A stretch of DNA of 64,000 nt, taken from a virus. The notes beneath the pieces were generated by a model that worked only from the letters and a program-made list of their open reading frames with translations, was not told the origin of the DNA and did not search any database. The stretch lies in the IMG/VR virus record IMGVR_UViG_3300042197_002147, positions 92,712-156,711 of that record; one strand, 5' to 3'. This document shows, in pieces, positions 1 through 64,000 of the stretch. Within the stretch, counting starts at the first letter, position 1, and each line of letters opens with the position of its first letter. Made by a program: the position numbers and the translations under genes.

Positions 1-470
1 CCGAAGATAGCAATGTATTTGATCAAGCAGAAATGGATTGCGTTTTTACATCTCCTCCATACTACTCCACTGAACTTTACAATAAGGGAGGGGAGAAAGA
101 AGAAAATCAATCATGGCATCGTTACCCTGATTATAGCGATTGGTTAAACAAATTTTATCTACCAGTGATGAAACGAGCATATGATTGTCTTTCTTGGCGT
201 GGCATGATGATGATTAATATCATGGATCCAACAATAAAAGGAAAGCGTTATAGAACTTGTGATGAAATGGTAGATTATATCACATCAATTGGTGGTAATT
301 TTATTGGTCAGATTGGGATGAAGATAAAGCAAAGACCAAAGAAGATGGAAAAGGAAGAATTGTTGGAACATTTGGCAGCAGATTTTATTGAAAATATTTG
401 GTGTTTTTCAAAAACACAATATAAGTGGATACAAAAGAAGAGAGCAACGCTCGAAGATTTAATGGAGTAA
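1..470 (+). CDS. DNA amino-methyltransferase (N4C/N6A), 5'-truncated by window edge
   Basis: Frame open from base 3; catalytic motif FTSPPY, followed by YS..E..QSW typical of phage MTases. Confidence 0.8.
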   Translation, partial: EDSNVFDQAEMDCVFTSPPYYSTELYNKGGEKEENQSWHRYPDYSDWLNKFYLPVMKRAYDCLSWRGMMMINIMDPTIKGKRYRTCDEMVDYITSIGGNFIGQIGMKIKQRPKKMEKEELLEHLAADFIENIWCFSKTQYKWIQKKRATLEDLME

Positions 471-474
471 TATT

Positions 475-828
475 ATGACAAGAGATGAATTATTGGCTTA
501 TCATTCGGAATTGTGTGCAGATGCAAAGGCATTAATGAGTTTAAAAAATAAAGATTATGCTGGAAACGAAGGCATAGAACCATTTGCAAATTTTACAAGA
601 GTAGAGGCAATGGGCATTTGCAAAACAGAACAAGGATTTATGGTCAGACTCACCGATAAGATGAGTCGTCTTTCTTCCTTTATTCGTGCAGGAAAAATGC
701 ACATAAAGGACGAATCGTTCAAAGACACTTGCATTGATGTAATCAACTATATGGTTCTTCTTGCCGCATATTTAAAAGATAAAGAGCAATCTGACAAGAA
801 TAATATTGGTACAACAAATAAATCTTGA
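475..828 (+). CDS. DUF1599 / nucleotide-modification-associated (MazG-like) protein
   Basis: KNKDY..PFANF...RLTDKMSRL...ESFKDTCIDVINY pattern. Confidence 0.7.
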   Translation: MTRDELLAYHSELCADAKALMSLKNKDYAGNEGIEPFANFTRVEAMGICKTEQGFMVRLTDKMSRLSSFIRAGKMHIKDESFKDTCIDVINYMVLLAAYLKDKEQSDKNNIGTTNKS

Positions 829-841
829 TATAATAACTTTC

Positions 842-2320
842 ATGTCTTTTTATACTAGTGTATTTTCTTATGGTAACAAAATTCTTTACAGAGAACGAAA
901 CGAAAAGGGTTCTGTAAAGGATGAAATTTATTTCAAACCATGTCTTTATGTAAATACTGACAAAGAAACAAAGTATAAAAGCATTTATGGTAAAAGTCTT
1001 GAGCGAGTAGAATTTGAAAGCAAAGACGATTACATGAAATTTATAGAAAGATACTCCGATGTGTCTGGCTTTGAAATACATGGTGAGATGCAGGCGGAGT
1101 ATCAATTTATCAGAAACAAGTATGGAGACATAAAACCAAATTTTGATCTTCTTGATATTGCTTATATTGATATCGAAACTACTTGTGATGTTGGTTTTCC
1201 AAAGATAAACCAACCTGAAGAAAAAATACTTGCAATTACCATCAGTAGAAAGAATGAAGAACCTGTTGTTTTTTGTCTTGGTGATTATATTGCAAAAAAT
1301 AACGAAACAGTATTTACATTTGATAATGAAGATAATCTTCTGTATAAGTTTTTAGAGCACTATTCAACAAGATGCCCAGATATCATCAGTGGATGGAATG
1401 TTAGATTTTTTGATATTCCTTATCTTTATAACAGAATGAGAATGCTTTTGGGGGAAAAAATTGCGAAGAAACTTTCGCCTTGGAACATTATCAAGGAAAA
1501 GAAGGTTCTTCGGAAGAAAACAGGTCAGGAAGAAACTGTGTTTGAAATTGTTGGTGTTGCTACTTTGGACTATATGGAACTTTATCAAACATTTACATAT
1601 GTCAATAGAGAATCATATAGTTTAAATTACATTTCATACATAGAATTGGGGGAGAAAAAACTTGATTATACTGAATACGAGAGCATTCAAGAATTTTATC
1701 AAAAGAACTTCCAAAAGTTTATTGAATATAACATCAAAGATGTCAAATTGGTTGAACAGCTTGACGATAAGCTCCAACTGATGAAGTTGGCAGTTTCTCT
1801 TGCCTATTCTGCCGGAGTGAATTTTAATGATGTATTTTCTCAAGTAAAAACTTGGGATGTTATTATTTACAATTATCTGGCAAAAAGAAACATTATCATT
1901 CCTTCCAAAAAGAAATCAAGAAAAGACGAACAATACATTGGTGCATATGTAAAGGAACCAATAGTTGGTATGCATAAGTGGGTTGTTTCTTTCGATCTTA
2001 ATAGTCTTTATCCACATCTGATTATGCAATATAACATTTCTCCAGAAACACTTACGGCAGATGGTATGCGTGGGACAGTTTCGCCAGATGGAGTTTTGAA
2101 AAATGGTTTAGTATCAAATGGTTATTTGAAGGAAAACAAAGAAAAAGATTTATCAACTGCCGCAAATGGTACGACATATGTAAAGAATCGCCGCGGATTT
2201 TTGCCAGATTTGATGAATGAAATGTACAAAGATCGTAAAATGTACAAATCAAAAATGATTGAGGCAGAAAAACAACTTGAGGCAGTTAATAATGAGTTAA
2301 AGCAAAGAGGTATTGGTTGA
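842..2320 (+). CDS. gp43A: T4-like DNA polymerase B, N-terminal subunit (exonuclease + palm A)
   Basis: ExoI DIET, ExoII SGWNVRFFDIPY, ExoIII YNIKDV, motif A SFDLNSLYPH; ends within the fingers domain. Confidence 0.93.
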   Translation: MSFYTSVFSYGNKILYRERNEKGSVKDEIYFKPCLYVNTDKETKYKSIYGKSLERVEFESKDDYMKFIERYSDVSGFEIHGEMQAEYQFIRNKYGDIKPNFDLLDIAYIDIETTCDVGFPKINQPEEKILAITISRKNEEPVVFCLGDYIAKNNETVFTFDNEDNLLYKFLEHYSTRCPDIISGWNVRFFDIPYLYNRMRMLLGEKIAKKLSPWNIIKEKKVLRKKTGQEETVFEIVGVATLDYMELYQTFTYVNRESYSLNYISYIELGEKKLDYTEYESIQEFYQKNFQKFIEYNIKDVKLVEQLDDKLQLMKLAVSLAYSAGVNFNDVFSQVKTWDVIIYNYLAKRNIIIPSKKKSRKDEQYIGAYVKEPIVGMHKWVVSFDLNSLYPHLIMQYNISPETLTADGMRGTVSPDGVLKNGLVSNGYLKENKEKDLSTAANGTTYVKNRRGFLPDLMNEMYKDRKMYKSKMIEAEKQLEAVNNELKQRGIG

Positions 2321-2345
2321 CATAAATAAAATGTCGTGATATACT
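2317..2345 (+). promoter_or_regulatory. sigma70-type promoter; leaderless start of the SPOUT-tRNA operon
   Basis: TTGACA-17 bp-TATACT, with ATG at 2353. Confidence 0.75.
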
Positions 2346-2352
2346 TCTCTTT

Positions 2353-2904
2353 ATGGAAACGAGAAACATCATTGACCATTACCATTATTGGAACCATGAT
2401 GCAATACTTGCCGATCTGGATACGAAAAGAAATAATTTTACTGTCTGCTGTTGTAATGTTGGAAACGACTTTAATATTGCAACAATTATTCGGAACGCAA
2501 ATGCCTTTCTTTCTAAAGAAGTTTGGATTTATGGCCGAAAGCAATATGACAGGCGCGGAACAGTAGGAACACACCTTTACACTAAGTTTAGGCATGTAAA
2601 GGAAATTGAAAGTCTCACTAATCAAATTGAAAATCTAAAGCAGACTTATAACTGCGTTAAAGTAATAGGAGTAGATAATGTTACTGATGGAACAAGAATT
2701 TGCTTGCCAATTGACTACTACACTTGGGATTCTGAGTGTCACCATCTCATAATTTTTGGTCAAGAACAAATTGGAATTCCAAAAGAAGTTCTTGACATTT
2801 GCGATGATGTTGTCTATATTAGACAACTCGGTTCGGTAAGAAGTTTGAATGTTGGTACTGCAAGTGGAATTGTGATGTACGATTATTGTAGTAAAGTTCT
2901 TTGA
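2353..2904 (+). CDS. SPOUT (SpoU/TrmH/TrmL-like) RNA 2'-O-methyltransferase
   Basis: NVGNDFNIATIIRNANAF, IFGQEQIGIP and VRSLNVGTASGI motifs. Confidence 0.88.
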   Translation: METRNIIDHYHYWNHDAILADLDTKRNNFTVCCCNVGNDFNIATIIRNANAFLSKEVWIYGRKQYDRRGTVGTHLYTKFRHVKEIESLTNQIENLKQTYNCVKVIGVDNVTDGTRICLPIDYYTWDSECHHLIIFGQEQIGIPKEVLDICDDVVYIRQLGSVRSLNVGTASGIVMYDYCSKVL

Positions 2905-2911
2905 TATTTTG

Positions 2912-2994
2912 GCCTCGGTGGCGGAACAGGCAGACGCAATAGATTCAAAATCTGTCGTCCTATGGACATGAGGGTTCGATTCCCTCCTGAGGCA
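2912..2994 (+). tRNA. tRNA-Leu(CAA)
   Basis: Cloverleaf, ATAGA-TTCAAAA-TCTGT anticodon arm, long variable arm, GGTTCGA T-loop. Confidence 0.93.
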
Positions 2995-2995
2995 C

Positions 2996-3066
2996 TGCCT
3001 TGTGGTGAAATGGTATCACAGGAGACTTTGAATCTCTTTTTCTTGGTTCGAGTCCAAGCGAGGCAA
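2996..3066 (+). tRNA. tRNA-Gln(TTG)
   Basis: GGAGA-CTTTGAA-TCTCT anticodon arm; TGCCTTG/CGAGGCA acceptor. Confidence 0.92.
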
Positions 3067-3070
3067 TTTT

Positions 3071-3144
3071 GGCGCGGTAGACCAATCGGCAGAGTCGATA
3101 GACTTAAAATCTGTGTAGTGTGGGTTCGAGTCCCACCCGCGCTA
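3071..3144 (+). tRNA. tRNA-Leu(TAA) with short variable loop
   Basis: ATAGA-CTTAAAA-TCTGT arm; 74 nt; 5-nt variable region. Confidence 0.88.
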
Positions 3145-3151
3145 TTTAAAT

Positions 3152-3296
3152 GTACGGTGTCTGTTAAGCAGACTAGGACAATCGGCTGGCCAGCGGTTTG
3201 TCTGAAAAAACAGAGTTTGAGGTCCAATAAACGGGTAAGCGAGGGTCGTAGACCTCACCTCATACGGTTGAATGGATGCAAGTTCCTCGCCGTACT
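3152..3296 (+). ncRNA. Candidate enlarged tRNA-like RNA of unknown function
   Basis: GTACGG/CCGTAC closing stem, GGA-TGCAAGT-TCC T-like arm, several internal hairpins; lies inside the tRNA array. Confidence 0.55.
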
Positions 3297-3303
3297 AAAT
3301 ATT

Positions 3304-3375
3304 GCGGATGTAACTCAATGGTAGAGTGCTAGCCTTCCAAGCTTGCTGTTGAGGGTTCGAGTCCCTTCATCCGCT
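3304..3375 (+). tRNA. tRNA-Gly(TCC)
   Basis: CTTCCAA loop; GCGGATG/CATCCGC acceptor. Confidence 0.93.
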
Positions 3376-3397
3376 TTGAAGTAATAGGATAATTGAT

Positions 3398-4195
3398 ATG
3401 AATAAAGATAAAACTATAATTAGATGGATGTTAGAAGAAAATCCCGAAGGAAAATGTCCTTATATTGTATCTTTACCGGGAAAAAAAAGAGAATGGATGG
3501 ATGTCAACAATGGTCATGCATATCGTTGCTTGCCTTTAAGTGTTGCAAATAGTTTTGGTTGGGAAATTTTAAATCCAATATCTTTTAGCGCAACATGGAA
3601 TGGAAATATTGGAAATCAAAATGCCATTAAATTTGATTTCTGTGTAGAAAGTGAAGAAGATAATACCTTCATCAAAAAAAATAATATAAGTTCACACTTC
3701 GGAAATGGTATAATAACATTTTCGTATCTTGGATTTATTTTTAGAACATCCGAGGGGCACAACCTATTTGTAAAAGGTCCAACAAATCATTTTAAGCATG
3801 GCGCGCAAGCACTTGAGGCAATAGTTGAAACTGATTGGCTTCCTTATACATTTACATTGAATTGGAAACTGACAAAACCCAACGAAACTGTCCAGTTTTT
3901 TAAGGGAGAACCACTGGCTACAATTTTTCCAATTCCAAGATATTATCTTGAATCATTCGATGCAGTAGATCAAAGAGAAGATCCAAACTCTGATTTTGCA
4001 AAAGAACATAGAAGTTGGGCAAAAAAGAGAGAAGAAATTAAGTATAGTGAAAACTCTAATCATTCCCTATATACTAAGGGTATTCAGAGTATGGATTCAA
4101 AGAAAAAATTTGAAAACCATCAAAGATCAATAAATGCGTGTCCCTTCCATAGAAAGGAAATAGATAATGGAACAATTTCAAGCGAAAACAATTAA
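3398..4195 (+). CDS. DUF6065 family protein
   Basis: REWMD...HAYRCLPLSVAN.FGWEIL and GP.N..K.G...LEAIVETDWLPYTFT.NW. Confidence 0.75.
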   Translation: MNKDKTIIRWMLEENPEGKCPYIVSLPGKKREWMDVNNGHAYRCLPLSVANSFGWEILNPISFSATWNGNIGNQNAIKFDFCVESEEDNTFIKKNNISSHFGNGIITFSYLGFIFRTSEGHNLFVKGPTNHFKHGAQALEAIVETDWLPYTFTLNWKLTKPNETVQFFKGEPLATIFPIPRYYLESFDAVDQREDPNSDFAKEHRSWAKKREEIKYSENSNHSLYTKGIQSMDSKKKFENHQRSINACPFHRKEIDNGTISSENN

Positions 4196-4736
4196 TGGAT
4201 TTTTAAGTAAGAGTGAATGTGAAACACTATTAAATTATGCAAAAACCACAGATATGTGGAAACCGATTCCAAATGATTTTTGGGACAAAAGAACTATAAA
4301 TTATAGAGATTTGCCAAAAAACATTAAAGAGTTGTGTGAAAAAATTATTTTAAGACTACAAACAACACTTCACAGTGAATATAATTTGGAAGAAAAAATA
4401 TATCCAGATACTATAGATGTTGTTCGTTGGTTTGATGGAATGAAACAAACTCCACACTGTGATGATATGTCTGATAATGAAGAACAGCATAAGAGATTTG
4501 GTGAAAGATATTTTGGTTGTGTAATTTATTTAAACGACGATTATCAGGGTGGTAAAACATACTACCCGGAACACAATTTCGAAATAACACCAAAAGCAGG
4601 AACAGTTGCAATGCATTTAGGCGATTGCAATCACAGACACGGTGTTACCGAACTAAAAGGAAATACTAGATATACTATTGCCAGTTTTTGGGGTTTCAAC
4701 AAAAACAAAGCTTTACCGGATATTGAATATGTCTAG
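4167..4736 (+). CDS. 2OG-Fe(II) oxygenase (prolyl-4-hydroxylase-like)
   Basis: HCD...IYLNDDYQGG...HGV...G.RY. Confidence 0.88.
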   Translation: MEQFQAKTINGFLSKSECETLLNYAKTTDMWKPIPNDFWDKRTINYRDLPKNIKELCEKIILRLQTTLHSEYNLEEKIYPDTIDVVRWFDGMKQTPHCDDMSDNEEQHKRFGERYFGCVIYLNDDYQGGKTYYPEHNFEITPKAGTVAMHLGDCNHRHGVTELKGNTRYTIASFWGFNKNKALPDIEYV

Positions 4737-4857
4737 AGAACATTCTGCTGGAAAAGGTGATTCTTATCGTAAAGTAGATAAAAAACAATACGATAAAAAT
4801 TACGAAGCAATATTTGCCAAAACAAAAATAAAAACTTCAAAAAGGAAGAATAAGTAA
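4729..4857 (+). CDS. Small basic phage protein (42 aa)
   Basis: MSREHSAGKGDSYRKVDKKQYDKNYEAIF..., read from sequence; fills the gap. Confidence 0.6.
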   Translation: MSREHSAGKGDSYRKVDKKQYDKNYEAIFAKTKIKTSKRKNK

Positions 4858-4865
4858 TTAATTGT

Positions 4866-4938
4866 TCCTCTGTAGCTCAGTTGGTAGAGCAGAGAGCTGT
4901 TAACTCTCGGGTCACTGGTTCGAATCCAGTCGGAGGAG
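4866..4938 (+). tRNA. tRNA-Asn(GTT)
   Basis: GAGAG-CTGTTAA-CTCTC arm; canonical D and T loops. Confidence 0.95.
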
Positions 4939-4943
4939 TTTGT

Positions 4944-5277
<334 letters not shown>

Positions 5278-5280
5278 TTT

Positions 5281-5973
5281 ATGAAAAACAATTTGTTTGT
5301 GGATAAAGAATGGGAATTTTTGTTAATTGATAATATTTGTAAAACAATTAGACAAAAATTTACAACAAAAAATGTTGGCATTTTGCAACTAAGTTATGAG
5401 TACTCTGGATTAATGGCTCAATTGGTTGCACACAAGTTGTCAACAAAAAATGAACCACTAGATATAGAACCAATTAATATTCCATACACAAATGAGTTTG
5501 ATGTAGTGATACATCCAAATCATTTAGATCCTTATGAAAATTTAATAGTATTGGATTCGGGGTGTCTTTCTGGTAATAATTTTAAAAAAGTAGAAAAAAT
5601 ATTATTAGATTATGGTTTTAGTAGAAATAATTTATTTTTTACTTGCGTTGCGAGTGATTTAAATTCAATATTTGTTCCAGATTATTGTCCTTTGTGGTTT
5701 AATGGAACAAAAGACATGATTCATTTTTGGTGGGAAACAAAAACAAATAAATTTGAAAGGAATAAAATGCAAAACTACACGCCTGGTCAGGGATATAAAG
5801 ATGGTTACAGAGATCGTGAAGAAGGAAAAGCAAATATGGCTGCCGTCGGTCGTGTGACAGAAAACCATGTTTATTGGGATGAATATAATCTCGGATGGTC
5901 TGAGGCGGATAGAAGAATTATTGACGAAGCAAGAAATAACACTAGCACCGGCAAGAAATTTTTGGTAGACTAA
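5281..5973 (+). CDS. Phosphoribosyltransferase-fold protein, apparently fused to a small downstream gene
   Basis: LIVLDSGCLSG PRPP-loop-like motif and FWWE; internal RBS and ATG at 5767. Confidence 0.55.
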   Translation: MKNNLFVDKEWEFLLIDNICKTIRQKFTTKNVGILQLSYEYSGLMAQLVAHKLSTKNEPLDIEPINIPYTNEFDVVIHPNHLDPYENLIVLDSGCLSGNNFKKVEKILLDYGFSRNNLFFTCVASDLNSIFVPDYCPLWFNGTKDMIHFWWETKTNKFERNKMQNYTPGQGYKDGYRDREEGKANMAAVGRVTENHVYWDEYNLGWSEADRRIIDEARNNTSTGKKFLVD

Positions 5974-5977
5974 GTAC

Positions 5978-6574
5978 ATGATTTGGTTTACAAGCGACAC
6001 ACACTTCAGTCACAACAATATTCTTCACTATACAAACAGAGAACAATATTTTAAAAATGTGAACGAGATGAATAAGGCGCTTATTCACAATATAAATGAT
6101 TGTGTTTCCAAAAAAGACACACTATATCATTTGGGTGATATTTCTTTAGGTAAGGGAAAACACTGGACATCCAGTATTAATAATATTTTTTCTAACATAA
6201 AGTGTGAAAATGTTCACATTGTGCTTGGAAATCATGATCCTTCGATTCGTTCAGATCATGTTAATAATAAGAATTTTAAGTCAATACAACACTATCTTGA
6301 AATAAATATTGGTGGTTATGTGGCAAAGGCACTTAAAAAATTCAATGTATGCATGTATCACTACCCGATGACTACATGGAACAAAAAATGTCCGATACAT
6401 CTTCATGGACATTGCCATGGAAAATTGGGTTTTGTTACTTCCCCGTATAAAGAGGGTTATATTCGTTATGATGTTGGTGTTGATTCTGAGGGCCTAAATT
6501 ATAGACCAATTTCAATAGTTCAACTGATGAGTCACTATACAAGTCAAATACCAAAGGATAACGAAAATGTTTGA
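5978..6574 (+). CDS. Calcineurin-like metallophosphoesterase
   Basis: SDTH, LGD, GNHD, HGHCH motifs. Confidence 0.9.
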   Translation: MIWFTSDTHFSHNNILHYTNREQYFKNVNEMNKALIHNINDCVSKKDTLYHLGDISLGKGKHWTSSINNIFSNIKCENVHIVLGNHDPSIRSDHVNNKNFKSIQHYLEINIGGYVAKALKKFNVCMYHYPMTTWNKKCPIHLHGHCHGKLGFVTSPYKEGYIRYDVGVDSEGLNYRPISIVQLMSHYTSQIPKDNENV

Positions 6575-6770
6575 AACTGCACAAATTATTCTAACATCTG
6601 CTGTTTGTTATGGAATTTATAAAATAGCTTATGAAAGAGGTTATGATGCAGGACATCATATTGGTTTTACTGCCGGATTATGGAAAAGTTCTGAGAGAAA
6701 AAATATTCAAAAACAAATAGTAAGACCATCAATAAGAAAAGTAGAAAAACAATATAGTTTGGTTGACTAA
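6567..6770 (+). CDS. Hypothetical protein
   Basis: ORF overlapping the upstream stop; GYxxG repeats. Confidence 0.55.
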   Translation: MFETAQIILTSAVCYGIYKIAYERGYDAGHHIGFTAGLWKSSERKNIQKQIVRPSIRKVEKQYSLVD

Positions 6771-6791
6771 TATATTTGTTTGTGTTAAAAT
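6763..6791 (+). promoter_or_regulatory. sigma70-type promoter for gp43B (leaderless)
   Basis: TTGACT-17-TAAAAT with extended -10 TG; ATG 6 nt downstream. Confidence 0.65.
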
Positions 6792-6797
6792 ACATTT

Positions 6798-7913
6798 ATG
6801 AACTTGCGTGAACTAACAGACAAACAACTGTTGGATCTTAAGCGTAAACTGGAATATGATATCTCGGAATATCACAACTTTCAGTTGGTTAAAAAGATTC
6901 AATTAAATTCTGCATATGGTGCAATTGGTAATGAATTTTTTCGTTACTATAGCACAGAGATTGCAGAGGCAATTACCCTGTCGGGACAGCTTTCGATTCA
7001 GTTTATTATGAACGAATTGAATGCTTTTGTTAACAAAACTCTAGAAACAAAGGACATTGATTATGTCATTGCATCAGATACTGATTCTGTTTATCTCAAT
7101 TTATCTGGGTTCGTTGATAAGTTCATCTCTAAGCAAAAGTCAACACAAGATGTTGTTGCCTTACTCGACTACCTCTGCGAGAATGTCATTTCTCCTTTCA
7201 TTAAGAAAAGGTATGATGAACTTGCTCAAAAGATGAATGCATATGAAAATAAAATGGCAATGGGTCGTGAAGTTATTGCCGACAAGGGAATCTGGACTGC
7301 CAAGAAGCGTTATATGTTAAATGTGTGGGACAGCGAAGGTGTTCGTTATACTAAACCAAAACTCAAAATTAAGGGTATTGAAACCACACGAAGTTCTACG
7401 CCAGAAATAATTCGAGAACATCTCAAAACCGCAATTGATATTATTCTAAACAAAGATGAGGATGCTCTAATAGAATTTACTGATAAGGTTAAATTGGAGT
7501 TTTTCTCTCAACCAGTAGAAAAAATTGCATTCCCACGAAGCGTAAATGGATTGGATAAGTATAAAGACAATTATTATATCTACAAGAAGTCAACTCCAAT
7601 TCATGTGAAAGCGGCATTAATTTATAACTTTCACATAAAAAAGAATGGATTGGAAAAGAAATACAAACTAATCAATGAAGGTGATAAAATCAAATACTTT
7701 CATTTGAAGAAACCAAATCCATTTGGTGGTGTTAAGGGCGAAGATCATGTTGTTGCATTTTCTACTTCTATGCCAAAGGAGTTTAATTTAGAAGCATATG
7801 TAGATTACGCAACACAATTTGAAAAATCATTTCTTGATCCACTTTCAAATATACTAAATGTAATTGGTTGGAATTACGAAAAGAAAAATACACTTGAGAG
7901 CTTATTTTCATAA
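6798..7913 (+). CDS. gp43B: T4-like DNA polymerase B, C-terminal subunit
   Basis: KIQLNSAYG (motif B), SDTDS (motif C), KKRY, C-terminal clamp-binding TLESLF. Confidence 0.93.
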   Translation: MNLRELTDKQLLDLKRKLEYDISEYHNFQLVKKIQLNSAYGAIGNEFFRYYSTEIAEAITLSGQLSIQFIMNELNAFVNKTLETKDIDYVIASDTDSVYLNLSGFVDKFISKQKSTQDVVALLDYLCENVISPFIKKRYDELAQKMNAYENKMAMGREVIADKGIWTAKKRYMLNVWDSEGVRYTKPKLKIKGIETTRSSTPEIIREHLKTAIDIILNKDEDALIEFTDKVKLEFFSQPVEKIAFPRSVNGLDKYKDNYYIYKKSTPIHVKAALIYNFHIKKNGLEKKYKLINEGDKIKYFHLKKPNPFGGVKGEDHVVAFSTSMPKEFNLEAYVDYATQFEKSFLDPLSNILNVIGWNYEKKNTLESLFS

Positions 7914-7922
7914 GGAGAAATT

Positions 7923-8975
7923 ATGAGCGATTTTCTAAAAACATTTATTAAAGAGTCTGGTAATCAATTTGCATCTTTGGTCGATGACGGACTAGAGGGA
8001 AGTGATGTTAAGTCTTATGTTGACACAGGGTGCTATATTCTAAATGGTCTTGTTTCTGGCGATATCTTTAAAGGATTTCCAGACAACAAAATCATTGCAC
8101 TTGCAGGAGAACAGGCAACTGGTAAGACATATATCACAATGGGAATGATTTCTAAGTTTTTGAATGACAATCCAGAAGCAGTAGTTCTGTATTTTGATTC
8201 TGAACAAGCAGTTACCTCCGATATGTTCCGGTCGCGTGGAATTGATCCTAAGCGAGTTGCTGTCTTTCCAGTATCGACTGTTGAGGAATTCCGTCGTCAA
8301 GCAATTACAATTGTTGACAAGTATCTTGAGATGCCAGTAGAGAAGAGAAAAAAGACAATGATGGTTCTTGATTCTCTTGGAATGTTGTCTACCTCGAAAG
8401 AAATGAATGACACTGCCGAAGGTAAAGAAGTTCGTGATATGACCCGAGCACAAGTTATCAAGTCAACTTTCCGTGTTCTCACTGTAAAGCTTGGAGTTGC
8501 ACACATTCCGATGATTTTCACAAATCATACCTATGATGTTGTTGGTGCTTATGTTCCTACTAAGGAGATGGGTGGTGGTGCTGGTCTGAAGTATGCTGCA
8601 TCAATTATCGTTTATCTTTCAAAGAAAAAGGATAAGAATGCAGATGGTGAGGTAGTTGGTAATATCATTCATTGCCGTCTAAACAAAGGAAGATTTACCA
8701 AAGAGAATAAGATGGTTGATGTTCGCTTGAACTATGAAACAGGTCTTGATCCTTACTATGGACTTATTGACTTGGCAGTTGAGCATGGTATACTTAGCAA
8801 AACCGCAGGAAGAGTTGAACTTCCAAATGGTAGCAAAATTTTTGAGAAGCAGATGTATGAAACACCTGAAAAATATTTTACAGAGGAACTTCTTAACAAG
8901 ATTAATGAGGCAGCAGTTAAAGAATTCTGTTACGGTACATCCGAGACTGAAGAAGATAATAAGGATAATGAATGA
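7923..8975 (+). CDS. uvsX: RecA-like recombinase
   Basis: AGEQATGKT Walker A, VLDSLG, MGGG.G..YAAS. Confidence 0.93.
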   Translation: MSDFLKTFIKESGNQFASLVDDGLEGSDVKSYVDTGCYILNGLVSGDIFKGFPDNKIIALAGEQATGKTYITMGMISKFLNDNPEAVVLYFDSEQAVTSDMFRSRGIDPKRVAVFPVSTVEEFRRQAITIVDKYLEMPVEKRKKTMMVLDSLGMLSTSKEMNDTAEGKEVRDMTRAQVIKSTFRVLTVKLGVAHIPMIFTNHTYDVVGAYVPTKEMGGGAGLKYAASIIVYLSKKKDKNADGEVVGNIIHCRLNKGRFTKENKMVDVRLNYETGLDPYYGLIDLAVEHGILSKTAGRVELPNGSKIFEKQMYETPEKYFTEELLNKINEAAVKEFCYGTSETEEDNKDNE

Positions 8976-10369
8976 ACAGCATAGAACAGATTATACTTCA
9001 CAATCTGATTAAAAATGAATCTTTCTCTCGTAGAGTGATTCCATTTTTAATTAAGGATTATTTTCATGATCGGTCTGAAAGATTTGTTTTTGAAACAATT
9101 CAAGACTATATTGTGAAGTATAATAGTCTCCCCACCAAGGAGGCACTGTTCATTATCATTGACAAGAATCGTTCTGTAAGTGAAGAAGAAGTCAAAAAGA
9201 TATCTGAAATCATTGAAGACATTTCAAAGGATTCTGATCCAGTTGATGTAGATTGGTTAACCAAAGAAACAGAAACTTTTTGCAAAGATAAAGCAGTTTA
9301 CAATGCCATAATGGAGTCTGTAAATATCATTGATGGAAAGTCTCAGCAGAGCGCAGGAGCAATACCAGACATTCTGAGTAAAGCTCTTGCTGTTTCTTTT
9401 GATCCAAACATTGGTCACGATTATATTGAAGATTATTCAAAGCGTTATGACTTTTATCACATTGTGGAAAAGAAGATTCCATTTGACCTTGAATACTTCA
9501 ACGCAATTACAAAGGATGGTATTGCTCCAAAAACGCTAAACATTGTAATGGCCGGAACTGGTGTTGGTAAATCTTTGTTTCTTTGTCATCATGCTGCTTG
9601 TTGTTTGCGTCAAAACATGAGTGTTCTTTACATTACTTGTGAAATGGCAGAAGAAAGAATTGCAGAAAGAATTGATGCAAATTTCTTGGACACAAATCTA
9701 GATGATCTCAAGGATCTTAGCAAAACTGTTTATGAGAAAAAGGTTGAATCTGCCGCAGCAGGAATTACTGGTAAATTGATTATCAAGGAATATCCAACAG
9801 GTGTTGCAAATGCCAACCACTTTAGATTTCTTCTAGATGAATTGAAGTTGAAGAAAAAGTTCAAACCAGATATTATTTTTATTGATTATTTAAACATCTG
9901 CTCATCTTCACGCTTCAAGGGAGCAAAAAATGTCAATTCTTATGAGTATGTAAAGTCCATTGCAGAAGAACTGCGGGGTCTTGCTATTGAATATAATGTT
10001 CCTATTTTTAGTGCAACACAAACAAATCGTGCAGGATATTCAAATACTGATGTAGATCTTGAGAACACATCTGAATCTTTTGGTCTTCCCGCAACTTGTG
10101 ATTTTATGTTTGCTCTAATCTCAACCGAGGAGTTGGATGAGTTAAATCAAATAATGGTAAAGCAGTTGAAGAATCGTTACAATGACAAGGCTAAAAACAG
10201 AAAATTCATTGTTGGAATCAATAGAGCAAAAATGAAATTATTTGATGTTCAGAAAGAAGATCAAGGTTACATTGCAGAAAGCGGTCAAAAGAAAGAAGAA
10301 GACTTTTTTGCAAAGGAAAAGAAACAAAACTTTAGAGAACAAAAGAAGTTTGATTCTTGGAAGATATAA
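8972..10369 (+). CDS. gp41: Replicative DnaB-like helicase
   Basis: AGTGVGKS, IFIDYLNI, SATQTNR, SESFGLP, KQLKNRY. Confidence 0.95.
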   Translation: MNSIEQIILHNLIKNESFSRRVIPFLIKDYFHDRSERFVFETIQDYIVKYNSLPTKEALFIIIDKNRSVSEEEVKKISEIIEDISKDSDPVDVDWLTKETETFCKDKAVYNAIMESVNIIDGKSQQSAGAIPDILSKALAVSFDPNIGHDYIEDYSKRYDFYHIVEKKIPFDLEYFNAITKDGIAPKTLNIVMAGTGVGKSLFLCHHAACCLRQNMSVLYITCEMAEERIAERIDANFLDTNLDDLKDLSKTVYEKKVESAAAGITGKLIIKEYPTGVANANHFRFLLDELKLKKKFKPDIIFIDYLNICSSSRFKGAKNVNSYEYVKSIAEELRGLAIEYNVPIFSATQTNRAGYSNTDVDLENTSESFGLPATCDFMFALISTEELDELNQIMVKQLKNRYNDKAKNRKFIVGINRAKMKLFDVQKEDQGYIAESGQKKEEDFFAKEKKQNFREQKKFDSWKI

Positions 10370-11379
10370 TGTCTAGTTATATTGATAAAAAATACATAAA
10401 CATGGTTTCTCCACTTCTTGAAAAGTTTAAGTGGAAAAAAGATAATCTTGCAAATTGTCGTTGTCCATTGTGTGGTGATTCCGACAGAAGCAAAATAAAA
10501 GCAAGAGGATATTTCTACAAAAAGGGAAATGATTTTTTTTACAAGTGTCATAACTGTGGAATAGGTCACAATCTTCATAATTTTTTGGAAAAAGTTTCTT
10601 TATCATTGTGCAAAGAATATGCACTGGAAAGGTATCGTTCTGGTGAAAATGGCAACTCCAATTACAAGAAACCAGAAGAAAGACAGTTGTATCCTTTCAA
10701 AGAACAAATTAAATTCGACACTCTATCAAATTTTCAGTCTTCAAATGAAATAATTTCTAATTTTGTAAATGAAAGACAAATTCCACAAAATCGTTTTGTT
10801 GATATCGGATATACTGATGACTTTGGTGCTTTTGCAAAGCAATTTCAAACTGATTACGATTTAGCAAAAGAAGAAAGAATAGTTATTCTTATTCGTGATG
10901 AAAATGGAGATGTAATTGGAGCACAAGGAAGAACTATTTCCAAAATACCAAAAAAGAATGTTCCAAAGTATATCACACTAAGAAAAACAGAAGACACTAA
11001 ACTAATTTATGGTATAGATAAATTGAATAAGAAGAAAACCTTTTATGTTGTTGAAGGCCCAATTGACAGCATGTTTATAGATAATTCAATTGCTTGTTTG
11101 GGTAGTAGTGGTTTTATTGATATGGCTAAAGAATATTCAAAAGGTGTCTTTATTTTAGACAATGAACCAAGAAACAAACAAACTGTTGAAATTCTTTCAG
11201 AACTTGTTAAAATGGGTGTAAAGGTTGTAATTTGGCCTGCATCTTGTAAAGAAAAAGATATCAATGAAGTGATTAAAAAACATGGAAGGCAATATATGGA
11301 AGCAATACTAGAAAATTGTGTTTACAGTGGACTTAAAGCAGTATTGGAATTCCATAGTTGGAAAAAATGCAATGTCTGA
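10369..11379 (+). CDS. gp61: DNA primase
   Basis: CPLCGDS...CHNC zinc finger; VEGPIDS and DNEPRN TOPRIM motifs. Confidence 0.93.
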   Translation: MSSYIDKKYINMVSPLLEKFKWKKDNLANCRCPLCGDSDRSKIKARGYFYKKGNDFFYKCHNCGIGHNLHNFLEKVSLSLCKEYALERYRSGENGNSNYKKPEERQLYPFKEQIKFDTLSNFQSSNEIISNFVNERQIPQNRFVDIGYTDDFGAFAKQFQTDYDLAKEERIVILIRDENGDVIGAQGRTISKIPKKNVPKYITLRKTEDTKLIYGIDKLNKKKTFYVVEGPIDSMFIDNSIACLGSSGFIDMAKEYSKGVFILDNEPRNKQTVEILSELVKMGVKVVIWPASCKEKDINEVIKKHGRQYMEAILENCVYSGLKAVLEFHSWKKCNV

Positions 11380-11554
11380 AGGAAGAGATGATTATCTAGT
11401 CACGAGAGCAGTTGCAGAATTTGGATTAAAGTTTGCAGAATATGTAAATGAAATGGATCCAGAACTATGGAGAAGAGCTCTTGATTATGCAAAGCATTAT
11501 ACAAAAGTTGATGGTATAGAATTCAGAAGTGTGGATAAAAAAGATGAACAGTGA
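11372..11554 (+). CDS. Hypothetical protein
   Basis: Overlapping ORF in operon. Confidence 0.55.
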   Translation: MSEGRDDYLVTRAVAEFGLKFAEYVNEMDPELWRRALDYAKHYTKVDGIEFRSVDKKDEQ

Positions 11555-11789
11555 ATATAAGTTAAACCCAATTAATGAATTTTGTAATGTTGAAAATTCA
11601 AAATTGCTAAAAAATAGAATATCTGAGATGTCTGTTTTAGAAAGAATAGAATCGGGATCAATGTCTCAAATGTTTTCTTTTTGGCGAGAAATTCAAGAAA
11701 TATTGTTTTCGGCAGCAGAGGAAATAAAAAGATTAAATAAAAAAATAGAAGAATTGGAGAATTCTAAAAATGGATCAAACAGTAAATGA
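11544..11789 (+). CDS. Hypothetical protein
   Basis: Overlapping ORF with coiled-coil C-terminus. Confidence 0.55.
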   Translation: MNSEYKLNPINEFCNVENSKLLKNRISEMSVLERIESGSMSQMFSFWREIQEILFSAAEEIKRLNKKIEELENSKNGSNSK

Positions 11790-12495
11790 AAATAAAATAT
11801 CTGTTATTGATGGAATTGGTTTTGTTCAACTTGTCGATAACATGGGTAGTGATTTGAGTGTGGTAAATGCTGCAAGAGTTTCTTTTAATAAAGAAAGCGA
11901 GTGGGAAGAGATTGACCATGAAGGTAATGGTGTTCTTGGTGAAAAAGATACAAAACTTATTAATTATCTCGCAAAACACAAACACTGGACTCCATTCGCC
12001 CATCCACAAATTACATTGAGAATTAAAGCACCAATTTTCGTTAGAACTCAGCTATTTAAGCATAAAGTTGGGTTTGTTGAAAATGAAGTTTCTCGTCGCT
12101 ATGTTACATATGAACCAGAAATTTATGTTCCTCGTTGGAGATCCGCTCCAACTAATGGAGCAAAACAAGGTTCAAATGATTTTATGAATATTGATATCGA
12201 ATATAACGATTGCAATAGAATTTATAATTTTATAGCAAAGGAATCTTTGGATGTGTATAACACACTTTTGAAAAAAGGAGTGGCACCAGAACAAGCAAGA
12301 TCTGTTCTTCCACAAGGAACATATACAGAATGGTGGTGGACTGGTTCTCTTTCTGCGTATGCACGAGTTTATCACCAAAGAATTGATTCACACGCACAAT
12401 GGGAAATACAGCAGTATGCAAAGGCAATTGGAGAGTTAATTGCCCCACTTTATCCAGAATCTTGGAAAGTTCTTACTGCCGTTTCTTCGACTTGA
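11770..12495 (+). CDS. thyX: FAD-dependent thymidylate synthase
   Basis: VNAARVS, HWTPF, NEVSRRY, PEQARSVLPQ, HAQWEI. Confidence 0.95.
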   Translation: MDQTVNENKISVIDGIGFVQLVDNMGSDLSVVNAARVSFNKESEWEEIDHEGNGVLGEKDTKLINYLAKHKHWTPFAHPQITLRIKAPIFVRTQLFKHKVGFVENEVSRRYVTYEPEIYVPRWRSAPTNGAKQGSNDFMNIDIEYNDCNRIYNFIAKESLDVYNTLLKKGVAPEQARSVLPQGTYTEWWWTGSLSAYARVYHQRIDSHAQWEIQQYAKAIGELIAPLYPESWKVLTAVSST

Positions 12496-12533
12496 TTATA
12501 GATATACTTACCAACTTCACAGGAGTTTAAAAA

Positions 12534-14465
12534 ATGAATGATATTAAATTGCCAACTCTTTATCAAGAGTTTATACACCTTTCTCGTTACTCACGCTGGC
12601 TTGAAACAGAAAAGAGGAGAGAAACATGGCAGGAAACTGTAAGTCGATATTTTAATTTCTTTGAAAGTCACCTCAAAGAAAAGCAAAATTTTATATTGAC
12701 TTCAGAATTAAGAAGTGAATTAGAAACAGCAGTTTTGAATTTAGAAATAATGCCTAGCATGAGAGCATTGATGACTGCTGGAGAGGCACTTGACCGCGAT
12801 AATACCGCAGGGTATAATTGCTCATATGTTGCAGTCAATCGTGTACGAGCATTTGATGAAATATTATACATACTCATGTGTGGCACCGGCGTCGGTTTCT
12901 CCGTCGAAAGACAATATGTTGAAAAACTTCCAACGATTGCGGAGGAATTTACAAACAGTGAAACCACTATTGTTGTCCAAGATAGTAAGGCTGGTTGGGC
13001 TAAGGCGTACAGGGAACTTGTTTCCTTACTTATTGGAGGCCAAATTCCAAAATGGGACATGTCAAAGGTTCGTCCTTCTGGCGCAAGACTTAAGACATTT
13101 GGTGGCCGTGCGTCCGGTCCGGGGCCATTGGAAGATCTCTTTAGATTCACAACTGACACTTTTAAAAAGGCTTCAGGAAGAAAACTCACTTCCATCGAAT
13201 GCCATGATATCGTCTGTAAGATTGCAGAAGTTGTCGTGGTCGGAGGTGTGCGACGATCTGCACTTATATCACTTAGTAATCTCACTGATGAACGGATGCG
13301 GGATGCAAAGTCAGGGGCTTGGTGGAACGACAATCCGCAACGCGCATTGGCCAACAACTCAGTTGCTTACAAAGAAAAACCAGACATGGGCATTTTCATG
13401 GAGGAATGGGTTTCTCTCTATAAGAGCAAGAGTGGTGAGCGTGGTATCTTCAATCGTGACGCTTGCAAAAAGACTGTTGCTAAACTAGGTGATCGTCGTG
13501 ATGCTGGTTATGAGTTTGGAACAAATCCTTGCTCAGAAATTATTCTTCGTGACCGTGAGTTTTGCAATTTAACAGAAGTTGTTGTTCGTTCCACAGATAC
13601 TGCCGAAGATCTTGCTCGAAAAGTTCGTTTAGCAACAATTCTTGGAACATTTCAAGCATCACTCACAAACTTTCCATATCTTTCTAGCGAATGGAAAAAG
13701 AATTGTGAAGAGGAATGTCTCTTGGGTGTGTCTTTAACCGGAATATTAGACAATGAAGACATGACTACGGATGTCATTAATCTAGAAAAGGGATTGGTAA
13801 AACTGAAACAAATAGCAATAGATGTCAACAAGGAATTTGCAAAAAAGATTGGAATCAACCAAGCAGCAGCAATTACTTGTGTAAAACCATCAGGAACAGT
13901 ATCACAACTTGTTGATGCTGCATCGGGAATTCATCCAAGACACAGCCAATACTATGTTAGAACAGTTCGTGCAGATAGAAAAGATCCACTATGTCAAATG
14001 ATGATTGACCTTGGATTTCCACACGAACCATGTGTAATGAAACCCGATTCTGTCATGGTTTTCTCTTTCCCGATGAAATCACCGGATGGTTGTCTGACAA
14101 GAAATGATTTAACCGCAATAGAACATTTACAACTTTGGTTAACTTATCAAAGGTTCTGGTGTGAGCATAAACCAAGCATAACAATCACTGTTCGTGAGAA
14201 TGAATGGATGGAGGTTGGTGCATGGGTCTACAAGCACTTTGATGAAATTAGCGGTATTTCATTCCTACCACACAGTGATCATAATTATCGCCAAGCACCC
14301 TATCAAGAGTGCGGAAAAGAAGAACATGATTTACTTTTGGCAAAAATGCCAAACGGTGTGAATTGGTTGGATTTGATTAAATACGAAAAAGAAGACAAAA
14401 CATCAGGAACACAAACTTTTGCCTGTAGTGGCGATAAGTGTGAATTAGTAGATATTACTTCTTAG
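12534..14465 (+). CDS. nrdJ: Class II (B12-dependent) ribonucleotide reductase
   Basis: YNCSY, GTNPCSEI, FCNL, VKPSGTVS, C-terminal CSGDKC; no nrdB nearby. Confidence 0.92.
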   Translation: MNDIKLPTLYQEFIHLSRYSRWLETEKRRETWQETVSRYFNFFESHLKEKQNFILTSELRSELETAVLNLEIMPSMRALMTAGEALDRDNTAGYNCSYVAVNRVRAFDEILYILMCGTGVGFSVERQYVEKLPTIAEEFTNSETTIVVQDSKAGWAKAYRELVSLLIGGQIPKWDMSKVRPSGARLKTFGGRASGPGPLEDLFRFTTDTFKKASGRKLTSIECHDIVCKIAEVVVVGGVRRSALISLSNLTDERMRDAKSGAWWNDNPQRALANNSVAYKEKPDMGIFMEEWVSLYKSKSGERGIFNRDACKKTVAKLGDRRDAGYEFGTNPCSEIILRDREFCNLTEVVVRSTDTAEDLARKVRLATILGTFQASLTNFPYLSSEWKKNCEEECLLGVSLTGILDNEDMTTDVINLEKGLVKLKQIAIDVNKEFAKKIGINQAAAITCVKPSGTVSQLVDAASGIHPRHSQYYVRTVRADRKDPLCQMMIDLGFPHEPCVMKPDSVMVFSFPMKSPDGCLTRNDLTAIEHLQLWLTYQRFWCEHKPSITITVRENEWMEVGAWVYKHFDEISGISFLPHSDHNYRQAPYQECGKEEHDLLLAKMPNGVNWLDLIKYEKEDKTSGTQTFACSGDKCELVDITS

Positions 14466-14712
14466 TACCTTTTGTTCTACTTCTAATAATCTCGCGGATG
14501 TCCATCTCTTCATCTTGATGGGCATCCGCTTGTTTATGTAATTTTTCTGCCTTTTCTTGGTTTCCTGCCTCTTTTGCCTTGACAGCATTATCACGAACAA
14601 CACTTACTTTTTTGGAATAAGTGTTTCCGAGTTTTCTTAACTCGCTTGTTGGCAGTTTCATTAATTCTGACTTTGGGTGACTTTCTTTTAAAAATGATGC
14701 GAATGATTTCAT
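14455..14712 (-). CDS. Putative internal head protein (CTS-like MKSFASFLKE)
   Basis: N-terminal motif; upstream ATAAATA and GAGG RBS. Confidence 0.6.
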   Translation of the reverse strand: MKSFASFLKESHPKSELMKLPTSELRKLGNTYSKKVSVVRDNAVKAKEAGNQEKAEKLHKQADAHQDEEMDIREIIRSRTKGTKK

Positions 14713-14765
14713 AGTTTATCCTCAACTATATTTATGTTTTTATTAAATAGGCGTATAAATATTTA

Positions 14766-14843
14766 TGACCCACGCAACTGTGAGATTAACCACCCGAAGT
14801 TGATGGGGGAGCTAAGACTCCAATCTCCGCAGTTGCGTGGGTA
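14766..14843 (+). ncRNA. Candidate small structured RNA behind a late promoter
   Basis: TATAAATA at 14754-14761, then a ~20-bp stem ACCCACGCAACTG..GAGATT / AATCTC..CAGTTGCGTGGGT. Confidence 0.5.
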
Positions 14844-14866
14844 AAGTTTTATGCATAAATATTAGT

Positions 14867-15427
14867 ATGATTATTGCAGGAATTGATTATAGTTTAAATG
14901 GACCGGCAATTTGTGTAGCCAATACGGATAAATCTTTTTGTTTTGATAATTGTTCTTTTTATTTTCTAACAGATGTAAAAAGAAATGCAAAAACATTTTT
15001 AACAAACATCCATGGCGAAGCATTTGAAGACTACAATGAAGATTGTGAGAGATACGACACATTATCCGATTGGGTGATGCGCGTTTGTTCTGGTTGCGAA
15101 CAGATAGCACTTGAGGGTTACGCTTATGGAGCACAGGGTAGGGTGTTTCATATAGCAGAAAATACTGGTTTATTGAAGTATAAAATTTATCAAACAAGAA
15201 CACCATTGACAATTATCCCACCAACAGAAGTCAAAAAATATGCAACCGGCAAAGGAAATTCCGATAAGCAAAAAATGTATAGTTCTTTTGTTTTGGATAC
15301 AAATATTTTTCTAAACACAATAATGACACCGGACAAGAAAGAAATTTCAAGTCCGGTGTCAGATATTGTAGATTCTTTTTATATTTGTAAGATACTTTAT
15401 AACAAAATTTTAGACTCTTCTTCTTGA
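14867..15427 (+). CDS. RuvC-like Holliday junction resolvase
   Basis: AGIDYS, IALEGY, PTEVKK.ATGKGN.DK, DIVDS. Confidence 0.85.
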   Translation: MIIAGIDYSLNGPAICVANTDKSFCFDNCSFYFLTDVKRNAKTFLTNIHGEAFEDYNEDCERYDTLSDWVMRVCSGCEQIALEGYAYGAQGRVFHIAENTGLLKYKIYQTRTPLTIIPPTEVKKYATGKGNSDKQKMYSSFVLDTNIFLNTIMTPDKKEISSPVSDIVDSFYICKILYNKILDSSS

Positions 15428-16036
15428 ACTCACTAAAGAAGCAATCGCAAGTAAACCTATAGCACCGGGTGAGGGTATTGCATTGACACCAAATCCACAA
15501 AAATCAATGAGATTACCCTGTGTGGTTCCACCAGTTGCACTTACTGCTTCGAATGCAAATCTTGTCATATTTCCAATCGAAACTATTGAACCAGTATGAA
15601 ACTGCCATGCAGTCTCGTCTGCACTGAATGTATTTTGATATAGGATTGTGTCATCCCCTCCACCATAGGTCTGATCTGTTCCCAAATCTATGATTGAAAG
15701 TTGCATAACATCAACACCATATCTTCCTCTGTGTGCAAAATGCCAATTTATTGTATTATTGTCACCCAACCCATTTACATGTTGGTAAAGTGTAGATGCA
15801 TAATTTGCATTTAGTTCTGCAAAAGAATTGCCTTCATATGCGGGTGTTCCTAAAAATCCATCAGACCATATTTCTAATGTATTGTCTGGTGCAGTTGTTG
15901 CCCAATTTAGTGTTGGATCTGAACCAGAATAGAAACCATAACCCCAAACAGTAAAATCCTCAAAACCACCATTAACTAGATCTGCCGAGCATGTTGTAGA
16001 TAGACTGATAGCCAGCAAAAGTGGTAACTTGTTCAT
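15410..16036 (-). CDS. Secreted PEP-CTERM-type sorting-domain protein
   Basis: Signal peptide, LVNGGFE, beta-rich body, C-terminal IPSPGAIGLLAIASLVSSRRRV. Confidence 0.8.
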   Translation of the reverse strand: MNKLPLLLAISLSTTCSADLVNGGFEDFTVWGYGFYSGSDPTLNWATTAPDNTLEIWSDGFLGTPAYEGNSFAELNANYASTLYQHVNGLGDNNTINWHFAHRGRYGVDVMQLSIIDLGTDQTYGGGDDTILYQNTFSADETAWQFHTGSIVSIGNMTRFAFEAVSATGGTTQGNLIDFCGFGVNAIPSPGAIGLLAIASLVSSRRRV

Positions 16037-16755
16037 CAAACTCTCTTTCTTGTTGAAAATAGTTGCGGAATCGCAAACAATGTCAATGTACCAACCGATG
16101 GTACATTGTTTTGTGGTAAGTAGAATCCAGTTTCTATGCCGTAATATTCCCCGAACCCATAGTTTGTTCCTAGAGCAATGGTCGTAGAGTATTCGTCAAA
16201 TGGCAATGCACTTGGCGTAAAGAAAAATGTATGCATGTCTGGGTTGACTGCTTGAATAGCGGGTACAAAATCTTGAGGCACTATATTTTTTGTAATCAAT
16301 TGTGCAGGATTTATTTTAACTTGTTGTGTTTCTTCTACAAGTGTTGGTTCTTGCGGTTTTATTTCATCTTTAAATCTTGCAACTTCGTCCTCAAGACGAT
16401 ATGGCCTTGTTTCCTCTTTTTGATCAATTTTCTTTTTTGGAATATAAGCAAATTGTAATTTTTGAAAAGGAGCAAGTGCTTGTTTATTTTTTTCTTCTGC
16501 TTTTTCTTCTTCTTTTGTTTCTTCTAATTGTGTTTTTTGTAACTCTTTTGCAGAAGAAACTACAGAACCAAATGAAGAAATGTAAGAAGCAGCATTCTTT
16601 ATTATTTGTTCGCCGGCCAATGTTAAAGAAACACTCATTACTATTGTCATAGTATGCAGTGATTTCTCTAATTGTTTTACTTTTTGTTTTGCGTCGTCAC
16701 ATGCCTTTGCACATGTTGTACAACCGCTGTGTTTTTGTTCCGATACTTTAGCCAT
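16036..16755 (-). CDS. Protein with PEP-CTERM-like C-terminus
   Basis: C-terminal VPSVGTLTLFAIPQLFSTRKRV; N-terminal CxxCxxxC and coiled coil. Confidence 0.6.
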   Translation of the reverse strand: MAKVSEQKHSGCTTCAKACDDAKQKVKQLEKSLHTMTIVMSVSLTLAGEQIIKNAASYISSFGSVVSSAKELQKTQLEETKEEEKAEEKNKQALAPFQKLQFAYIPKKKIDQKEETRPYRLEDEVARFKDEIKPQEPTLVEETQQVKINPAQLITKNIVPQDFVPAIQAVNPDMHTFFFTPSALPFDEYSTTIALGTNYGFGEYYGIETGFYLPQNNVPSVGTLTLFAIPQLFSTRKRV

Positions 16756-16797
16756 GTCATCCTCCCCTTAAAGATGAACATAACGAAGATTACTATA

Positions 16798-17124
16798 TTA
16801 TGTATTTAATTGTTCTGGTTTGTTTGGTTTATTTTGAGTTGAATCGTCAATTCCATCACCATCTCTGTCTTTTTCATCTTTGATTAGACCATCTTCACAA
16901 ATCATTGGTTTTCGGATGAATTCTCTCCAAGCCCAAAGCAATGATATTAAAACAACAGGAGCATACCAAAGAGTCCATCCATAGGATGGTTTGGAAGCAC
17001 CTTCTTGTGCAATTTCATCTTTAATTGCCATGAGAACAACATTGTCACTGGTATTATCTGGTACTATAAATGGAGTTGTGCATCCTGCTAGTAATAAAAG
17101 TGGTATATATTTTAAGTATTTCAT
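16798..17124 (-). CDS. Putative lipoprotein with TM helix
   Basis: Lipobox LLAGC; second hydrophobic segment; DRDGDGIDD. Confidence 0.65.
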   Translation of the reverse strand: MKYLKYIPLLLLAGCTTPFIVPDNTSDNVVLMAIKDEIAQEGASKPSYGWTLWYAPVVLISLLWAWREFIRKPMICEDGLIKDEKDRDGDGIDDSTQNKPNKPEQLNT

Positions 17125-17133
17125 TGGTACTCC

Positions 17134-17574
17134 TTATGATTTGCTTGGCGTTGCTGCTGCTGTACCGAAATAGAATCCTACTATGCTTAACAATATTTCT
17201 CTATTTTCGGATGACCAGAAAAATCCATTTATTTCAACGAAACTTTTTCTAGCAGTTTCTGGTATCAAACCAAATAATCCTTCTGGATTTTTTACATCAA
17301 CCTCAACGAAGGTAGGAACACCAAAGAAAGGAAGGATAAATGGAGCAGCAAATGCACCAAATAAGACTGTAAGAACTATAATTTGTCTTACAAATTTACC
17401 GGCATCAATACTTACTCTCTGGACTGCTTTATCTTGGTTTTCTGTTGTTTGTTGGTTTGCTTTGATCAATTGCTCGAACATTTGCTTTTGATCTGCACTT
17501 TTTTGTGCCATGAATTTGAACAAAAATCCAGTGACACCTCCTCCAACCATGCTAATTAATTCTGGTGAAAACAT
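17134..17574 (-). CDS. Membrane protein (holin-like)
   Basis: 2-3 hydrophobic helices; IVGFYFG C-terminal motif; AGGAGG RBS. Confidence 0.55.
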   Translation of the reverse strand: MFSPELISMVGGGVTGFLFKFMAQKSADQKQMFEQLIKANQQTTENQDKAVQRVSIDAGKFVRQIIVLTVLFGAFAAPFILPFFGVPTFVEVDVKNPEGLFGLIPETARKSFVEINGFFWSSENREILLSIVGFYFGTAAATPSKS

Positions 17575-17576
17575 AT

Positions 17577-19508
17577 TCAATCCTCCTTTTTATATGCGTT
17601 CTTTTTCAAAAACTTTTTCAACATTTTAACGAATTCTTTTGGTTGTTTTGCTTCCTGCCTGTCCTCTGCGCCACCAAGAGCAGCTAAAAATTTTCCCATG
17701 TTTAGTCTGTTTGCTGGCAATTCATCATCATCTTCTTCTGATGTTTCTCCACCGTCATCTTCGTATAGAGTTCCAGATACATTTTCTCTCTTTTTTACTA
17801 TATTAGACAACAGATTATTCAATATATCTAAATGCTTTTCTGAATAATTTTTTGGTTCGTATTTTATTATTTCTGGTTTTTGTTCTTCTTCCTCATCACC
17901 TTGTCTCTTAGTTTCTGGTTCAACATCCAAATAGCGCATATAGTTTGAAATATCTGGTTTTTTTGCGTATGGTGTATAATTTTTTGCTTCTTTTAATTTT
18001 TTTGGTTTCATTGTGCTTCCTCTTTTAAATTTGTCTTTTTGACCTTTATTTGCTATGGTAAATTCTGGTGGAACAAATTTTACCTGTCCCATTCCCGGCA
18101 ATTCAGAAACAATTCCTTCGTGACTGCTTCCTTCATGTGGGGTTAATGGCATTTGTTCTGATGTCACGGTATCAAATATTATTTTTCTTGCTCTATCAAT
18201 ATGTTCATGTGCCCTGAGTGTTTTTGACAATGCTTTTTTATTTTTTAGTCCATATTCTAAATGACTTTGCAATCTTGCTTGTTGCTTTTTATTTTTTTCT
18301 TTTGCTATTTCAGCCTGTGAAAAAGCAACAAACCCTTTAATGTTTCTCGGGTGTCTTTTTTCTTGAACTGCTTGTCCAAATCTTTTAAAATGCAATCTTC
18401 TTGCACCAGATTTACTAGTTGGATCTTCGTGTTTTGCAATTTCATCTAAAAAAGTTGTCAAACTTTTATCAGAAAGTATTGATCTTGCTTTTTTGATATG
18501 GGATCCTAATTTAGCACTTTTAACTGGATTTATTGAAAATTTTCTTTTGTTTAAGGACAATGGAGCAAAATGGTTTTCTTCTGTGCTCAATCCAGACAAA
18601 TCTGGATTTGATCCTATTTTTTTACCAGTGTCTGTATCTATTTCTGAATGAACTGCAAATGTACTTTGTGCCTTTGGACTTGGTAATTTATAGCGAAGCA
18701 AATTACCTTTCATTGTTCCTTCTGTGTCTCTAAGAATTGCATCTGCTTGGTATGATCTATTTGGTGCGATACCAGTATGACTTGCTGCTCTTAAAGCTGA
18801 AGTAAATGGCGTTACCAAATGTGGCTTGTTTGATTGAGAAGCATAGTCTGTTATTTCTTTTTCACTAAAGAAAGCAGGAGCATTTGCTCCTTTGTATTGA
18901 ACAAAGGGTCTTCCTTGATGTTTTCCAAAAACAAGAGACACACTTCCGTCTGCTTTATAGGACAAATTATGACCTTGTACTGGCTTACCCTTCAAAAGAC
19001 TATGTGTTGCGTCTAAGTGTTCCAAAGCATGACTTCCCATTCCTCTGTAGAGTAATTCACCAACATGTTCTAGATGACCTGTTGTTTCTGCTTTTGGTTT
19101 TTCTTTTTTTGTTTGCTCTTCGATGTAGGAATCTAAATCTATTCCTTGTTCATTAAAATATTCAACAATAGAGTCAAAAACTTCATATGGATCTGCTCCA
19201 TATTTTTCAGATTCTTCTGCTAATAGTCCTATTCCTGTTGTTAAGTATCTTAATTGTGATTTTATTCTTGGATCTGGTATTTTATCCAACAAAACCTTTA
19301 AGTTAACAATTAATCTGTCAAATGGTGTTATGATTCCAATTGGGTTTTTTAAATAGTTTCCTTTGGCATCTATAACACCTAAGCGAAATGCATCCATATC
19401 AGTATATTGTGTGGTAATTGCTTTTACAAATTTATAAATGGTAAAAGAGCTGACAACTCTATTTAATTCTTTTGAAGTAATTGTTCTTCTAAATGGTTTT
19501 GGTTTCAT
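17577..19508 (-). CDS. Conserved T4-like N-terminal domain fused to DUF6267-like (KxDG ligase-like) domain
   Basis: DAFRLGVIDAKG..TPFDRL; HLEH, YKADGS, HEGIV, VKFV..EF. Confidence 0.6.
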   Translation of the reverse strand: MKPKPFRRTITSKELNRVVSSFTIYKFVKAITTQYTDMDAFRLGVIDAKGNYLKNPIGIITPFDRLIVNLKVLLDKIPDPRIKSQLRYLTTGIGLLAEESEKYGADPYEVFDSIVEYFNEQGIDLDSYIEEQTKKEKPKAETTGHLEHVGELLYRGMGSHALEHLDATHSLLKGKPVQGHNLSYKADGSVSLVFGKHQGRPFVQYKGANAPAFFSEKEITDYASQSNKPHLVTPFTSALRAASHTGIAPNRSYQADAILRDTEGTMKGNLLRYKLPSPKAQSTFAVHSEIDTDTGKKIGSNPDLSGLSTEENHFAPLSLNKRKFSINPVKSAKLGSHIKKARSILSDKSLTTFLDEIAKHEDPTSKSGARRLHFKRFGQAVQEKRHPRNIKGFVAFSQAEIAKEKNKKQQARLQSHLEYGLKNKKALSKTLRAHEHIDRARKIIFDTVTSEQMPLTPHEGSSHEGIVSELPGMGQVKFVPPEFTIANKGQKDKFKRGSTMKPKKLKEAKNYTPYAKKPDISNYMRYLDVEPETKRQGDEEEEQKPEIIKYEPKNYSEKHLDILNNLLSNIVKKRENVSGTLYEDDGGETSEEDDDELPANRLNMGKFLAALGGAEDRQEAKQPKEFVKMLKKFLKKNAYKKED

Positions 19509-19882
19509 CTGATTTCACTCAATATTTTGTCTATCCTGTGGTCTGTCTGAATTAAACTGATGTTTACTTCTGGTATTGATTTTGGTAAATAGTTTAAATA
19601 GTTCAAGAATGATTTTAGTTGTGGATGTAGGTCTTTTCCTAACTTAAAAAACAAAATCCTACAACAAGCTTCTGCTCCAAAAACATTTTGTAAGATTATT
19701 ATGTGATTTAAGATTAATCTTTCTTTTAATTCTCCACCTTTTCTGAATCGCAGTAGTAATCTTTTCACATATTTAATTTTACTTAAATCTTCATAAAATT
19801 CATCTATACCACCTGAACTCGGATTGGAATACATTTTAGTAGCAAATAATAAAAAATTATCAGAGTTCAATGCATTTTTCAT
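19505..19882 (-). CDS. Conserved T4-like phage hypothetical protein
   Basis: EFYEDL..IKYVKRLL...ELKERLILNHIIIL.NVFG. Confidence 0.7.
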   Translation of the reverse strand: MKNALNSDNFLLFATKMYSNPSSGGIDEFYEDLSKIKYVKRLLLRFRKGGELKERLILNHIIILQNVFGAEACCRILFFKLGKDLHPQLKSFLNYLNYLPKSIPEVNISLIQTDHRIDKILSEIR

Positions 19883-19908
19883 AATTTAAATAACACTTTT
19901 ATTTTTAT

Positions 19909-20763
19909 TCAATCAATGTGACTTTTAAAATTTCTAACCAAATCGGTGACTACCCTTGACTTTTCTTTTTGTGTCAGAGATATTTTTTTATCTCCAGAGT
20001 TCATTTTTCGCATTGCTGTGTTTACGACAAAATATAATTCTTTTCTTGCATCGTCTAAACTCAATTTACCTTTTTTCTTTTTTTGCTTCAAATGATTATA
20101 AACTGGCATAAGAACTTTATTTTTTACTTCATTATTACGCATGATAAAATGCATGACTGATCTTGCTGGATCTTTTTCCTCTTGGAGATGATCTACACTT
20201 TCATCTAATTTAGCAATTTTTTTTGCTTTTTCTTTTGTCGAAAGTGATCTTTTCTTTTCTGGTTCTTTAACCATGGCTTCTTGAACTGGTGCTGGTGCCA
20301 TTTTTGACAACTTACCAGACATTGAGTACAAGCAAGTTCCTTCGTTGTATTCTACATTGACAACCAAAGCGAGTTTTGGTAAGTCTTCTCCTCTATTGAA
20401 TCCCTTTGAGAGATCAGTTGTTGGAGTTGTTCCGAATGCACCTCCATGTAGTTCAACTGGAAATACATTTTGCCCCGGATTTAGTGGAGTTTTCATGTTA
20501 AACTTAAAATCTAAACCAGCGTGATTTAGTCTAGTTCTTAGTTCTACGAGAGCGGCGGCCGCTTCTTCCTGCATATACTCACCGGCCAGGAATTTATGAA
20601 TAAACGCATTTATTCTGGAAATTGAACCACCTTCTCCTATACGGTGAATACCAAAATCGTTAAAAGCGGTTCTGTTTGGATACTCAGAGAAACCATTAAA
20701 TACAGAACCACCTACTGCGTAACTTTCTGCTAGTTTAGATAATATTTGTTTGAACTTTTTCAT
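19909..20763 (-). CDS. Late protein with CTS-like N-terminus (MKKFKQILSKLAE)
   Basis: Upstream TATAAATA and AGGAG. Confidence 0.65.
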   Translation of the reverse strand: MKKFKQILSKLAESYAVGGSVFNGFSEYPNRTAFNDFGIHRIGEGGSISRINAFIHKFLAGEYMQEEAAAALVELRTRLNHAGLDFKFNMKTPLNPGQNVFPVELHGGAFGTTPTTDLSKGFNRGEDLPKLALVVNVEYNEGTCLYSMSGKLSKMAPAPVQEAMVKEPEKKRSLSTKEKAKKIAKLDESVDHLQEEKDPARSVMHFIMRNNEVKNKVLMPVYNHLKQKKKKGKLSLDDARKELYFVVNTAMRKMNSGDKKISLTQKEKSRVVTDLVRNFKSHID

Positions 20764-20789
20764 TTTTTCTCCTGCTATTCTATTTATAA

Positions 20790-22799
20790 TTACTTTTTCT
20801 TCTTCCCGCCTCTAGCGCGAAGGGTTAAAAATGTGGCAATTCTGTGTTTTGATTCTTCTTCTGTGTCACCTTTTATTGGTTTTGCCTTTACTTTTTTTGC
20901 AGTTCTATCTCTTTTTCTTATTTCTCCCTTTGTCATCGTGCCAGCATTTGATGAATTTACTATTTCTTCTTGTACAAATTCTTCATTTGCCATTTTTTTG
21001 GCATCTCTGGTTGCGATTGCATAAATTATATTTTTTGCTCTTGGACCATATCTTAATTTGAATTTACCTATGTGTTTTTTAAGTTCCTTCACTCTTTGCT
21101 CTTTTGCTGCTGTTTCTTCTGGAGACAAAACTTTTTCTGCTAGTCTTCTTCTTTTAAACATTTTTATAGCGTCTTTTACAGATTTAGATGATTTTGGTGT
21201 TGGTGTTATAACATCAGGTAATGCCATCATTTTTGTATTAAAGTGCATTATTGGGTCATATCCTGCTAAGTTTGGATTTACCTCATCTCCAACCTGTCCT
21301 GTTGCAAAATTTCCACCCATAGACATTACTTCACCCAACATTGCTTTGTTGCAATCTTGACATGCCTCTTCGCATCTGCATCCCCAAACGCGAAGTGCTG
21401 CGTTTATTTTACTCTTTGGATCTCTTGCAGTTTTTGCGCTTGTTCTCTTTCTTTTCATTCCACACATTCTTCCACAAAAAGACTTTCTTCTTTTTTGTGT
21501 TTTTCCTGAAAGTTTGCTAAAACCGCCCTTCTTCTTTGCTTCATCTTTTGTTTCGATTCCGGCATGAATTCCTTGGCGTCTTGCTTCTGCTCTGGAAAGA
21601 CCACCCTCTGGATGGTTTTTACCTTTTTTAAATCCTTTATATGGTTTTGCAGATTTTTTTGCTTCCATTATCACTGATATCATGTCTTTTATAATTGATT
21701 CTTTCATGTGTTTTCCTCTAAAAGTTACTAATCTTCTTAATGTTTCTGTATGTTCTGGTTTTAAATCGGAATATCTCCCTACATGAAGTCCAGTTATTGA
21801 ACTTATTGGATTTTGCACTGGACTTCCATGTTTTGCTGGTGATCCACCCGCACCAACAGGGTGACCAGTTAGCATCTTTCCTTTTCTATCTATTCCTGTT
21901 ATTCTCATACCTTGGGCGTGTTGCTCACTGCCTTTTAGCATAACTCTCGCTACAACTGGAATATTTCTTCCATATTCCTTTGATAATTTTTCAGCATATG
22001 CGAGTGCTCCATGAATACGGTCGTGTGTATCCATGTCTGCTATATCTCCTCTGTGAATTTTGTCTAATAGTCTTTTTCTGTAATTTTCTTGAGATTCTTC
22101 TCTTCTTTGGGCCATTTCACGAATGAATCTCTTGGTTTTTATATTTTCAACTGCCTCTTTTACCGATTTCCAACCACCGCCCTTACTCTTATACCACTTA
22201 GCAGCCCATCCATTTGCATATGCAGATGGATAAACATCAAATTTTGATTTTGCTGCCGCTTTTGCTCTTGCCCACAATTCTGGATTTGTTGGTTTATTTT
22301 TCTCGAATAGTTGTTGAACAGATTCGGATATTTTTCCTTTTCCAAAATTGGAAACATTTACAGGTTTTCCACCTTTTCCCTTGCGATTTGCTACGGGATC
22401 ATGCTTTCTTTTTGCCGCCACAGCCGCAGCCCGTTCCTTTTTTGTCAGTTGGCTTCTTTTCTTGTTTGACATACATTTTGGTTTGGGTTCCCCCGGTTTT
22501 CTCGCGCATGGTCCTACCGCCTCTCCCTTTGAGTTGATTCTTTTCCATCCACCATCCGGGTGTTTTGGATTGAACCAATTTCTTAAATCTTCTTTCATTT
22601 CTACTTTTTTCAGTCTAGAGTAATAATCTGGTAATTCACCAAGATGATGTAATGCAATCATTTTGGCGATATTTGCTTTGGTGGTGTGTTCCTTTTCTAT
22701 TTTTTTACCCATTGCAAGTTGTTTCATTATTGTTTCTAATGACACATCGTGTTTCTTTGCAATGTTTTTTGGCGATTCTGGTTTTTTAAAGTTTTTCAT
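20790..22799 (-). CDS. Multi-module basic virion-associated protein
   Basis: Concatenated modules common in large phages (EKEHT..DYYSRL; EDLRNWF; FDVYPSAYANGW; RRKSFCGRM) separated by xxE sites. Confidence 0.7.
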   Translation of the reverse strand: MKNFKKPESPKNIAKKHDVSLETIMKQLAMGKKIEKEHTTKANIAKMIALHHLGELPDYYSRLKKVEMKEDLRNWFNPKHPDGGWKRINSKGEAVGPCARKPGEPKPKCMSNKKRSQLTKKERAAAVAAKRKHDPVANRKGKGGKPVNVSNFGKGKISESVQQLFEKNKPTNPELWARAKAAAKSKFDVYPSAYANGWAAKWYKSKGGGWKSVKEAVENIKTKRFIREMAQRREESQENYRKRLLDKIHRGDIADMDTHDRIHGALAYAEKLSKEYGRNIPVVARVMLKGSEQHAQGMRITGIDRKGKMLTGHPVGAGGSPAKHGSPVQNPISSITGLHVGRYSDLKPEHTETLRRLVTFRGKHMKESIIKDMISVIMEAKKSAKPYKGFKKGKNHPEGGLSRAEARRQGIHAGIETKDEAKKKGGFSKLSGKTQKRRKSFCGRMCGMKRKRTSAKTARDPKSKINAALRVWGCRCEEACQDCNKAMLGEVMSMGGNFATGQVGDEVNPNLAGYDPIMHFNTKMMALPDVITPTPKSSKSVKDAIKMFKRRRLAEKVLSPEETAAKEQRVKELKKHIGKFKLRYGPRAKNIIYAIATRDAKKMANEEFVQEEIVNSSNAGTMTKGEIRKRDRTAKKVKAKPIKGDTEEESKHRIATFLTLRARGGKKKK

Positions 22800-23425
22800 T
22801 TTTCCCTCGACTGTTCATCAAGATAAACTTCTATTTGATTTCTTGCGTTTGTTATTTCTTTAGCATATTTTTCTGGATCAGACATGACATTTTTTGCTTT
22901 TTGAGGACTGCACCACTGAGACATAATATAACCACAAATCATGTTTTTGTGGTGTATTGGAAGAACGCAGTAGCAATGAATGTTTGCAGATTCAAACGAG
23001 TGTTTTCCAAAACTATCTTTTTGATTTTTTACCAAACATGGCAGTGGGGAATTTTTTGTTACATCTTCAATAAGTGGAGTAAATAGAGATATCAAGAGAT
23101 TGTTTATTTTGTCTCCTTGTGCAGACACACCCTTTGACACGGATTCATGTGTGCAAGACATTTTTCTCATTGAAACTCCATCCATAAAATACTCTCCATT
23201 GTGGAACTGAACCAGTTGAACTCTTGCAGCATCCGTCAAAACTCTTAATTCTGTCAGACATTCATGAATGTTTCCATGAACACTCCAAATGTCTGTTATG
23301 AATTTTTTGTTTTTTATTTTGATGTTTGTTAAAAATTTATAAACAAATGCTCCAAAAACAGCAAACAAGGCAATTCCCAATTCAATCCAGTAATTAAAAC
23401 TTACTTCTGGTAACGGATCTGACAT
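22796..23425 (-). CDS. TM plus GAF-like domain protein (T4 holin T-like architecture)
   Basis: N-terminal TM; RVQLVQFHNG...KMSCTHE. Confidence 0.5.
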   Translation of the reverse strand: MSDPLPEVSFNYWIELGIALFAVFGAFVYKFLTNIKIKNKKFITDIWSVHGNIHECLTELRVLTDAARVQLVQFHNGEYFMDGVSMRKMSCTHESVSKGVSAQGDKINNLLISLFTPLIEDVTKNSPLPCLVKNQKDSFGKHSFESANIHCYCVLPIHHKNMICGYIMSQWCSPQKAKNVMSDPEKYAKEITNARNQIEVYLDEQSREK

Positions 23426-23432
23426 CAAATTC

Positions 23433-26351
23433 TCACTTCTTAGACCTGTTATGACTCTTGCTTACAACTCTAAGATTTTTCATTGAGTTGTTGTTTGGAT
23501 TGCCGTCTTTGTGGTCAACATCTCGGCCATCTCCCTTACGAATACGCCCCAAGCGTTTCATAAGACGGTTTACTTTGTTTCTTTTTGCTCTATTCTTTTT
23601 TTGTTTTTCTGTTCCTTGATAATTATCATATTCTTTTCTGTAATTTCTTTTCTCTGCTACAAAGTTTTTTGCAAAGGAAATATAGAACTCTTGTAAATTC
23701 TTTTCTACTGGAATTTCGTGTTCTGTATTTCCAATTTTTACTGTGTTGTAGAAACCAGATTCTACTTTACCAAATTGAGTAAAGTCTATGTCTTGTGTGG
23801 AAATCATTTCTGGTTCAAGTTCTAAAAATTGCATCAAAGAGTAAATGTCTCCACCTATTTCATTTTGAATTCCGTCCAGTAATTGTGATGTTTCTATGGA
23901 ACTTATTACATTTTCTGTTATTAAACCAGACAACACTGGATTATGAGAAAATGATTCCTTTGCTATTTTCTTGGGATTCAGAACCATTGATATTACACTC
24001 CAGTATGAGTAAACTTTTCTTCCGGTTTTTCTTCTTATTGCTTCTGCTTCAGATGATTTAACAGAACTGCTCTTAAATCTTATGACAAAATTTAAAGCAT
24101 CTGCAACTTTATCTGCATACTCTGGTGTTATTTGTGATAATGATGTTTCTGTTCCATCCTTGTTCAATGAAAGAACATACTGAGCAACAGCGGGACTAAT
24201 TTTTTTCGGATTTCCTGTATCGAATTTTGCCATTCCGGTAAGTGCTTCAAATACAAATGCTTTTCGGAAATCTTTACTTTGAACGAGTAGATCTTGTAAT
24301 TCTTTTCTTGCTTCTTTGTGTAGTTTGTCATATTTAATAATTTCTTTGTCTTGTCCTTCCAATTCACCACCAGTAAGGAAATCCGTTATGTCTCCTCCTG
24401 CGGTTCTTCTTGGAGAATTGATCAAATTCTTTAATGATTTAATTAGCGATTCTGCTCTTTTCTTTATTTTTGGTTCTAATTTTTTCTTATCCATTCCTTC
24501 AAGAGCAGCATAAATTGTTGCGGTTGCCTCGCCTCCTGCTTTACCGGACATCAACTGAGATGGTCCGCATTTTACGGAGACACCGACAACTTGACCAGAG
24601 TTCATGTCTCTGAACAATATGTCAGACTTTGGAGTATTATCAACTCCTCCATAGTTGGTCCAGAACTTACTTAATTTTTCTGATTTATTTGCACCATAAT
24701 GAATTGCAGCAAAATTTGCTCCGGGATAACTTGTAGAGAGTTGTTCTGAAATTGCTTGTAAAGTTCTTTGGGAAGATTCACCCAAAGTTGTGCTATTTGC
24801 CAAATATTCTGCTGCTTCCGGGGAAATAAGTCCCTCTTTGACTTGTTTTTCTAGAGGAATGCCCATTGCCTCGTTGAATGCGGCAACAACACCGAATTCC
24901 ATGTCAACCGCGGCGTGATCTGAGTCTGGGTAAGTAGATTTACCAGTAGATCTTGTTGGTGGTGGTTTTTGTGGAACCATTGCTGCCTGAACGGCTTGAT
25001 CTTTTTGCGTTTCTTGTGCTTCTGCTTTTTTATTTCTTTTTTCTTTTCCAGAATCAGCACCTTCTACTTTACCGAACAACTCAATAGATGTTGGTGTGTT
25101 TACAAAGTCTTCATCCTGTAAAATTTGCTCTGCTGCACTTTGTGTCATCTTGTCTGGTGGGACCAATATTCTATGGTTTGCTTGCAGAGATGTTTTTCTT
25201 ATTATCATTTTGTTTTCATCATCATCCTGAACAATCAAAACTTGACCAGAGAAAGGATTTGATTGTCTAACTGCATCATCTTTTGCTCTTTGTTTTCTTT
25301 TTCTTGCATTTTGATCTCTTCTTTTTTCTTGTTGAGATTTTTGTTCAATTAACATTTTAAAAGCATGAAAAAGTGGACTTTCTCTAAGTGGTGTTTTTCT
25401 GTTCATTTGTGCAAGTCTTTTTGATTCACCAGAAACGACTTTCGGTAAAATTTGTTTTACCATTCTTGTTAGGATTGGTCTTCTTTTGTTTATTGCTGTG
25501 TCGATTCTTGCTCTTTGAGCATATGATAACTTTTTCCAATTTCCCTTAAACAGTCTTTTTCTGAGAGTTGTTTTTATTTGACTTGTTGCTCTTTTCTTGA
25601 GTTGTTTGATATTTCTTCTTCTCTTTTTTCTTAACTTTCTCAGAAATGCTCTTCTTTTTGCTGTTCTTCTTGCAGACCTTGCAAGTTTCATTCTTCCCTG
25701 TGCCGAAACAGTTTCAGTCAAAACTTCTTGATTGTTTGCAAATTCTTGAATTTCTTCAAATGTAAATGAAGGAAGAGAAACATAATCTTCCTTAAGTTTC
25801 ATTCCTTTTCTTACATCTTTGAATAATTTTGTTGCTTGTGTTTTTGTGACATGACCGGGTAATCCCATCCTAAATGCCTCAAAATTTCCCTCAGCAGCAG
25901 CTTTTCTTTGCTTTGTTGCAGACATTCCAGCAAGACCTTTTGCTTGCTCTCCTCTTTCTCCTCCAGCAGTTACTACCTTAAAATTTTTGAATTTGAAATC
26001 ACCTTTTTTCTGGTAGTGCGGAACTTTATCGAATATAGATTCTCTGTCAGAACCAGTGACTACTGTAACATCTTCATATCCTTGATCACTAACATGTTTT
26101 AAAGCATGAAATGGTGATATGATATCATCCGAAACATGAACATTCGGTGTCCCAAGAACAGATGCCATGTGCTTTGCTTTTGTTTTTGGATCTAATGGAT
26201 TTTTCTTTGGATCTTGACTTCTGCTACCATAAATTCTGTGTTCAGAACCAGTTTGTGAAGCTAATTCCATAACTTTCTGAGCAAGCAGATGATGACCAGA
26301 TGTTGGTGGGTTGAATCTTCCAAATGTTATTACAATTGATTTTTTTGCCAT
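23433..26351 (-). CDS. Cytidyltransferase-like / PD-(D/E)xK-like / HNH multidomain protein
   Basis: FGRFNPPTSGH and MSAT; TPKSDIL..VSVK; DVDHKDGNP.NN...NL...HNR. Confidence 0.75.
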   Translation of the reverse strand: MAKKSIVITFGRFNPPTSGHHLLAQKVMELASQTGSEHRIYGSRSQDPKKNPLDPKTKAKHMASVLGTPNVHVSDDIISPFHALKHVSDQGYEDVTVVTGSDRESIFDKVPHYQKKGDFKFKNFKVVTAGGERGEQAKGLAGMSATKQRKAAAEGNFEAFRMGLPGHVTKTQATKLFKDVRKGMKLKEDYVSLPSFTFEEIQEFANNQEVLTETVSAQGRMKLARSARRTAKRRAFLRKLRKKRRRNIKQLKKRATSQIKTTLRKRLFKGNWKKLSYAQRARIDTAINKRRPILTRMVKQILPKVVSGESKRLAQMNRKTPLRESPLFHAFKMLIEQKSQQEKRRDQNARKRKQRAKDDAVRQSNPFSGQVLIVQDDDENKMIIRKTSLQANHRILVPPDKMTQSAAEQILQDEDFVNTPTSIELFGKVEGADSGKEKRNKKAEAQETQKDQAVQAAMVPQKPPPTRSTGKSTYPDSDHAAVDMEFGVVAAFNEAMGIPLEKQVKEGLISPEAAEYLANSTTLGESSQRTLQAISEQLSTSYPGANFAAIHYGANKSEKLSKFWTNYGGVDNTPKSDILFRDMNSGQVVGVSVKCGPSQLMSGKAGGEATATIYAALEGMDKKKLEPKIKKRAESLIKSLKNLINSPRRTAGGDITDFLTGGELEGQDKEIIKYDKLHKEARKELQDLLVQSKDFRKAFVFEALTGMAKFDTGNPKKISPAVAQYVLSLNKDGTETSLSQITPEYADKVADALNFVIRFKSSSVKSSEAEAIRRKTGRKVYSYWSVISMVLNPKKIAKESFSHNPVLSGLITENVISSIETSQLLDGIQNEIGGDIYSLMQFLELEPEMISTQDIDFTQFGKVESGFYNTVKIGNTEHEIPVEKNLQEFYISFAKNFVAEKRNYRKEYDNYQGTEKQKKNRAKRNKVNRLMKRLGRIRKGDGRDVDHKDGNPNNNSMKNLRVVSKSHNRSKK

Positions 26352-26381
26352 ATTCACATTCCTGTATCATATTTATAAATG

Positions 26382-26410
26382 AAAAAAACCGGAAAACATC
26401 CGGTTCTTTT
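26382..26410. terminator. Intrinsic terminator (possibly bidirectional)
   Basis: A-tract, AACCGGA/TCCGGTT stem, T-tract. Confidence 0.55.
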
Positions 26411-26431
26411 GGTAAATGTGCCTTTTATCTT

Positions 26432-26812
26432 TTATTCTTCTATTATTAGGTCTTCGAACACTTCACCGACATAAGTATGTCCTTTATATGATTTTCTTTT
26501 TCCATTGATAACTTCATACATTGCTGCTCTGGAATAATCATTTTTTCTGCAAAAATCAGTCATATTGTGAACTTTGACCGTTGCATTTTCTTTCAAAAAG
26601 ACAAAGAATTTGGTATTTGGAACTACTGTTTTTTTCTTTTCTATTGGTTTTTGCACTTCTTGCCAAGTCCAATGTCTTTGCTTAACAAATTCTCCACCAA
26701 AATCATTTATAAATTGCTGTCTCCATATTGAGGATCTTGCATCATCATTACAAGCGACCCATGTTGGTGTGTTTACTCTATTTACATGCTCTTTGATAAG
26801 ATTTTTTCTCAT
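26432..26812 (-). CDS. Hypothetical protein with NUMOD1-like HTH tail
   Basis: FCRKN...MYEVINGKRKSYKG. Confidence 0.55.
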   Translation of the reverse strand: MRKNLIKEHVNRVNTPTWVACNDDARSSIWRQQFINDFGGEFVKQRHWTWQEVQKPIEKKKTVVPNTKFFVFLKENATVKVHNMTDFCRKNDYSRAAMYEVINGKRKSYKGHTYVGEVFEDLIIEE

Positions 26813-27474
26813 TTTGTTTCCCTTTCATATAAATCAATTGCATCTTTTAAATTAGAAACATAATTTATTACAGGTTCTTCAAATATCTGAAGTATTCCAT
26901 CCTCCGATGCTATTAATATTTTCAATTTTTTAATTTTTTCACCAGTCATTTCTTGCCACATTAAAGAATATGCAGTTGCTTGTAAAAAATAATTGTCAAT
27001 ATCTTCTTTTCTTTTTGGTCGTGTGCTTCCCTTAAAATCAATAATAGATAATTCTCTATCGTGTTCCGCAATGCAGTCAACTCTTCCGGCTAATCCTAAA
27101 GTTTTGCTCCAGAGAGGTGTCTCTATGCATCTTATGTTGTTTATTTTATCTACTTCTGGTTTTATTGTAAGAAATAGATCTTTTAAATTATCATCAAAAC
27201 CAGATCCATTTAAATCTATTTTTACATTTAAGAGATAGGTTTCAACAAGAGAATGTAATTTTGTTCCGCGAGAGCAAACTCTTGCAGACTCTTCTGGATT
27301 ATTTTTTCTCCACTCAGCAAAGAATTTTCTTTTTGACCACCCTGTTACTGTTGTAACTGAGGGAAAATTTCCATCGGGAGTGTTATAGTATCTTTTACCG
27401 GATACTTCTTTGCTTTCGATATCTAGAGATGGAATTATTGGTTCTAAATGTTTAAAATTACCACAAACAATCAT
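26809..27474 (-). CDS. PD-(D/E)xK exonuclease (Cas4/RecB-like)
   Basis: PSVTT, RGT.LH, AGRVDC, IIDFK, Q..AY. Confidence 0.88.
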   Translation of the reverse strand: MIVCGNFKHLEPIIPSLDIESKEVSGKRYYNTPDGNFPSVTTVTGWSKRKFFAEWRKNNPEESARVCSRGTKLHSLVETYLLNVKIDLNGSGFDDNLKDLFLTIKPEVDKINNIRCIETPLWSKTLGLAGRVDCIAEHDRELSIIDFKGSTRPKRKEDIDNYFLQATAYSLMWQEMTGEKIKKLKILIASEDGILQIFEEPVINYVSNLKDAIDLYERETK

Positions 27475-27501
27475 TGTTAAATTGTATCACTTTCTTTATT
27501 A

Positions 27502-28551
27502 TCAATCAACTTTTTTTACAATAGAATTTACTTCGGATTTTAACTTTGCACCTTTTCTAGATTTTAGAAATTTGTTGACATGTCTGTTGACCATTGAATT
27601 TAGATTATTTTCTGCTAAACCATATCCAATTGGTCTAAACATTTGTTGTGCTCCATAATAACCAAAGGCCGGATCTATTGGTTCTCTTCTTCTTTGTGAC
27701 ATGGTTGGTTGTGTGCTTTGACCCACCAAGTTTGATCTAGTTTCTGCGCCAACTGCACCCAAATATTCTGGTTCTCTTATTCTTATTGGTCTACCGGAAC
27801 CATCATCATCAGAACCAAGTAACTTACTGGCTCCGTAACCCAACAAAGCAAGTCTTCCGTATTTTCCTAGTTTTCCTAGTCTTCCTGTTTTTGCCATTTT
27901 GTCTGTTACCCTTACTCTCTGTATTGCTTTTTGTATAGCAGTTTTTTGTGGTCTTGCTATTTTTGTTTGTGGATACTTTGGAGGCAATTGCATATTACCT
28001 TCTCTATAACTAGATGCCATTCTTTCATTTCTTGATCGTGCAATGTTTGCTCTTACTGTTTTTTGTATTTCTGCTTTTGCTTTTGCGGCAGCAGAAACTG
28101 CTTGGGCTCCTTGAGTTCCTGCTTTTGCCGCATCAACTGCATTTGATGTTGTTTTTGCTGCTGTGGCAGCAGCGTCAGTTGCTTTTGCGGCAGTTGAAAG
28201 TCCTTTTGCTGCTTTTCCTAATTTTGCCGCACCTCCAGCAAATGGAATTACACTTGCGGCAGCCATTCCACCTCTCATCGCAGCATCACCATATTGTCCT
28301 TGTACGACATCAACCGCTCCACTGGCAAGATCCATCACAGCACCAACTCCCTGACCAACTACTGGAATAAAACTTGCACCCGCAGATACAACATCTGCAT
28401 AATTTTGAATTGTGTCAACTATACCTCCATCTTCTTCATCGTCTTCTGCGGAAGCTATGAATTTATATTCTTCAAGGTTTTTGCTCTCACTCAAGTAATT
28501 TTTTTGAGTGTTTGCTTGTAACCAGTAAAGATATGTTTCTTTGTTATTCAT
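27502..28551 (-). CDS. Protein with pre-toxin PT-TG-like hydrophobic domain
   Basis: ASFIPVVGQGVGAVMDLASG...GQYGDAAM...AASVIPFAGGAAKLGK. Confidence 0.65.
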   Translation of the reverse strand: MNNKETYLYWLQANTQKNYLSESKNLEEYKFIASAEDDEEDGGIVDTIQNYADVVSAGASFIPVVGQGVGAVMDLASGAVDVVQGQYGDAAMRGGMAAASVIPFAGGAAKLGKAAKGLSTAAKATDAAATAAKTTSNAVDAAKAGTQGAQAVSAAAKAKAEIQKTVRANIARSRNERMASSYREGNMQLPPKYPQTKIARPQKTAIQKAIQRVRVTDKMAKTGRLGKLGKYGRLALLGYGASKLLGSDDDGSGRPIRIREPEYLGAVGAETRSNLVGQSTQPTMSQRRREPIDPAFGYYGAQQMFRPIGYGLAENNLNSMVNRHVNKFLKSRKGAKLKSEVNSIVKKVD

Positions 28552-28851
28552 TCAACCTCTCCAGAGTCTGCCAGTGTTTGTTTTTGTTTTTTCTAGTTTA
28601 CCGTGATACTTTTTGGACAAACCAGATTTCATTTTGTTCATTAGTTCTGACCATCTTCCTCCAGTTGCTTTGTCTGGAGACATTGTTGCATCGCTTCCAA
28701 GACCCGGTAACAATGTTGAAAAATCTTTGTTTATTTTCTTTTTGTTACATTTTGGGCATTTATCTTTTGTGGGCAAATCTCTTTCACTTATTTTTAAAAC
28801 TTTTTCAAATTTATAATCACACGCTTCACAAACATAACCATAATTTGGCAT
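28552..28851 (-). CDS. FmdB-family zinc-ribbon protein
   Basis: MPNYGYVCEAC...CPKC. Confidence 0.8.
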   Translation of the reverse strand: MPNYGYVCEACDYKFEKVLKISERDLPTKDKCPKCNKKKINKDFSTLLPGLGSDATMSPDKATGGRWSELMNKMKSGLSKKYHGKLEKTKTNTGRLWRG

Positions 28852-28853
28852 TT

Positions 28854-29120
28854 TTAACCCTCTTGTGCTTTCTGCTGAGCTCTTTGTACTCTTCTTTCCA
28901 AATCTCTATCAATTGTGTTCATTTCCGGTGGAACTTGTTGTCTACCGAAACCATTCATTCTTCTGTCAAATGTAGATTGACGAGCTTTTCCTATTGCATT
29001 ATTTCCTTCTGGAACATTTACTGCAAATGGACCGCCTTGTCTCCTTGCAAGAAGTCTTTCCTTTTCGTTTTGCACTGCGTTTCTTCCAACATTTGTTGGT
29101 GTGAATCTTTGATTGGCCAT
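28854..29120 (-). CDS. Hypothetical basic protein
   Basis: ORF with GAGG RBS. Confidence 0.6.
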   Translation of the reverse strand: MANQRFTPTNVGRNAVQNEKERLLARRQGGPFAVNVPEGNNAIGKARQSTFDRRMNGFGRQQVPPEMNTIDRDLERRVQRAQQKAQEG

Positions 29121-29123
29121 TTG

Positions 29124-29492
29124 TTACCTCTTTTTCTTTAATCTTTTTCCGATTATGTCTCTTACTCTATTTCCCAAGATTCTCATGTTTGTGCTTTTTT
29201 GTGCGCCATATATTTTGCCTGCTTCTTCGGATGGACTCACACGGCGACCAGTTTTGCTGCTTTGACCCCGAACTGTAGATGTGAACATATCTTTCATTGC
29301 ATTTAGGGCGCGAGCGGAATGTTGTGGGGATTTTGCATTTACCACTCTTTCCATTGAGTTGTGTAACAAACCTATGTGCCTTTCGGCATCCATCATATTT
29401 TCTTTATGTTTTGTTCTCAATGCACGAATTTTTTGGTTTGCTATATCAACAACTTTTTGTGCATGTCCTCTACAAATATCTGGTATTGCCAT
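29124..29492 (-). CDS. Hypothetical basic late protein
   Basis: Upstream TATAAATA and GAGGA. Confidence 0.6.
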   Translation of the reverse strand: MAIPDICRGHAQKVVDIANQKIRALRTKHKENMMDAERHIGLLHNSMERVVNAKSPQHSARALNAMKDMFTSTVRGQSSKTGRRVSPSEEAGKIYGAQKSTNMRILGNRVRDIIGKRLKKKR

Positions 29493-29523
29493 GATCTTAT
29501 CCTCTTGGTATATTTATAAAAGA

Positions 29524-29552
29524 AAATGCGCCGATTTACCATCGGCGCATTT
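29524..29552 (-). terminator. Hairpin terminator
   Basis: AAATGCGCCGAT/ATCGGCGCATTT 12-bp stem. Confidence 0.55.
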
Positions 29553-29599
29553 CCCACCCACATATATTCTATTGTCCATTGCCGTTTATATCTATGTTT

Positions 29600-30109
29600 T
29601 TAAACATTTACCCAACGATTCCATAAAACTAACTCATTTTCGTGTAAATGCTCTATTTGATAACCAATTGCATAAACTGGTTTTGGTTGTACCAAAAGTT
29701 TCATTTTTGCTTCGTGAGGTGTTCTGCTTCCTTTTTTCCTGTTGCAGTGCAAACAACAACAGACCATATTTTCCCATGTGTTGCCACCTCCCCTTGACCT
29801 CGGAATCACATGGTCTATCGTAGCAGATTTTTCCGATAAAGTAGAGGAACAGTATTGGCATTTTGATCTATCCCTTATTATTAAATTCTTTTTAGAAGGT
29901 CTTATTTCTGCTCTTGGTATGCGAACATACTTATTAAGCATCAATGCACTTGGTAAATAAAATATACCATTAGATGTCATAATCTGGTAGTCATTTTCAT
30001 AATTGTATGGTTTTGATGCCTTACCAGACATATAGAGTTGGACTGCGCGAATCCAATCTATTACTTTTATTACTTCTTCTGATGCGTTTAACAATAACAC
30101 TTTTCGCAT
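29600..30109 (-). CDS. HNH endonuclease (McrA-like)
   Basis: RD..CQYC...TIDHVIPRSRGG.NTWEN...C..CN..KG. Confidence 0.92.
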   Translation of the reverse strand: MRKVLLLNASEEVIKVIDWIRAVQLYMSGKASKPYNYENDYQIMTSNGIFYLPSALMLNKYVRIPRAEIRPSKKNLIIRDRSKCQYCSSTLSEKSATIDHVIPRSRGGGNTWENMVCCCLHCNRKKGSRTPHEAKMKLLVQPKPVYAIGYQIEHLHENELVLWNRWVNV

Positions 30110-30140
30110 AGTGGAATTATAGTAATCAGTTAATTATATG

Positions 30141-31313
30141 TCAAATAGAATTGTTTTTTCTTTTTAAGGAAATCTCGGCTGCCTTCTTTGCTCTCATGCG
30201 AAGAATTTCTCTTGGAGTCATCTGACTTTCTGGTTTTTGAGGCATTGGTCTTTGACCCAATTTTGCAACTATTTGATCGTGGGACATTCCACCACGATCA
30301 GAAAGGCGATCATATTCTGCATCCCATCTTTCCTCTTCTTCTTTGCCTTCATTTATTTTTTTCTTGCGAATCTGCCGTCTTTGGCGATCCAACATTTTAA
30401 TTGCATGAAGAAGCGATCCTTCATTTTTCTTTTTACGATCTAAAAAGTAACTTGTGTTTACATGATATGGTCTACTGGCAGAAAAATCACCTCTTTCTGG
30501 TTTCCAATCTTCATCCTCTACTTTTTGATGTTCGGTGTTAATTGTGTGCGTCTTTGATAATTTTTTGGATAAAAAGTCATATAAACTTTTTCTAGTATCT
30601 CTCAGATCTCCACTTTTAGTTTTTTGCATCTCTTCACTTGGTGTTGAACTGGTAAATATTATTCGATCTGGATTATGTGATTTTAAATGATGACGAATTG
30701 CAGGCAAAACTGTTCGGAAAATTCCTAAAGACTTGTGACCTTCTTCGTCGGTTTTGCGCGACTCGCCATCAATATCAAAACTGATTTCGCTTGTGGTTCT
30801 TATTCCTTTTCTTTGCAAGGAAGGATGGGATTCTCTGTGATGAATGTAAACATTACCTTCTTTTCCTTCTGGTGTTCTGAAGGAATAAGTGTGTGATCCT
30901 TGTTCTCTGTATTTGGGGCCAAGCATTTCTGCATTTTTTCCGAAAGTGAAATCGGGTCTAAATGTATATGATAAATTATTTGATCCTTTTATTTTTCCTC
31001 GGTATACACGACTATGAGAACTCATTGGATCTAGTACTTTAGTAAAATATGGGTGTTTGCGAATTTTTTCGACAAATTTATCTCTCTCATTAACATCATC
31101 ATCTGTTAATGGTTTTTCTTTTGCTAGTTTAGGAAGTCTTTTGTTTTCCTTGTCTGCTTGTCTTGTTAACTTCACATAATCTTTTAACATTTCTCTGCTG
31201 ACACCTTTAATTGGATAATCTGCATCTCCAACACGAGAATGTTTTGTTGCAAAGAGATTTTGTCTCTTCTTTACTGCTTCATTAAGTTGATTGACAAGTT
31301 TTTCTATTTTCAT
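30141..31313 (-). CDS. Late protein, paralog family with 47264 and 52798
   Basis: EISF.IDG...IFRTV..I..H...P..I.F...R..LY module; LNE/INE sites. Confidence 0.65.
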   Translation of the reverse strand: MKIEKLVNQLNEAVKKRQNLFATKHSRVGDADYPIKGVSREMLKDYVKLTRQADKENKRLPKLAKEKPLTDDDVNERDKFVEKIRKHPYFTKVLDPMSSHSRVYRGKIKGSNNLSYTFRPDFTFGKNAEMLGPKYREQGSHTYSFRTPEGKEGNVYIHHRESHPSLQRKGIRTTSEISFDIDGESRKTDEEGHKSLGIFRTVLPAIRHHLKSHNPDRIIFTSSTPSEEMQKTKSGDLRDTRKSLYDFLSKKLSKTHTINTEHQKVEDEDWKPERGDFSASRPYHVNTSYFLDRKKKNEGSLLHAIKMLDRQRRQIRKKKINEGKEEEERWDAEYDRLSDRGGMSHDQIVAKLGQRPMPQKPESQMTPREILRMRAKKAAEISLKRKNNSI

Positions 31314-32104
31314 TTTGAATATGTAGGTTCACCTTTCTGATTAAATCCAGACACCTTGCCTTGCCACATGGCGCCTTCCACTGATCTTCTTCTGACCAAA
31401 CCAGAACGAACTTGACCACCAGACTTGTTATAAAGGGACATAGCATTTGGTACTTCATGCCACTTTGATGGATCACTTAATTTTCCAGATATTGTCTCAA
31501 AACCTTTTTTGCCATAAAATCCTGTGCCAAAATTATGAGCAAACGATGTTACTGCTGCTTGCTGGTGTGGTTTCATTTTGTCCCAGTGTGGTACTGTCTT
31601 TGATAATTTGTTTTTCATATCTTCAACATGAGACTCAAGATGTTTGTCTGCTTCTTCTCTTGTGACACTATCACCAAGTTTTACTGGTCGTCCATCAGCG
31701 TGTCTTGTCATCCCCCATCCAATTGTCGGAACACCACTTTTTGTTAATTTATCAGCATAAGCATTTGATCTAAAACCTTCAAAATGTTTTATCACACCAT
31801 GCGAGAGATCAGTAAATCCAAGACCATTTGGTTTTGTTGGTTCTTGCTTTTGAACCTCTTTTTGTTTAGGTGCCGGGGATACTTGTGAAACAACCCTATT
31901 ACCAAGAGCATTGGGTTTTTCCTTTTGAGTATGCCCGGCTAGTGATAATGCAATTGGTACGGCTGCAAGACCAGCACCAATTCCTAAATTACGAATGAAA
32001 CTCTTTCCTTTTTTTGAAAAGATTGCTTCGTTTATTTTTTTTGTTTTTTTGGTCTTATACCTACAACCACAAGACTCTTCGTAAAACATTGAAAACGATT
32101 TCAT
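31310..32104 (-). CDS. GH24 lysozyme with CTS-like N-terminus and hydrophobic segment
   Basis: HFEGFR..AY.D...PTIGWG.T, SFAHNFG, GLVRRR..E. Confidence 0.88.
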   Translation of the reverse strand: MKSFSMFYEESCGCRYKTKKTKKINEAIFSKKGKSFIRNLGIGAGLAAVPIALSLAGHTQKEKPNALGNRVVSQVSPAPKQKEVQKQEPTKPNGLGFTDLSHGVIKHFEGFRSNAYADKLTKSGVPTIGWGMTRHADGRPVKLGDSVTREEADKHLESHVEDMKNKLSKTVPHWDKMKPHQQAAVTSFAHNFGTGFYGKKGFETISGKLSDPSKWHEVPNAMSLYNKSGGQVRSGLVRRRSVEGAMWQGKVSGFNQKGEPTYSK

Positions 32105-32481
32105 TCATAAAACTCCGGGTATTCTTTACCATACATTCTTATTAATCTGCCTGCAAGTGCATTTGCTTCATCTTCGTGTGGAGAACCAGTTGAACCATCT
32201 AACATACTAGGGTCATCAATTTCTTCATGTTGTTTTTGATGAACCATTTCATGTGCAATACTTCTGCAAATATCACAAAGAGCGCGGTTCTTTACATAAA
32301 TTTTCATTTCACCATTGCCAAGATTATAATTTGCAGTTGTCATTTCTGGTTCACGAACCACCAACAATTTTATTATTGGTTTTCTTTTAATACCAAGAAC
32401 ATTTGTTGCAAAGTCAACAAAATGCCCAACTTTAGAATTGAGTTCTGTTGCTTCACGAAGATGTTGTTTGAATTTTTTCAT
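32101..32481 (-). CDS. Zn metallopeptidase-like protein with CTS-like N-terminus
   Basis: MKKFKQHLRE; RSIAHEMVH..Q...EDEANA. Confidence 0.75.
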   Translation of the reverse strand: MKKFKQHLREATELNSKVGHFVDFATNVLGIKRKPIIKLLVVREPEMTTANYNLGNGEMKIYVKNRALCDICRSIAHEMVHQKQHEEIDDPSMLDGSTGSPHEDEANALAGRLIRMYGKEYPEFYE

Positions 32482-33116
32482 TATGGTTTTGGTGGTGGTG
32501 GTGGAGGTGGTGGCGGTGGAGGTGGTGGGGGAATCACTGGGATAGGGAAAGGAACCGGGAATATATCTTTCGTAGGAGTTCCCCCCTTGAATGGATATTC
32601 ATACATTGGTGGTTCGTAAGGTTCACCCGGAAGTTTTGGCCAATGATATGGCCAATCTTTATTCCATTTCCACTTTCCTACGGGACTTTCATCTCTTATT
32701 GCCGGTTTGTAAAATCGGTTTCCCGGAACTGCTGGACCGTTCCACCATTGATCCCATTTTTTTGCCCCCTTGTCAAGAAGACCCCATGGAATCACTTTTA
32801 AAGCTAGCTTCGCCAACCATTGGGACAATGATTCAGTTATATAATTTGCAACTTCATTTTTTTGTTGTTCTGTTATCTGTTGATTTAATAAAAATTTATA
32901 GTTATTTTTTATAAAATCTTCATCTTGTAACAGACATTCAAATAGAGTAAGAAGTGCAGCATCTTCTGTTGGTCTTTTTCTATTTTTATCCTCTAATAAA
33001 ATTTTATACATTTCTGGTGAATGATAAAGTTCTGTAATTATTTTTGATTTGTTTTCTAAAATAATTATTTTAAGATTTTCTTGAAGAGTGTATTGTTGTT
33101 GTTCAGTTAAATTCAT
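32481..33116 (-). CDS. Precursor-like protein: helical leader, amphipathic helix, Pro-rich tail
   Basis: ITE/SLSQWLAKLALKVIPWGLL...long poly-Pro. Confidence 0.7.
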   Translation of the reverse strand: MNLTEQQQYTLQENLKIIILENKSKIITELYHSPEMYKILLEDKNRKRPTEDAALLTLFECLLQDEDFIKNNYKFLLNQQITEQQKNEVANYITESLSQWLAKLALKVIPWGLLDKGAKKWDQWWNGPAVPGNRFYKPAIRDESPVGKWKWNKDWPYHWPKLPGEPYEPPMYEYPFKGGTPTKDIFPVPFPIPVIPPPPPPPPPPPPPPKP

Positions 33117-33313
33117 TTTTTTATATCTCTGATAAATTGTTTCAATGGAACATATTTTTTTATAGAGAAGCCCAATCTGTAAATTTTATTTTGAATTTTT
33201 TCAATTCCTGTTGGTTCTGGATAACCAGTTGGTGTGTTTAGTGGACCTATTTGTTTTTTTTGACCAGATGCTTTCTGATTTGCTTTAAAGTTCATTTTGT
33301 TTGAGCTTTTCAT
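33113..33313 (-). CDS. Hypothetical protein
   Basis: Short ORF overlapping both neighbours. Confidence 0.5.
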   Translation of the reverse strand: MKSSNKMNFKANQKASGQKKQIGPLNTPTGYPEPTGIEKIQNKIYRLGFSIKKYVPLKQFIRDIKK

Positions 33314-33818
33314 TTAGAATTTGAATGTATCTGTGTCTCAACATTTCTGGTAAATCGACACTTGGTGGTGGTGAGCCTGGTTTAGGTAATGGTATTGTCA
33401 CATGTTTCCAACCTTCTTGTGGGTCAAAGTGCCATGGATTGTTAGCGGGAATTGTTCCCCACCCTGGCCAAAATGGACCAGGATCTCCGGGATGAAAGTC
33501 TGGACCCCATTGACCGGGTGGAACCCAGTCGCCCCAATTTCCACCACCGGGAGTAAATGGCATATTGGGTGGAATATCTGGATTATATCCTTGCGGTCCG
33601 ATATCATCGCCCTGTCTTATTATACCTCTTATCCAATCTTTTATTACTCTCCTCAGTTCTGGTGGTATTCTTCCCTCTTTAAGTTCGCCTGAGTTTTCTA
33701 AATTAAAAATTATATAATTTAAGAAACTTTCCTCTAACATCATTTTTTCTATGATGTTTGAGCATTTTTTGTGTTCACTTAAAAATTTTGTAACTGATTG
33801 TTTTAGATTCTTATTCAT
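33285..33818 (-). CDS. Precursor-like protein: leader, amphipathic helix, Pro/Gly/Trp-rich tail
   Basis: LKE/GRIPPELRRVIKDWIRGIIRQG... Confidence 0.7.
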   Translation of the reverse strand: MNKNLKQSVTKFLSEHKKCSNIIEKMMLEESFLNYIIFNLENSGELKEGRIPPELRRVIKDWIRGIIRQGDDIGPQGYNPDIPPNMPFTPGGGNWGDWVPPGQWGPDFHPGDPGPFWPGWGTIPANNPWHFDPQEGWKHVTIPLPKPGSPPPSVDLPEMLRHRYIQILNEKLKQNEL

Positions 33819-34002
33819 TTTTGTTTAATCTCTCTTTCCTTATTTTGCAACATTTGTCACAATTACACCTTGTAATTTTTTTACCATTTTTTGACTTATG
33901 ATTTCTTTTTAGTTTTTTGAATTTGTCTTTTTCTTGTTTTCTTTTTCGATGAATATGCTTTGATTTTTTTAAGTTGTCGAGATATTCCTCGTATGAATTC
34001 AT
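33811..34002 (-). CDS. Small highly basic protein
   Basis: K/R-rich, CNCDKCC. Confidence 0.55.
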   Translation of the reverse strand: MNSYEEYLDNLKKSKHIHRKRKQEKDKFKKLKRNHKSKNGKKITRCNCDKCCKIRKERLNKNE

Positions 34003-34006
34003 TCAA

Positions 34007-34738
34007 CTAAATTCCCTTTTTACTTCTTCTCCATGCTCGAACAAGAGCAATTCTGTTTGCTGCATTGTTCAGATCTTTATAAACATTTCCCGATGGTTTT
34101 ACTCCGGCACTTTTAATTGTTGATTTAATTTTATTTTCTGTTGTTGGATCTACTTTGAATCCCATTGCTGTTGAAAAATCTTGTTTTGGTTTTTTACCTT
34201 TAGAAACTTTTTGAGGTTTTTGTTGTGTAGAAACATCTATTTCTTCTTTTACAGTTTCTTGATTTTTCTTTGCAAATCCAACATTCGGATCTCTTATTGT
34301 ATCCAACACCCATTGATTTAGTGGAGAATCTAGCACAGTTTGTGGATTTGCGTTTTGTGAAATTGGGAGTTCTTCAATTCCTGTATCTGGACTGACAAGA
34401 CCCATTTGAATTCCCTTTTGCTTTACCATTTGAAGTCTTTCATTTTGTCTTGCTTTATTTAATGCTTGCCATGGTTTTGCTGCTTTATCAATGTCAACGC
34501 CATATTTTTTTGCAACATTTTTTGCAAAATCATAGTCCTTGGAAGTAATTTCAAAACCCATTCCTAGTCTTGTTTCTTTGTTTTTAGGATCGAAACCAGC
34601 ACCAGCAGGATTTTGAACTAATATTTTTCCTTGGTATCCACCTGCAAGCGCCGAAGCAGCACCCAAGTCATCACCAACAGGGGTAATTCCACCGGGGTCT
34701 ATTTCTCCAACACTGTATTCTTTTAACAATTTTTTCAT
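34007..34738 (-). CDS. Hypothetical late protein (MKKLLKE)
   Basis: Long ORF in operon. Confidence 0.65.
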   Translation of the reverse strand: MKKLLKEYSVGEIDPGGITPVGDDLGAASALAGGYQGKILVQNPAGAGFDPKNKETRLGMGFEITSKDYDFAKNVAKKYGVDIDKAAKPWQALNKARQNERLQMVKQKGIQMGLVSPDTGIEELPISQNANPQTVLDSPLNQWVLDTIRDPNVGFAKKNQETVKEEIDVSTQQKPQKVSKGKKPKQDFSTAMGFKVDPTTENKIKSTIKSAGVKPSGNVYKDLNNAANRIALVRAWRRSKKGI

Positions 34739-35127
34739 TTTAGTCCATTTCTCGTCAGGTTTATAATTTTATTTATCTGAAGATCACATTGTGCTATTCT
34801 TTGAGCTCCTGGCCAATAAATGTAATCTTTTTCTTTGTTTTTCTTCAGATTTAATAGCAAGGGAACTATATTTTTTTCTAATTCCAATAGGCGTGCTTTC
34901 ATCAATTCATCATATTGAGCCTTTACAGCAATTGCACCCTCACAAGTAGAGTTCATTTCTATGATTTGATCTAATTTTGCCTTTATTGCTGTTATTTCTT
35001 CGCTATCGGTTGATGGATTTAATATGGATCCCAACTCATTTTGATCTACTGTACTAAAACCAAAATCAGACCCTTCTTCCATGTATTGTTTTAAAATGTC
35101 GTCTGGAATATTTTCCTGAAATGCCAT
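34735..35127 (-). CDS. Conserved T4-like hypothetical protein
   Basis: DFGFS..D...PLL.NLKKN..K.YIYWP. Confidence 0.7.
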   Translation of the reverse strand: MAFQENIPDDILKQYMEEGSDFGFSTVDQNELGSILNPSTDSEEITAIKAKLDQIIEMNSTCEGAIAVKAQYDELMKARLLELEKNIVPLLLNLKKNKEKDYIYWPGAQRIAQCDLQINKIINLTRNGLK

Positions 35128-35143
35128 ATTGTCCTCTTTTTGA

Positions 35144-35155
35144 TATTTATAAATA
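35144..35155. promoter_or_regulatory. Bidirectional T4-type late promoter
   Basis: Palindrome TATTTATAAATA (TATAAATA on both strands) between divergent genes. Confidence 0.75.
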
Positions 35156-35179
35156 CAAATAAGTAAAGCGGAGACTTAT

Positions 35180-37855
35180 ATGAATCACAAAATAATTACC
35201 GAAAAAGAAAAATATTTAATCTCACAATTCATAAATGAAGAATTAAAAAATTTAGAAAAATTCATACAAACTCAGAGTGTGCTGGAAGAAAAAAAAGAAT
35301 TAAGATCCATGCTGGAGTCTTTGAATAGACCAAACATAACACACGAAATGTTACATGAGGGAAAACTCAAGGAGATATGGAAGTGGGTAAAAAAACTTTT
35401 CGGGGCGGCAGATGATGTTGCTCCACCAAAACCACCAGTTCCCACCCCACCACCACCATTTCCCAACAGACCCTCGCATCGGGTTCCGAATCCAGGAGAT
35501 GATGACTTCCAAGGAGCTCCATGGGACTGGACCGGACCAGAACCATGGGGTCCTTATGATTTAGATCCGTTAGACATTGACCCCAACGATTTAAACGAAA
35601 GTATATCATTAATTGACAGAATCAATGCCCTCGAAGAACTGTCAAATCAGTTGAACAGGAATTTGGTAAATGAATCAACCGAACTTACGAACTATTTGCT
35701 TGAAGCAATGGTCATGTTGAAAGATAAAAATTCAACATATAAAAATCTTTTAGAACGCTTTGGTAAAAAGTTTTTTGCATATTATATACCAAAAAGTACA
35801 TTTGACAGACTTATGGAAAACAAGACAAGAGGCAAGAAAATGGCCCCACCTCTCTTGCCTCCTTTGATTCCACAAGGCAAAAGAAACATTTTTTCAAATG
35901 ACGAAACCAATGATGGAAATATGGCACCACCGTTATTTCCGGGTAGCAGATTGTTGTCAAAATCAAACAGACCCCGTGGAGCATATCCAGTAGATGATGC
36001 TAGAATGGCACCACCGCTTCCAACTCCAAAAACACCTTTTGGTAGACCAACTTCATCTGGTGAACCAGAAGCACCATTCCAATATCCAAGTGGAGAGTGG
36101 AACGGAATTCCAATACCAGAGAATTATAAAAAATCAAACAGTGTTAGAAAGTTTTTAGGTATGGATTCTGAAGATTCAATCACACCACTGCCAGCACCAA
36201 ATATGCCAACTTTGGTTCCAATGAAAGAACCAAAAATGCAACAACAACACGGTGGTTTGATTCCACCGCCACAACAAGAAAGTTTTGTAGATTACAAAAA
36301 AAGGTGCTTAGAATCCTTAAATAAAATTGAAGAACAAATCTACTTATCAGAATCAATAACAAAAACAAAAGAAAATCAAGAGATACTTAAGCTTATACCC
36401 GTCTTGAGAGAAAACATAATTTCTTCTACAAATTATCAACAATTAAATGAGTTTATAGGGATGATAGGCAAATGGTTAGCTAAAAATTGGCCGCAACTTG
36501 CTTGGGACACTGGTGTAGAAACTGGTGTAGATATCTGGAAAGATAGTTATGATGATCCAAACTCTAATCCCGGAGGTTTTGGTCAATGGCCAAAAAATTT
36601 CGATGATGCATTTCCACCGATAACTATTCCAAACCCACCCCCAGGCGGTCTTCCTCCTCCGGGTGCAAATCCCTATCCATACCCACCGGCAAATTTTCCT
36701 CCAAAGGGGCCAGTTTTTGAAAACAAAATTTCATTTATACTCAAAGTAAAAGAACAACTAACTTTATCTGAGAGTATAAAAAAAACCATAGATGGTCAAG
36801 AAAAATTAAAATACATAGATTTTATTTTAGAAAATGCAGAAAGTAAACCAGAATTACTGAATGAATTTGTGCCGTTTGTCATAGGAGCAATTGCCAAAAC
36901 AGCAATGGATTTGGCTATTTGGGATGCACTTTCTAATCCAAATAAGTTCAACTGGTTTGGATTTGGAGGTCCACCAGCACCACCAGCACAAAAAGATCCA
37001 AAAGAGACACCAATAACAATTAAACCATGGAAACCGTGGACGCCACCACCTCCACCTTATTATGGTCAATTAACAGGAAAAACCCCTTCTGGTCAGTCAT
37101 CTGGTGAAAAAACTCCAACCACGCCAAAAGTTTCAGCAGAGGTTACTGAAAAATTCTTAAATGAAAAGAGAAGACGCGGAGGATCATCGGAGCAACCTCC
37201 ACCCCCGCCGCCAGGAGGACCTCTCGTGCCAGGAGTACTTCCACGGTGGAAACATGGTGGAGGGTTGTTGCCACCAAAAACTCCAAAACTTGACAAATAT
37301 TCACCAATGGCAGGATACGAGGACCCTAGTCCTCCATCTCCTCCACCGAATCCACCGCCACCACATGGTCCATGGGGTCCGCCACCACCACCGCCACCAC
37401 CAGGCCCACCACCAGGCCCACCACCGCCACCACCAGGCTCGCCACCAGGCCCACCACCAGGCTCGCCACCAGGCCCACCACCGCCACCACCCGGTTATTT
37501 GATGTCTCGGCCGCCGTCACCATTCCCACCGCTCCCACCACCGCCCCCACCGGGAGGTCGTCCAACTAGGCCTAGTTTCCCACCTCCTCCTCCACCACCA
37601 CCACCTTATCCAATGGTGACTGATATGGGATCGGGATCATCGGTTTACGAAGAACTAATTTCTGATGAACACCGTGTGAAATTGATGAGTTTGATTTCCG
37701 AAAGATATGAAAAGATTTTGATATCTGAAACAATTTCAAAATCTTTAAAATCTCAAGAAGAAAAGAGGCAATTAGAAGAATTGTATAAGTTGGTTTTTGA
37801 TCAAACATCAACATATGACAAATTACCTAATTTTCTGAAAGACTCTTTAAAATAA
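35180..37855 (+). CDS. Repetitive precursor/polyprotein with helical spacers and Pro-rich cores
   Basis: Repeated L(S/I)SE(S/T)I.K...QE spacers; LHE/LNE/LLE sites followed by amphipathic and Pro-rich segments. Confidence 0.8.
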   Translation: MNHKIITEKEKYLISQFINEELKNLEKFIQTQSVLEEKKELRSMLESLNRPNITHEMLHEGKLKEIWKWVKKLFGAADDVAPPKPPVPTPPPPFPNRPSHRVPNPGDDDFQGAPWDWTGPEPWGPYDLDPLDIDPNDLNESISLIDRINALEELSNQLNRNLVNESTELTNYLLEAMVMLKDKNSTYKNLLERFGKKFFAYYIPKSTFDRLMENKTRGKKMAPPLLPPLIPQGKRNIFSNDETNDGNMAPPLFPGSRLLSKSNRPRGAYPVDDARMAPPLPTPKTPFGRPTSSGEPEAPFQYPSGEWNGIPIPENYKKSNSVRKFLGMDSEDSITPLPAPNMPTLVPMKEPKMQQQHGGLIPPPQQESFVDYKKRCLESLNKIEEQIYLSESITKTKENQEILKLIPVLRENIISSTNYQQLNEFIGMIGKWLAKNWPQLAWDTGVETGVDIWKDSYDDPNSNPGGFGQWPKNFDDAFPPITIPNPPPGGLPPPGANPYPYPPANFPPKGPVFENKISFILKVKEQLTLSESIKKTIDGQEKLKYIDFILENAESKPELLNEFVPFVIGAIAKTAMDLAIWDALSNPNKFNWFGFGGPPAPPAQKDPKETPITIKPWKPWTPPPPPYYGQLTGKTPSGQSSGEKTPTTPKVSAEVTEKFLNEKRRRGGSSEQPPPPPPGGPLVPGVLPRWKHGGGLLPPKTPKLDKYSPMAGYEDPSPPSPPPNPPPPHGPWGPPPPPPPPGPPPGPPPPPPGSPPGPPPGSPPGPPPPPPGYLMSRPPSPFPPLPPPPPPGGRPTRPSFPPPPPPPPPYPMVTDMGSGSSVYEELISDEHRVKLMSLISERYEKILISETISKSLKSQEEKRQLEELYKLVFDQTSTYDKLPNFLKDSLK
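37325..37610 (+). repeat. CCA-rich tandem repeats encoding PPPG(S/P) / poly-Pro
   Basis: CCACCAGGC(TCG/CCA) units, including a 24-bp tandem duplication. Confidence 0.85.
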
Positions 37856-37867
37856 TTTAAAGCACAT

Positions 37868-38476
37868 TCAAGAGAATGCCCGTGAGAGTTCCTTTTGAAC
37901 TCTTGCGGGCATTTTCACATGGCTTTGTGGTCTAAAGTTTTTAGGCATCACATCAAGTGCTCGGCGCGATGTCTCAAGATCATATTTTGTTCTTTGTGTT
38001 TTGTATATTTTCCACATATGATGCATATAGATGTAAAGATTAGCGCGTTTGATGTACAACTGTTCATCAAATTTGATACCCCATTGTTTTAATAAACGAA
38101 CGGTTCGTATTTCGCAGTCTCTTTCCATCTCCATGATGACTCTAAACGCTCTGTCTACTTCTTTGTCAGACCATCTGCCATAATTTCCTATTGATACCTC
38201 ATGCACAATAAATTGTGCATTTGATTCCTTTTTCATTTTTTGATCGGAAGATTCTAACCACTGAAGAAAATGGCAGTATTCGTGCGCCAAGACATTCAAC
38301 CAAACTCCATTGTTTTTGGCCACGCGAATTTCTTTTATTGTTCTGTTCGCAAGAAAATATCCCGAACATCGGGATTCCCCGACATTGACATTTTCGCCTT
38401 TTCCAAATATGAGTTTAAACCCATATTCTCTCAAATGATTGCGAATATGTTTCACGAACTCGGCTTCCTTACTCAT
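37868..38476 (-). CDS. HExxH metallopeptidase-like protein
   Basis: LAHEYCHFLQ...ERDCE. Confidence 0.7.
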   Translation of the reverse strand: MSKEAEFVKHIRNHLREYGFKLIFGKGENVNVGESRCSGYFLANRTIKEIRVAKNNGVWLNVLAHEYCHFLQWLESSDQKMKKESNAQFIVHEVSIGNYGRWSDKEVDRAFRVIMEMERDCEIRTVRLLKQWGIKFDEQLYIKRANLYIYMHHMWKIYKTQRTKYDLETSRRALDVMPKNFRPQSHVKMPARVQKELSRAFS

Positions 38477-38545
38477 GGTGTACCTCCTTCGTTCTCTTAT
38501 ATGTAGGAGTCTACCAAAGTGTTTTTACGAATTCAAGTTTATATG

Positions 38546-38827
38546 TTATTTTTTATTTTGTCTGCGGCGATAATTCAAGTAGGCAGGAAGAACATAACCA
38601 CCAATCATTCCCATTCCGGTTCCGGCCGCGGCGCCTGCGCCTGCAATTTGTGCCTTTTCTGTTGGAATATTTGTCATACCAACTGAATTGGTGTAATCAG
38701 TCATTGCTTTACCATACATCGCACCGGGAATGGCAAGACTTCCCGCAAGTGTTAAATATTTTAATCTCCACTTGTCTGTTGGTGTAAGGAAACCTTCTTG
38801 TAGTAGATGTTGCTTAAATGATTTCAT
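38546..38827 (-). CDS. CTS-like small protein with hydrophobic Gly-rich helices
   Basis: ATAAATA-5 nt-ATG; MKSFKQHLLQE. Confidence 0.65.
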   Translation of the reverse strand: MKSFKQHLLQEGFLTPTDKWRLKYLTLAGSLAIPGAMYGKAMTDYTNSVGMTNIPTEKAQIAGAGAAAGTGMGMIGGYVLPAYLNYRRRQNKK

Positions 38828-38871
38828 GTAACTATTTATGCCGAGTGCTGTTTTACTATCATCACGGGCGT

Positions 38872-38900
38872 AAAAAAACCCGGTGCAACGAGCACCGGGT
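38872..38900 (-). terminator. Intrinsic terminator of the leftward early operon
   Basis: ACCCGGTGC/GCACCGGGT stem plus T7 on minus strand. Confidence 0.8.
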
Positions 38901-38917
38901 CTATGCAGACCAAACAA

Positions 38918-39193
38918 TCAGGAGATGGGAGCGTCGTCCGGGTCGGGGAAGTGTCGCGCCATCAGACTCGGCCCGGGAGGGGGAGTGCCAGGCCATCCTC
39001 GCGGCGCAGACTCACTCAGCACATCCTTGTACCGCTCTGCGAGAATCGGTTGAAGCGGCATATGCTTCACTCGCCGGCGCGCCTCCACGCGAATCCACTT
39101 CGGAACCCGAGGAGTCTTTTGTGGATCCATCAGGTCGTACAGAAACCGAGTGGCGGACAGAATTGCGTTGTACTCCTCATACGGTAGCGTCAT
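38918..39193 (-). CDS. BPSL0761-like hypothetical protein
   Basis: MTLPYE...L..L......PRVP..IR.EA....KH.P; GGAGG RBS. Confidence 0.6.
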   Translation of the reverse strand: MTLPYEEYNAILSATRFLYDLMDPQKTPRVPKWIRVEARRRVKHMPLQPILAERYKDVLSESAPRGWPGTPPPGPSLMARHFPDPDDAPIS

Positions 39194-39353
39194 TGGTGTC
39201 CTCCATGATGTGCTTGAAGCAGTACTGACACAGGACTGCTGACTCTCCCTCGTTCGCAGAGTCGATGTCGCAGGGGAGTTGCGAAACGACGAAACGCTCT
39301 TGCAGTCGCGGAAGCGACTTGGCACAGTTGTCGCAGAAGAATGAATCTCTCAT
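39177..39353 (-). CDS. Small zinc-finger protein (58 aa)
   Basis: MRDSFFCDNC...LCQYC, read from sequence; GAGGA RBS. Confidence 0.55.
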   Translation of the reverse strand: MRDSFFCDNCAKSLPRLQERFVVSQLPCDIDSANEGESAVLCQYCFKHIMEDTNDATV

Positions 39354-39372
39354 GTTGATCGGTGTCCTCTTT

Positions 39373-41706
39373 TTACTTGGCGATCAGGTCGATGAAGCGG
39401 TTGAGCATGACGCGGGACTTCATGCGCTTGGCGGCGGTCGCCATGAACGCATTCTTGATCTTGGTCATGCTGGCGTCTGCCGCAAGCGTGTCCATCGCGT
39501 TGTCGTTCTCCACGCGCATATTAGCGCGGATGATGTACTGCTCCGTGTAACCACTCGCGGTCGGATGCACGATGGAGAAACCGTCATCGCGGTAGGACGC
39601 GATCTGCTTGTTGGTGTACTCGTTGTTCACCGTGCTGTTCTTCTGCACACGCGAACCGTTCTTGTCCTTCGTGTACTCGCGGAACAGGTGGGTCATGTGG
39701 TTCACATTGGGACGACCGTAGAGGAAGAACCCAATCGCATTGCACCCGGTGCGGTCGCGGAACACCTCAAGCAGAGTGTTCGTACTCGTCCCGCCGATCT
39801 CGTAGGTCTTGCGAGTGACCGGATCGGTCAGGAACTTGCGAGTGTAGTAACCGCTGCCGTAGGCAAAGCAACCCGAGGTTTCACCGTCCGTGAGGAACAC
39901 GGAGTGAACGATCTGCAGCCGGTTGTCCTCGCGGAACTTGGGCACGATCTGCATGGCGGCCGCGATGGACTCGTCAAGCGGCGTGCTGCTCAGACCAAGG
40001 CAGCTCGGGAGAGCGTAGTACGACGAACCTTCGGTCTGTCCGAGAGCAATGGCGAACAGGTTTTCCATCGCCTGCTTGAACTGATTCGGGCGCATCTTGG
40101 ACGACAGGAAGTTCAGCAGACTGAACATATGGAACTTAGCGTCGATGTTGGGATCCTTGACATTCCACTGCTGACTGCTGACGCTCTGCTCGTAGTGATC
40201 CTTGTTAGCGAGATCCTTGTGAATCACGCAGCTCGTGAACGCATAGACCTCGAACGGAATGTTGCACCGGCGGCAGAACAGAGCGATCTGCATGAGCTGC
40301 TTCACGGTGTCAAGCAGCGTAGGGCCCATCGAACCCGACCAGTCGATGAACATGACGAGTCCGTGATTCTTGCCCTCGCGCACCACAGCGTTGCGGCGGA
40401 AGATGTCATCGGTGATCTTGTAGTTCACCATGCGAACGGTGTCAAGGACGCCGGTGCGGGCGACCGAGGTACGCTTCGCAGCATCAGCAGCCTTGCGGAG
40501 GTCGAACTGCTTTGCCATCAGCGACACCACCGGCGCAGAGTCCGCAGCGAACTTGGCGTAGTCCTTGCGAGCCCGAGCGAACAGGTCGTCGTGAGTGGCG
40601 ACCGTGTTGGCGGACATGGTGGCGCGGTGCTGCGTGATCAGATCCTGAATCTCTGCGTAGGAGATGATGATCTTGTCCAAGTTGCACGACGGCAGACTAA
40701 AGTACTGATACGAACTGGCCTTCTTGTCGGTCATGTTCTTGACCGCAGAATCGAACTTCTCCTGCGTGATCGAAGAAGGCGCAGCAGACTTGTGCTGCAT
40801 CTTGTTCGCACCCGAACCCGTGGAAGCGCCAGCGTTGTTGCTCTGCGGGGTCGTCTTGTTGGGGTCGCCGTCACCACGCTGGCCAGCACCCTGCTTGCCG
40901 TTGGTGGACGAACCATCGTCCGAAGAATTCGCGTCAGCGTTGTCGATGTCCGACCCGTTGGAATCGTCCTGACCGTCACCACTCGTCGGGATCGGCGTAG
41001 TGTCACCGTCATCGCCGGCGTCACCATCGCCGCCAGAAGTCGCGTTCTGCTTCTCCGCTTCCTCCTTGAGGCGCGACTCGTACTGCCAGATGTCGTCCAC
41101 GATGTTCTTCACATCGTCAAAGGTACGGCAAGCGTCGATGCGCTTGATGAACGACTGCTCCACGGGCGAGAACTGAATACCCGTGTCCATGCAAGTGCCC
41201 ATCTTGTAGTGAAGGTTGATGCGGTCGATCAGCGACAACTTGTTGAGGTCGCGCCCCTTGACGCCGAAGAAGTCGCTGGCGACGAACTGCTCATACGCCT
41301 TGTAGAAGTCGCGGCGCATACCGGGGAACTTCTCCTTCATCAACTTTTCGATGCGGGCGTCCTCCACGATGTTCATGTAGACCTGAGCAACGGACGCATG
41401 AGCGGTTCCGGCGATCTCCTCAGCGGCGCCGCACCACGGGCCCTGCACCTTGTTGTCCGCATCGGTGTGCGGCGTGAACAGCGCGTGACCAACCTCGTGG
41501 CCGACGAGCATATCGTAGACCTCGTTGGTCATGCCCGTCCAGGCGGGCAGGATCAGGACGCGGTTCTTGGTGTCGAACGCGGCCGTGCTGGCCTTGGGGT
41601 TGTGCTGCACGGTGATGTTCTCCGTGGCGAGGATGCGCGCCAGCAGATCCTTGCTGGCGGTGTTGACGGTGCGGGCGGGCGAAGAAACGGTAGAAACAGT
41701 CTGCAT
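39373..41706 (-). CDS. Metallopeptidase-VWA protein (CobT-like partner of MoxR AAA)
   Basis: GHEVGH, NIVEDARIE, acidic linker, MIDAS DWSGSM, STPL, LTDGE. Confidence 0.88.
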   Translation of the reverse strand: MQTVSTVSSPARTVNTASKDLLARILATENITVQHNPKASTAAFDTKNRVLILPAWTGMTNEVYDMLVGHEVGHALFTPHTDADNKVQGPWCGAAEEIAGTAHASVAQVYMNIVEDARIEKLMKEKFPGMRRDFYKAYEQFVASDFFGVKGRDLNKLSLIDRINLHYKMGTCMDTGIQFSPVEQSFIKRIDACRTFDDVKNIVDDIWQYESRLKEEAEKQNATSGGDGDAGDDGDTTPIPTSGDGQDDSNGSDIDNADANSSDDGSSTNGKQGAGQRGDGDPNKTTPQSNNAGASTGSGANKMQHKSAAPSSITQEKFDSAVKNMTDKKASSYQYFSLPSCNLDKIIISYAEIQDLITQHRATMSANTVATHDDLFARARKDYAKFAADSAPVVSLMAKQFDLRKAADAAKRTSVARTGVLDTVRMVNYKITDDIFRRNAVVREGKNHGLVMFIDWSGSMGPTLLDTVKQLMQIALFCRRCNIPFEVYAFTSCVIHKDLANKDHYEQSVSSQQWNVKDPNIDAKFHMFSLLNFLSSKMRPNQFKQAMENLFAIALGQTEGSSYYALPSCLGLSSTPLDESIAAAMQIVPKFREDNRLQIVHSVFLTDGETSGCFAYGSGYYTRKFLTDPVTRKTYEIGGTSTNTLLEVFRDRTGCNAIGFFLYGRPNVNHMTHLFREYTKDKNGSRVQKNSTVNNEYTNKQIASYRDDGFSIVHPTASGYTEQYIIRANMRVENDNAMDTLAADASMTKIKNAFMATAAKRMKSRVMLNRFIDLIAK

Positions 41707-41990
41707 AGACCCCCATTTTACCAAAACCCTGTAAAACCTGCAAGCCTAGAATCTATCTTTTCTAAGTCCTTATAGGACAATGACTTACGCTCTTTTCCGG
41801 GGGGTAGCGTCCGATAATAACTATCATCGCGTCCGATAATATCGAGGTGCGCGAAAAACCCCTGTTTTTATAGGGATAACTAATCCGGACTTTGAAAATT
41901 GATCGTAAGTCCTTTATTATCAGGGGTTTAAGAAAATGGTAGCTGGGGGGTTGCGTCTTTGGCGCCGTTTTGGTAGAATGGGGGTCTATG
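41704..41990. promoter_or_regulatory. Back-to-back leaderless sigma70 promoters with dyad operators
   Basis: TTGCAG-17-TAAAAT (-) and TTGCGT-17-TAGAAT (+), both followed by GGGGGTCT-ATG. Confidence 0.75.
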
Positions 41991-43247
41991 TCTACTCTCT
42001 CTGCCAAGCAGAACTCGTTCGTTTCCGCTCTCGCCTCCATCACCACCGCGTCGCCCGTGTCGCGTCAGGATCTCCTGCGCGCCGCGAACAGCATCGGGCA
42101 GAAGTTCCCGCCCGCGTGGATCGTCAAGGACACCGCGCGCCACGCCGGTCGCGGTCTGTTCCATGTCCCCGAACTGACCGGCGGTGCGGTGACGGCCGCT
42201 CCCGCGACCAAGAAGGTCGCCGCGCCCAAGTCGGAACCCGCGCCCGTCAAGTCGGTGCCGGTTGCGACTGCGCCGGTCAAGATCGCCGCTGCTGCGCCCA
42301 TGCAACTCGCTGGCGCTGCTGCGTCCGTCATGGGTATGACGGGTGGCGAGCGTTCGACGCTCATCCCCGCCGTCTGCCCGGAGTATGTCGCGTGGGGTCA
42401 CTTCAGCGACATCGAAAAGATTCTCAAGACCGGGATGTTCGCGCCGGTGTTCGTCACGGGTCTGTCGGGCAACGGCAAGACCACGATGATCGAACAGGTC
42501 TGCGCGAAGCTCGGGCGCGAGTGCTTCCGCGTCAACATCGTCGCGGAGACTGACGAGGACGATCTGTTCGGCGGTTTCCGTCTGAACAACGGGAACATGG
42601 AGTGGCACGACGGCCCCGTTGTGCTTGCGATGAAGCGCGGCGCGGTGCTGCTGCTTGACGAGATCGACCTCGGCAGCGACAAGCTCATGTGCTTGCAGTC
42701 GGTGCTTGAGGGCAAGGGCGTCTACCTCAAGAAGATCAACCAGTGGGTCGTGCCGCAGTCCGGGTTCACGGTGTTCGCCACCGCGAACACGAAGGGCAAG
42801 GGTGACGAGGCGGGTCGGTTCGCCGGCACTCGCGTCCTCAACGAGGCGATGCTTGACCGTTTCGACTACACCTACGAGCAGGAGTACGCCAGCAAGGCGA
42901 CCGAGAAGAAGATCCTGCTGCGCGCCATGAAGAAGTTCGGCGCGACGGACGATGCGTTCGCGGACAACCTCACCAAGTGGGCGGACATGATCCGCAAGGC
43001 GTACATGGAGGGCGCCTGCGACGAGATCATCTCCACTCGCCGTCTGATCAACATCTGCAAGGCGAACATCGTGTTCGCTGACAAGGTGAAGGCGGTCAAG
43101 ATGGCGCTGTGCCGGTTCGACACTTCCACGCAGGAGTCGTTCTTCAACTCGTACAGCAAGATCGACGCGGAGGTTGCGAACGCGCAGGACGCCGCTGCTG
43201 CTGCCCAGGCGCAGCCCACGCAGACCACCACCACTTGCCCGTTCTGA
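41988..43247 (+). CDS. MoxR/CbbQ-family AAA+ ATPase (phage CobS-like)
   Basis: GLSGNGKT, LLLDEID, ATANTKG, LNEAMLDRF, ISTRRL. Confidence 0.92.
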   Translation: MSTLSAKQNSFVSALASITTASPVSRQDLLRAANSIGQKFPPAWIVKDTARHAGRGLFHVPELTGGAVTAAPATKKVAAPKSEPAPVKSVPVATAPVKIAAAAPMQLAGAAASVMGMTGGERSTLIPAVCPEYVAWGHFSDIEKILKTGMFAPVFVTGLSGNGKTTMIEQVCAKLGRECFRVNIVAETDEDDLFGGFRLNNGNMEWHDGPVVLAMKRGAVLLLDEIDLGSDKLMCLQSVLEGKGVYLKKINQWVVPQSGFTVFATANTKGKGDEAGRFAGTRVLNEAMLDRFDYTYEQEYASKATEKKILLRAMKKFGATDDAFADNLTKWADMIRKAYMEGACDEIISTRRLINICKANIVFADKVKAVKMALCRFDTSTQESFFNSYSKIDAEVANAQDAAAAAQAQPTQTTTTCPF

Positions 43248-43263
43248 TCGGAGGAACCACGCG

Positions 43264-43794
43264 ATGATGCCCATTCCCAAGAATCCTCCCTCCATCTCGG
43301 AGGGTTTTTCGTTTGAAGAAATCGTGAAGGGAATTCAAGAACTCACGATACTGGCGAAAGAAAACACCGTGAGTGATCCGATTCTCGAAAAGGAGTCCGA
43401 AGAAATGTCCGACAATCCGTACTGCGTTCAGCAACCGGGTGCCACACGCACTCCCCTGCGAACACCAAATCAAACTGTGCAGGGAAACCTCACCGCCGCA
43501 ACTCTGCGGGCCAATGGTGGTCGAAAGGTGTTTCACTTCTATTGGACTGGCGAGATGAACGACACGGAGTTTGTGCATCTGTTCGTTGAGTGTCCTCAAT
43601 CCAATCTTGGTTCCGACAGCGTACTCAATCGGACATTCATTCGTGAAGGATCGTGGATGATTGACAACAACACCTTCTACAGTCTGTCCAAGCAGGAGGC
43701 GCGGCGCATTTGGGATTATCTTCAGCGTCAGGGATACGCTTGCGAGAGCGGCGCGCGCCCGTTGGGAATGACCACGCTCATCAAACCGGAATAA
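43264..43794 (+). CDS. Hypothetical protein
   Basis: GGAGG RBS; a second RBS and ATG lie near 43405. Confidence 0.6.
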   Translation: MMPIPKNPPSISEGFSFEEIVKGIQELTILAKENTVSDPILEKESEEMSDNPYCVQQPGATRTPLRTPNQTVQGNLTAATLRANGGRKVFHFYWTGEMNDTEFVHLFVECPQSNLGSDSVLNRTFIREGSWMIDNNTFYSLSKQEARRIWDYLQRQGYACESGARPLGMTTLIKPE

Positions 43795-43798
43795 AACG

Positions 43799-43823
43799 CC
43801 CGCGCCCAGGCGCGGGTTTTTTT
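43799..43823 (+). terminator. Intrinsic terminator
   Basis: CCCGCGCC/GGCGCGGG plus T7. Confidence 0.85.
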
Positions 43824-43833
43824 ATTTTACCCC

Positions 43834-43861
43834 TTGACTATCATCAAATGTTTGTTATAAT
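43834..43861 (+). promoter_or_regulatory. sigma70-type promoter
   Basis: TTGACT-16-TATAAT. Confidence 0.65.
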
Positions 43862-43887
43862 AAATCTCGTTCAAGAAAGGAACACAT

Positions 43888-44103
43888 ATGAACACTACAA
43901 CTACTACCAATTCCAACGCTACGGGTTGCCCGATTGATTTCGCCGCTCTTGAGAACAACTCAAAGGCGGGGCGTGTCACCCTTGATATGCTCGTCGCTCA
44001 GACGGGTATGAACAAGGCATCGGTTCGCAAGGCGCTCGTCAGTCACTTCGGTTCGCGGATTACTTTCGCCCGAGGTCGCGTTGGTGGCATTCGCATCGTC
44101 TGA
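43888..44103 (+). CDS. Small winged-HTH protein
   Basis: TLDML..QTGMN..SVRKAL...RGRVGGI (Rrf2-like wing). Confidence 0.6.
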   Translation: MNTTTTTNSNATGCPIDFAALENNSKAGRVTLDMLVAQTGMNKASVRKALVSHFGSRITFARGRVGGIRIV

Positions 44104-44223
44104 TCGAATGCAACGCGCCGAGTGCAACGCTCGGCACATTCCCGGCCCAATGCCAATGGCAAAGCTTCGGCGTGCCATTGGCATTGGCGCCAGATGGGGT
44201 GTGCCATTTCCACTTTTTGGTGG

Positions 44224-44251
44224 TTGACAAATTATAGGACTCAAGTATAAT
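44224..44251 (+). promoter_or_regulatory. sigma70-type promoter (leaderless)
   Basis: TTGACA-16-TATAAT, ATG at 44259. Confidence 0.7.
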
Positions 44252-44258
44252 GGACAGC

Positions 44259-45008
44259 ATGACCAAGCACCCACTTTTCAAGGTTTGGAGTTTTCCTTCC
44301 GTTCAGATGACGCGCATGAGTGTCATTCGCAGCGAAATGGTCGTTCTCAATGTGAAGTACGAGGACAAGGACAAGGCGAAGCAGACCATCGGCGCGCAGT
44401 TCGATCCTCTCTCGCAGATGTGGTTCTTCAACAAGGACACGCGATGGAACCGCGATCTTGATCTGCACGGCACCGTGATGAAGTCGATCAACGACAACAA
44501 TTGGTTCGTCGGTTTCTCCTACACGGATCGTCGGTCATCTCTGACCAAGTACGAAACTCCGTACTGCAACTACTCCTGGCTCAACCAGCCTCTGACGCCG
44601 GACGAGCTCTCGGACAAGAATCGCGCCACAACCTACACTTGGTACAAGAAGGGCGACGACGGCGGACTGTTCCTGCCTCTCGTTGAGATCGTCATCGTCA
44701 AGCGTGAGGGACATTCGATTTCTTTCGTCGTGGTCTACCAAGATCATCCGATTGATTGTGTGGTGCAGTCCGTTCGTGAGATTCCGATGGAAGAGGCTCG
44801 CAAGTTGTGGGATGTGTGTGAGAAGAACTACAGGCCCAACACATACGGAGCAACGAGCGGATGGAACGCAAAGGCAAAGGACTTCATCGAACACGCGATT
44901 GTGGCGGCTGGTGTGGAAGCACTTGCCGTGGAGTCTGCCGTGAAAACGCCGATGTATCAGCACAAGACGCCTGTGAACAATCCGACCAACTATGCCCTCA
45001 CTGCCTAA
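44259..45008 (+). CDS. DUF5710-containing protein
   Basis: LNVKYEDKDKAK..IGAQFDP...WF. Confidence 0.65.
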   Translation: MTKHPLFKVWSFPSVQMTRMSVIRSEMVVLNVKYEDKDKAKQTIGAQFDPLSQMWFFNKDTRWNRDLDLHGTVMKSINDNNWFVGFSYTDRRSSLTKYETPYCNYSWLNQPLTPDELSDKNRATTYTWYKKGDDGGLFLPLVEIVIVKREGHSISFVVVYQDHPIDCVVQSVREIPMEEARKLWDVCEKNYRPNTYGATSGWNAKAKDFIEHAIVAAGVEALAVESAVKTPMYQHKTPVNNPTNYALTA

Positions 45009-45318
45009 TTCGTACTTTGAGATTGTCTCGGACAACAACATCCCCGGTATGCGGCGACACGGTTTCCGCATTCGTTTCGATAGCGGGTACATGATCTCTG
45101 CCATTTTTGGTACGAACATCTATTGTTCGTGTCCTAATGAAATCACAGAGGTCAATCAGTACCCATCATGTGCCGATGTCGAAGTCGCCATCATTGGCCC
45201 CGATGGCGAGTTCGTGAAGTTCAAGGACGGCGAAGATGTGAAGGGTCGCGTGGCTCCTTCAGAGTTCGTGGAGATTGTTTCGTGGGTCAGCAAGATTGAA
45301 AGGAAAGAAAGCAAGTGA
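44992..45318 (+). CDS. Hypothetical phage protein
   Basis: F.F..GY.IS..FG...Y...EVAI pattern. Confidence 0.6.
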   Translation: MPSLPNSYFEIVSDNNIPGMRRHGFRIRFDSGYMISAIFGTNIYCSCPNEITEVNQYPSCADVEVAIIGPDGEFVKFKDGEDVKGRVAPSEFVEIVSWVSKIERKESK

Positions 45319-45578
45319 ACACCTTTGACAACGGCGACGAGGAAATCTCGTCATTTATGAATGAACTCAACTCCATCGTGAAGAAGGCGAGTGAGAGGTT
45401 CGCGCAGTGCGAGGAACGGCTCGAACAGTTCATCAAGCAGGAACTCATTGAGATTCTTGTCGATGAGAACGGGTACTTTCACTACAGAGTGACGGACAAA
45501 GGCATACAGCAACTCCGCGAGGATGGTCTTGTTCTCCCTCCGGGCGACAACTTCATCAATCCGTGGAGGCTCGCATGA
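45315..45578 (+). CDS. Hypothetical protein
   Basis: GTGA overlap, RBS. Confidence 0.6.
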   Translation: MNTFDNGDEEISSFMNELNSIVKKASERFAQCEERLEQFIKQELIEILVDENGYFHYRVTDKGIQQLREDGLVLPPGDNFINPWRLA

Positions 45579-45850
45579 GTGCCTATCCCCACATGGTCAC
45601 GATTGAACGGGATGGAATCGACGCGAACTATCTGTTCTCTACTGCCGAAGAGGCGGAGAAGTTCTACAGAAAGATGGATCGCCATTACATGATCGTGGAC
45701 TCAGAGACTTGGGTTTTTTCGCCAACGCAACTCCGTGTGTTTGACAAGCACGAAGATGCTCTCGCGGAGGAACTTGACGGGGAAGCACTCGCTCTAAATA
45801 CAGAGGCAGACGAGAACAACGATTTGTTCCGAACCACAGACGGAGAATAA
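45575..45850 (+). CDS. Hypothetical protein
   Basis: ATGA overlap, GGAGG. Confidence 0.6.
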   Translation: MSAYPHMVTIERDGIDANYLFSTAEEAEKFYRKMDRHYMIVDSETWVFSPTQLRVFDKHEDALAEELDGEALALNTEADENNDLFRTTDGE

Positions 45851-45852
45851 AA

Positions 45853-46110
45853 ATGGAAAACAAAAACATCACAGGACGACTTTTGGAAATGGCGGACAGG
45901 TGGCAGAATGCTGACCGCGATGTGTTTCGTGTGTGCCGTGATGCTGCTGAGGAAGTCCGCGTTCTTCAGACGCAGATCGAAGGAATGAAGCGGGAGATTG
46001 CCGTTTATCAGAGCTGGTCATCTCCTCGTTTTTGGCCAGAAACCGGCTACCACACTCAGTATAAAGACCCAACGAGCAGCCTTGGGTGGGGAAAGGGCAA
46101 GGATGAATAA
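45853..46110 (+). CDS. Hypothetical protein
   Basis: GGAG RBS; coiled coil. Confidence 0.6.
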   Translation: MENKNITGRLLEMADRWQNADRDVFRVCRDAAEEVRVLQTQIEGMKREIAVYQSWSSPRFWPETGYHTQYKDPTSSLGWGKGKDE

Positions 46111-46225
46111 TCCTCCGCCCTTTTGGTCGTTCATGCTTCTCGCCTTTGCGCCTGTTTTGGTTCTCGTTCTTTGCGAGGTCTATATCCATGTGAGAGAGGC
46201 GATTCGCAAAAAGTGGTACTACTGA
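46103..46225 (+). CDS. Small membrane protein
   Basis: Single TM FWSFMLLAFAPVLVLVLC. Confidence 0.5.
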   Translation: MNNPPPFWSFMLLAFAPVLVLVLCEVYIHVREAIRKKWYY

Positions 46226-46227
46226 AA

Positions 46228-46479
46228 ATGCCAAACTACGAACCAATAGACTACCGCCTACGCTGCCATACCAAGCGCACCGATCTTCCTGCGGATGTTC
46301 TGCGGGACATTGGTGAGGCGTATGCGGAGATTGAACAGTTGCAAAAGGAGCGCGACGAGGCGAGGCTGCGGACGGGACGCATCTTCAACGAGATCGACTG
46401 CCGAATCGAACACGGCGCCGATAGCAATGGACATCTTGAAGCCATCCGCAACTTGTTCAAGGAGAACAACAATGCTTGA
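46228..46479 (+). CDS. Hypothetical protein (EIE.L..ERDEAR family)
   Basis: Motif shared with 46527. Confidence 0.6.
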   Translation: MPNYEPIDYRLRCHTKRTDLPADVLRDIGEAYAEIEQLQKERDEARLRTGRIFNEIDCRIEHGADSNGHLEAIRNLFKENNNA

Positions 46480-46526
46480 CAAACAATCGCTTGCAGAACT
46501 GGCTGACATTTACAAGGAGAACACAA

Positions 46527-46805
46527 ATGACTGACACCACCCCCAAGTTTGACCCCATCCCCCGCCTTCAGCAGATTGCCGCAACCATTGAGGAGAGTGG
46601 TGCAGACATCTTTGATGCTCCCGCCACCGCTGTTCACTACATTGAGTGCGCCATCAAGGAGATTGAGCGTCTACGCAACGAGCGCGACGAGGCGAGGCGG
46701 ATGCTGTGTATCGAATTGGAGGAGCATGGACCTGTCCGCCGGAACAAGGAGCAGATCGCCATGTGGTGTGGCTGGGACTGCTTCAAGGAGGACGGCAATG
46801 GATGA
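46527..46805 (+). CDS. Hypothetical protein (ERDEARR..GWDCF family)
   Basis: AAGGAG RBS; shared motif. Confidence 0.6.
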   Translation: MTDTTPKFDPIPRLQQIAATIEESGADIFDAPATAVHYIECAIKEIERLRNERDEARRMLCIELEEHGPVRRNKEQIAMWCGWDCFKEDGNG

Positions 46806-47079
46806 CAAGAGATGGCAGGAACTGATGCAACCCTTCAACGGGGACGAGAGCATCACGCTCACACCCGAAGAACTACAAGAGGGATGGCATTGGTGCGAGG
46901 AGTGGGATGGACTGTTGATTCATCCCGATGATGCCGAATTTCGCTCTTGCGCCTGTTCGTGGATGGATAAGTATCGCACACCCGAACGAATGGAAAGGCA
47001 CAAAAGGCAAGAAGCACTTGATCGAATCTCGGCCTTGGACGATGAGATGGGGCGAAACCCCGGACAGGAAAAACAATGA
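46798..47079 (+). CDS. Hypothetical protein
   Basis: GWHWCEEWDGLLI...C.C. Confidence 0.6.
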   Translation: MDDKRWQELMQPFNGDESITLTPEELQEGWHWCEEWDGLLIHPDDAEFRSCACSWMDKYRTPERMERHKRQEALDRISALDDEMGRNPGQEKQ

Positions 47080-47261
47080 TACAAGAACAACTTCAAAAAG
47101 AGAATGAGATTCTAAAGGCAGAGCTCGAAGCAACCAAAAATGCCCTTTACAAGATGGAGGAGCGCGCCGTTTGGTGGGAGCATACCGCCAATGTGTACAG
47201 GGAACAAATCGAAGAAATCAACGACAACCCGGTTGGATCAATCACCGAAGGCGCCGATTGA
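47076..47261 (+). CDS. Hypothetical coiled-coil protein
   Basis: ATGA overlap. Confidence 0.55.
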   Translation: MIQEQLQKENEILKAELEATKNALYKMEERAVWWEHTANVYREQIEEINDNPVGSITEGAD

Positions 47262-47263
47262 CA

Positions 47264-47668
47264 TCATTTGTCGTCATGTAGATTGCGAACAGGAACACCG
47301 AGTCTGCTGCCAACTCTGCGGTAGATTCGGTCTTTCTTTTCATTGTCAGTCTCAAAGTAAATCACAGACGGCTTGTGTTGCTTCACGAAGTGTTGCACAT
47401 GGGAGAACACCGAGGACAGAACTTTTGTTCTGTCCTTTTTTTGTGGCGCCACTTTGTGCTTGCCGTCTACGCGAAATGCGACATAGACTTCCCCTGCGCC
47501 GCTTTCCGGTCTTTCACCGACTCCAAATATTTTGGTTTCAAGTTTATTTTTCTTGTCAATGTATTTGGTATGCACGCCGTTCCATTCTGTTGTCATATGG
47601 GGGTGCTGCACTGGGACACGGCGTTTAGGCGAAAAGATTTCAGAGAGGTACTGACGGAATGATTTCAC
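47264..47668 (-). CDS. CTS-like late protein, paralog of 52798
   Basis: MKSFRQYLSEIF; upstream TATAAATA and GGAG. Confidence 0.7.
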   Translation of the reverse strand: MKSFRQYLSEIFSPKRRVPVQHPHMTTEWNGVHTKYIDKKNKLETKIFGVGERPESGAGEVYVAFRVDGKHKVAPQKKDRTKVLSSVFSHVQHFVKQHKPSVIYFETDNEKKDRIYRRVGSRLGVPVRNLHDDK

Positions 47669-47942
47669 TAGTAGATGTTCTCCAAGTAGTATTTATATGT
47701 CTGTGATCGGGGGTATGGAGGGGGTGTGGAGTGGGGTAAGGTGGGAGAGAGTGGGACTGGCGCCATTTGTGTGCCATTTTGGGGGTGCCGAGGGGGTCGC
47801 TGGCAGTGCGGAGCAAAAGGGTGGCGGGAATGTGGCACTTAGGCGTATTTCTAGACTTCCCCCGCCACGCGCCAAAGGTCCGCCCAAAGCTTAGAGCCCA
47901 TTGCCACGGCAAAACACGCCAATAAATCTAGGGTTTTTTCTC

Positions 47943-47971
47943 TTGCGTCCGATAACCTTTTCCTATACAAT
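47943..47971 (+). promoter_or_regulatory. sigma70-type promoter (leaderless)
   Basis: TTGCGT-17-TACAAT, ATG at 47979. Confidence 0.7.
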
Positions 47972-47978
47972 ACATCCC

Positions 47979-48305
47979 ATGAAGAACGATTCTACCCCCG
48001 TGGATGACTTTGACGCAAACATCACCTGTGAGGAATTCTACATGGAACGCGATTGGGAAGACGACGAGGACGAGGATTTCGAGGACGAGGATGAGCTCGA
48101 TGACGACTCGGACGACTTTGATGACGAGGACTCAGACGATGAGGACTACGAGGACGATGACGAGGATGACGACTACGAGGACGACGACGAGGATTGGGAG
48201 GACATGGAGGATGATGTCTCCGACTGCTTTGAGTGCGACGGCAGCGTGAGCGAGAATGGGTTCGCACGCCTTTTCGACATGGAGCGCCGTGGTTATTTCG
48301 CATAA
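47979..48305 (+). CDS. Extremely acidic small protein
   Basis: Central run of ~55 aa almost entirely D/E. Confidence 0.75.
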   Translation: MKNDSTPVDDFDANITCEEFYMERDWEDDEDEDFEDEDELDDDSDDFDDEDSDDEDYEDDDEDDDYEDDDEDWEDMEDDVSDCFECDGSVSENGFARLFDMERRGYFA

Positions 48306-48339
48306 TGTCGTTTCGCAATTCGTTTACGGAATCTCACAC

Positions 48340-48606
48340 ATGAATCTCAAGAAGAATCAAATCAAGTTTTTGGAGTGGATCCACGCTGAAGGCGTGAATG
48401 CCGGTCAGACCAGTTTCTCTCGCGCCTTTCTCAAGACCGTTGCAATGAAGAACGGAATGGCGTGGGCGCCGGCTTGGATCGTCAAGAACAAGTCTCGAAA
48501 CATCAATCGCGGGTACTACAGCATTCCTGAGTACGCAACCTATGTGGCTTCGCTCGGAACCGTCACGGTGACGACTGAGCCCGCTACGGAAACTGTAGGC
48601 GTTTAA
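48340..48606 (+). CDS. Stand-alone paralog of the AAA ATPase N-terminal domain
   Basis: PAWIVK...R...RG.(Y/F).(I/V)PE shared with 41988. Confidence 0.7.
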   Translation: MNLKKNQIKFLEWIHAEGVNAGQTSFSRAFLKTVAMKNGMAWAPAWIVKNKSRNINRGYYSIPEYATYVASLGTVTVTTEPATETVGV

Positions 48607-48685
48607 AGACCCATCTTCTCCCCTAGAGTGGGGGGAGAGGTAGTTTGTTCTACTTTCTCCCCTCACTCGCCTATTGAAAGACACC

Positions 48686-49087
48686 ATGCCACGAGAAAAC
48701 ATCATTGAAGTGATTCTGAACGAGGGCCGCGGTTCTCGCCTTTGGAAGTGGAGTCCGAACCTGACTGAGCATGAGTTCCCGCTGTGGTGGCAGGATCTCA
48801 AGGATTCGGATTTCATCAAGTTCTACTTCAACATCCGTTCGCTGCCCGGAAAGGTTCAGCCTTACAAGGCCATGACGAATGGCCGCAGCGACGCGCAGCG
48901 TATGCCGGGGGATCCCCTGCACTACCGGCCGTATTACTACTGCCACTTCAACGAGATGGACGATTCGTTCATCGCAATCGGTGAGGAAACGCTGCGATAC
49001 CGCCCGAGTTCACGCCGAGATTGGCGCGAGCACTGGCGCGATTGGGTGATGAAGCGAGAACAAGACCGAGCCGCAAATGCCTACTAA
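48686..49087 (+). CDS. Hypothetical protein
   Basis: ORF with early-region codon usage. Confidence 0.6.
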   Translation: MPRENIIEVILNEGRGSRLWKWSPNLTEHEFPLWWQDLKDSDFIKFYFNIRSLPGKVQPYKAMTNGRSDAQRMPGDPLHYRPYYYCHFNEMDDSFIAIGEETLRYRPSSRRDWREHWRDWVMKREQDRAANAY

Positions 49088-49110
49088 TGTAGTGCATTAG
49101 GACTCGTTCG

Positions 49111-49139
49111 CCCCGTAGGTTCGCCTACGGGGTTTTTTT
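49111..49139 (+). terminator. Intrinsic terminator
   Basis: CCCCGTAGG-TTCG-CCTACGGGG plus T7. Confidence 0.88.
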
Positions 49140-49397
49140 ATAGCAATGAATAGGCATATGCCTAACAATGTACAACAATGCTATGCAATAGGCGCACAGA
49201 GTCCGATAACTGCACTATCATCGTCCCATAACGATACTATCACCGCGTCCAATAATAACGCGGGGCGCAGCGTAGGGGCGCAGTGTCCAATAATAACTTT
49301 ATTTGTGGGAGTACGGGGTTTGTACGGGTGCTCGAGCTCCCCTAGAATCACAGGGTTTTCTGCGATAGGCGCCCAAAACCCCCATGAATTACAGGGT

Positions 49398-49426
49398 TTG
49401 CAGCGTTTGACCCCTTCGGGTATACT
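49398..49426 (+). promoter_or_regulatory. sigma70-type promoter (leaderless)
   Basis: TTGCAG-17-TATACT, ATG at 49434. Confidence 0.7.
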
Positions 49427-49433
49427 GATACCC

Positions 49434-50069
49434 ATGAGCAAGACCGCTTTCCAACCCCGTTTCCGTCCCGTTCGCACCATCACGCACCCGATCATGGGCC
49501 GCATGGATTACTATGTGATTCGGCGCGCTCCGAAGTCCGATGGTGCTGGCGCGCAGGCCACTTTCTTCCGCAACAACGCTCGCCCGAACCGCAAGGGCGA
49601 GTACGGGATCAAGTTGTTCCCGACTGCGGCTGAAGCGTTCGCTGCGTACCAGCGTCAGAAGATGGCCGCCGATGCGGGTCTGGCCCCGCCGGTGCGCCGC
49701 ATGGTCAAGGTTCTCATGCGCGGTCAGTGCTACTGCGACGAGATCGACTGCAAGCGCAAGGGTATGCGCTACTGGTACGGGTATCAGACCTGTCTGGCGT
49801 ATGGCATCGGAAAGATCGAAGTCGATCACCGCGCCGAACTGCACAAGAACCCCAAGTTGGTTGAGCAGAGCGGCATTCGCGCTCTGTTCTCTGCGATCAT
49901 TCGCATCAGCACTCAGGGTACTCAGAAGGACTTTGCTCCCCTCGGTGAGACTCACCGTAAGCGTGGGCCGCGTATGTCGAACGATCTGCACTGCGACAAC
50001 CTCGGGTTCTGGCGCAAGACGCCGGTTGTGATCGACTTTGGTTCGCACCTCGTTGGTGCGAACCGCTAA
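49434..50069 (+). CDS. Protein-kinase-like fold enzyme
   Basis: G.GAQA loop, GIKLF, GLAP.V, DLHCDN, VIDFG. Confidence 0.75.
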   Translation: MSKTAFQPRFRPVRTITHPIMGRMDYYVIRRAPKSDGAGAQATFFRNNARPNRKGEYGIKLFPTAAEAFAAYQRQKMAADAGLAPPVRRMVKVLMRGQCYCDEIDCKRKGMRYWYGYQTCLAYGIGKIEVDHRAELHKNPKLVEQSGIRALFSAIIRISTQGTQKDFAPLGETHRKRGPRMSNDLHCDNLGFWRKTPVVIDFGSHLVGANR

Positions 50070-50088
50070 TCTCAGGAAGGAACATACA

Positions 50089-50835
50089 ATGACGAACTAC
50101 TCTCTCGCCGTTCTCAGCAATCCCGCACCCGCTACCACGGACATCGACCCGATTCACGATGGGTACGCGAACGCTTTCGCCGATCAGCTCGAGTCGAACC
50201 GTGCTTCGTGGGACAACCTGAACCACTTCACGGGTGGGCTCTCGCTCCCGTCGAAGATGCCGGGTTTCGCCTATTCGATCAGCGCGAAGCGGTGCAATGT
50301 GGGCGCCAAACTCCGCAATGTTCCGGGTTCGACTTGCTCCAAGTGCTACGCGCTCAAGGGTCGCTATGTGTTCCCGAATGTGGTTATTGCGATGGAGCGG
50401 CGCTACTTGGCTATGCGCGTCAACTCCACCGCGTGGGCTGGTGCGATGATCGCCAGCATTCGCAAGACCGGGGAATCGCACTTTCGGTGGCACGACAGCG
50501 GCGACCTTCAGGGACTGAATCACCTGTTCGCCATTACGGTGATCGCCGAAGCGACTCCGAATGTGCAGCACTGGCTGCCGACTCGTGAGTACGCTCTCGT
50601 GCGTGAGTACCTGCGAACCTACCACCACTTCCCGGCTAATCTCATCGTCCGGGTTTCGGCACCGATGATCGGTGCAGTGATCCAGGAGTTCGAGCATTCG
50701 AGCAGTGTGGATGCGGCGCGTACCCCCGTGACCGCGTGGGTCGATTGCCCTGCGTCGAAGCAAGGTAACAAGTGCGGAGACTGCCGCGCCTGTTGGGATA
50801 AGGATGTCGAAGTCGTCAACTACAAGAAGCACTAA
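50089..50835 (+). CDS. GP88-family Cys-rich protein
   Basis: SKMPG, C..CYA.KG.Y, FRWHDSGD, HWLPTRE, CGDCRACWD. Confidence 0.8.
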   Translation: MTNYSLAVLSNPAPATTDIDPIHDGYANAFADQLESNRASWDNLNHFTGGLSLPSKMPGFAYSISAKRCNVGAKLRNVPGSTCSKCYALKGRYVFPNVVIAMERRYLAMRVNSTAWAGAMIASIRKTGESHFRWHDSGDLQGLNHLFAITVIAEATPNVQHWLPTREYALVREYLRTYHHFPANLIVRVSAPMIGAVIQEFEHSSSVDAARTPVTAWVDCPASKQGNKCGDCRACWDKDVEVVNYKKH

Positions 50836-50857
50836 CTCTAACCAAAGGACTCAAACC

Positions 50858-51166
50858 ATGAGCAACACCAACACCCAAAACGCCGCTTTCGTCTTCTACA
50901 CTCCGCCCACCACGCCGGAGGGACACCGCGACTACCGCGCCGAGATCACTCGGTGGAAGGATCAGCACAAGCGGCACGAAACGCTGCACCGTTACCCCAT
51001 CGACGCGCTGATCATCATCGACAACCTGCTCGATGCTCTCGACGGTGCGCGTAAGGAACTGGCAGAAGCTAAGTTCGAACTCTCGGGTTCGGATGAACTC
51101 GTGGGTGACCTCGAAGCGCAGGTCGCCACTCTCATGCACCGCCTCAACCAAAAGGAAAACGCCTAA
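50858..51166 (+). CDS. Hypothetical protein
   Basis: AAGGA RBS; coiled coil. Confidence 0.6.
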   Translation: MSNTNTQNAAFVFYTPPTTPEGHRDYRAEITRWKDQHKRHETLHRYPIDALIIIDNLLDALDGARKELAEAKFELSGSDELVGDLEAQVATLMHRLNQKENA

Positions 51167-51324
51167 TGAAGACTCACGAATCCAAGCGGCTGCGCCAGCA
51201 CAAGTGGCGCATTCGCAACCAGTGCTGCGTTGTCTGCGGCCGTTCTCGTCCCTCTCGCATCATTCTGATCTGCACCAAGTGCAAGGAAAGGAACTGGAAT
51301 GCCGCAACCGAAGTTCGTGCATGA
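51166..51324 (+). CDS. Small zinc-finger protein
   Basis: MKTHESKR...CVVC...CTKC; TAATG overlap. Confidence 0.5.
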   Translation: MKTHESKRLRQHKWRIRNQCCVVCGRSRPSRIILICTKCKERNWNAATEVRA

Positions 51325-51436
51325 TGCAGTAGTGCAAGGTCAGCGACTCCGTGCGAAAACATGGGGAAAGAAGACCAAGTGCCCTCGAGCTGCTCGTCGC
51401 AAGATGAAGCAGGATCTGCGTAGGTCACTCGCATAG
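51299..51436 (+). CDS. Small basic protein
   Basis: MPQPKFVHDAVVQGQRLRAKTWGKK...; AAGGA RBS. Confidence 0.45.
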   Translation: MPQPKFVHDAVVQGQRLRAKTWGKKTKCPRAARRKMKQDLRRSLA

Positions 51437-51487
51437 AGCGTGCAAAGAGTTCGCTCCATCCGTTAGTTCGCTAGCGGTAATGCTCAT

Positions 51488-51525
51488 ACCCTCACGATTG
51501 CATAACGCAGTCGTGGGGGTTTTTT
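51488..51525 (+). terminator. Intrinsic terminator ending the early block
   Basis: CCCTCACGATTGC/GCAGTCGTGGGGG plus T6. Confidence 0.75.
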
Positions 51526-51674
51526 CGTTTCCATGTGTCACGGTTTCGACAGGTCACAAAACAGTGCTACGGAAAAATGGGGTCCCACCCGTGCAGGCGC
51601 TAGCGCCTAAAGCCGGCAAAGCTTTTCCAAAAATCCCTCAAAGACCCCCCTACCACCCCCCTTTGGGACTCCCA

Positions 51675-52016
51675 TATGATTCCCGGTAAAAAGAATTCTT
51701 TAGATAAATATTGTTATGAAAACATTTAAGCAATATATCAATGAAATCTTTGACGAACGCATAGATTCTGTATTGGCTCAAAAACTGGCACATCATTCAG
51801 AGGAACAATTAAAGAAACATAAAAAACTTCTTTCTATGATGAAAATCGCAATGAATGATCCAAGAATCTTAAAGATAAATCAGCAAATACAAAACCGTCA
51901 AAAAACACAAGAACGCCTCAATAAAAGAGCATAAAATTCTATAGGAATCCTAGAAAATAGGGTCCCCCCTATGATTCCCGGTAAAAAGAATTCTTTAGAT
52001 AAATATTGTTATGAAA
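51675..52016 (+). repeat. Exact 47-bp direct repeat (late promoter plus start codon)
   Basis: TATGATTCCCGGTAAAAAGAATTCTTTAGATAAATATTGTTATGAAA at 51675-51721 and 51970-52016. Confidence 0.9.
51716..51934 (+). CDS. CTS-like small protein (MKTFKQYINE)
   Basis: ATAAATA-5 nt-ATG. Confidence 0.65.
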   Translation: MKTFKQYINEIFDERIDSVLAQKLAHHSEEQLKKHKKLLSMMKIAMNDPRILKINQQIQNRQKTQERLNKRA

Positions 52017-52793
52017 TCGTTTCTTCAATACATCACGGAGGACATGCCAGCAGAAGTTAGTTATGGTATACGACCCTCCGTTAGCAAAAAACCAAGACAA
52101 TCAAAATCAAAATTGATCGGAAAAATTGGTCCATATGAAGTTCACCACCACGCTAAGGATGCCGAGGATGGTCCTACAATATCCATTCGACATAAGGGTG
52201 ATCAAGTCGGTCAAATGGAGCTCTTAAGAGCCGGAAAACATGTCCAAGTATCAGAACCAATGGTGGTGGGAAGTCATAGAGGAAAAAACGCATTAGTAAA
52301 GAATCTAATTCCAAAAGTCTATTCTATGATTGCAGATAAAATTGCACCAGTTCAATCGGGGGAGTTACAGACAAAGCGTGGAAGATCTGTCTGGAGAAGA
52401 TTGTCTGCTCTTCGTCCCTTAAAGATTCACTCTCCATATTCTATCGAAAGATTCGCCCACCCAAAACACCCAACTCTAGCACTTCATGGTGTTCATTTTG
52501 ATGACTATGTGGATGCTCATGGGGGTGGGAATTGGTCGGAGGCCAATCTAAGACGAGCAAAAAGAATATTGGCACAACATGGAATGACAAAACACAGTCT
52601 TGCACAGATGAAAAGAATCAAAGATCTTCCAAACCCTGATGAGTTCAAAAGAACCTTTGTAAACCCAAAAAAGATTGCTAGATATGATCCGGCCAAGCAC
52701 GATTCATTCGTGTATTCGAAGGATGAATATCATGGATCAGCTTCACATATTGTTTTGCGTACTCAACCAAAAGGTAGAAAATCCTCTAAATAG
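52011..52793 (+). CDS. CTS-like protein with GNAT-like domain
   Basis: MKSFLQYITE; V...HRGK...Y...SGELQT..G..VW..L. Confidence 0.6.
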   Translation: MKSFLQYITEDMPAEVSYGIRPSVSKKPRQSKSKLIGKIGPYEVHHHAKDAEDGPTISIRHKGDQVGQMELLRAGKHVQVSEPMVVGSHRGKNALVKNLIPKVYSMIADKIAPVQSGELQTKRGRSVWRRLSALRPLKIHSPYSIERFAHPKHPTLALHGVHFDDYVDAHGGGNWSEANLRRAKRILAQHGMTKHSLAQMKRIKDLPNPDEFKRTFVNPKKIARYDPAKHDSFVYSKDEYHGSASHIVLRTQPKGRKSSK

Positions 52794-52797
52794 TATT

Positions 52798-53292
52798 ATG
52801 AAATCATTTCGTAAATATCTCTCTGAAATCTTTAGGCAACAGGGAACCTACAGTATAAAGCAGGAAAAACATCCTGATCTGAAACACGATTCCGATGAAG
52901 AAGTAACATATGCATTTACACCCACCAACACAAGGGGTGAACCTGATTTCAAAAGAAAAGTAAGAACCACATTCATGAAAACAGGCAAAAACACATGGGA
53001 AGCAATGTTCACCGTGGGTGGTTCTACTCACTACGATCCGGGTGAAGATTTTCCAAGTCATGTGACAAAAAAGGTTTTTGATCATGTGAAGCACTTTGTC
53101 GATACAACAACCGAACTTGCAGGAAAAGCACCGAACATTGAGTATCAGACTTCACATCCAAAGAAAGAGCGCATCTACCAGGCCGTTGCAAAAAGATTAG
53201 GCGTAAGGGCAGAGAACACTGGTGGTTATCTTGATCCCGACTACGATACAAGAAGAAATCGAAGAAAACACCACGAAGAAGAGCCAATATAG
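52798..53292 (+). CDS. CTS-like late protein, paralog of 47264
   Basis: CTAAATA-5 nt-ATG; MKSFRKYLSEIF. Confidence 0.7.
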   Translation: MKSFRKYLSEIFRQQGTYSIKQEKHPDLKHDSDEEVTYAFTPTNTRGEPDFKRKVRTTFMKTGKNTWEAMFTVGGSTHYDPGEDFPSHVTKKVFDHVKHFVDTTTELAGKAPNIEYQTSHPKKERIYQAVAKRLGVRAENTGGYLDPDYDTRRNRRKHHEEEPI

Positions 53293-53377
53293 GAATAGAT
53301 TGAACCTGACTGATTGAGATGTTTTAAAAAAATCTTAGGAAAACTGAAAGTATAAATAGAAATACAAAGGAAACTAT

Positions 53378-53548
53378 ATGATTTTAAAAATAAAAGAAAT
53401 ATTAAAGAAAGTTACTGTCGTTGAATGGGTTGTTTTGGGAATTGCCGTTTTGGCACTATTTGTTGGTTTGACCCATACCCACGACAACGCAAAAAAGCAC
53501 GGTAAAAAGGCAGAAAAAACAGTAGAAACAGTCGTAGAGACAAAGTAA
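53378..53548 (+). CDS. Small membrane protein
   Basis: TATAAATA at 53351, AAGGA RBS, single TM. Confidence 0.6.
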   Translation: MILKIKEILKKVTVVEWVVLGIAVLALFVGLTHTHDNAKKHGKKAEKTVETVVETK

Positions 53549-53558
53549 AGGAAAACAA

Positions 53559-54302
53559 ATGGATCATTTATTTCACAAAAACTTATTAGCAGAAAAACAC
53601 AATCTTGAATGGCAATTGGCTCAGGCAAATATCAAGATAAAGAATCTCGAAGAACAACTCAATAGAGTCAAGAGACAAACAGTTTTGTCTGAGGAAATTG
53701 GTGTACCAAATGTACCACCACTTCCAAAACCAACGCCTCAACCGATGCCTCAACCATTGCCATTACCGGACGAGAGCAGACCAGTTCCAATGCCAAAACC
53801 AAAACCACCAATACCAGCAATGCCTTCTTTAGATGATATTAAAGAATTCATTAGAAAATATTTGAGTGGAGGTGGTGGAAATCAAATTACTGAAAATATT
53901 GAAAGGAATATTGCTGAGTGCATTTTTGAAAATAGAAACTTAATAATTCAAAACATGATGCACAATAGTCCAAATTTGTTTGAAAACAGACAAATAGATT
54001 CAGAAGTTGCTACAAAAATTCTTTATGTTGTCATGGAAGATATAATGAGTGACCAAGACTTCATTTTACAAAACTATAAAGTTCTTGGAGCACCAACTTT
54101 AACTGAAGATGCAAGAAATGTCATCATGGAAAGATTTGGTTTAGGAAAACTTTTAGGAAAAATAATTAGAAAAGTTGCAGGATATTTTGGCGGAGGAAAG
54201 AAAGTAATTCCACCTCCACAGACTCCCGGAGATCCACTTGTTAGAATTGGTCCAAAGGGAACAGATTACGAAAGAATCATAAGACCTGAAGACATAAGAT
54301 AA
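53559..54302 (+). CDS. Precursor-like protein, paralog of 32481
   Basis: Shared leader D.DFI..NYK.L; IME/RFGLGKLLGKIIRKVAGYFGG. Confidence 0.7.
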   Translation: MDHLFHKNLLAEKHNLEWQLAQANIKIKNLEEQLNRVKRQTVLSEEIGVPNVPPLPKPTPQPMPQPLPLPDESRPVPMPKPKPPIPAMPSLDDIKEFIRKYLSGGGGNQITENIERNIAECIFENRNLIIQNMMHNSPNLFENRQIDSEVATKILYVVMEDIMSDQDFILQNYKVLGAPTLTEDARNVIMERFGLGKLLGKIIRKVAGYFGGGKKVIPPPQTPGDPLVRIGPKGTDYERIIRPEDIR

Positions 54303-54312
54303 AAACATAAGT

Positions 54313-54343
54313 AAAAAAGAACCCCCCGAAAGGGGGGTTTTTT
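54313..54343. terminator. Bidirectional terminator
   Basis: AACCCCCC-GAAA-GGGGGGTT flanked by A/T tracts between convergent genes. Confidence 0.88.
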
Positions 54344-54360
54344 ATTAAACAATAATTATT

Positions 54361-55065
54361 TTAATCACCACCAAGAGCAGCCGGCGCCTCACCAAGTGAA
54401 ATTGTTCCGGTTGAAACGACGGATCCGTATGAGGAACCGGGAGTAACATTTCTTAATGTAAGATTTAATGTTGTAGTTCCACCAACAGGAAATCTTCCTG
54501 TTGTTTCATTTGCTTCTACACCACCAAAAAATAAAGTAATAGTTAATCGACCAGTTGGTCCTGCCGCTGCAAGTAATCTAGGAATAATAAATTCTACATT
54601 AAAATTATCCCCAGATCTACGCATTTTTTTAGAGGTTGTTGGTATATCTGTACCCGTGCTTCTTATTCCAAATATAGGATATACTGGCACAGAAGAACCA
54701 AAAGTATATTCATCAATTTGTGTGTTTGCGAGAGATGAATCTAGTTCTGTGTCAGATAATCTAAAAGTGATTTGAGAAGTAGTTGGTTGAATGCTTAAAT
54801 AACCAGTATATAAATCTTCATCGGGATTTACTATAGTTCCACTTAAACTAAAAATAGATTTTGCTACATTTTGTGAACCAACAAAAGGATTTAAAATATA
54901 TACAGCTTGACCATAAGAAAAAGAAGTACCACCAAATCCATTACCTGTATATGTTGCGGAAACAAATGACGGGGTGGTATCAATGCTAGAATCTAGGCGT
55001 GTATCCATGTTTAAAGATGGAAGACGCGATATTTTTGTTAATCTAGAAAGTATTGGATTTCTCAT
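54361..55065 (-). CDS. Beta-rich S/T/G-rich putative virion protein
   Basis: Composition; late operon. Confidence 0.55.
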   Translation of the reverse strand: MRNPILSRLTKISRLPSLNMDTRLDSSIDTTPSFVSATYTGNGFGGTSFSYGQAVYILNPFVGSQNVAKSIFSLSGTIVNPDEDLYTGYLSIQPTTSQITFRLSDTELDSSLANTQIDEYTFGSSVPVYPIFGIRSTGTDIPTTSKKMRRSGDNFNVEFIIPRLLAAAGPTGRLTITLFFGGVEANETTGRFPVGGTTTLNLTLRNVTPGSSYGSVVSTGTISLGEAPAALGGD

Positions 55066-55403
55066 TAGTATCCAATGAATGCTAAAGTTATTCCAACGGG
55101 TGTTGACGAATTTGTTTTTATTACTATTGAACTTAAATCACTTGCTGGTAGGAATATTTCTGTTTGTGCTGCAAGAGCAAATCCAACACCACCTGTTGCT
55201 GATGTGAAAGAACCAGATGTTATTCCTTCTATGCTAATTACGGCATCTGCTGTCGATGTTCCAATATTTCTAATTTGGACACCCTCTCTTAAAGAGAAAG
55301 CAGAGCCTTTTGTGGTTGTTCCTGTTGTTAAATATTTCCATCCTGCTTGTATGTTGTCGGCAGTAAAACCTATTGTTCTTGTTGTTATTGGATTTATTCT
55401 CAT
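55065..55403 (-). CDS. Beta-rich putative virion protein
   Basis: GAGGA RBS; late promoter at 55421. Confidence 0.55.
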   Translation of the reverse strand: MRINPITTRTIGFTADNIQAGWKYLTTGTTTKGSAFSLREGVQIRNIGTSTADAVISIEGITSGSFTSATGGVGFALAAQTEIFLPASDLSSIVIKTNSSTPVGITLAFIGY

Positions 55404-55420
55404 TTTCTTTTCCTCTGCTA

Positions 55421-55432
55421 TATTTATAAATA
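55421..55432. promoter_or_regulatory. Bidirectional T4-type late promoter
   Basis: TATTTATAAATA palindrome. Confidence 0.75.
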
Positions 55433-55446
55433 ATATGGAGTTACTT

Positions 55447-55635
55447 ATGAACTTTAAAGATTTGAGAAAAAAAATAAAAGAAAACAATAGCAAACTTGAA
55501 GAAAAGTGGGTAGAATATAACTTTAACTTTGGCGAAGATAAGGAAGAAGGAAAAAAAATAAATAAAAAGAATCGTAAAAGATTTGGTCTTCCTTCTACTT
55601 TGCCAGGAGAAGAAAATGCCCCCAATCAGAATTAA
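55447..55635 (+). CDS. Small late protein (MNFKDLRKKIKE)
   Basis: GGAG RBS. Confidence 0.55.
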   Translation: MNFKDLRKKIKENNSKLEEKWVEYNFNFGEDKEEGKKINKKNRKRFGLPSTLPGEENAPNQN

Positions 55636-55936
55636 TAGAGAAATAATTGTTGAATCACTTTTAAAAGGAACCTGTAAGGTTGTTTTTAGAAAAGTAACAG
55701 ATGGTAGATTTAGAGCCATGTATTGCACCCTAAAAAGAGAAAAACTACCAAATAATACGGCAAGATATATTGCTCGTATTTCTTCACCATCTCAAGAAGA
55801 TGATATTGACCTTGTTCCGGTTTATGATATAATCAAGCGCGACTGGAGAAGTTTCAGAATTCAAAATGTTGAATATTTTTACGACACAAAAGAACTAGTT
55901 AAGCGAAAGGAAATTAAAGATGAAAATCGTGAATAA
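55616..55936 (+). CDS. SH3/WYL_2-like protein
   Basis: VVF.K..DG..R.M.CTL...VYD.....WRSFR. Confidence 0.75.
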   Translation: MPPIRINREIIVESLLKGTCKVVFRKVTDGRFRAMYCTLKREKLPNNTARYIARISSPSQEDDIDLVPVYDIIKRDWRSFRIQNVEYFYDTKELVKRKEIKDENRE

Positions 55937-56258
55937 CACTGGATCGGATACTGATAATATTTTAAACGGTTCTATGGTTTTTGAAGCAGAACTTTATCAT
56001 CGTGGGATAAATCCCAAAATTTCATTTTTTAAAGATGATAAAGGAAATATTAATTTGTCTTTGGCGAATTGGGATACAAAAGAAGCAATTGATTCTTACA
56101 CACCAGACCAAGCAGAAGAAATGCTTACTGCTTTAGTAGAAGCAGTTAATTTTGCTAGACACTATGATGACGGTTCTAGTTTGTTTGACAACATACAGGA
56201 GGATTCCAATGTTAAACCGAAGCAATCAGGAGGAGTTGAAGAAAGAACAGGAGTATAA
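55920..56258 (+). CDS. Hypothetical protein
   Basis: AAGGA RBS. Confidence 0.6.
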   Translation: MKIVNNTGSDTDNILNGSMVFEAELYHRGINPKISFFKDDKGNINLSLANWDTKEAIDSYTPDQAEEMLTALVEAVNFARHYDDGSSLFDNIQEDSNVKPKQSGGVEERTGV

Positions 56259-56409
56259 TGCTACTCTTTTGGAATTATCAGCTGATGCGGTAATTTCTTA
56301 CGAAAAATATTTGTTAGATCAATTAAATCATAGAGAACTAGCAAAGATAATGAAAACTTTGCGAGATCACATAGATAAGAAAAAAACAAATAAAAGCATT
56401 CTTTCTTAA
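56209..56409 (+). CDS. Hypothetical protein
   Basis: AGGAGG RBS. Confidence 0.55.
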   Translation: MLNRSNQEELKKEQEYNATLLELSADAVISYEKYLLDQLNHRELAKIMKTLRDHIDKKKTNKSILS

Positions 56410-56418
56410 TTTTATATT

Positions 56419-57438
56419 ATGCATATTGATAATGAAATCAAACTTGATTATAGCGATGTATTAATTCGCCCAAAGCGTTCGCGGTTGTCTTCGCGGGCTG
56501 AAGTTCGTATCACCCGTGAATTTAAATTTCCACATTCACCACAAACATGGAATGGTATTCCAATTATGGCGGCGAATATGGACACAACGGGAACAATAGA
56601 AATGGCAAATGCATTGTCACAAATGCAAACAATTACATGCCTTCACAAGTACATGACAAAGGAAGAATTGTCAAGACTTAGTACCAAAGACAATGTTGCA
56701 CTGAGCTGTGGATTAGATAATCCTAGCAGAAATTGTCTTGATGGTGGTTTTTCTGATGGCTTCAAATTTATTTGCTTGGATGTCGCAAATGGTTATTCAG
56801 AAAGATTCATTGATCTAGTAAAGGATACAAGAGAAAAATGGAAACATGCAATTATAATAGCAGGAAATGTAGTGACTGCGGAAATGACCGAAGCCTTGAT
56901 TTTGGCTGGAGCGGATATAGTGAAAGTTGGAATTGGCCCTGGCAGCGTTTGCACAACAAGAAAGATAACGGGAGTTGGATATCCACAACTGTCAGCCGTT
57001 ATCGAATGCTCAGACGCAGCCCACGGTCTTGGCGGGCATATCGCAGCAGACGGTGGTTGCACATGTCCGGGAGATGTAGCGAAAGCGTTTGCGGCAGGAG
57101 CAGACTTTGTAATGCTTGGTGGGATGTTAGCAGGCGCCGAAGAATCAGGAGCAGAGAAATCTATAGACTCATCTGGAGTAGTTAAGAAAAAGTTTTATGG
57201 AATGTCATCAAAGGAAGCAATGGATAGATACGCCGGTGGTGTTGCTTCTTATCGTGCAGCAGAAGGAAAGTGTGTAGAAATACCATATACCGGTCCAGTC
57301 CAAGATACTTTGAATGAAATTTTGGGTGGTGTTCGTTCTGCTTGTACTTATGTTGGTGCAAAATCAATCAAAGACTTACCAAAATGCACAACATTTGTTC
57401 GTGTAAATCGTCAGTTAAATAATGTATTTGGAGTATAA
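56419..57438 (+). CDS. guaC: GMP reductase
   Basis: [45 protein letters not shown]. Confidence 0.93.
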
Positions 57439-57440
57439 TT

Positions 57441-57617
57441 ATGAACAGCAATGCAAGAAAACTAAAACTTAAGAGAAGTCGTCGTAACAAGATTCGCAAG
57501 AAGTCTGCACAATTAGAATTGCTAAATGCAAAAAAGAAAACTCTTGAATTTTTGGATAGAGAAGGTAAACTACCAAAGATTGTAAAGACAATGATTCAGC
57601 AAAGAAAAACTGCATGA
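57441..57617 (+). CDS. Small basic protein (58 aa)
   Basis: MNSNARKLKLKRSRRNKIRKK...; GGAG RBS; ATGA overlap. Confidence 0.55.
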   Translation: MNSNARKLKLKRSRRNKIRKKSAQLELLNAKKKTLEFLDREGKLPKIVKTMIQQRKTA

Positions 57618-58156
57618 ATATTTTTGTACTAGATCAAAATCCATCAATTGCTGCAAGCATGATGTGCGATAAGCATGTCGTTAAGATGATTGTTGAATCT
57701 TGTCAATTGTTATCTACTGCTCATCATGTATTAGATGGAAAAGAGATAACTGTAGATACTGGAAAGAGAAAGTATAGAACATATACTTGTTCTCAACCTG
57801 ATATTTGTAAAGCAACAATGATCAATCATCCATGCACAATATGGACGAGAAGTTCAAGAGGAAATTATGCTTGGTTGTGGCGACACGCATATGCCTTATG
57901 TGAGGAATATACTAGTCGTTATACCAAAACGCATTCTATGGAAAAGATGCTAGATGGTCCATTAAATAATATACCACAGAATATTAATTTAGGCGATATT
58001 ACTGATTTTGCTCAAGCAATGCCTGATGCTTATAAAAATCAGGATGCAGTTGCCGCATATCGTGCCTATTATCTAGGCGAAAAGGCAAGATTTGCAAAGT
58101 GGCGTATGGGAAATATCCCAACTTGGTGGTTGACAAACAATGAAGTTGTGATATAA
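57614..58156 (+). CDS. Pyrimidine-dimer DNA glycosylase-like (DenV family)
   Basis: MNIF.LD, DKHVVKM..E..Q.L, NHPC..W, QAMPD.YK...AYR.YY. Confidence 0.8.
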   Translation: MNIFVLDQNPSIAASMMCDKHVVKMIVESCQLLSTAHHVLDGKEITVDTGKRKYRTYTCSQPDICKATMINHPCTIWTRSSRGNYAWLWRHAYALCEEYTSRYTKTHSMEKMLDGPLNNIPQNINLGDITDFAQAMPDAYKNQDAVAAYRAYYLGEKARFAKWRMGNIPTWWLTNNEVVI

Positions 58157-58157
58157 T
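58130..58157 (+). promoter_or_regulatory. sigma70-type promoter
   Basis: TTGACA-16-TATAAT. Confidence 0.7.
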
Positions 58158-58160
58158 TAT

Positions 58161-58330
58161 CGGACGCACCTGACGGAGAGCAATTATGATTAATTGAATA
58201 TGAATTTTTATATCAATAGTATATTTTATTAACAAAATTGCCCCAACAACCAAAACTGGGTAGGTCTAGGAATTTAGGATTGTCCAAAGACCGAGATTAA
58301 AATCCCGGCGTACTGCGAACCCGTCCACTC
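58161..58330 (+). ncRNA. Candidate structured RNA preceding tRNA-Lys
   Basis: GGACG/CGTCC closing pair, GCAATT/AATTGC and GGTC/GACC stems, no ORF. Confidence 0.4.
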
Positions 58331-58338
58331 GCAAATTT

Positions 58339-58411
58339 GCCTCTATAGCTCAGCTGGTAGAGCATTCGGCTTTTAACCGATAGGTCGTAGGTTCGATCCC
58401 TACTGGAGGCA
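58339..58411 (+). tRNA. tRNA-Lys(TTT)
   Basis: TCGG-CTTTTAA-CCGA arm. Confidence 0.94.
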
Positions 58412-58428
58412 TTAAAAAGTGAATAGTT

Positions 58429-58500
58429 GCCGCCTTAGCTCAACGGTAGAGCAATGCTTTTGTAAAGCATAGGTTACAGGTTCGAATCCAGTAGGCGGCT
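58429..58500 (+). tRNA. tRNA-Thr(TGT)
   Basis: ATGCT-TTTGTAA-AGCAT arm. Confidence 0.93.
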
Positions 58501-58522
58501 TCGAAAAATCTGACAAAGGGTA

Positions 58523-58551
58523 TTGACAAACAATCAAAACTTTGTTAGAAT
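58523..58551 (+). promoter_or_regulatory. sigma70-type promoter
   Basis: TTGACA-17-TAGAAT with extended -10. Confidence 0.7.
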
Positions 58552-58638
58552 AGGGACATAGTGATCGGGACTGAAACGCAACTCGCAGTTTCCGATGGTA
58601 ACAAAAGGAGTGCAAAACAGTTTGAGGAAATAGTTAGT

Positions 58639-58905
58639 ATGAGCAACAGCAATCTTAGCAAGCAGCGTCAGGTCATTAATCATCTTTACCGTGGTTGGGG
58701 CATTGATGCCCGTGAGGCTCGCACCAAGTACGGTGTCAAGAACCTTCGCGCAACCATGTCTTCCATCCGTGATCTCGTTGAGCGTTACGGCAACTGGGAG
58801 ATCGTGACCGACTCTAGCGGTCGTTACTTCATGGCGGACACTCATCCGGGTGATCGCGCTTACAAGTTCCGCAAGGACGGTTCGCGTTTCCTGATGAACG
58901 CCTGA
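58639..58905 (+). CDS. Winged-HTH protein
   Basis: SKQ.QV..HL..G..I...EA...YGV.NLRA..S.IR. Confidence 0.7.
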   Translation: MSNSNLSKQRQVINHLYRGWGIDAREARTKYGVKNLRATMSSIRDLVERYGNWEIVTDSSGRYFMADTHPGDRAYKFRKDGSRFLMNA

Positions 58906-58926
58906 AAAACTTGCTAACCTAATTTG

Positions 58927-58965
58927 CAGGGAAGTTTTCCGAAAGGAATCTTCCCTGTTTTCTTT
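58927..58965 (+). terminator. Intrinsic terminator
   Basis: CAGGGAAG..TTCC-GAAA-GGAA..CTTCCCTG plus T-rich tail. Confidence 0.7.
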
Positions 58966-59328
58966 ATGAAGAATTTTCTTTCTTATGCGTATCCACTTTG
59001 TCTAGAAATTCCTAGACAAAAGAAACATGTTAGCCTTGTTGTCTACAAGGGTAGAGTTATCTCAGTTGGCAGAAATTTGTTCAAGACACATCCTCGAGCC
59101 AAAGAGATCGGATATCCATTTGAAGAAATGCACTCGGAGCTTGATGCTTTCCGAAAGATACCGAAGGCACTACGGAGTTCGAAGTTGGATCTCATTAACA
59201 TTCGCTATAATAAGTTTGGCGTAATGCGTATGTCTCGCCCATGCGAACTCTGTATGCCTTGGTGTAGGGAAGTTTTCGACAGAATTTACTATACAACAGA
59301 CGATGGAATCGTTAGACTAGAGGACTAA
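58966..59328 (+). CDS. Cytidine/dCMP deaminase-superfamily protein
   Basis: ISVGRN, HSE, SRPCELC. Confidence 0.75.
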   Translation: MKNFLSYAYPLCLEIPRQKKHVSLVVYKGRVISVGRNLFKTHPRAKEIGYPFEEMHSELDAFRKIPKALRSSKLDLINIRYNKFGVMRMSRPCELCMPWCREVFDRIYYTTDDGIVRLED

Positions 59329-59591
59329 TGTACAGACTTTTCATTGATTTTCCAATTGCAGCGATGACAAATGAGGAAGCAAGTGCCATTGCAAATGGCA
59401 TTGTGCAGGCTTGTGTTGAGTCCAATAAGGATAAGCTTATCGGACTTTCACTAGAACAGGTAAATTATCGTCTTGGTCACGATGAGGATCGGCAACCTAG
59501 AAACTATCTAATTTTAGATGCCGCAGGACATGCCGCTACGAAAAAGAGCAGAATTTACTTGAAAAATCCGCTTGACACGGAAACAGATTAA
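59328..59591 (+). CDS. Hypothetical protein
   Basis: TAATG overlap. Confidence 0.6.
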   Translation: MYRLFIDFPIAAMTNEEASAIANGIVQACVESNKDKLIGLSLEQVNYRLGHDEDRQPRNYLILDAAGHAATKKSRIYLKNPLDTETD

Positions 59592-59600
59592 CGGTATACT
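59572..59600 (+). promoter_or_regulatory. sigma70-type promoter for tRNA-Ile(UAU)
   Basis: TTGACA-17-TATACT. Confidence 0.75.
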
Positions 59601-59613
59601 TATAGGACAACTT

Positions 59614-59685
59614 GCGCGGTGGGCGGACGGTTTTCGCAGGCCGACTTATAATCGGTTCAATCAGGTTCGATTCCTGGACCGCGTA
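59614..59685 (+). tRNA. tRNA-Ile(TAT)
   Basis: GCCGA-CTTATAA-TCGGT arm; GCGCGGT/ACCGCGT acceptor; TCAGG-TTCGATT-CCTGG. Confidence 0.85.
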
Positions 59686-59688
59686 TTT

Positions 59689-59883
59689 ATGGCAAAACGC
59701 ATCATTGACAGCATTGACATGGAAGCAGAGCGTGAAGGATTCTTTGTTCGCAAGCACAACGCAACCATTTGCAAGCCATTTGGTTGGAACAAGGGAATTA
59801 TGAAGCAACGCAAAATGATCAAGGACGGCGAGAAGCGGGTGGAATGCAAGACGATTAAGTTTCGCTTTGAAAGGGCAAACTAA
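59689..59883 (+). CDS. Hypothetical protein
   Basis: ORF after the tRNA. Confidence 0.55.
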   Translation: MAKRIIDSIDMEAEREGFFVRKHNATICKPFGWNKGIMKQRKMIKDGEKRVECKTIKFRFERAN

Positions 59884-59884
59884 T

Positions 59885-60109
59885 ATGACTACGATGATTT
59901 GTTACTGCGACAAGTGCAAGAAGCAAATTCCTCAGGCTCGTCTTGAGGCACTTCCGAATGCAACTACTTGCGTTCGGTGTTCGGATGCGAAACCGATGGT
60001 CGGTTTCATGGATTGGTATCACAAGACTGCGCCAGAACTTGTGATGGTTTCGTCTGGCGATTCAGAGAATCTGCGTAGGGCAAAGCGTATCAATGCCCGC
60101 GCTCGTTAA
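59885..60109 (+). CDS. TraR/DksA-type C4 zinc-finger protein
   Basis: CDKC...IP.ARLEALP...TCV.C. Confidence 0.8.
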   Translation: MTTMICYCDKCKKQIPQARLEALPNATTCVRCSDAKPMVGFMDWYHKTAPELVMVSSGDSENLRRAKRINARAR

Positions 60110-60119
60110 AAGGAAAAAA

Positions 60120-60458
60120 ATGCTTACAAAGGATTTCTACGACGGAGTTGTTAAGGGTTTTTGTTTTGGTCTTTCGGCGGTTACTGCCTTCACCGGCATT
60201 CTTGCTAGCGCAGGACTAATTCCATCACTTTCGTTGCTACACGGAACAAATCTCCTTGTTACTTCAATTGTGTTTTACAGCATTCCGGCAGTGATGGACC
60301 GTGTTGAAAATCACTTCTCACCCAAGCCCAAGACGCTTGACCTTGATGCTATTTTTAGCAGCAAGTCTCAGGCACCTCATGGTGTCGGCGGCGACAATTA
60401 CAAGCCGGCAAAGAAGAAGCGCACAGTAACTAAGAAGATGGCACTTCGCAAGAAGTGA
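60120..60458 (+). CDS. Membrane protein
   Basis: Two TM segments, basic tail. Confidence 0.6.
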   Translation: MLTKDFYDGVVKGFCFGLSAVTAFTGILASAGLIPSLSLLHGTNLLVTSIVFYSIPAVMDRVENHFSPKPKTLDLDAIFSSKSQAPHGVGGDNYKPAKKKRTVTKKMALRKK

Positions 60459-60459
60459 G

Positions 60460-60487
60460 TTGACAAAATTCAGAAAGAGAGTACAAT
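60460..60487 (+). promoter_or_regulatory. sigma70-type promoter (leaderless)
   Basis: TTGACA-16-TACAAT, ATG at 60494. Confidence 0.65.
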
Positions 60488-60493
60488 ACACAC

Positions 60494-60697
60494 ATGAACA
60501 TTGATAACGCTACACTTGGTTGGGTTCTTTTTGGAGTCGCATCGTTTGTTGGCTTTGTTGTTTATGCAAAGCATTGGGTTTGCGAAAAGATTCGCAAGAA
60601 TTATGAAGCTCTTGAGCAGAATCAGCGTTGGTACGACACCGACATTCGTGAAATTACCAATCGCCTTGATGTGCTAGAAGGCAAGAAGAACAACTAA
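60494..60697 (+). CDS. Small membrane protein
   Basis: N-terminal TM plus coiled coil. Confidence 0.6.
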   Translation: MNIDNATLGWVLFGVASFVGFVVYAKHWVCEKIRKNYEALEQNQRWYDTDIREITNRLDVLEGKKNN

Positions 60698-60706
60698 ACA
60701 AAAACC

Positions 60707-60780
60707 GCACCCATAGATTAACTGGCTAAATCCCCGCCCTTTCAAGGCGGTGAGTCGGGGTTCGAGTCCCCGTGGGTGTA
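60707..60780 (+). tRNA. tRNA-Glu(TTC)
   Basis: CCGCC-CTTTCAA-GGCGG arm. Confidence 0.93.
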
Positions 60781-60785
60781 TTAAA

Positions 60786-61100
60786 ATGCAAAATCTAGAA
60801 CAAATTCTCGAAAACACCACTCTTGTTGATTCGTTTAGAAGTAGATACGGCGACAACCGTGATGTTTACGAATGCAACATTCAAAAAGGCACATTTTATC
60901 TGTTGGGGAAAAGCAGATATTATCGTGTAGGCGGCAACAAAGATGATGTCGAATACATTGACTTCGAGGGTGGTCCTTTTGTAATGAACAATGATGCCTT
61001 TATGGGAGACAAAAGATCGTTTCCAAAGATCACAGATTTATCTGTGGTGCCACTTGAAACAGAAGGTATTTTCTGCGTAAAGTTCAAAGCAAATAGTTAG
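60786..61100 (+). CDS. Hypothetical phage protein
   Basis: SRYGD...YYRVG...IDFEGGPF. Confidence 0.65.
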   Translation: MQNLEQILENTTLVDSFRSRYGDNRDVYECNIQKGTFYLLGKSRYYRVGGNKDDVEYIDFEGGPFVMNNDAFMGDKRSFPKITDLSVVPLETEGIFCVKFKANS

Positions 61101-61123
61101 TATAAATATCTCTAGGAGAAAAT

Positions 61124-61645
61124 ATGAAAACTCTTAGAGATATTTTACAATACCTGGCACTAAACGAATATTGGAATTATCAATACCAAAAACCAAAAGT
61201 AGATCCACAAAAAATGGCTGCTGTTGATATCACAAGAGAACGCAGAATGGAACACGCTAAAAAGACTCACGCTAGCATTATGAAATCGGTAGAAAACGAT
61301 GATAGTATTGCAGTTGTTTCCCATGCGGAAGAACCAAAACTTGAGTCCGAAAAAGGAGATGCCTATTTAATGAAACACCAATGGGGTGGAGACATGGAAC
61401 CATCATTAATGTATGTCACTCCAAAAGGAAAGGCACATAAGGTAGAGAGATTGGATCCAAGTCCAAGTGGATTTATTAGTGTTTGGGCTCACGGACATAG
61501 TGGCCGCGGAGCAAGAAAACCTGTAGGGCATATTCTTGCAACATTTGGACATCAAGAAGAAATGGGTCTAACAATTCCAAAATCAAAACACTTGACAAAG
61601 GCCACTCGTAGTGGTAAAAAGTACAATATGAAAGTAGAACTATAA
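61124..61645 (+). CDS. Late protein with CTS-like N-terminus
   Basis: TATAAATA at 61101, AGGAG RBS, MKTLRDILQYLALNE. Confidence 0.65.
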   Translation: MKTLRDILQYLALNEYWNYQYQKPKVDPQKMAAVDITRERRMEHAKKTHASIMKSVENDDSIAVVSHAEEPKLESEKGDAYLMKHQWGGDMEPSLMYVTPKGKAHKVERLDPSPSGFISVWAHGHSGRGARKPVGHILATFGHQEEMGLTIPKSKHLTKATRSGKKYNMKVEL

Positions 61646-62038
61646 GGGGGCGAAACGGTTTCGATAGCATAAGTAAATATTAGAAAGCACAGCGAAGAAG
61701 ATTGCAGGCTTCGTAAAAAGCAATCAAACCATAACTGCCAATAACAATAACTATATGGCAATTGCTGCTTGAGTAACAGCGAAAAGTGTACTAGCGATTA
61801 CGCTATCCATGCGGGCTAGGACCGTCAGAAAGCATAGGAAAGGTACTCCGATAACTTTCCATGACTCAATTCGGATAGGATTGTGAAAGGGTTAGTAAAC
61901 AGTCCGAAATTCATACTGAACTCGACCTGTGGGAAAGAAAGTGTCTTTGATTTCCCCACTTGTACAAACAAAGACTAACTGTGTAGGGTTCTTATAAATA
62001 CATATGTCTACACGGGGGTTCGACTCCCCCCGCCTCCA
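61646..62038 (+). ncRNA. ssrA: tmRNA (tag ANNNNYMAIAA)
   Basis: GGGGGCG...CGCCTCCA acceptor with G3:U70, GGTTTCGA 5' motif, T-arm, tag ORF 61737-61772 after ATAACT. Confidence 0.93.
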
Positions 62039-62052
62039 TTAAAGGATTGTAT

Positions 62053-62286
62053 ATGCCAAAGAAACAAGAAAAATTGTATTTCGCAAAAACTGAATTAGAT
62101 GGAAGATGCATTAGTATGTTGCTTACAGAAAAAGAAATAGTAAAAGCATCAGAACGCGCATTAGATGAAAAGAACGCCGATTTTGTAGGCGACAACATGA
62201 TCGGTTCATGTTGGCCAATCCAAAAACCACCACCATGTTCTATATGGGATAGGTTTATGGGTCGTTGTAATTGTACTAAGGAGTAA
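62053..62286 (+). CDS. Hypothetical protein
   Basis: AAGGA RBS. Confidence 0.55.
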   Translation: MPKKQEKLYFAKTELDGRCISMLLTEKEIVKASERALDEKNADFVGDNMIGSCWPIQKPPPCSIWDRFMGRCNCTKE

Positions 62287-62288
62287 TT

Positions 62289-62609
62289 ATGTCAAATGTG
62301 AAAATTGTTCGTTTATTGAGTGGTGAAGAAATTATTGGTAATGTTGAGATTGTTGATGTTGGAGTAAAGATCAAGAATCCAACCATTCTTATCCCGACAC
62401 CGGAAGGCAAACTTATGTTTGCAAAGTGGATGCCGTATGCCGATACTTCAGAAGGCATTGTGCTAGAAAACAAAAATATAATGTTTACTCTCAACGCACA
62501 GAAAGATCTAGAGGATCATTTTGTATCGGTTGTAGTAAATGGTCTACTTGTTCCTGGCAAGAAGGTAGTGGAACCAGTAAGTGGTTCCAATCTAAAACTC
62601 ACAGTTTAA
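62289..62609 (+). CDS. Conserved T4-like Sm-like-fold protein
   Basis: VKIVRL.SGEEIIG...IKNP...W.PY. Confidence 0.7.
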   Translation: MSNVKIVRLLSGEEIIGNVEIVDVGVKIKNPTILIPTPEGKLMFAKWMPYADTSEGIVLENKNIMFTLNAQKDLEDHFVSVVVNGLLVPGKKVVEPVSGSNLKLTV

Positions 62610-62612
62610 AAC

Positions 62613-62640
62613 TTGACAGATAGCGTATATCTGTTATAAT
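62613..62640 (+). promoter_or_regulatory. sigma70-type promoter
   Basis: TTGACA-16-TATAAT. Confidence 0.7.
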
Positions 62641-62651
62641 AACTGAGTTAA

Positions 62652-62725
62652 GTTCCCGTAGCTCAGTTGGATAGAGCATTCGCCTTCTAAGCGAATGGTC
62701 AGTGGTTCGAATCCACTCGGGAACG
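62652..62725 (+). tRNA. tRNA-Arg(TCT)
   Basis: TTCGC-CTTCTAA-GCGAA arm. Confidence 0.95.
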
Positions 62726-62741
62726 CTTTAAGGAGATTTAT

Positions 62742-63032
62742 ATGAAGAATGCATTTGTAACACTTTCTACTGCTTCGGTTCTTTCTTCTGTTTTGGCAAT
62801 TGTTGCAACAGCAACACATCATCCTGTTATTTCTAATGTTTTTCTGTGTGTAACAGCAGCAATAACTTCATTTATCTGCTGGCAGTTTGCTTGCAAAACT
62901 AAGTCTTGTGCAGAGAAGCGTCTTGATGAAGTAAGTCAAGAGCGTGATATGGAAGCACTATGGCGAGAACTAGACAAGGTTCACGAAAGAATTTCAGAGT
63001 GCAGCTCTCGTTGCACTGTAGGGAAAAAGTGA
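62742..63032 (+). CDS. Membrane protein
   Basis: Two TM segments plus coiled coil; AGGAG RBS. Confidence 0.6.
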   Translation: MKNAFVTLSTASVLSSVLAIVATATHHPVISNVFLCVTAAITSFICWQFACKTKSCAEKRLDEVSQERDMEALWRELDKVHERISECSSRCTVGKK

Positions 63033-63053
63033 TAATTTAATAAATATAGGCAA

Positions 63054-63281
63054 ATGTATGAAGTTACTTTTGCCTATAACTTTGAAGCACATAAAGGAAA
63101 GCCAAAAAGAGAAATAGAAAAACTTAGTGGCTGTAAAGTAAAGAGTTACGGAGTCGTCAAAGATTCCGTAACTCTTTTTATTTTATGTGAAGATAAAAAT
63201 TCTTTAAATTTGTGTCAAAAAATTATAAAGGAAAAATACAATATAAATCCCCAAAAAATAAACAAGTTATCTAAATGGTAA
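63054..63281 (+). CDS. Hypothetical protein
   Basis: ATAAATA upstream. Confidence 0.55.
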   Translation: MYEVTFAYNFEAHKGKPKREIEKLSGCKVKSYGVVKDSVTLFILCEDKNSLNLCQKIIKEKYNINPQKINKLSKW

Positions 63282-64000
63282 ACTTGAAATATTCAATTGA
63301 GGTTGTGTTCTTACATTTAATTGTAATTGTGCAAGTAATCTATTTTGTTGTTCTACTATTTGAGTTAATACATCTGTATTTGTAAATTCTTCTTGTTCAG
63401 CGACTGAACATTCTTCATTTGCAGTAAATAATACACTATTTGTTCCTTGTTGACGCAATTGACATTGACTGTTTGTATTATTAGAAGTACATGAAACTAC
63501 TACTCCATTTTCAATAGTCTGACACGATCCAATTACTTCATCTGTAATATCAACATCAATTACTGATTCATTTATTTTATGAATATAAAGACCTATGAAT
63601 GTTTTAGATGTTGTCCTATTTTCTTCTGTAATGTCTCCAAAAACTTTTACAACTTCTTTTCCTTCACTGTCTATTGAATAATCAATTACTTCGAATTTAT
63701 TTTGCTTTGCTTGAATTTGTATATAATCACCAACTTTTATACCCAAATAACTAAATGAATTTTTACTATTTTTTCCTAAATTATTAACAATGTTTGTTAT
63801 GGGTGTTGTCTTTACTGGTTCTATAATGTTATTAAATATAAAATTAGGTAAAGCTACGAAATCTGTTTTGTTGTATAGATTTAAATTTTCTGATATATTT
63901 TCAATTGAAACAACATCTGCAAAAATTAAAGAATCTTCAAAATTGGTAAATTGATATATTCCAGATAGGTCGTTTTTTGTTTTTTCATTTGAGTTTACTA
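63267..64000 (-). CDS. Hypothetical protein, 5' end outside window
   Basis: Frame stays open from the window end to 63267. Confidence 0.55.
   Translation of the reverse strand, partial: VNSNEKTKNDLSGIYQFTNFEDSLIFADVVSIENISENLNLYNKTDFVALPNFIFNNIIEPVKTTPITNIVNNLGKNSKNSFSYLGIKVGDYIQIQAKQNKFEVIDYSIDSEGKEVVKVFGDITEENRTTSKTFIGLYIHKINESVIDVDITDEVIGSCQTIENGVVVSCTSNNTNSQCQLRQQGTNSVLFTANEECSVAEQEEFTNTDVLTQIVEQQNRLLAQLQLNVRTQPQLNISSLPFR

Follow-up and report, generated by a model that had tools for sequence, protein, structure and literature searches.

The window analyzed here is the terminal 64 kb of a 156.7-kb IMG/VR record (estimated completeness ~70%, GC ~33%) and comes from an uncultured freshwater T4-like phage. 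A T4-type replication module is present, with a family-B polymerase in two genes, a UvsX-like recombinase and a DnaB-like helicase. The two halves of the gp43-type DNA polymerase (window positions 806-2320 and 6798-7913) are separated by 4.5 kb, which contain a SpoU gene, six tRNAs, a 145-nt RNA, a DUF6065 gene and a 2OG-Fe(II) oxygenase gene. Downstream of SpoU/TrmH, the gene order is tRNA-Leu(CAA), tRNA-Gln, tRNA-Leu(UAA), a 158-nt gap and tRNA-Gly(UCC). The 145-nt element (3152-3296, plus strand) occupies this gap and leaves spacers of only 6 nt on its 5' side and 7 nt on its 3' side (Table 1); its sequence and coordinates, and its location between two real tRNAs, are as given in the first-pass annotation. 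Short A/U-rich spacers divide all tRNAs of the operon, and the neighboring tRNAs are CCA-less. We looked for promoter-like and terminator-like sites between the operon tRNAs and saw none; therefore, the Leu(UAA)-Gly gap appears to belong to one tRNA precursor. Two promoter-like sites, one ahead of the SpoU/TrmH-like gene and one further downstream, are likely the starts of this predicted Leu-Gln-Leu-X-Gly precursor.

Two other regions of the window were also noted. A complete one-piece tmRNA gene (61646-62041) with the tag ANNNNYMAIAA is located amid further phage tRNA genes. In addition, positions 38000-52000 have a GC content of 50-59% inside the ~33% GC genome, and the Pfam and PHROG matches of the large ORFs in this stretch were limited to a GP88 domain and a DUF5710 domain. 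It may have been acquired from elsewhere or result from chimeric assembly.

Table 1. Positions of the 145-nt element, its parts and neighboring features in the window, and of tRNA-Tyr genes with the same T loop in other loci
Feature	Position	Strand	Remarks
Promoter-like site	2317-2345	+	ahead of SpoU/TrmH-like gene; 11/12 consensus matches
SpoU/TrmH-like methylase gene	2353-2904		upstream of tRNA array
Second promoter-like site	2792-2820	+	11/12 consensus matches
tRNA-Leu(UAA)	3070-3145		5' neighbor of the 145-nt element
Spacer TTAAAT	3146-3151	+	6 nt, after tRNA-Leu(UAA); putative 5' leader, presumably removed by RNase P
P1 5' strand, GUACGGU	3152-3158	+	acceptor-like; pairs with 3289-3295
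P2 hairpin, GUCUG-UUAAG-CAGAC	3159-3173	+	5 pairs, 2 with compensatory changes
P3 hairpin, GGACAA/UUGUCU, internal loop, GCU/AGC	3176-3203	+	9 pairs, 3 compensatory
Purine-rich junction GAAAA	3204-3208	+	nearly invariant in alignments
Long arm P4-P5-P6	3209-3269	+	61 nt; 15 pairs, 7 with compensatory changes
P4	3209-3211/3267-3269	+	base of long arm
P5, TGAGGT/ACCTCA	3218-3223/3257-3262	+	in long arm
One-sided loop	3224-3240	+	17 nt, between P5 and P6
P6, GAGG(G)T/ACCTC	3241-3256	+	tip of long arm
Tip loop UCGUAGA	3246-3252	+	UCGUA invariant in 12 sequences
T arm	3272-3288	+	GGA/UCC stem; 7-nt loop UGCAAGU at 3277-3283
P1 3' strand, GCCGUAC, and unpaired discriminator-position U	3289-3296	+	no encoded CCA
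Spacer before tRNA-Gly(UCC)	3297-3303	+	7 nt; putative 3' trailer
tRNA-Gly(UCC)	3304-3375		3' neighbor of the 145-nt element
tRNA-Tyr(GUA), T loop UGCAAGU	L038:5288-5368		ARAGORN call
tRNA-Tyr(GUA), T loop UGCAAGU	L044:5536-5617		ARAGORN call
tRNA-Tyr(GUA), T loop UGCAAGU	L073:1320-1400		ARAGORN call

ARAGORN made no call on the element, and no Rfam family matched it, or any of the size classes of its family, at the gathering threshold or at E up to 10. Its minimum-energy fold includes the closing stem, the first hairpin, the GGACAA/UUGUCU hairpin and the T-like hairpin. Because the folding energy alone is not significant (z of -1.5 to -1.75), the case for a structured RNA is comparative and not thermodynamic.

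Homologs were collected from loci fetched via the upstream SpoU gene and then by a metagenome scan. The SpoU-anchored loci contained the element in 11 contigs, with 75-79% identity, and the metagenome scan added more; the final set comprised 12 distinct long-form sequences from related viral and metagenome contigs (75-81% identity). Loci fetched via the downstream DUF6065 gene had neither the tRNA array nor the element, an exact 22-mer scan of viral contigs gave no match, and a further pattern scan of viral contigs revealed no additional members. In some close relatives (L028:2337-2540, and the same in L029-L031), the slot between tRNA-Leu(UAA) and tRNA-Gly(UCC) is occupied by a small ORF of ~60 codons and no RNA. 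In the relatives that were compared, the flanking tRNA-Gly was 100% identical and the element 75-81% identical, indicating that sequence drift has left the fold intact.

RNAalifold analysis of nine sequences yielded 39 pairs, 14 of them with compensatory changes. In the alignment of all 12 sequences, which was fitted to the fold model and is hence biased towards it, 98.7% of the pair cells were standard pairs and 15 of the 39 pairs were changed on both sides. When the 3' partners were slid by 1-3 columns as a control, pairing was 34-45% and only 0-3 pairs were changed on both sides. Each of the 8 helices contained at least one compensatory pair. It should be noted that the 12 sequences represent approximately four clades, so that shared ancestry inflates single-column covariation, and a search for extra (pseudoknot) pairs was uninformative since, with few clades, many unrelated columns covary. 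For this reason, we placed weight on whole helices rather than on single pairs. On this comparative evidence, the 145-base stretch is a real, conserved folded RNA gene.

The long-form fold is a five-way junction composed of P1, P2, P3, the P4-P5-P6 arm and the T arm. All seven pairs of P1 are kept across the 12 homologs, with two changed on both sides. P2 follows P1 without a linker and occupies the place of the D arm; its loop in homologs is either UUAAG or GUAAAG. The outer helix of P3 (3176-3181/3198-3203) closes a hairpin whose GGCC tetraloop (3188-3191) is invariant, and the consensus of the tip loop of the long arm across the long forms is UCGUA(G/A)A. In the T arm, GGA/UCC covaries with GGG/CCC in homologs, and below it are two mismatches, A.C at 3272/3288 and U.U at 3273/3287. 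Much of this structure had been anticipated in the first-pass annotation: the closing stem GTACGGT/GCCGTAC, the hairpin GTCTG-TTAAG-CAGAC, the T-like arm GGA-TGCAAGT-TCC (3274-3286) and a GGACAA/TTGTCT pairing, listed there as a competitor of an anticodon-like arm, are all kept in homologs with compensatory changes. The long arm was also placed correctly, but the single TGAGGTC/GACCTCA helix drawn for it is replaced by two nested helices that the homologs back.

The anticodon-like arm itself did not fare as well. This proposed Phe-like arm with an 8-nt loop, TTTGT-CTGAAAAA-ACAGA, can be drawn, but shows no compensatory change; 94% of its cells are pairable, mostly as weak pairs. It is mutually exclusive with P3 and P4, both of which covary, and column 59, located within the supposed anticodon loop, covaries with column 122 (A-U to G-C). 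A role as frameshift suppressor, one of those offered in the first-pass annotation, is likewise unsupported.

The description of the RNA as tRNA-like was borne out by the 7-bp acceptor-like stem, the T arm and flanks resembling those of the neighboring CCA-less tRNAs. The acceptor stem with its unpaired discriminator is kept in all homologs. The T arm conforms in part: its geometry and the U54...A58 spacing are present (UGCAAGU), but 49:65 and 50:64 are mismatched and position 55 is G. The U8/N9 linker and the G18G19 D arm are absent from the element, as is a canonical 5-bp anticodon stem with a 7-nt loop; instead, the third arm ends in the GGCC tetraloop, and the 7-nt tip loop, with C at position 33, sits at the end of an arm that has at least 14 bp and a 17-nt bulge. 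The length of the element is 145 nt versus the 70-95 nt expected of a tRNA, and neither the Rfam tRNA model (RF00005, at E up to 10) nor ARAGORN matched any size class. Lacking U8, G18G19 and a canonical anticodon arm, the element, as judged from its sequence, cannot decode. Stop-codon recoding was considered separately and rejected, as TAG serves as a stop.

Shorter forms of the family, of 80, 89, 95 and 96-98 nt, were detected in other viral and metagenome contigs, with 11 distinct sequences in the 96-98-nt class. Every size class sits in phage tRNA arrays with tRNA-like spacers. The forms have several features in common: the 7-bp stem is followed directly by a hairpin, the T arm is preceded by GA or GAGA and has A.C mismatched at its stem position 49:65, and the 3' strand is followed by an unpaired U in all size classes. 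The shorter forms share the T-arm sequence, and the 89-nt form has the T loop UUCAAGU. At 50:64, most forms have U.U; the 89-nt and 95-nt forms have G-C, a switch that speaks for a genuine T stem of five positions directly adjoining the acceptor stem. In the short form, 7 of 26 pairs showed covariation. The short-form covariance model detected the 80-nt (48.7 bits), 89-nt (37.1 bits) and 95-nt (29.5 bits) forms and scored the long forms at 26-29 bits and the window's own copy at 19.7 bits; the long-form model detected the short form weakly. The forms differ in the triplet at the tip: the 145-nt form has GUA, the 96-98-nt form CUA and the 80-nt form UGC. Two variants carry the tip motif outside a 7-nt loop. 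Neither the long nor the short form had a BLAST match among 50,697 cultured phage records, and a pattern scan of 185,579 prokaryote genomes likewise returned nothing. Being absent from Rfam in all its size classes, the family is uncatalogued as far as these searches reach, and the sequences indicate that related forms persist across distinct phage lineages.

In two loci, the short form ends one or two bases ahead of a permuted (two-piece) tmRNA gene. In L080, it occupies positions 493-589 and the Rfam permuted-tmRNA match begins at 591 (591-872), and in L092 (2228-2324) it is located directly before the tmRNA acceptor piece. ARAGORN merges the T arm of the short form into its permuted tmRNA call. 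Several other sequences in the tRNA arrays also caught our attention. Directly before the 89-nt member in L034 is a second tRNA-like gene without an ARAGORN call (4043-4127), which has a normal D arm and T arm with A.C at 49:65; its extra arm is long and its anticodon region odd. On the minus strand of L082 (11903-12007), a tRNA-like sequence encodes CCA and has a canonical T arm; one of its loops resembles an anticodon loop with UCU, but no D arm is recognizable and ARAGORN does not call it. Unexplained inter-tRNA spacers of 110-196 nt, some of them GC-rich, were found in L015 (713-869), L038 (5103-5212) and L108 (677-872); possibly, these are further structured RNAs.

The T loop provides a clue to the origin of the family. 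Among ~200 distinct tRNAs of the fetched loci, UGCAAGU occurs only in three tRNA-Tyr(GUA) and one tRNA-Thr; the three tRNA-Tyr loci had been fetched independently of this motif, and the tRNA-Thr locus with a pattern containing it. The three tRNA-Tyr genes (Table 1), which are close relatives and effectively one lineage, resemble the element in the unusual T loop with G at position 55, in the U50.U64 mismatch, in adjoining tRNA-Gly(UCC) and in carrying GUA in a 7-nt loop on a 5-bp stem. They differ from the element in being class II cloverleaves of 81-82 nt that have a D arm, U33 and A73 and that ARAGORN calls. As UGCAAGU is also the T loop of true tRNA-Tyr genes in related phages, the family likely descends from a tRNA. 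Perhaps the ancestor was tRNA-Tyr specifically, but the case for this is weak, because these genes form one lineage, alignment does not discriminate among tRNAs and other forms have CUA or UGC tips. The tip hairpins of L027 and L117 had their best match in tRNA-Tyr anticodon stem-loops (13/17), whereas the best match of the L024 and L017 tips was not tRNA-Tyr, and local alignment of the elements against 204 tRNAs singled out no tRNA type. No tRNA-Tyr was found in the window's record; in phages that have the CUA form, a normal tRNA-Tyr is present as well.

Stable RNAs in the T4 tRNA cluster have been known for about fifty years. The analogy with them drawn in the first-pass annotation is apt. 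RNA C (species 1, rnaC, 139 nt) and RNA D (species 2, rnaD, 119 nt) map to the end of T4's tRNA cluster; the element is likewise within a T4-type tRNA cluster and of similar size. The ends of rnaC are paired, as in the element, and enclose two inner hairpins and a T arm that directly adjoins the 3' strand. However, the T arm of rnaC is canonical (CCGGG-UUCGAAU-CCCGG), whereas the family of the element has UGCAAGU with A.C and U.U mismatches, and the five-way junction of the long form is unlike the T4 stable RNAs. Both covariance models (R1 and R2) were run against T4 positions 68000-75000 and gave no match to rnaC or rnaD. The literature continues to list the roles of both T4 RNAs as unknown (PMC3014915; PMC9697503), and a catalogue of structured RNAs of viruses (PMC10690425) mentions tRNA-like candidates.

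The tRNA-like domain of tmRNA is similar to the element as well: it combines an acceptor stem and a T arm, and its D region is reduced. Some members of the family abut tmRNA. The element itself has A3-U70 in place of G3.U70, lacks a reading frame for a tag and matches no Rfam tmRNA model. YrlA-type Y RNAs are tRNA-mimicking non-coding RNAs that can sit in phage tRNA arrays, and bacterial Y RNAs had been named as tRNA mimics in the first-pass annotation. A Y RNA reading of the element is not supported: RF02553 (YrlA) did not match the element and gave sub-threshold matches only, on neighboring tRNAs; TROVE (PF05731), the Ro60/Rsr partner, had no match in the 156.7-kb record (~70% complete); and both ends of the element are in an acceptor-like stem, not a Ro-binding one. 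The element is a candidate for the known class of stable tRNA-like RNAs in phage tRNA clusters.

We consider it rather probable that the element is a free-standing, tRNA-derived non-coding RNA gene, whose product is a 'tRNA-framed' RNA acting as a non-decoding tRNA mimic. It would be transcribed inside the early Leu-Gln-Leu-X-Gly tRNA precursor of the phage, and its acceptor-like 7-bp stem and abutting T arm would lead to excision by host tRNA-maturation enzymes. RNase P would cut at G3152 and 3' trimming would occur after U3296; CCA would probably be added, and the product would be a stable RNA of ~145 nt. It should be noted that, with P1 and P2 joined without a linker and A.C and U.U mismatches in the T stem, stacking of the acceptor stem on the T arm is not assured, and hence neither is recognition by RNase P, RNase Z or the CCA-adding enzyme. 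As to function, our guess is that the RNA most likely engages a protein recognizing tRNA shape, for which it would be a decoy, sponge or scaffold; the nuclease decoy and RNP scaffold roles put forward at first pass are both possible. Its target might even be a host tRNA(Tyr)-directed anticodon nuclease, a guess to which we give a low probability. It was proposed because the tip loop carries GUA and because a phage tRNA-Tyr counters a defence of this type, a retron effector that degrades host tRNA-Tyr (PMC11555353). Against tRNA-Tyr mimicry, the tip has C where tRNAs have U33, and the other classes have CUA or UGC.

A more general version of the mimic is a modular family, in which a constant handle for tRNA-like processing is combined with an exchangeable cargo hairpin that mimics an anticodon loop. 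The handle would consist of the acceptor stem and a T arm deliberately weakened by A49.C65, and the cargo would imitate a particular tRNA in each form through GUA (145 nt), CUA (96-98 nt) or UGC (80 nt). Such RNAs might act as decoys against tRNA-cleaving host defences or as charged carriers kept off the ribosome. We regard this scheme as speculative and somewhat less probable than the tRNA(Tyr) nuclease target.

An equally improbable alternative to a trans-acting mimic is that the element is a cis-acting processing ('punctuation') module, which provides RNase P and RNase Z sites or shapes the precursor, with the excised RNA as a by-product. The short forms directly before tmRNA in L080 and L092 fit this idea, as their 3' cleavage could create the tmRNA 5' end. 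However, the window copy is flanked by two tRNAs that already supply RNase P and RNase Z sites, and P3-P6 and the GGCC, UCGUA and GAAAA loops, none of which a cleavage signal needs, are conserved or covarying. Moreover, the small ORF in the slot of L028-L031 implies that the array works without the element.

It is also conceivable, but unlikely, that the RNA is an aminoacylated tRNA-like carrier outside decoding, whose mismatched T stem bars EF-Tu and the ribosome. All forms have G1-C72 and the unpaired U73, and many short forms also have C2-G71 and G3-C70; together, these are the bacterial tRNA-Gly acceptor set according to E. coli identity rules. In addition, A49.C65 is kept in every form and U50.U64 in most, and T-stem positions 49:65 and 50:64 tune EF-Tu affinity. 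However, the window copy has U2-A71 and A3-U70, which is not the Gly set, GlyRS also uses the anticodon, and no partner transferase was identified. Slightly less credible again is a trans-acting regulatory or self-associating RNA that works via exposed loops, including kissing loops. Conserved loops are palindromic in the long (GGCC), 96-98-nt (UCUAGA) and 80-nt (CUUGCAAG) forms, and CUUGCAAG of the 80-nt form is fully complementary to the T loop UGCAAGU. However, the long-form tip loop UCGUAGA is non-palindromic, no RNA target was identified and the loops are too short for statistical power.

A decaying tRNA pseudogene or functionless spacer is disfavored and, in our view, very improbable: the element does evolve faster than the flanking tRNAs and is missing from the same slot in close relatives, but compensatory changes occur in all eight helices, several loops are invariant and the forms persist in distinct phage lineages. 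The least probable reading, and only marginally worth entertaining, is a working, grossly enlarged decoding tRNA (tRNA-Tyr for the long form, an amber suppressor for the short form), for which the tip loops U-C-GUA-R-A (long) and U-U-CUA-G-A (short) and a record without tRNA-Tyr could be cited, but the loop-bearing arm of at least 14 bp with its 17-nt bulge is far longer than the 5 bp of an anticodon stem, neither U8 nor G18G19 is present, the long form has C33, the discriminator is U where tRNA-Tyr has A73, no form is accepted by ARAGORN or the Rfam tRNA model, TAG is a stop, and CUA-form phages already have a normal tRNA-Tyr.

The element would be of modest interest if the RNA were a mere processed by-product. 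It adds an independent, covariation-supported family to the stable RNAs of tRNA clusters, in uncultured freshwater T4-like phages. This family comes in several sizes, with a shared tRNA-type handle, a variable body and signs of tRNA descent, which suggests that the tRNA frame has been repeatedly recycled by phages to deliver non-decoding RNAs.

Follow-up and report, generated by a model that had tools for sequence, protein, structure and literature searches.

A T4-like freshwater myophage of 157 kb carries four late genes whose products join helical segments rich in (I/L)xE sites to Pro-rich tails. What is made from them? The genes lie in the window analysed here, a stretch of 64,000 nucleotides, and a sequence-only reading had taken them for multicore precursors from which the capsid protease releases a library of antimicrobial-like peptides. 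The pattern of sites and modules is beyond chance, and the first part of that proposal stands: the site statistics make the proteins very likely substrates of a T4-type prohead protease, with a conserved leader and variable cargo, often several per chain. Processing probably takes place within the phage head; that they supply an antimicrobial library is unlikely.

The four late genes and their setting

All four open reading frames are present as described. They encode an 891-aa multi-module precursor (P0002, 35180–37855, plus strand), a 211-aa single-cargo precursor (P0003, 32481–33116, minus strand), a 177-aa precursor (P0004, 33285–33818, minus strand), and a 247-aa precursor (P0001, 53559–54302, plus strand). 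Their designation as late is supported by promoter consensus matches only: two overlapping T4-type late boxes, TATAAATA on both strands (35144–35155), point to the 891-aa gene and to the minus-strand run holding the 177-aa and 211-aa genes, and another TATAAATA box (53351–53358, plus strand) precedes the 247-aa gene and a 56-aa ORF. In one RNA run a neighbouring gene is covered and the precursors are not, an observation that carries no weight on their expression. The assembly of the stretch matches the probable source run with zero differences, and fragments of the 891-aa gene are also present in an independent 2017 study. A search for the host using a PEP-CTERM-like gene gave no result.

About ten further late genes of the phage open with T4-like capsid-targeting starts. 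The MKxF-type start carried by other late genes is absent from all four precursors, which are therefore not members of the internal protein (IP) family in the strict sense. Neither Pfam nor PHROG gave a significant match to any of the four proteins or to either module alignment.

Leaders and the (I/L)xE motif

The T4 protease gp21 cleaves after L/I-X-E (PMC9026906). This phage encodes an intact homolog of gp21 (genome positions 52567–53214; PHROG E = 1e-81; T4 gp21 structure E = 6e-23) in which the GELNH and SSRG motifs are preserved, and its gp23 carries LTE/A, as in T4. The eight (L/I)xE/core motifs reported earlier are all found, with the positions 35360, 36452, 36866, and 54132 exact. Two helical leaders, of about 95 aa (A) and 65 aa (B), can be distinguished in the family. 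With the junction Glu picked without regard to P3, 35 of 37 homologous modules have L or I at P3 and so end in (L/I)xE, against 18% genome-wide, and they do so at 13 different spacings from conserved anchors, counts that take in related homologs and thus overstate independence. Sites are dense in the leaders (about 5.5 per 100 aa; 97 and 48 sites in A and B versus 45 and 25 in shuffles) and almost missing from the next 60 aa (3 and 0).

When the genes of the genome are ranked by (I/L)xE, the four precursor genes are 1st, 4th, 5th, and 8th, the scaffold gene in the gp22 position is 2nd, and gp21 is 3rd. The first of them, the 891-aa gene, has 22 sites versus 8.6 expected, and site density equals that of gp22 (4.8 per 100 aa). 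The motif is directional, with 2.0-fold enrichment of (I/L)xE versus 1.1 for Ex(I/L), 1.3 for (I/L)xD, and 0.5 for (I/L)xQ. Because (I/L)xxE is enriched as well (1.55-fold), part of the signal is helical periodicity.

The leaders are the most conserved parts of the precursors and the sole ones confidently folded. Leader A is modelled as a compact domain (pLDDT 79–96 per block), and the model of leader B is mediocre (pLDDT 70). The two are treated as unrelated (hhalign probability 9%). For the leader A model the best VIA result has Z 5.2, rmsd 4.3, and 104 aligned positions; its fold matches are generic helical ones, and none is viral under E = 0.001.

Cargoes and their variation

In the 891-aa gene, the first leader (aa 1–60, 35180–35359) ends in LHE, with weak similarity between its last part and a shortened leader A (blastp E = 0.005, shuffle p = 0.02). 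Cargo 1 (aa 61–140, 35360–35599) is an amphipathic Trp/Lys helix followed by an acidic Pro/Trp tail; an internal LKE could remove five residues, and the tail shows indel differences in an independent population. The next segment (aa 141–213, 35600–35818) is a conserved helical spacer, 49% identical to a homolog reading VLE/QFGERFF. It holds LLE/RFG, which hence cannot be kept as a hypervariable core. Cargo 2 (aa 214–314, 35819–36121) has a basic start, no amphipathic helix, and the three MAPPL repeats previously noticed (35840, 35921, and 36005). Leader B then occurs three times. Copy 1 (aa 365–424, 36272–36451) and copy 2 (aa 510–562, 36707–36865) both end in LNE and precede, respectively, cargo 3 (36452–36706), with a moderately amphipathic helix and a Pro/Gly/Trp tail, and cargo 4 (aa 563–662, 36866–37165), with a hydrophobic uncharged N-terminal helix (KD19 1.55) and a Pro-rich tail that terminates in LNE. 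Cargo 5 (37166–37642) is a short Arg-rich start with poly-Pro/Gly repeats and is non-amphipathic. Copy 3 (aa 822–891, 37643–37855) is the nearest to the family consensus. The three L(S/I)SE(S/T)I.K spacers on which the repeat had been recognized are indeed present in these copies (36344, 36764, and 37721) and mutually similar (p = 0.0005–0.006 versus shuffles), but the third is cargo-less.

The other precursors are simpler. In the 211-aa gene, leader A (aa 1–95, 32832–33116, minus strand) is predicted to form a helical domain, contains eight (I/L)xE sites, and ends in ITE, and the predicted mature product (32481–32831, 116 aa, net charge +6, zero sites) has amphipathic Trp-rich helices and then a Pro/Trp tail with a poly-Pro end. 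The 177-aa precursor has a 48-aa leader ending in LKE, a 110-aa cargo (strongly amphipathic first helix, then a Pro/Gly/Trp tail), a closing LPE site, and a helical follower; it shares the grammar of the set but lacks a significant homolog and is joined to it by grammar only. The 247-aa precursor consists of an N-terminal helix, a Pro-rich segment, leader A (53877–54131) ending in IME, and a cationic cargo of 56 aa (54132–54299, net charge +7); in its ortholog P0036 the site is retained as LSE.

Most cargoes of the family open with a cationic amphipathic Gly/Trp/Lys helix of a pattern like that of antimicrobial peptides (AMPs). Their first 18 residues have a mean charge of +3.2 and a mean moment of 0.43, versus −0.2 and 0.23 after 601 other sites, and no more than 17 of the 37 cores exceed shuffled versions of themselves at p < 0.05. 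A composite "AMP-like" rule selects 26 of 37 cores and 7 of 601 other segments, but was set after the cores had been seen, and its p-value is not relied on. The amphipathic character ascribed to the named cores holds in part. The 18-residue hydrophobic moment is clearly high for LHE/GKL and LKE/GRI, moderate for LNE/FIG, ITE/SLS, and IME/RFG (the last being strong over 11 residues), and at background for LLE/RFG, LNE/FVP, and LNE/KRR; about five of the eight thus have the cationic amphipathic mature N-terminal helix expected of an AMP. Three cargoes in this genome have no amphipathic helix. Among natural PDB sequences, lacticin Q and magainin-2 are among the best for the core profiles at only E = 2.2, which is non-significant and a likeness of pattern only.

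Assuming cutting at (I/L)xE, the predicted products have about 55–180 aa (median 96 aa) and a median net charge of +1. They are long because the cargoes contain no (I/L)xE between helix and tail, and may be trimmed further by other proteases. This does not fit a library of peptides in the size range of AMPs, which are normally under 50 residues (PMC6887943), nor are the products net-cationic to the degree of such peptides. The tails contain more Asp and Glu than Lys and Arg. The hallmark of Pro-rich AMPs of the Bac7, apidaecin, and oncocin type is an Arg/Pro-rich cationic sequence with PRP repeats, and the suggested analogy with them fails, as PRP is absent from the four proteins and Arg makes up about 4% (2–6%).

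Relatives were gathered through protein searches plus one anchor-gene scan. In close ones, the leaders are retained while cores and tails are swapped, duplicated, and chained behind them, so that variation proceeds by cassette. Identities of leader, core, and tail among close pairs are 81%, 51%, and 37% for A and 72%, 39%, and 28% for B. Some core types recur in different phages, and the low-complexity tails are freely exchanged. The dN/dS ratio is below 1 in every part, and positive selection on the cores was sought and not found. The family is absent from phages that share the gene neighbourhood and hence is accessory. Searches with tblastn against cultured phages gave zero matches, and pattern scans with precursors or leaders of the IMG/VR, JGI, and GTDB collections gave zero confirmed loci. 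One distant record has a weak match to leader A (E = 0.002).

Multicore RiPP precursors of the cyanobactin type have a constant leader, variable cores, flanking recognition motifs, and repeated cassettes. The precursors described here share this layout, with motifs at both sides of the cargo, and to that extent the earlier label "RiPP-like" is apt. However, their cores are about ten times longer, and no modifying enzyme or dedicated peptidase was found near them, the scanned neighbours giving a lysozyme, weak HExxH matches, or nothing; nor were modifying enzymes seen in the loci of relatives. Several of the neighbours belong to no family, and one of them may be an enzyme of an unrecognized kind. 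To judge from the neighbours scanned, this is not a RiPP system.

Possible roles of the released parts

Our preferred reading, held with about even confidence, is that gp21 matures the precursors into internal head cargo and that, after release, the N-terminal helix thus exposed binds membranes. The precursors, modular and made late to judge from the promoter consensus, would enter the prohead core, probably by means of the conserved helical leader. The gp21-type protease would very probably cut after (L/I)xE and shred the many-site leader like scaffold. There would remain mini-proteins of about 55–180 aa, mostly with a cationic amphipathic N-terminal helix and a Pro/Gly/Trp tail that is disordered; in many, a second site (LPE) and a short follower would come at the end. 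Because they are IP-sized and site-free, these would most likely be retained in the head and, by analogy with T4 IPI–III and the SPN3US ejection proteins, ejected with the DNA, although retention is uncertain because T4 core-protein fragments mostly exit the head (PMC9026906). In what is the weakest step, the helix might bind the host membrane and anchor the tail at its surface, where it would act as a variable module for binding in entry, superinfection control, or counter-defence.

Among the closest parallels are T4 IPI, IPII, IPIII, and Alt, gp21 substrates that are ejected along with the DNA. In both cases late T4-like genes encode proteins with an N-terminal piece removed, here by prediction, at L/I-X-E, and the mature parts are small, accessory, and variable. 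The leaders here are many-site helical domains of 65–95 aa instead of a 10-residue capsid-targeting sequence, there are several cargoes per chain and C-terminal followers, and the cargo joins a helix to a low-complexity tail where the T4 proteins have a folded enzyme or inhibitor. Homology in sequence between the precursors and T4 internal proteins was not found. Ejection proteins of phiKZ, 201phi2-1, and SPN3US (gp47, gp53, gp54) also have long propeptides with redundant Glu-specific sites (PMC9026906), of 111–130 aa (PMC7411985) and proposed to direct the protein to the prohead. In contrast to the precursors, they belong to another virus lineage, with an S/A-X-E motif in phiKZ and large mature parts, and the cited descriptions mention no multi-cargo cassettes. 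The head-protease cargo route of T4, which handles single tagged proteins, may be extendable to precursors built of cassettes with interchangeable payloads, and exact testable N-termini are provided for an unannotated family. Should the leaders target proheads, they would constitute a new module for loading; should the helices prove membrane-active, they would make up a phage-made, naturally diversified AMP-like set with a built-in activation step.

In dermaseptin-type AMP precursors, similarly, a conserved pro-region rich in Glu precedes a cationic amphipathic helix that varies, in single- and multi-copy forms, and the magainin precursor is multi-copy. Unlike in these animal precursors, there is here no signal peptide, the protease would be a viral Glu-specific one, and the helix remains joined to a tail of 40–150 aa. 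It is unlikely that the capsid-maturation protease acts as a safety switch for a shuffled library of membrane-active polypeptides, which a disposable leader would keep inert, which would be armed only in the prohead, and which, once set free by the virion or on lysis, would permeabilise membranes of hosts, competitors, or grazers; if true, such a system would be the viral equivalent of precursors with several AMP copies. Quite unlikely, too, is that the fragments are membrane-disrupting toxins, silenced by the acidic leader until head maturation and directed from virion or lysate at competitors, virion-ingesting grazers, or already infected cells. The layout is one known from AMP gene families, in which the pro-region is conserved and the mature part hypervariable (PMC6887943), the cassette swapping suggests an arms race, the core profiles bring up lacticin Q and magainin-2, and freshwater toxin-carrying phages have been proposed as "Trojan horses" (bioRxiv 10.1101/670067). 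Yet the PDB matches are non-significant, the products are far above AMP length and often neutral or acidic overall, dN/dS is below 1 throughout, and lytic peptides ejected at entry would damage the phage's own infection.

The conservation and folding of the leaders, the gp22-like site density, the cargo-less copy, and the exchange of tails are what one would expect of accessory scaffold or filler, that is, extra core components like gp67, gp68, and IPIII whose leader works in assembly and whose basic helix and Pro-rich tail merely bind or space DNA, with no role after ejection. This is distinctly improbable, since neither a Trp/Gly/Lys helix directly after the last site at 13 spacings nor core types recurring between phages would be needed.

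Very unlikely is a maturation-coupled lysis aid, in which fragments exit the prohead, accumulate with the number of matured heads, and help to break down the envelope, as the phiKT gp28 disruptin does. In T4, cleavage peptides presumably leave through shell openings (PMC9958956), phiKT gp28 is a phage-made cationic amphipathic lysis peptide of 56 aa (bioRxiv 10.1101/515445), which is also the length of the product with net charge +7 from the 247-aa gene, two precursors share one gene run with a phage lysozyme, and none of the candidate lysis genes tested matches spanin or holin families. However, that lysozyme itself opens with a capsid-targeting-like peptide, pointing to head cargo; a lipoprotein-like gene and two membrane genes (16798–17574 and 22796–23425) may form the lysis set; relatives that do not carry the family have other means of lysis; and the high cargo diversity and long tails are left unexplained. 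Moreover, phiKT gp28 is described as a lysis gene product, not as a protease-released, multi-cargo, variable family.

Finally, intact small membrane-associated proteins, or proteins cut by a different protease, for example the HExxH proteins encoded on either side (32101–32481 and 37868–38476; weak metallopeptidase matches, E = 0.03–0.04), would agree with the (I/L)xxE enrichment and the compact leader A, but are highly improbable, as reversed, Asp, and Gln versions of the motif are not enriched, the site tracks indels, the precursors rank beside gp22 and gp21, and both HExxH genes are also present in phage loci with no precursors.

Probable precursor genes and their distribution

The four open reading frames, eight motifs, three spacers and three MAPPL repeats of the sequence-only reading are all found at the positions it gave. 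A late-promoter box at 35144-35155, present on both strands, faces the 891-aa gene (35180-37855, +) and a tightly packed minus-strand run that includes the 177-aa gene (33285-33818), the 211-aa gene (32481-33116) and a lysozyme gene; a further late-promoter box lies upstream of the 247-aa gene (53559-54302, +). The stretch is not an assembly artefact: the probable source run yields it in two contigs with zero differences, and parts of the 891-aa gene are present in an independent 2017 study, where its first Pro-rich tail differs by indels. A contig break falls in the poly-Pro repeat, for which the length is less sure.

None of the four proteins has a match in Pfam, PHROG or cultured phages. 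The 211-aa and 247-aa proteins have leader A in common (~95 aa, E 2e-7); no significant homolog was found for the 177-aa gene. Searched against 1.8 billion representatives, the leader A profile gives 19 matches, about 16 true members and three repeat artefacts. Leader B (~65 aa) is the repeated spacer of the 891-aa protein; related phages have it as the beginning of stand-alone genes in the corresponding position. Leaders A and B are treated as unrelated. Across syntenic loci the flanking genes are 58-97% identical, and the precursor genes differ in number and build: one finds 1-3 tandem A genes, two A modules per chain, a fusion of a B with an A module, and B chains carrying one or two cargoes. 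Precursors are absent from more distant phage loci that have these neighbours. The family is accessory and limited to a narrow clade.

Among small genes of these loci, a 66-aa gene lying between two precursors (33113-33313, -) has a QIGP-N/D-TP-G motif that recurs within the tail of the related multi-module precursor P0016, and may take part in cassette shuffling too. In one relative (L035:193-525), a separate 111-aa gene carries the same helix as the N-terminus of the 247-aa protein (59% over 44 aa), possibly a third leader type. Two small HExxH proteins (32101-32481 and 37868-38476, both -), with weak Peptidase_M78 and SprT-like matches (E 0.03-0.04), flank the precursor cluster and are kept in phages without precursors.

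The phage and its prohead protease

The window covers the final 64 kb of a virus record of 156,711 bases, and the head module falls outside it. By its major capsid protein, which shares 57% identity with those of Pelagibacter phage Mosig and marine cyanomyophages, the virus is a T4-like myophage; the sequencing runs bearing the locus are freshwater metagenomes. Its prohead protease matches PHROG 207 (E 1e-81) and, with both the GELNH and the SSRG motif intact, the T4 gp21 structure (E 6e-23); the gp23 of the phage has LTE/A near residue 55 (at 65 in T4). GC content is 50-59% at 38900-52000, a region including a MoxR-type AAA gene and its probable vWA partner, versus about 35% elsewhere, and may reflect the host's composition. 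Two adjacent genes (15410-16755, -) end in PEP-CTERM-like sorting tails, the first being grouped by the atlas with PEP-CTERM proteins (score 0.98), which suggests a Gram-negative, exosortase-bearing host; the wording of these tails may resemble that of planctomycetes.

T4 gp21 cleaves after L/I-X-E and cuts scaffold proteins to pieces, and redundant sites are present in giant-phage propeptides (PMC9026906). When the last Glu near the leader end is taken as the junction, without regard to the residue two places earlier, Leu or Ile occupies that earlier position in 35 of 37 distinct modules, versus 18% genome-wide. Measured from a conserved anchor, the junction falls at seven distances in A and six in B, each time ending in (I/L)xE, so the site moves with indels. 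Site density in the leaders is 5.3 and 5.6 per 100 aa, twice that of shuffled leaders; the 60 residues past the junction hold 0.24 and 0 (genome mean 1.1). The reversed motif and its Asp and Gln versions show no enrichment; (I/L)xxE is enriched 1.55-fold, hence some helical contribution to the signal. By motif excess over composition, the 891-aa gene ranks first among the genome's ORFs, followed in order by the gp22-position scaffold gene, gp21 and the 247-aa and 211-aa genes, with the 177-aa gene in eighth place. Many cargoes close with LPE and a short follower of helical type; some chains use this follower as the leader of one further cargo. The modules are related, and the counts are not independent trials, yet two unrelated leaders give the same pattern. 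Processing by gp21 is very probable.

Cargo and proposed role

The first 18 residues past the junction have a mean charge of +3.2 and a hydrophobic moment of 0.43, against -0.2 and 0.23 past 601 other such sites of the genome, and 17/37 cores beat their own shuffles (p<0.05). Gly, Lys and Trp are abundant in the cores, which form recurring types. The sequence-only reading goes too far for three of its eight cores: LLE/RFG belongs to a conserved spacer, LNE/FVP is hydrophobic but carries no charge, and LNE/KRR lacks amphipathicity. Lacticin Q and magainin-2 are among the best natural PDB sequences for the core profiles (E 2.2), a likeness of pattern and no more. In the AlphaFold model, leader A is a confident helical domain and the core consists of helices of low confidence; fold searches with leader A gave no match.

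Identity in leader, core and tail falls from 81 to 51 to 37%, and from 72 to 39 to 28%, in close pairs. Synonymous differences climb from leader to tail, nearing saturation in tails behind 90%-identical leaders, and dN/dS is 0.18-0.45 in all parts; the variation therefore reflects cassette exchange, positive selection not being demonstrated.

No site separates helix from tail, so that predicted products are long (51-179 aa in this genome; family median 96 aa, median net charge +1). The short AMP-sized peptides once expected thus give way to predicted chains longer than natural AMPs, normally under 50 residues (PMC6887943). The layout resembles that of AMP and RiPP precursors, but product size departs from the former, and a search of the neighbouring genes gave no modifying enzyme as in the latter. 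Tails contain 23% Pro, 11% Gly and about 4% Arg without PRP repeats, unlike ribosome-binding Pro-rich AMPs, and that analogy is not supported. T4 internal proteins and giant-phage ejection proteins share the working principle, but the precursors lack the capsid-targeting decapeptide and homology to either family, and belong to neither. No description of such precursors was found in the literature searched, whose coverage is incomplete. We conclude that this is a real and so far undescribed variation on the gp21 cargo system, distinguished by its unusual AMP-like payload.

Upon the observed late promoters, modular build, site pattern and cassette exchange a mechanism can be proposed. We strongly infer that gp21 cuts the precursors and, because T4 gp21 acts inside the prohead, they should enter it. 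By analogy, the leader would target the chain to the prohead core, a role proposed for the 111-aa propeptide of SPN3US gp47 (PMC7411985), and site-free products would stay in the head and be ejected like IPI-III. The helix, at the products' new N-terminus, is the constant feature and the long tail the variable one, which favours a membrane-type helix that would anchor the product and place a variable binding tail at the host envelope. This last step is the weakest, and the whole chain has about an even chance of being right. Outright membrane killing is unlikely, and an inert scaffold slightly more so; an aid to lysis coupled to maturation is quite improbable. That gp21 leaves the precursors uncut is very improbable.

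Other candidate head cargoes and lysis genes

Unrelated genes at 14455-14712, 19909-20763, 31310-32104, 32101-32481, 38546-38827, 51716-51934 and 52011-52793 begin with a T4-like capsid-targeting start (MKxF...E), several preceded by xATAAATA boxes; with them the phage would have a second cargo route, of the classical type. The phage lysozyme (31310-32104, -) has such a start and an INE site, followed by a basic segment and then a hydrophobic helix (KD19 1.59), and is possibly head-packaged and membrane-anchored. In further probable head cargoes, such as this lysozyme and the 93-aa gene at 38546, a Gly-rich hydrophobic segment is exposed past a site, which fits a general use of membrane-seeking cargo. 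Elsewhere in the genome (53222-53908; L001:3223-3909, outside the window), gp21 and the scaffold gene are separated by an additional basic gene of 228 aa, which has a short leader ending in INE, then a Gly/Ala/Arg-rich helix. A 349-aa late-region protein (27502-28551, -), without family match, has Gly/Ala-rich hydrophobic hairpins like those by which polymorphic toxins insert into membranes. The lysis set could consist of a lipoprotein-like gene and two genes for membrane proteins (16798-17574 and 22796-23425, -), which gave no holin or spanin family match.
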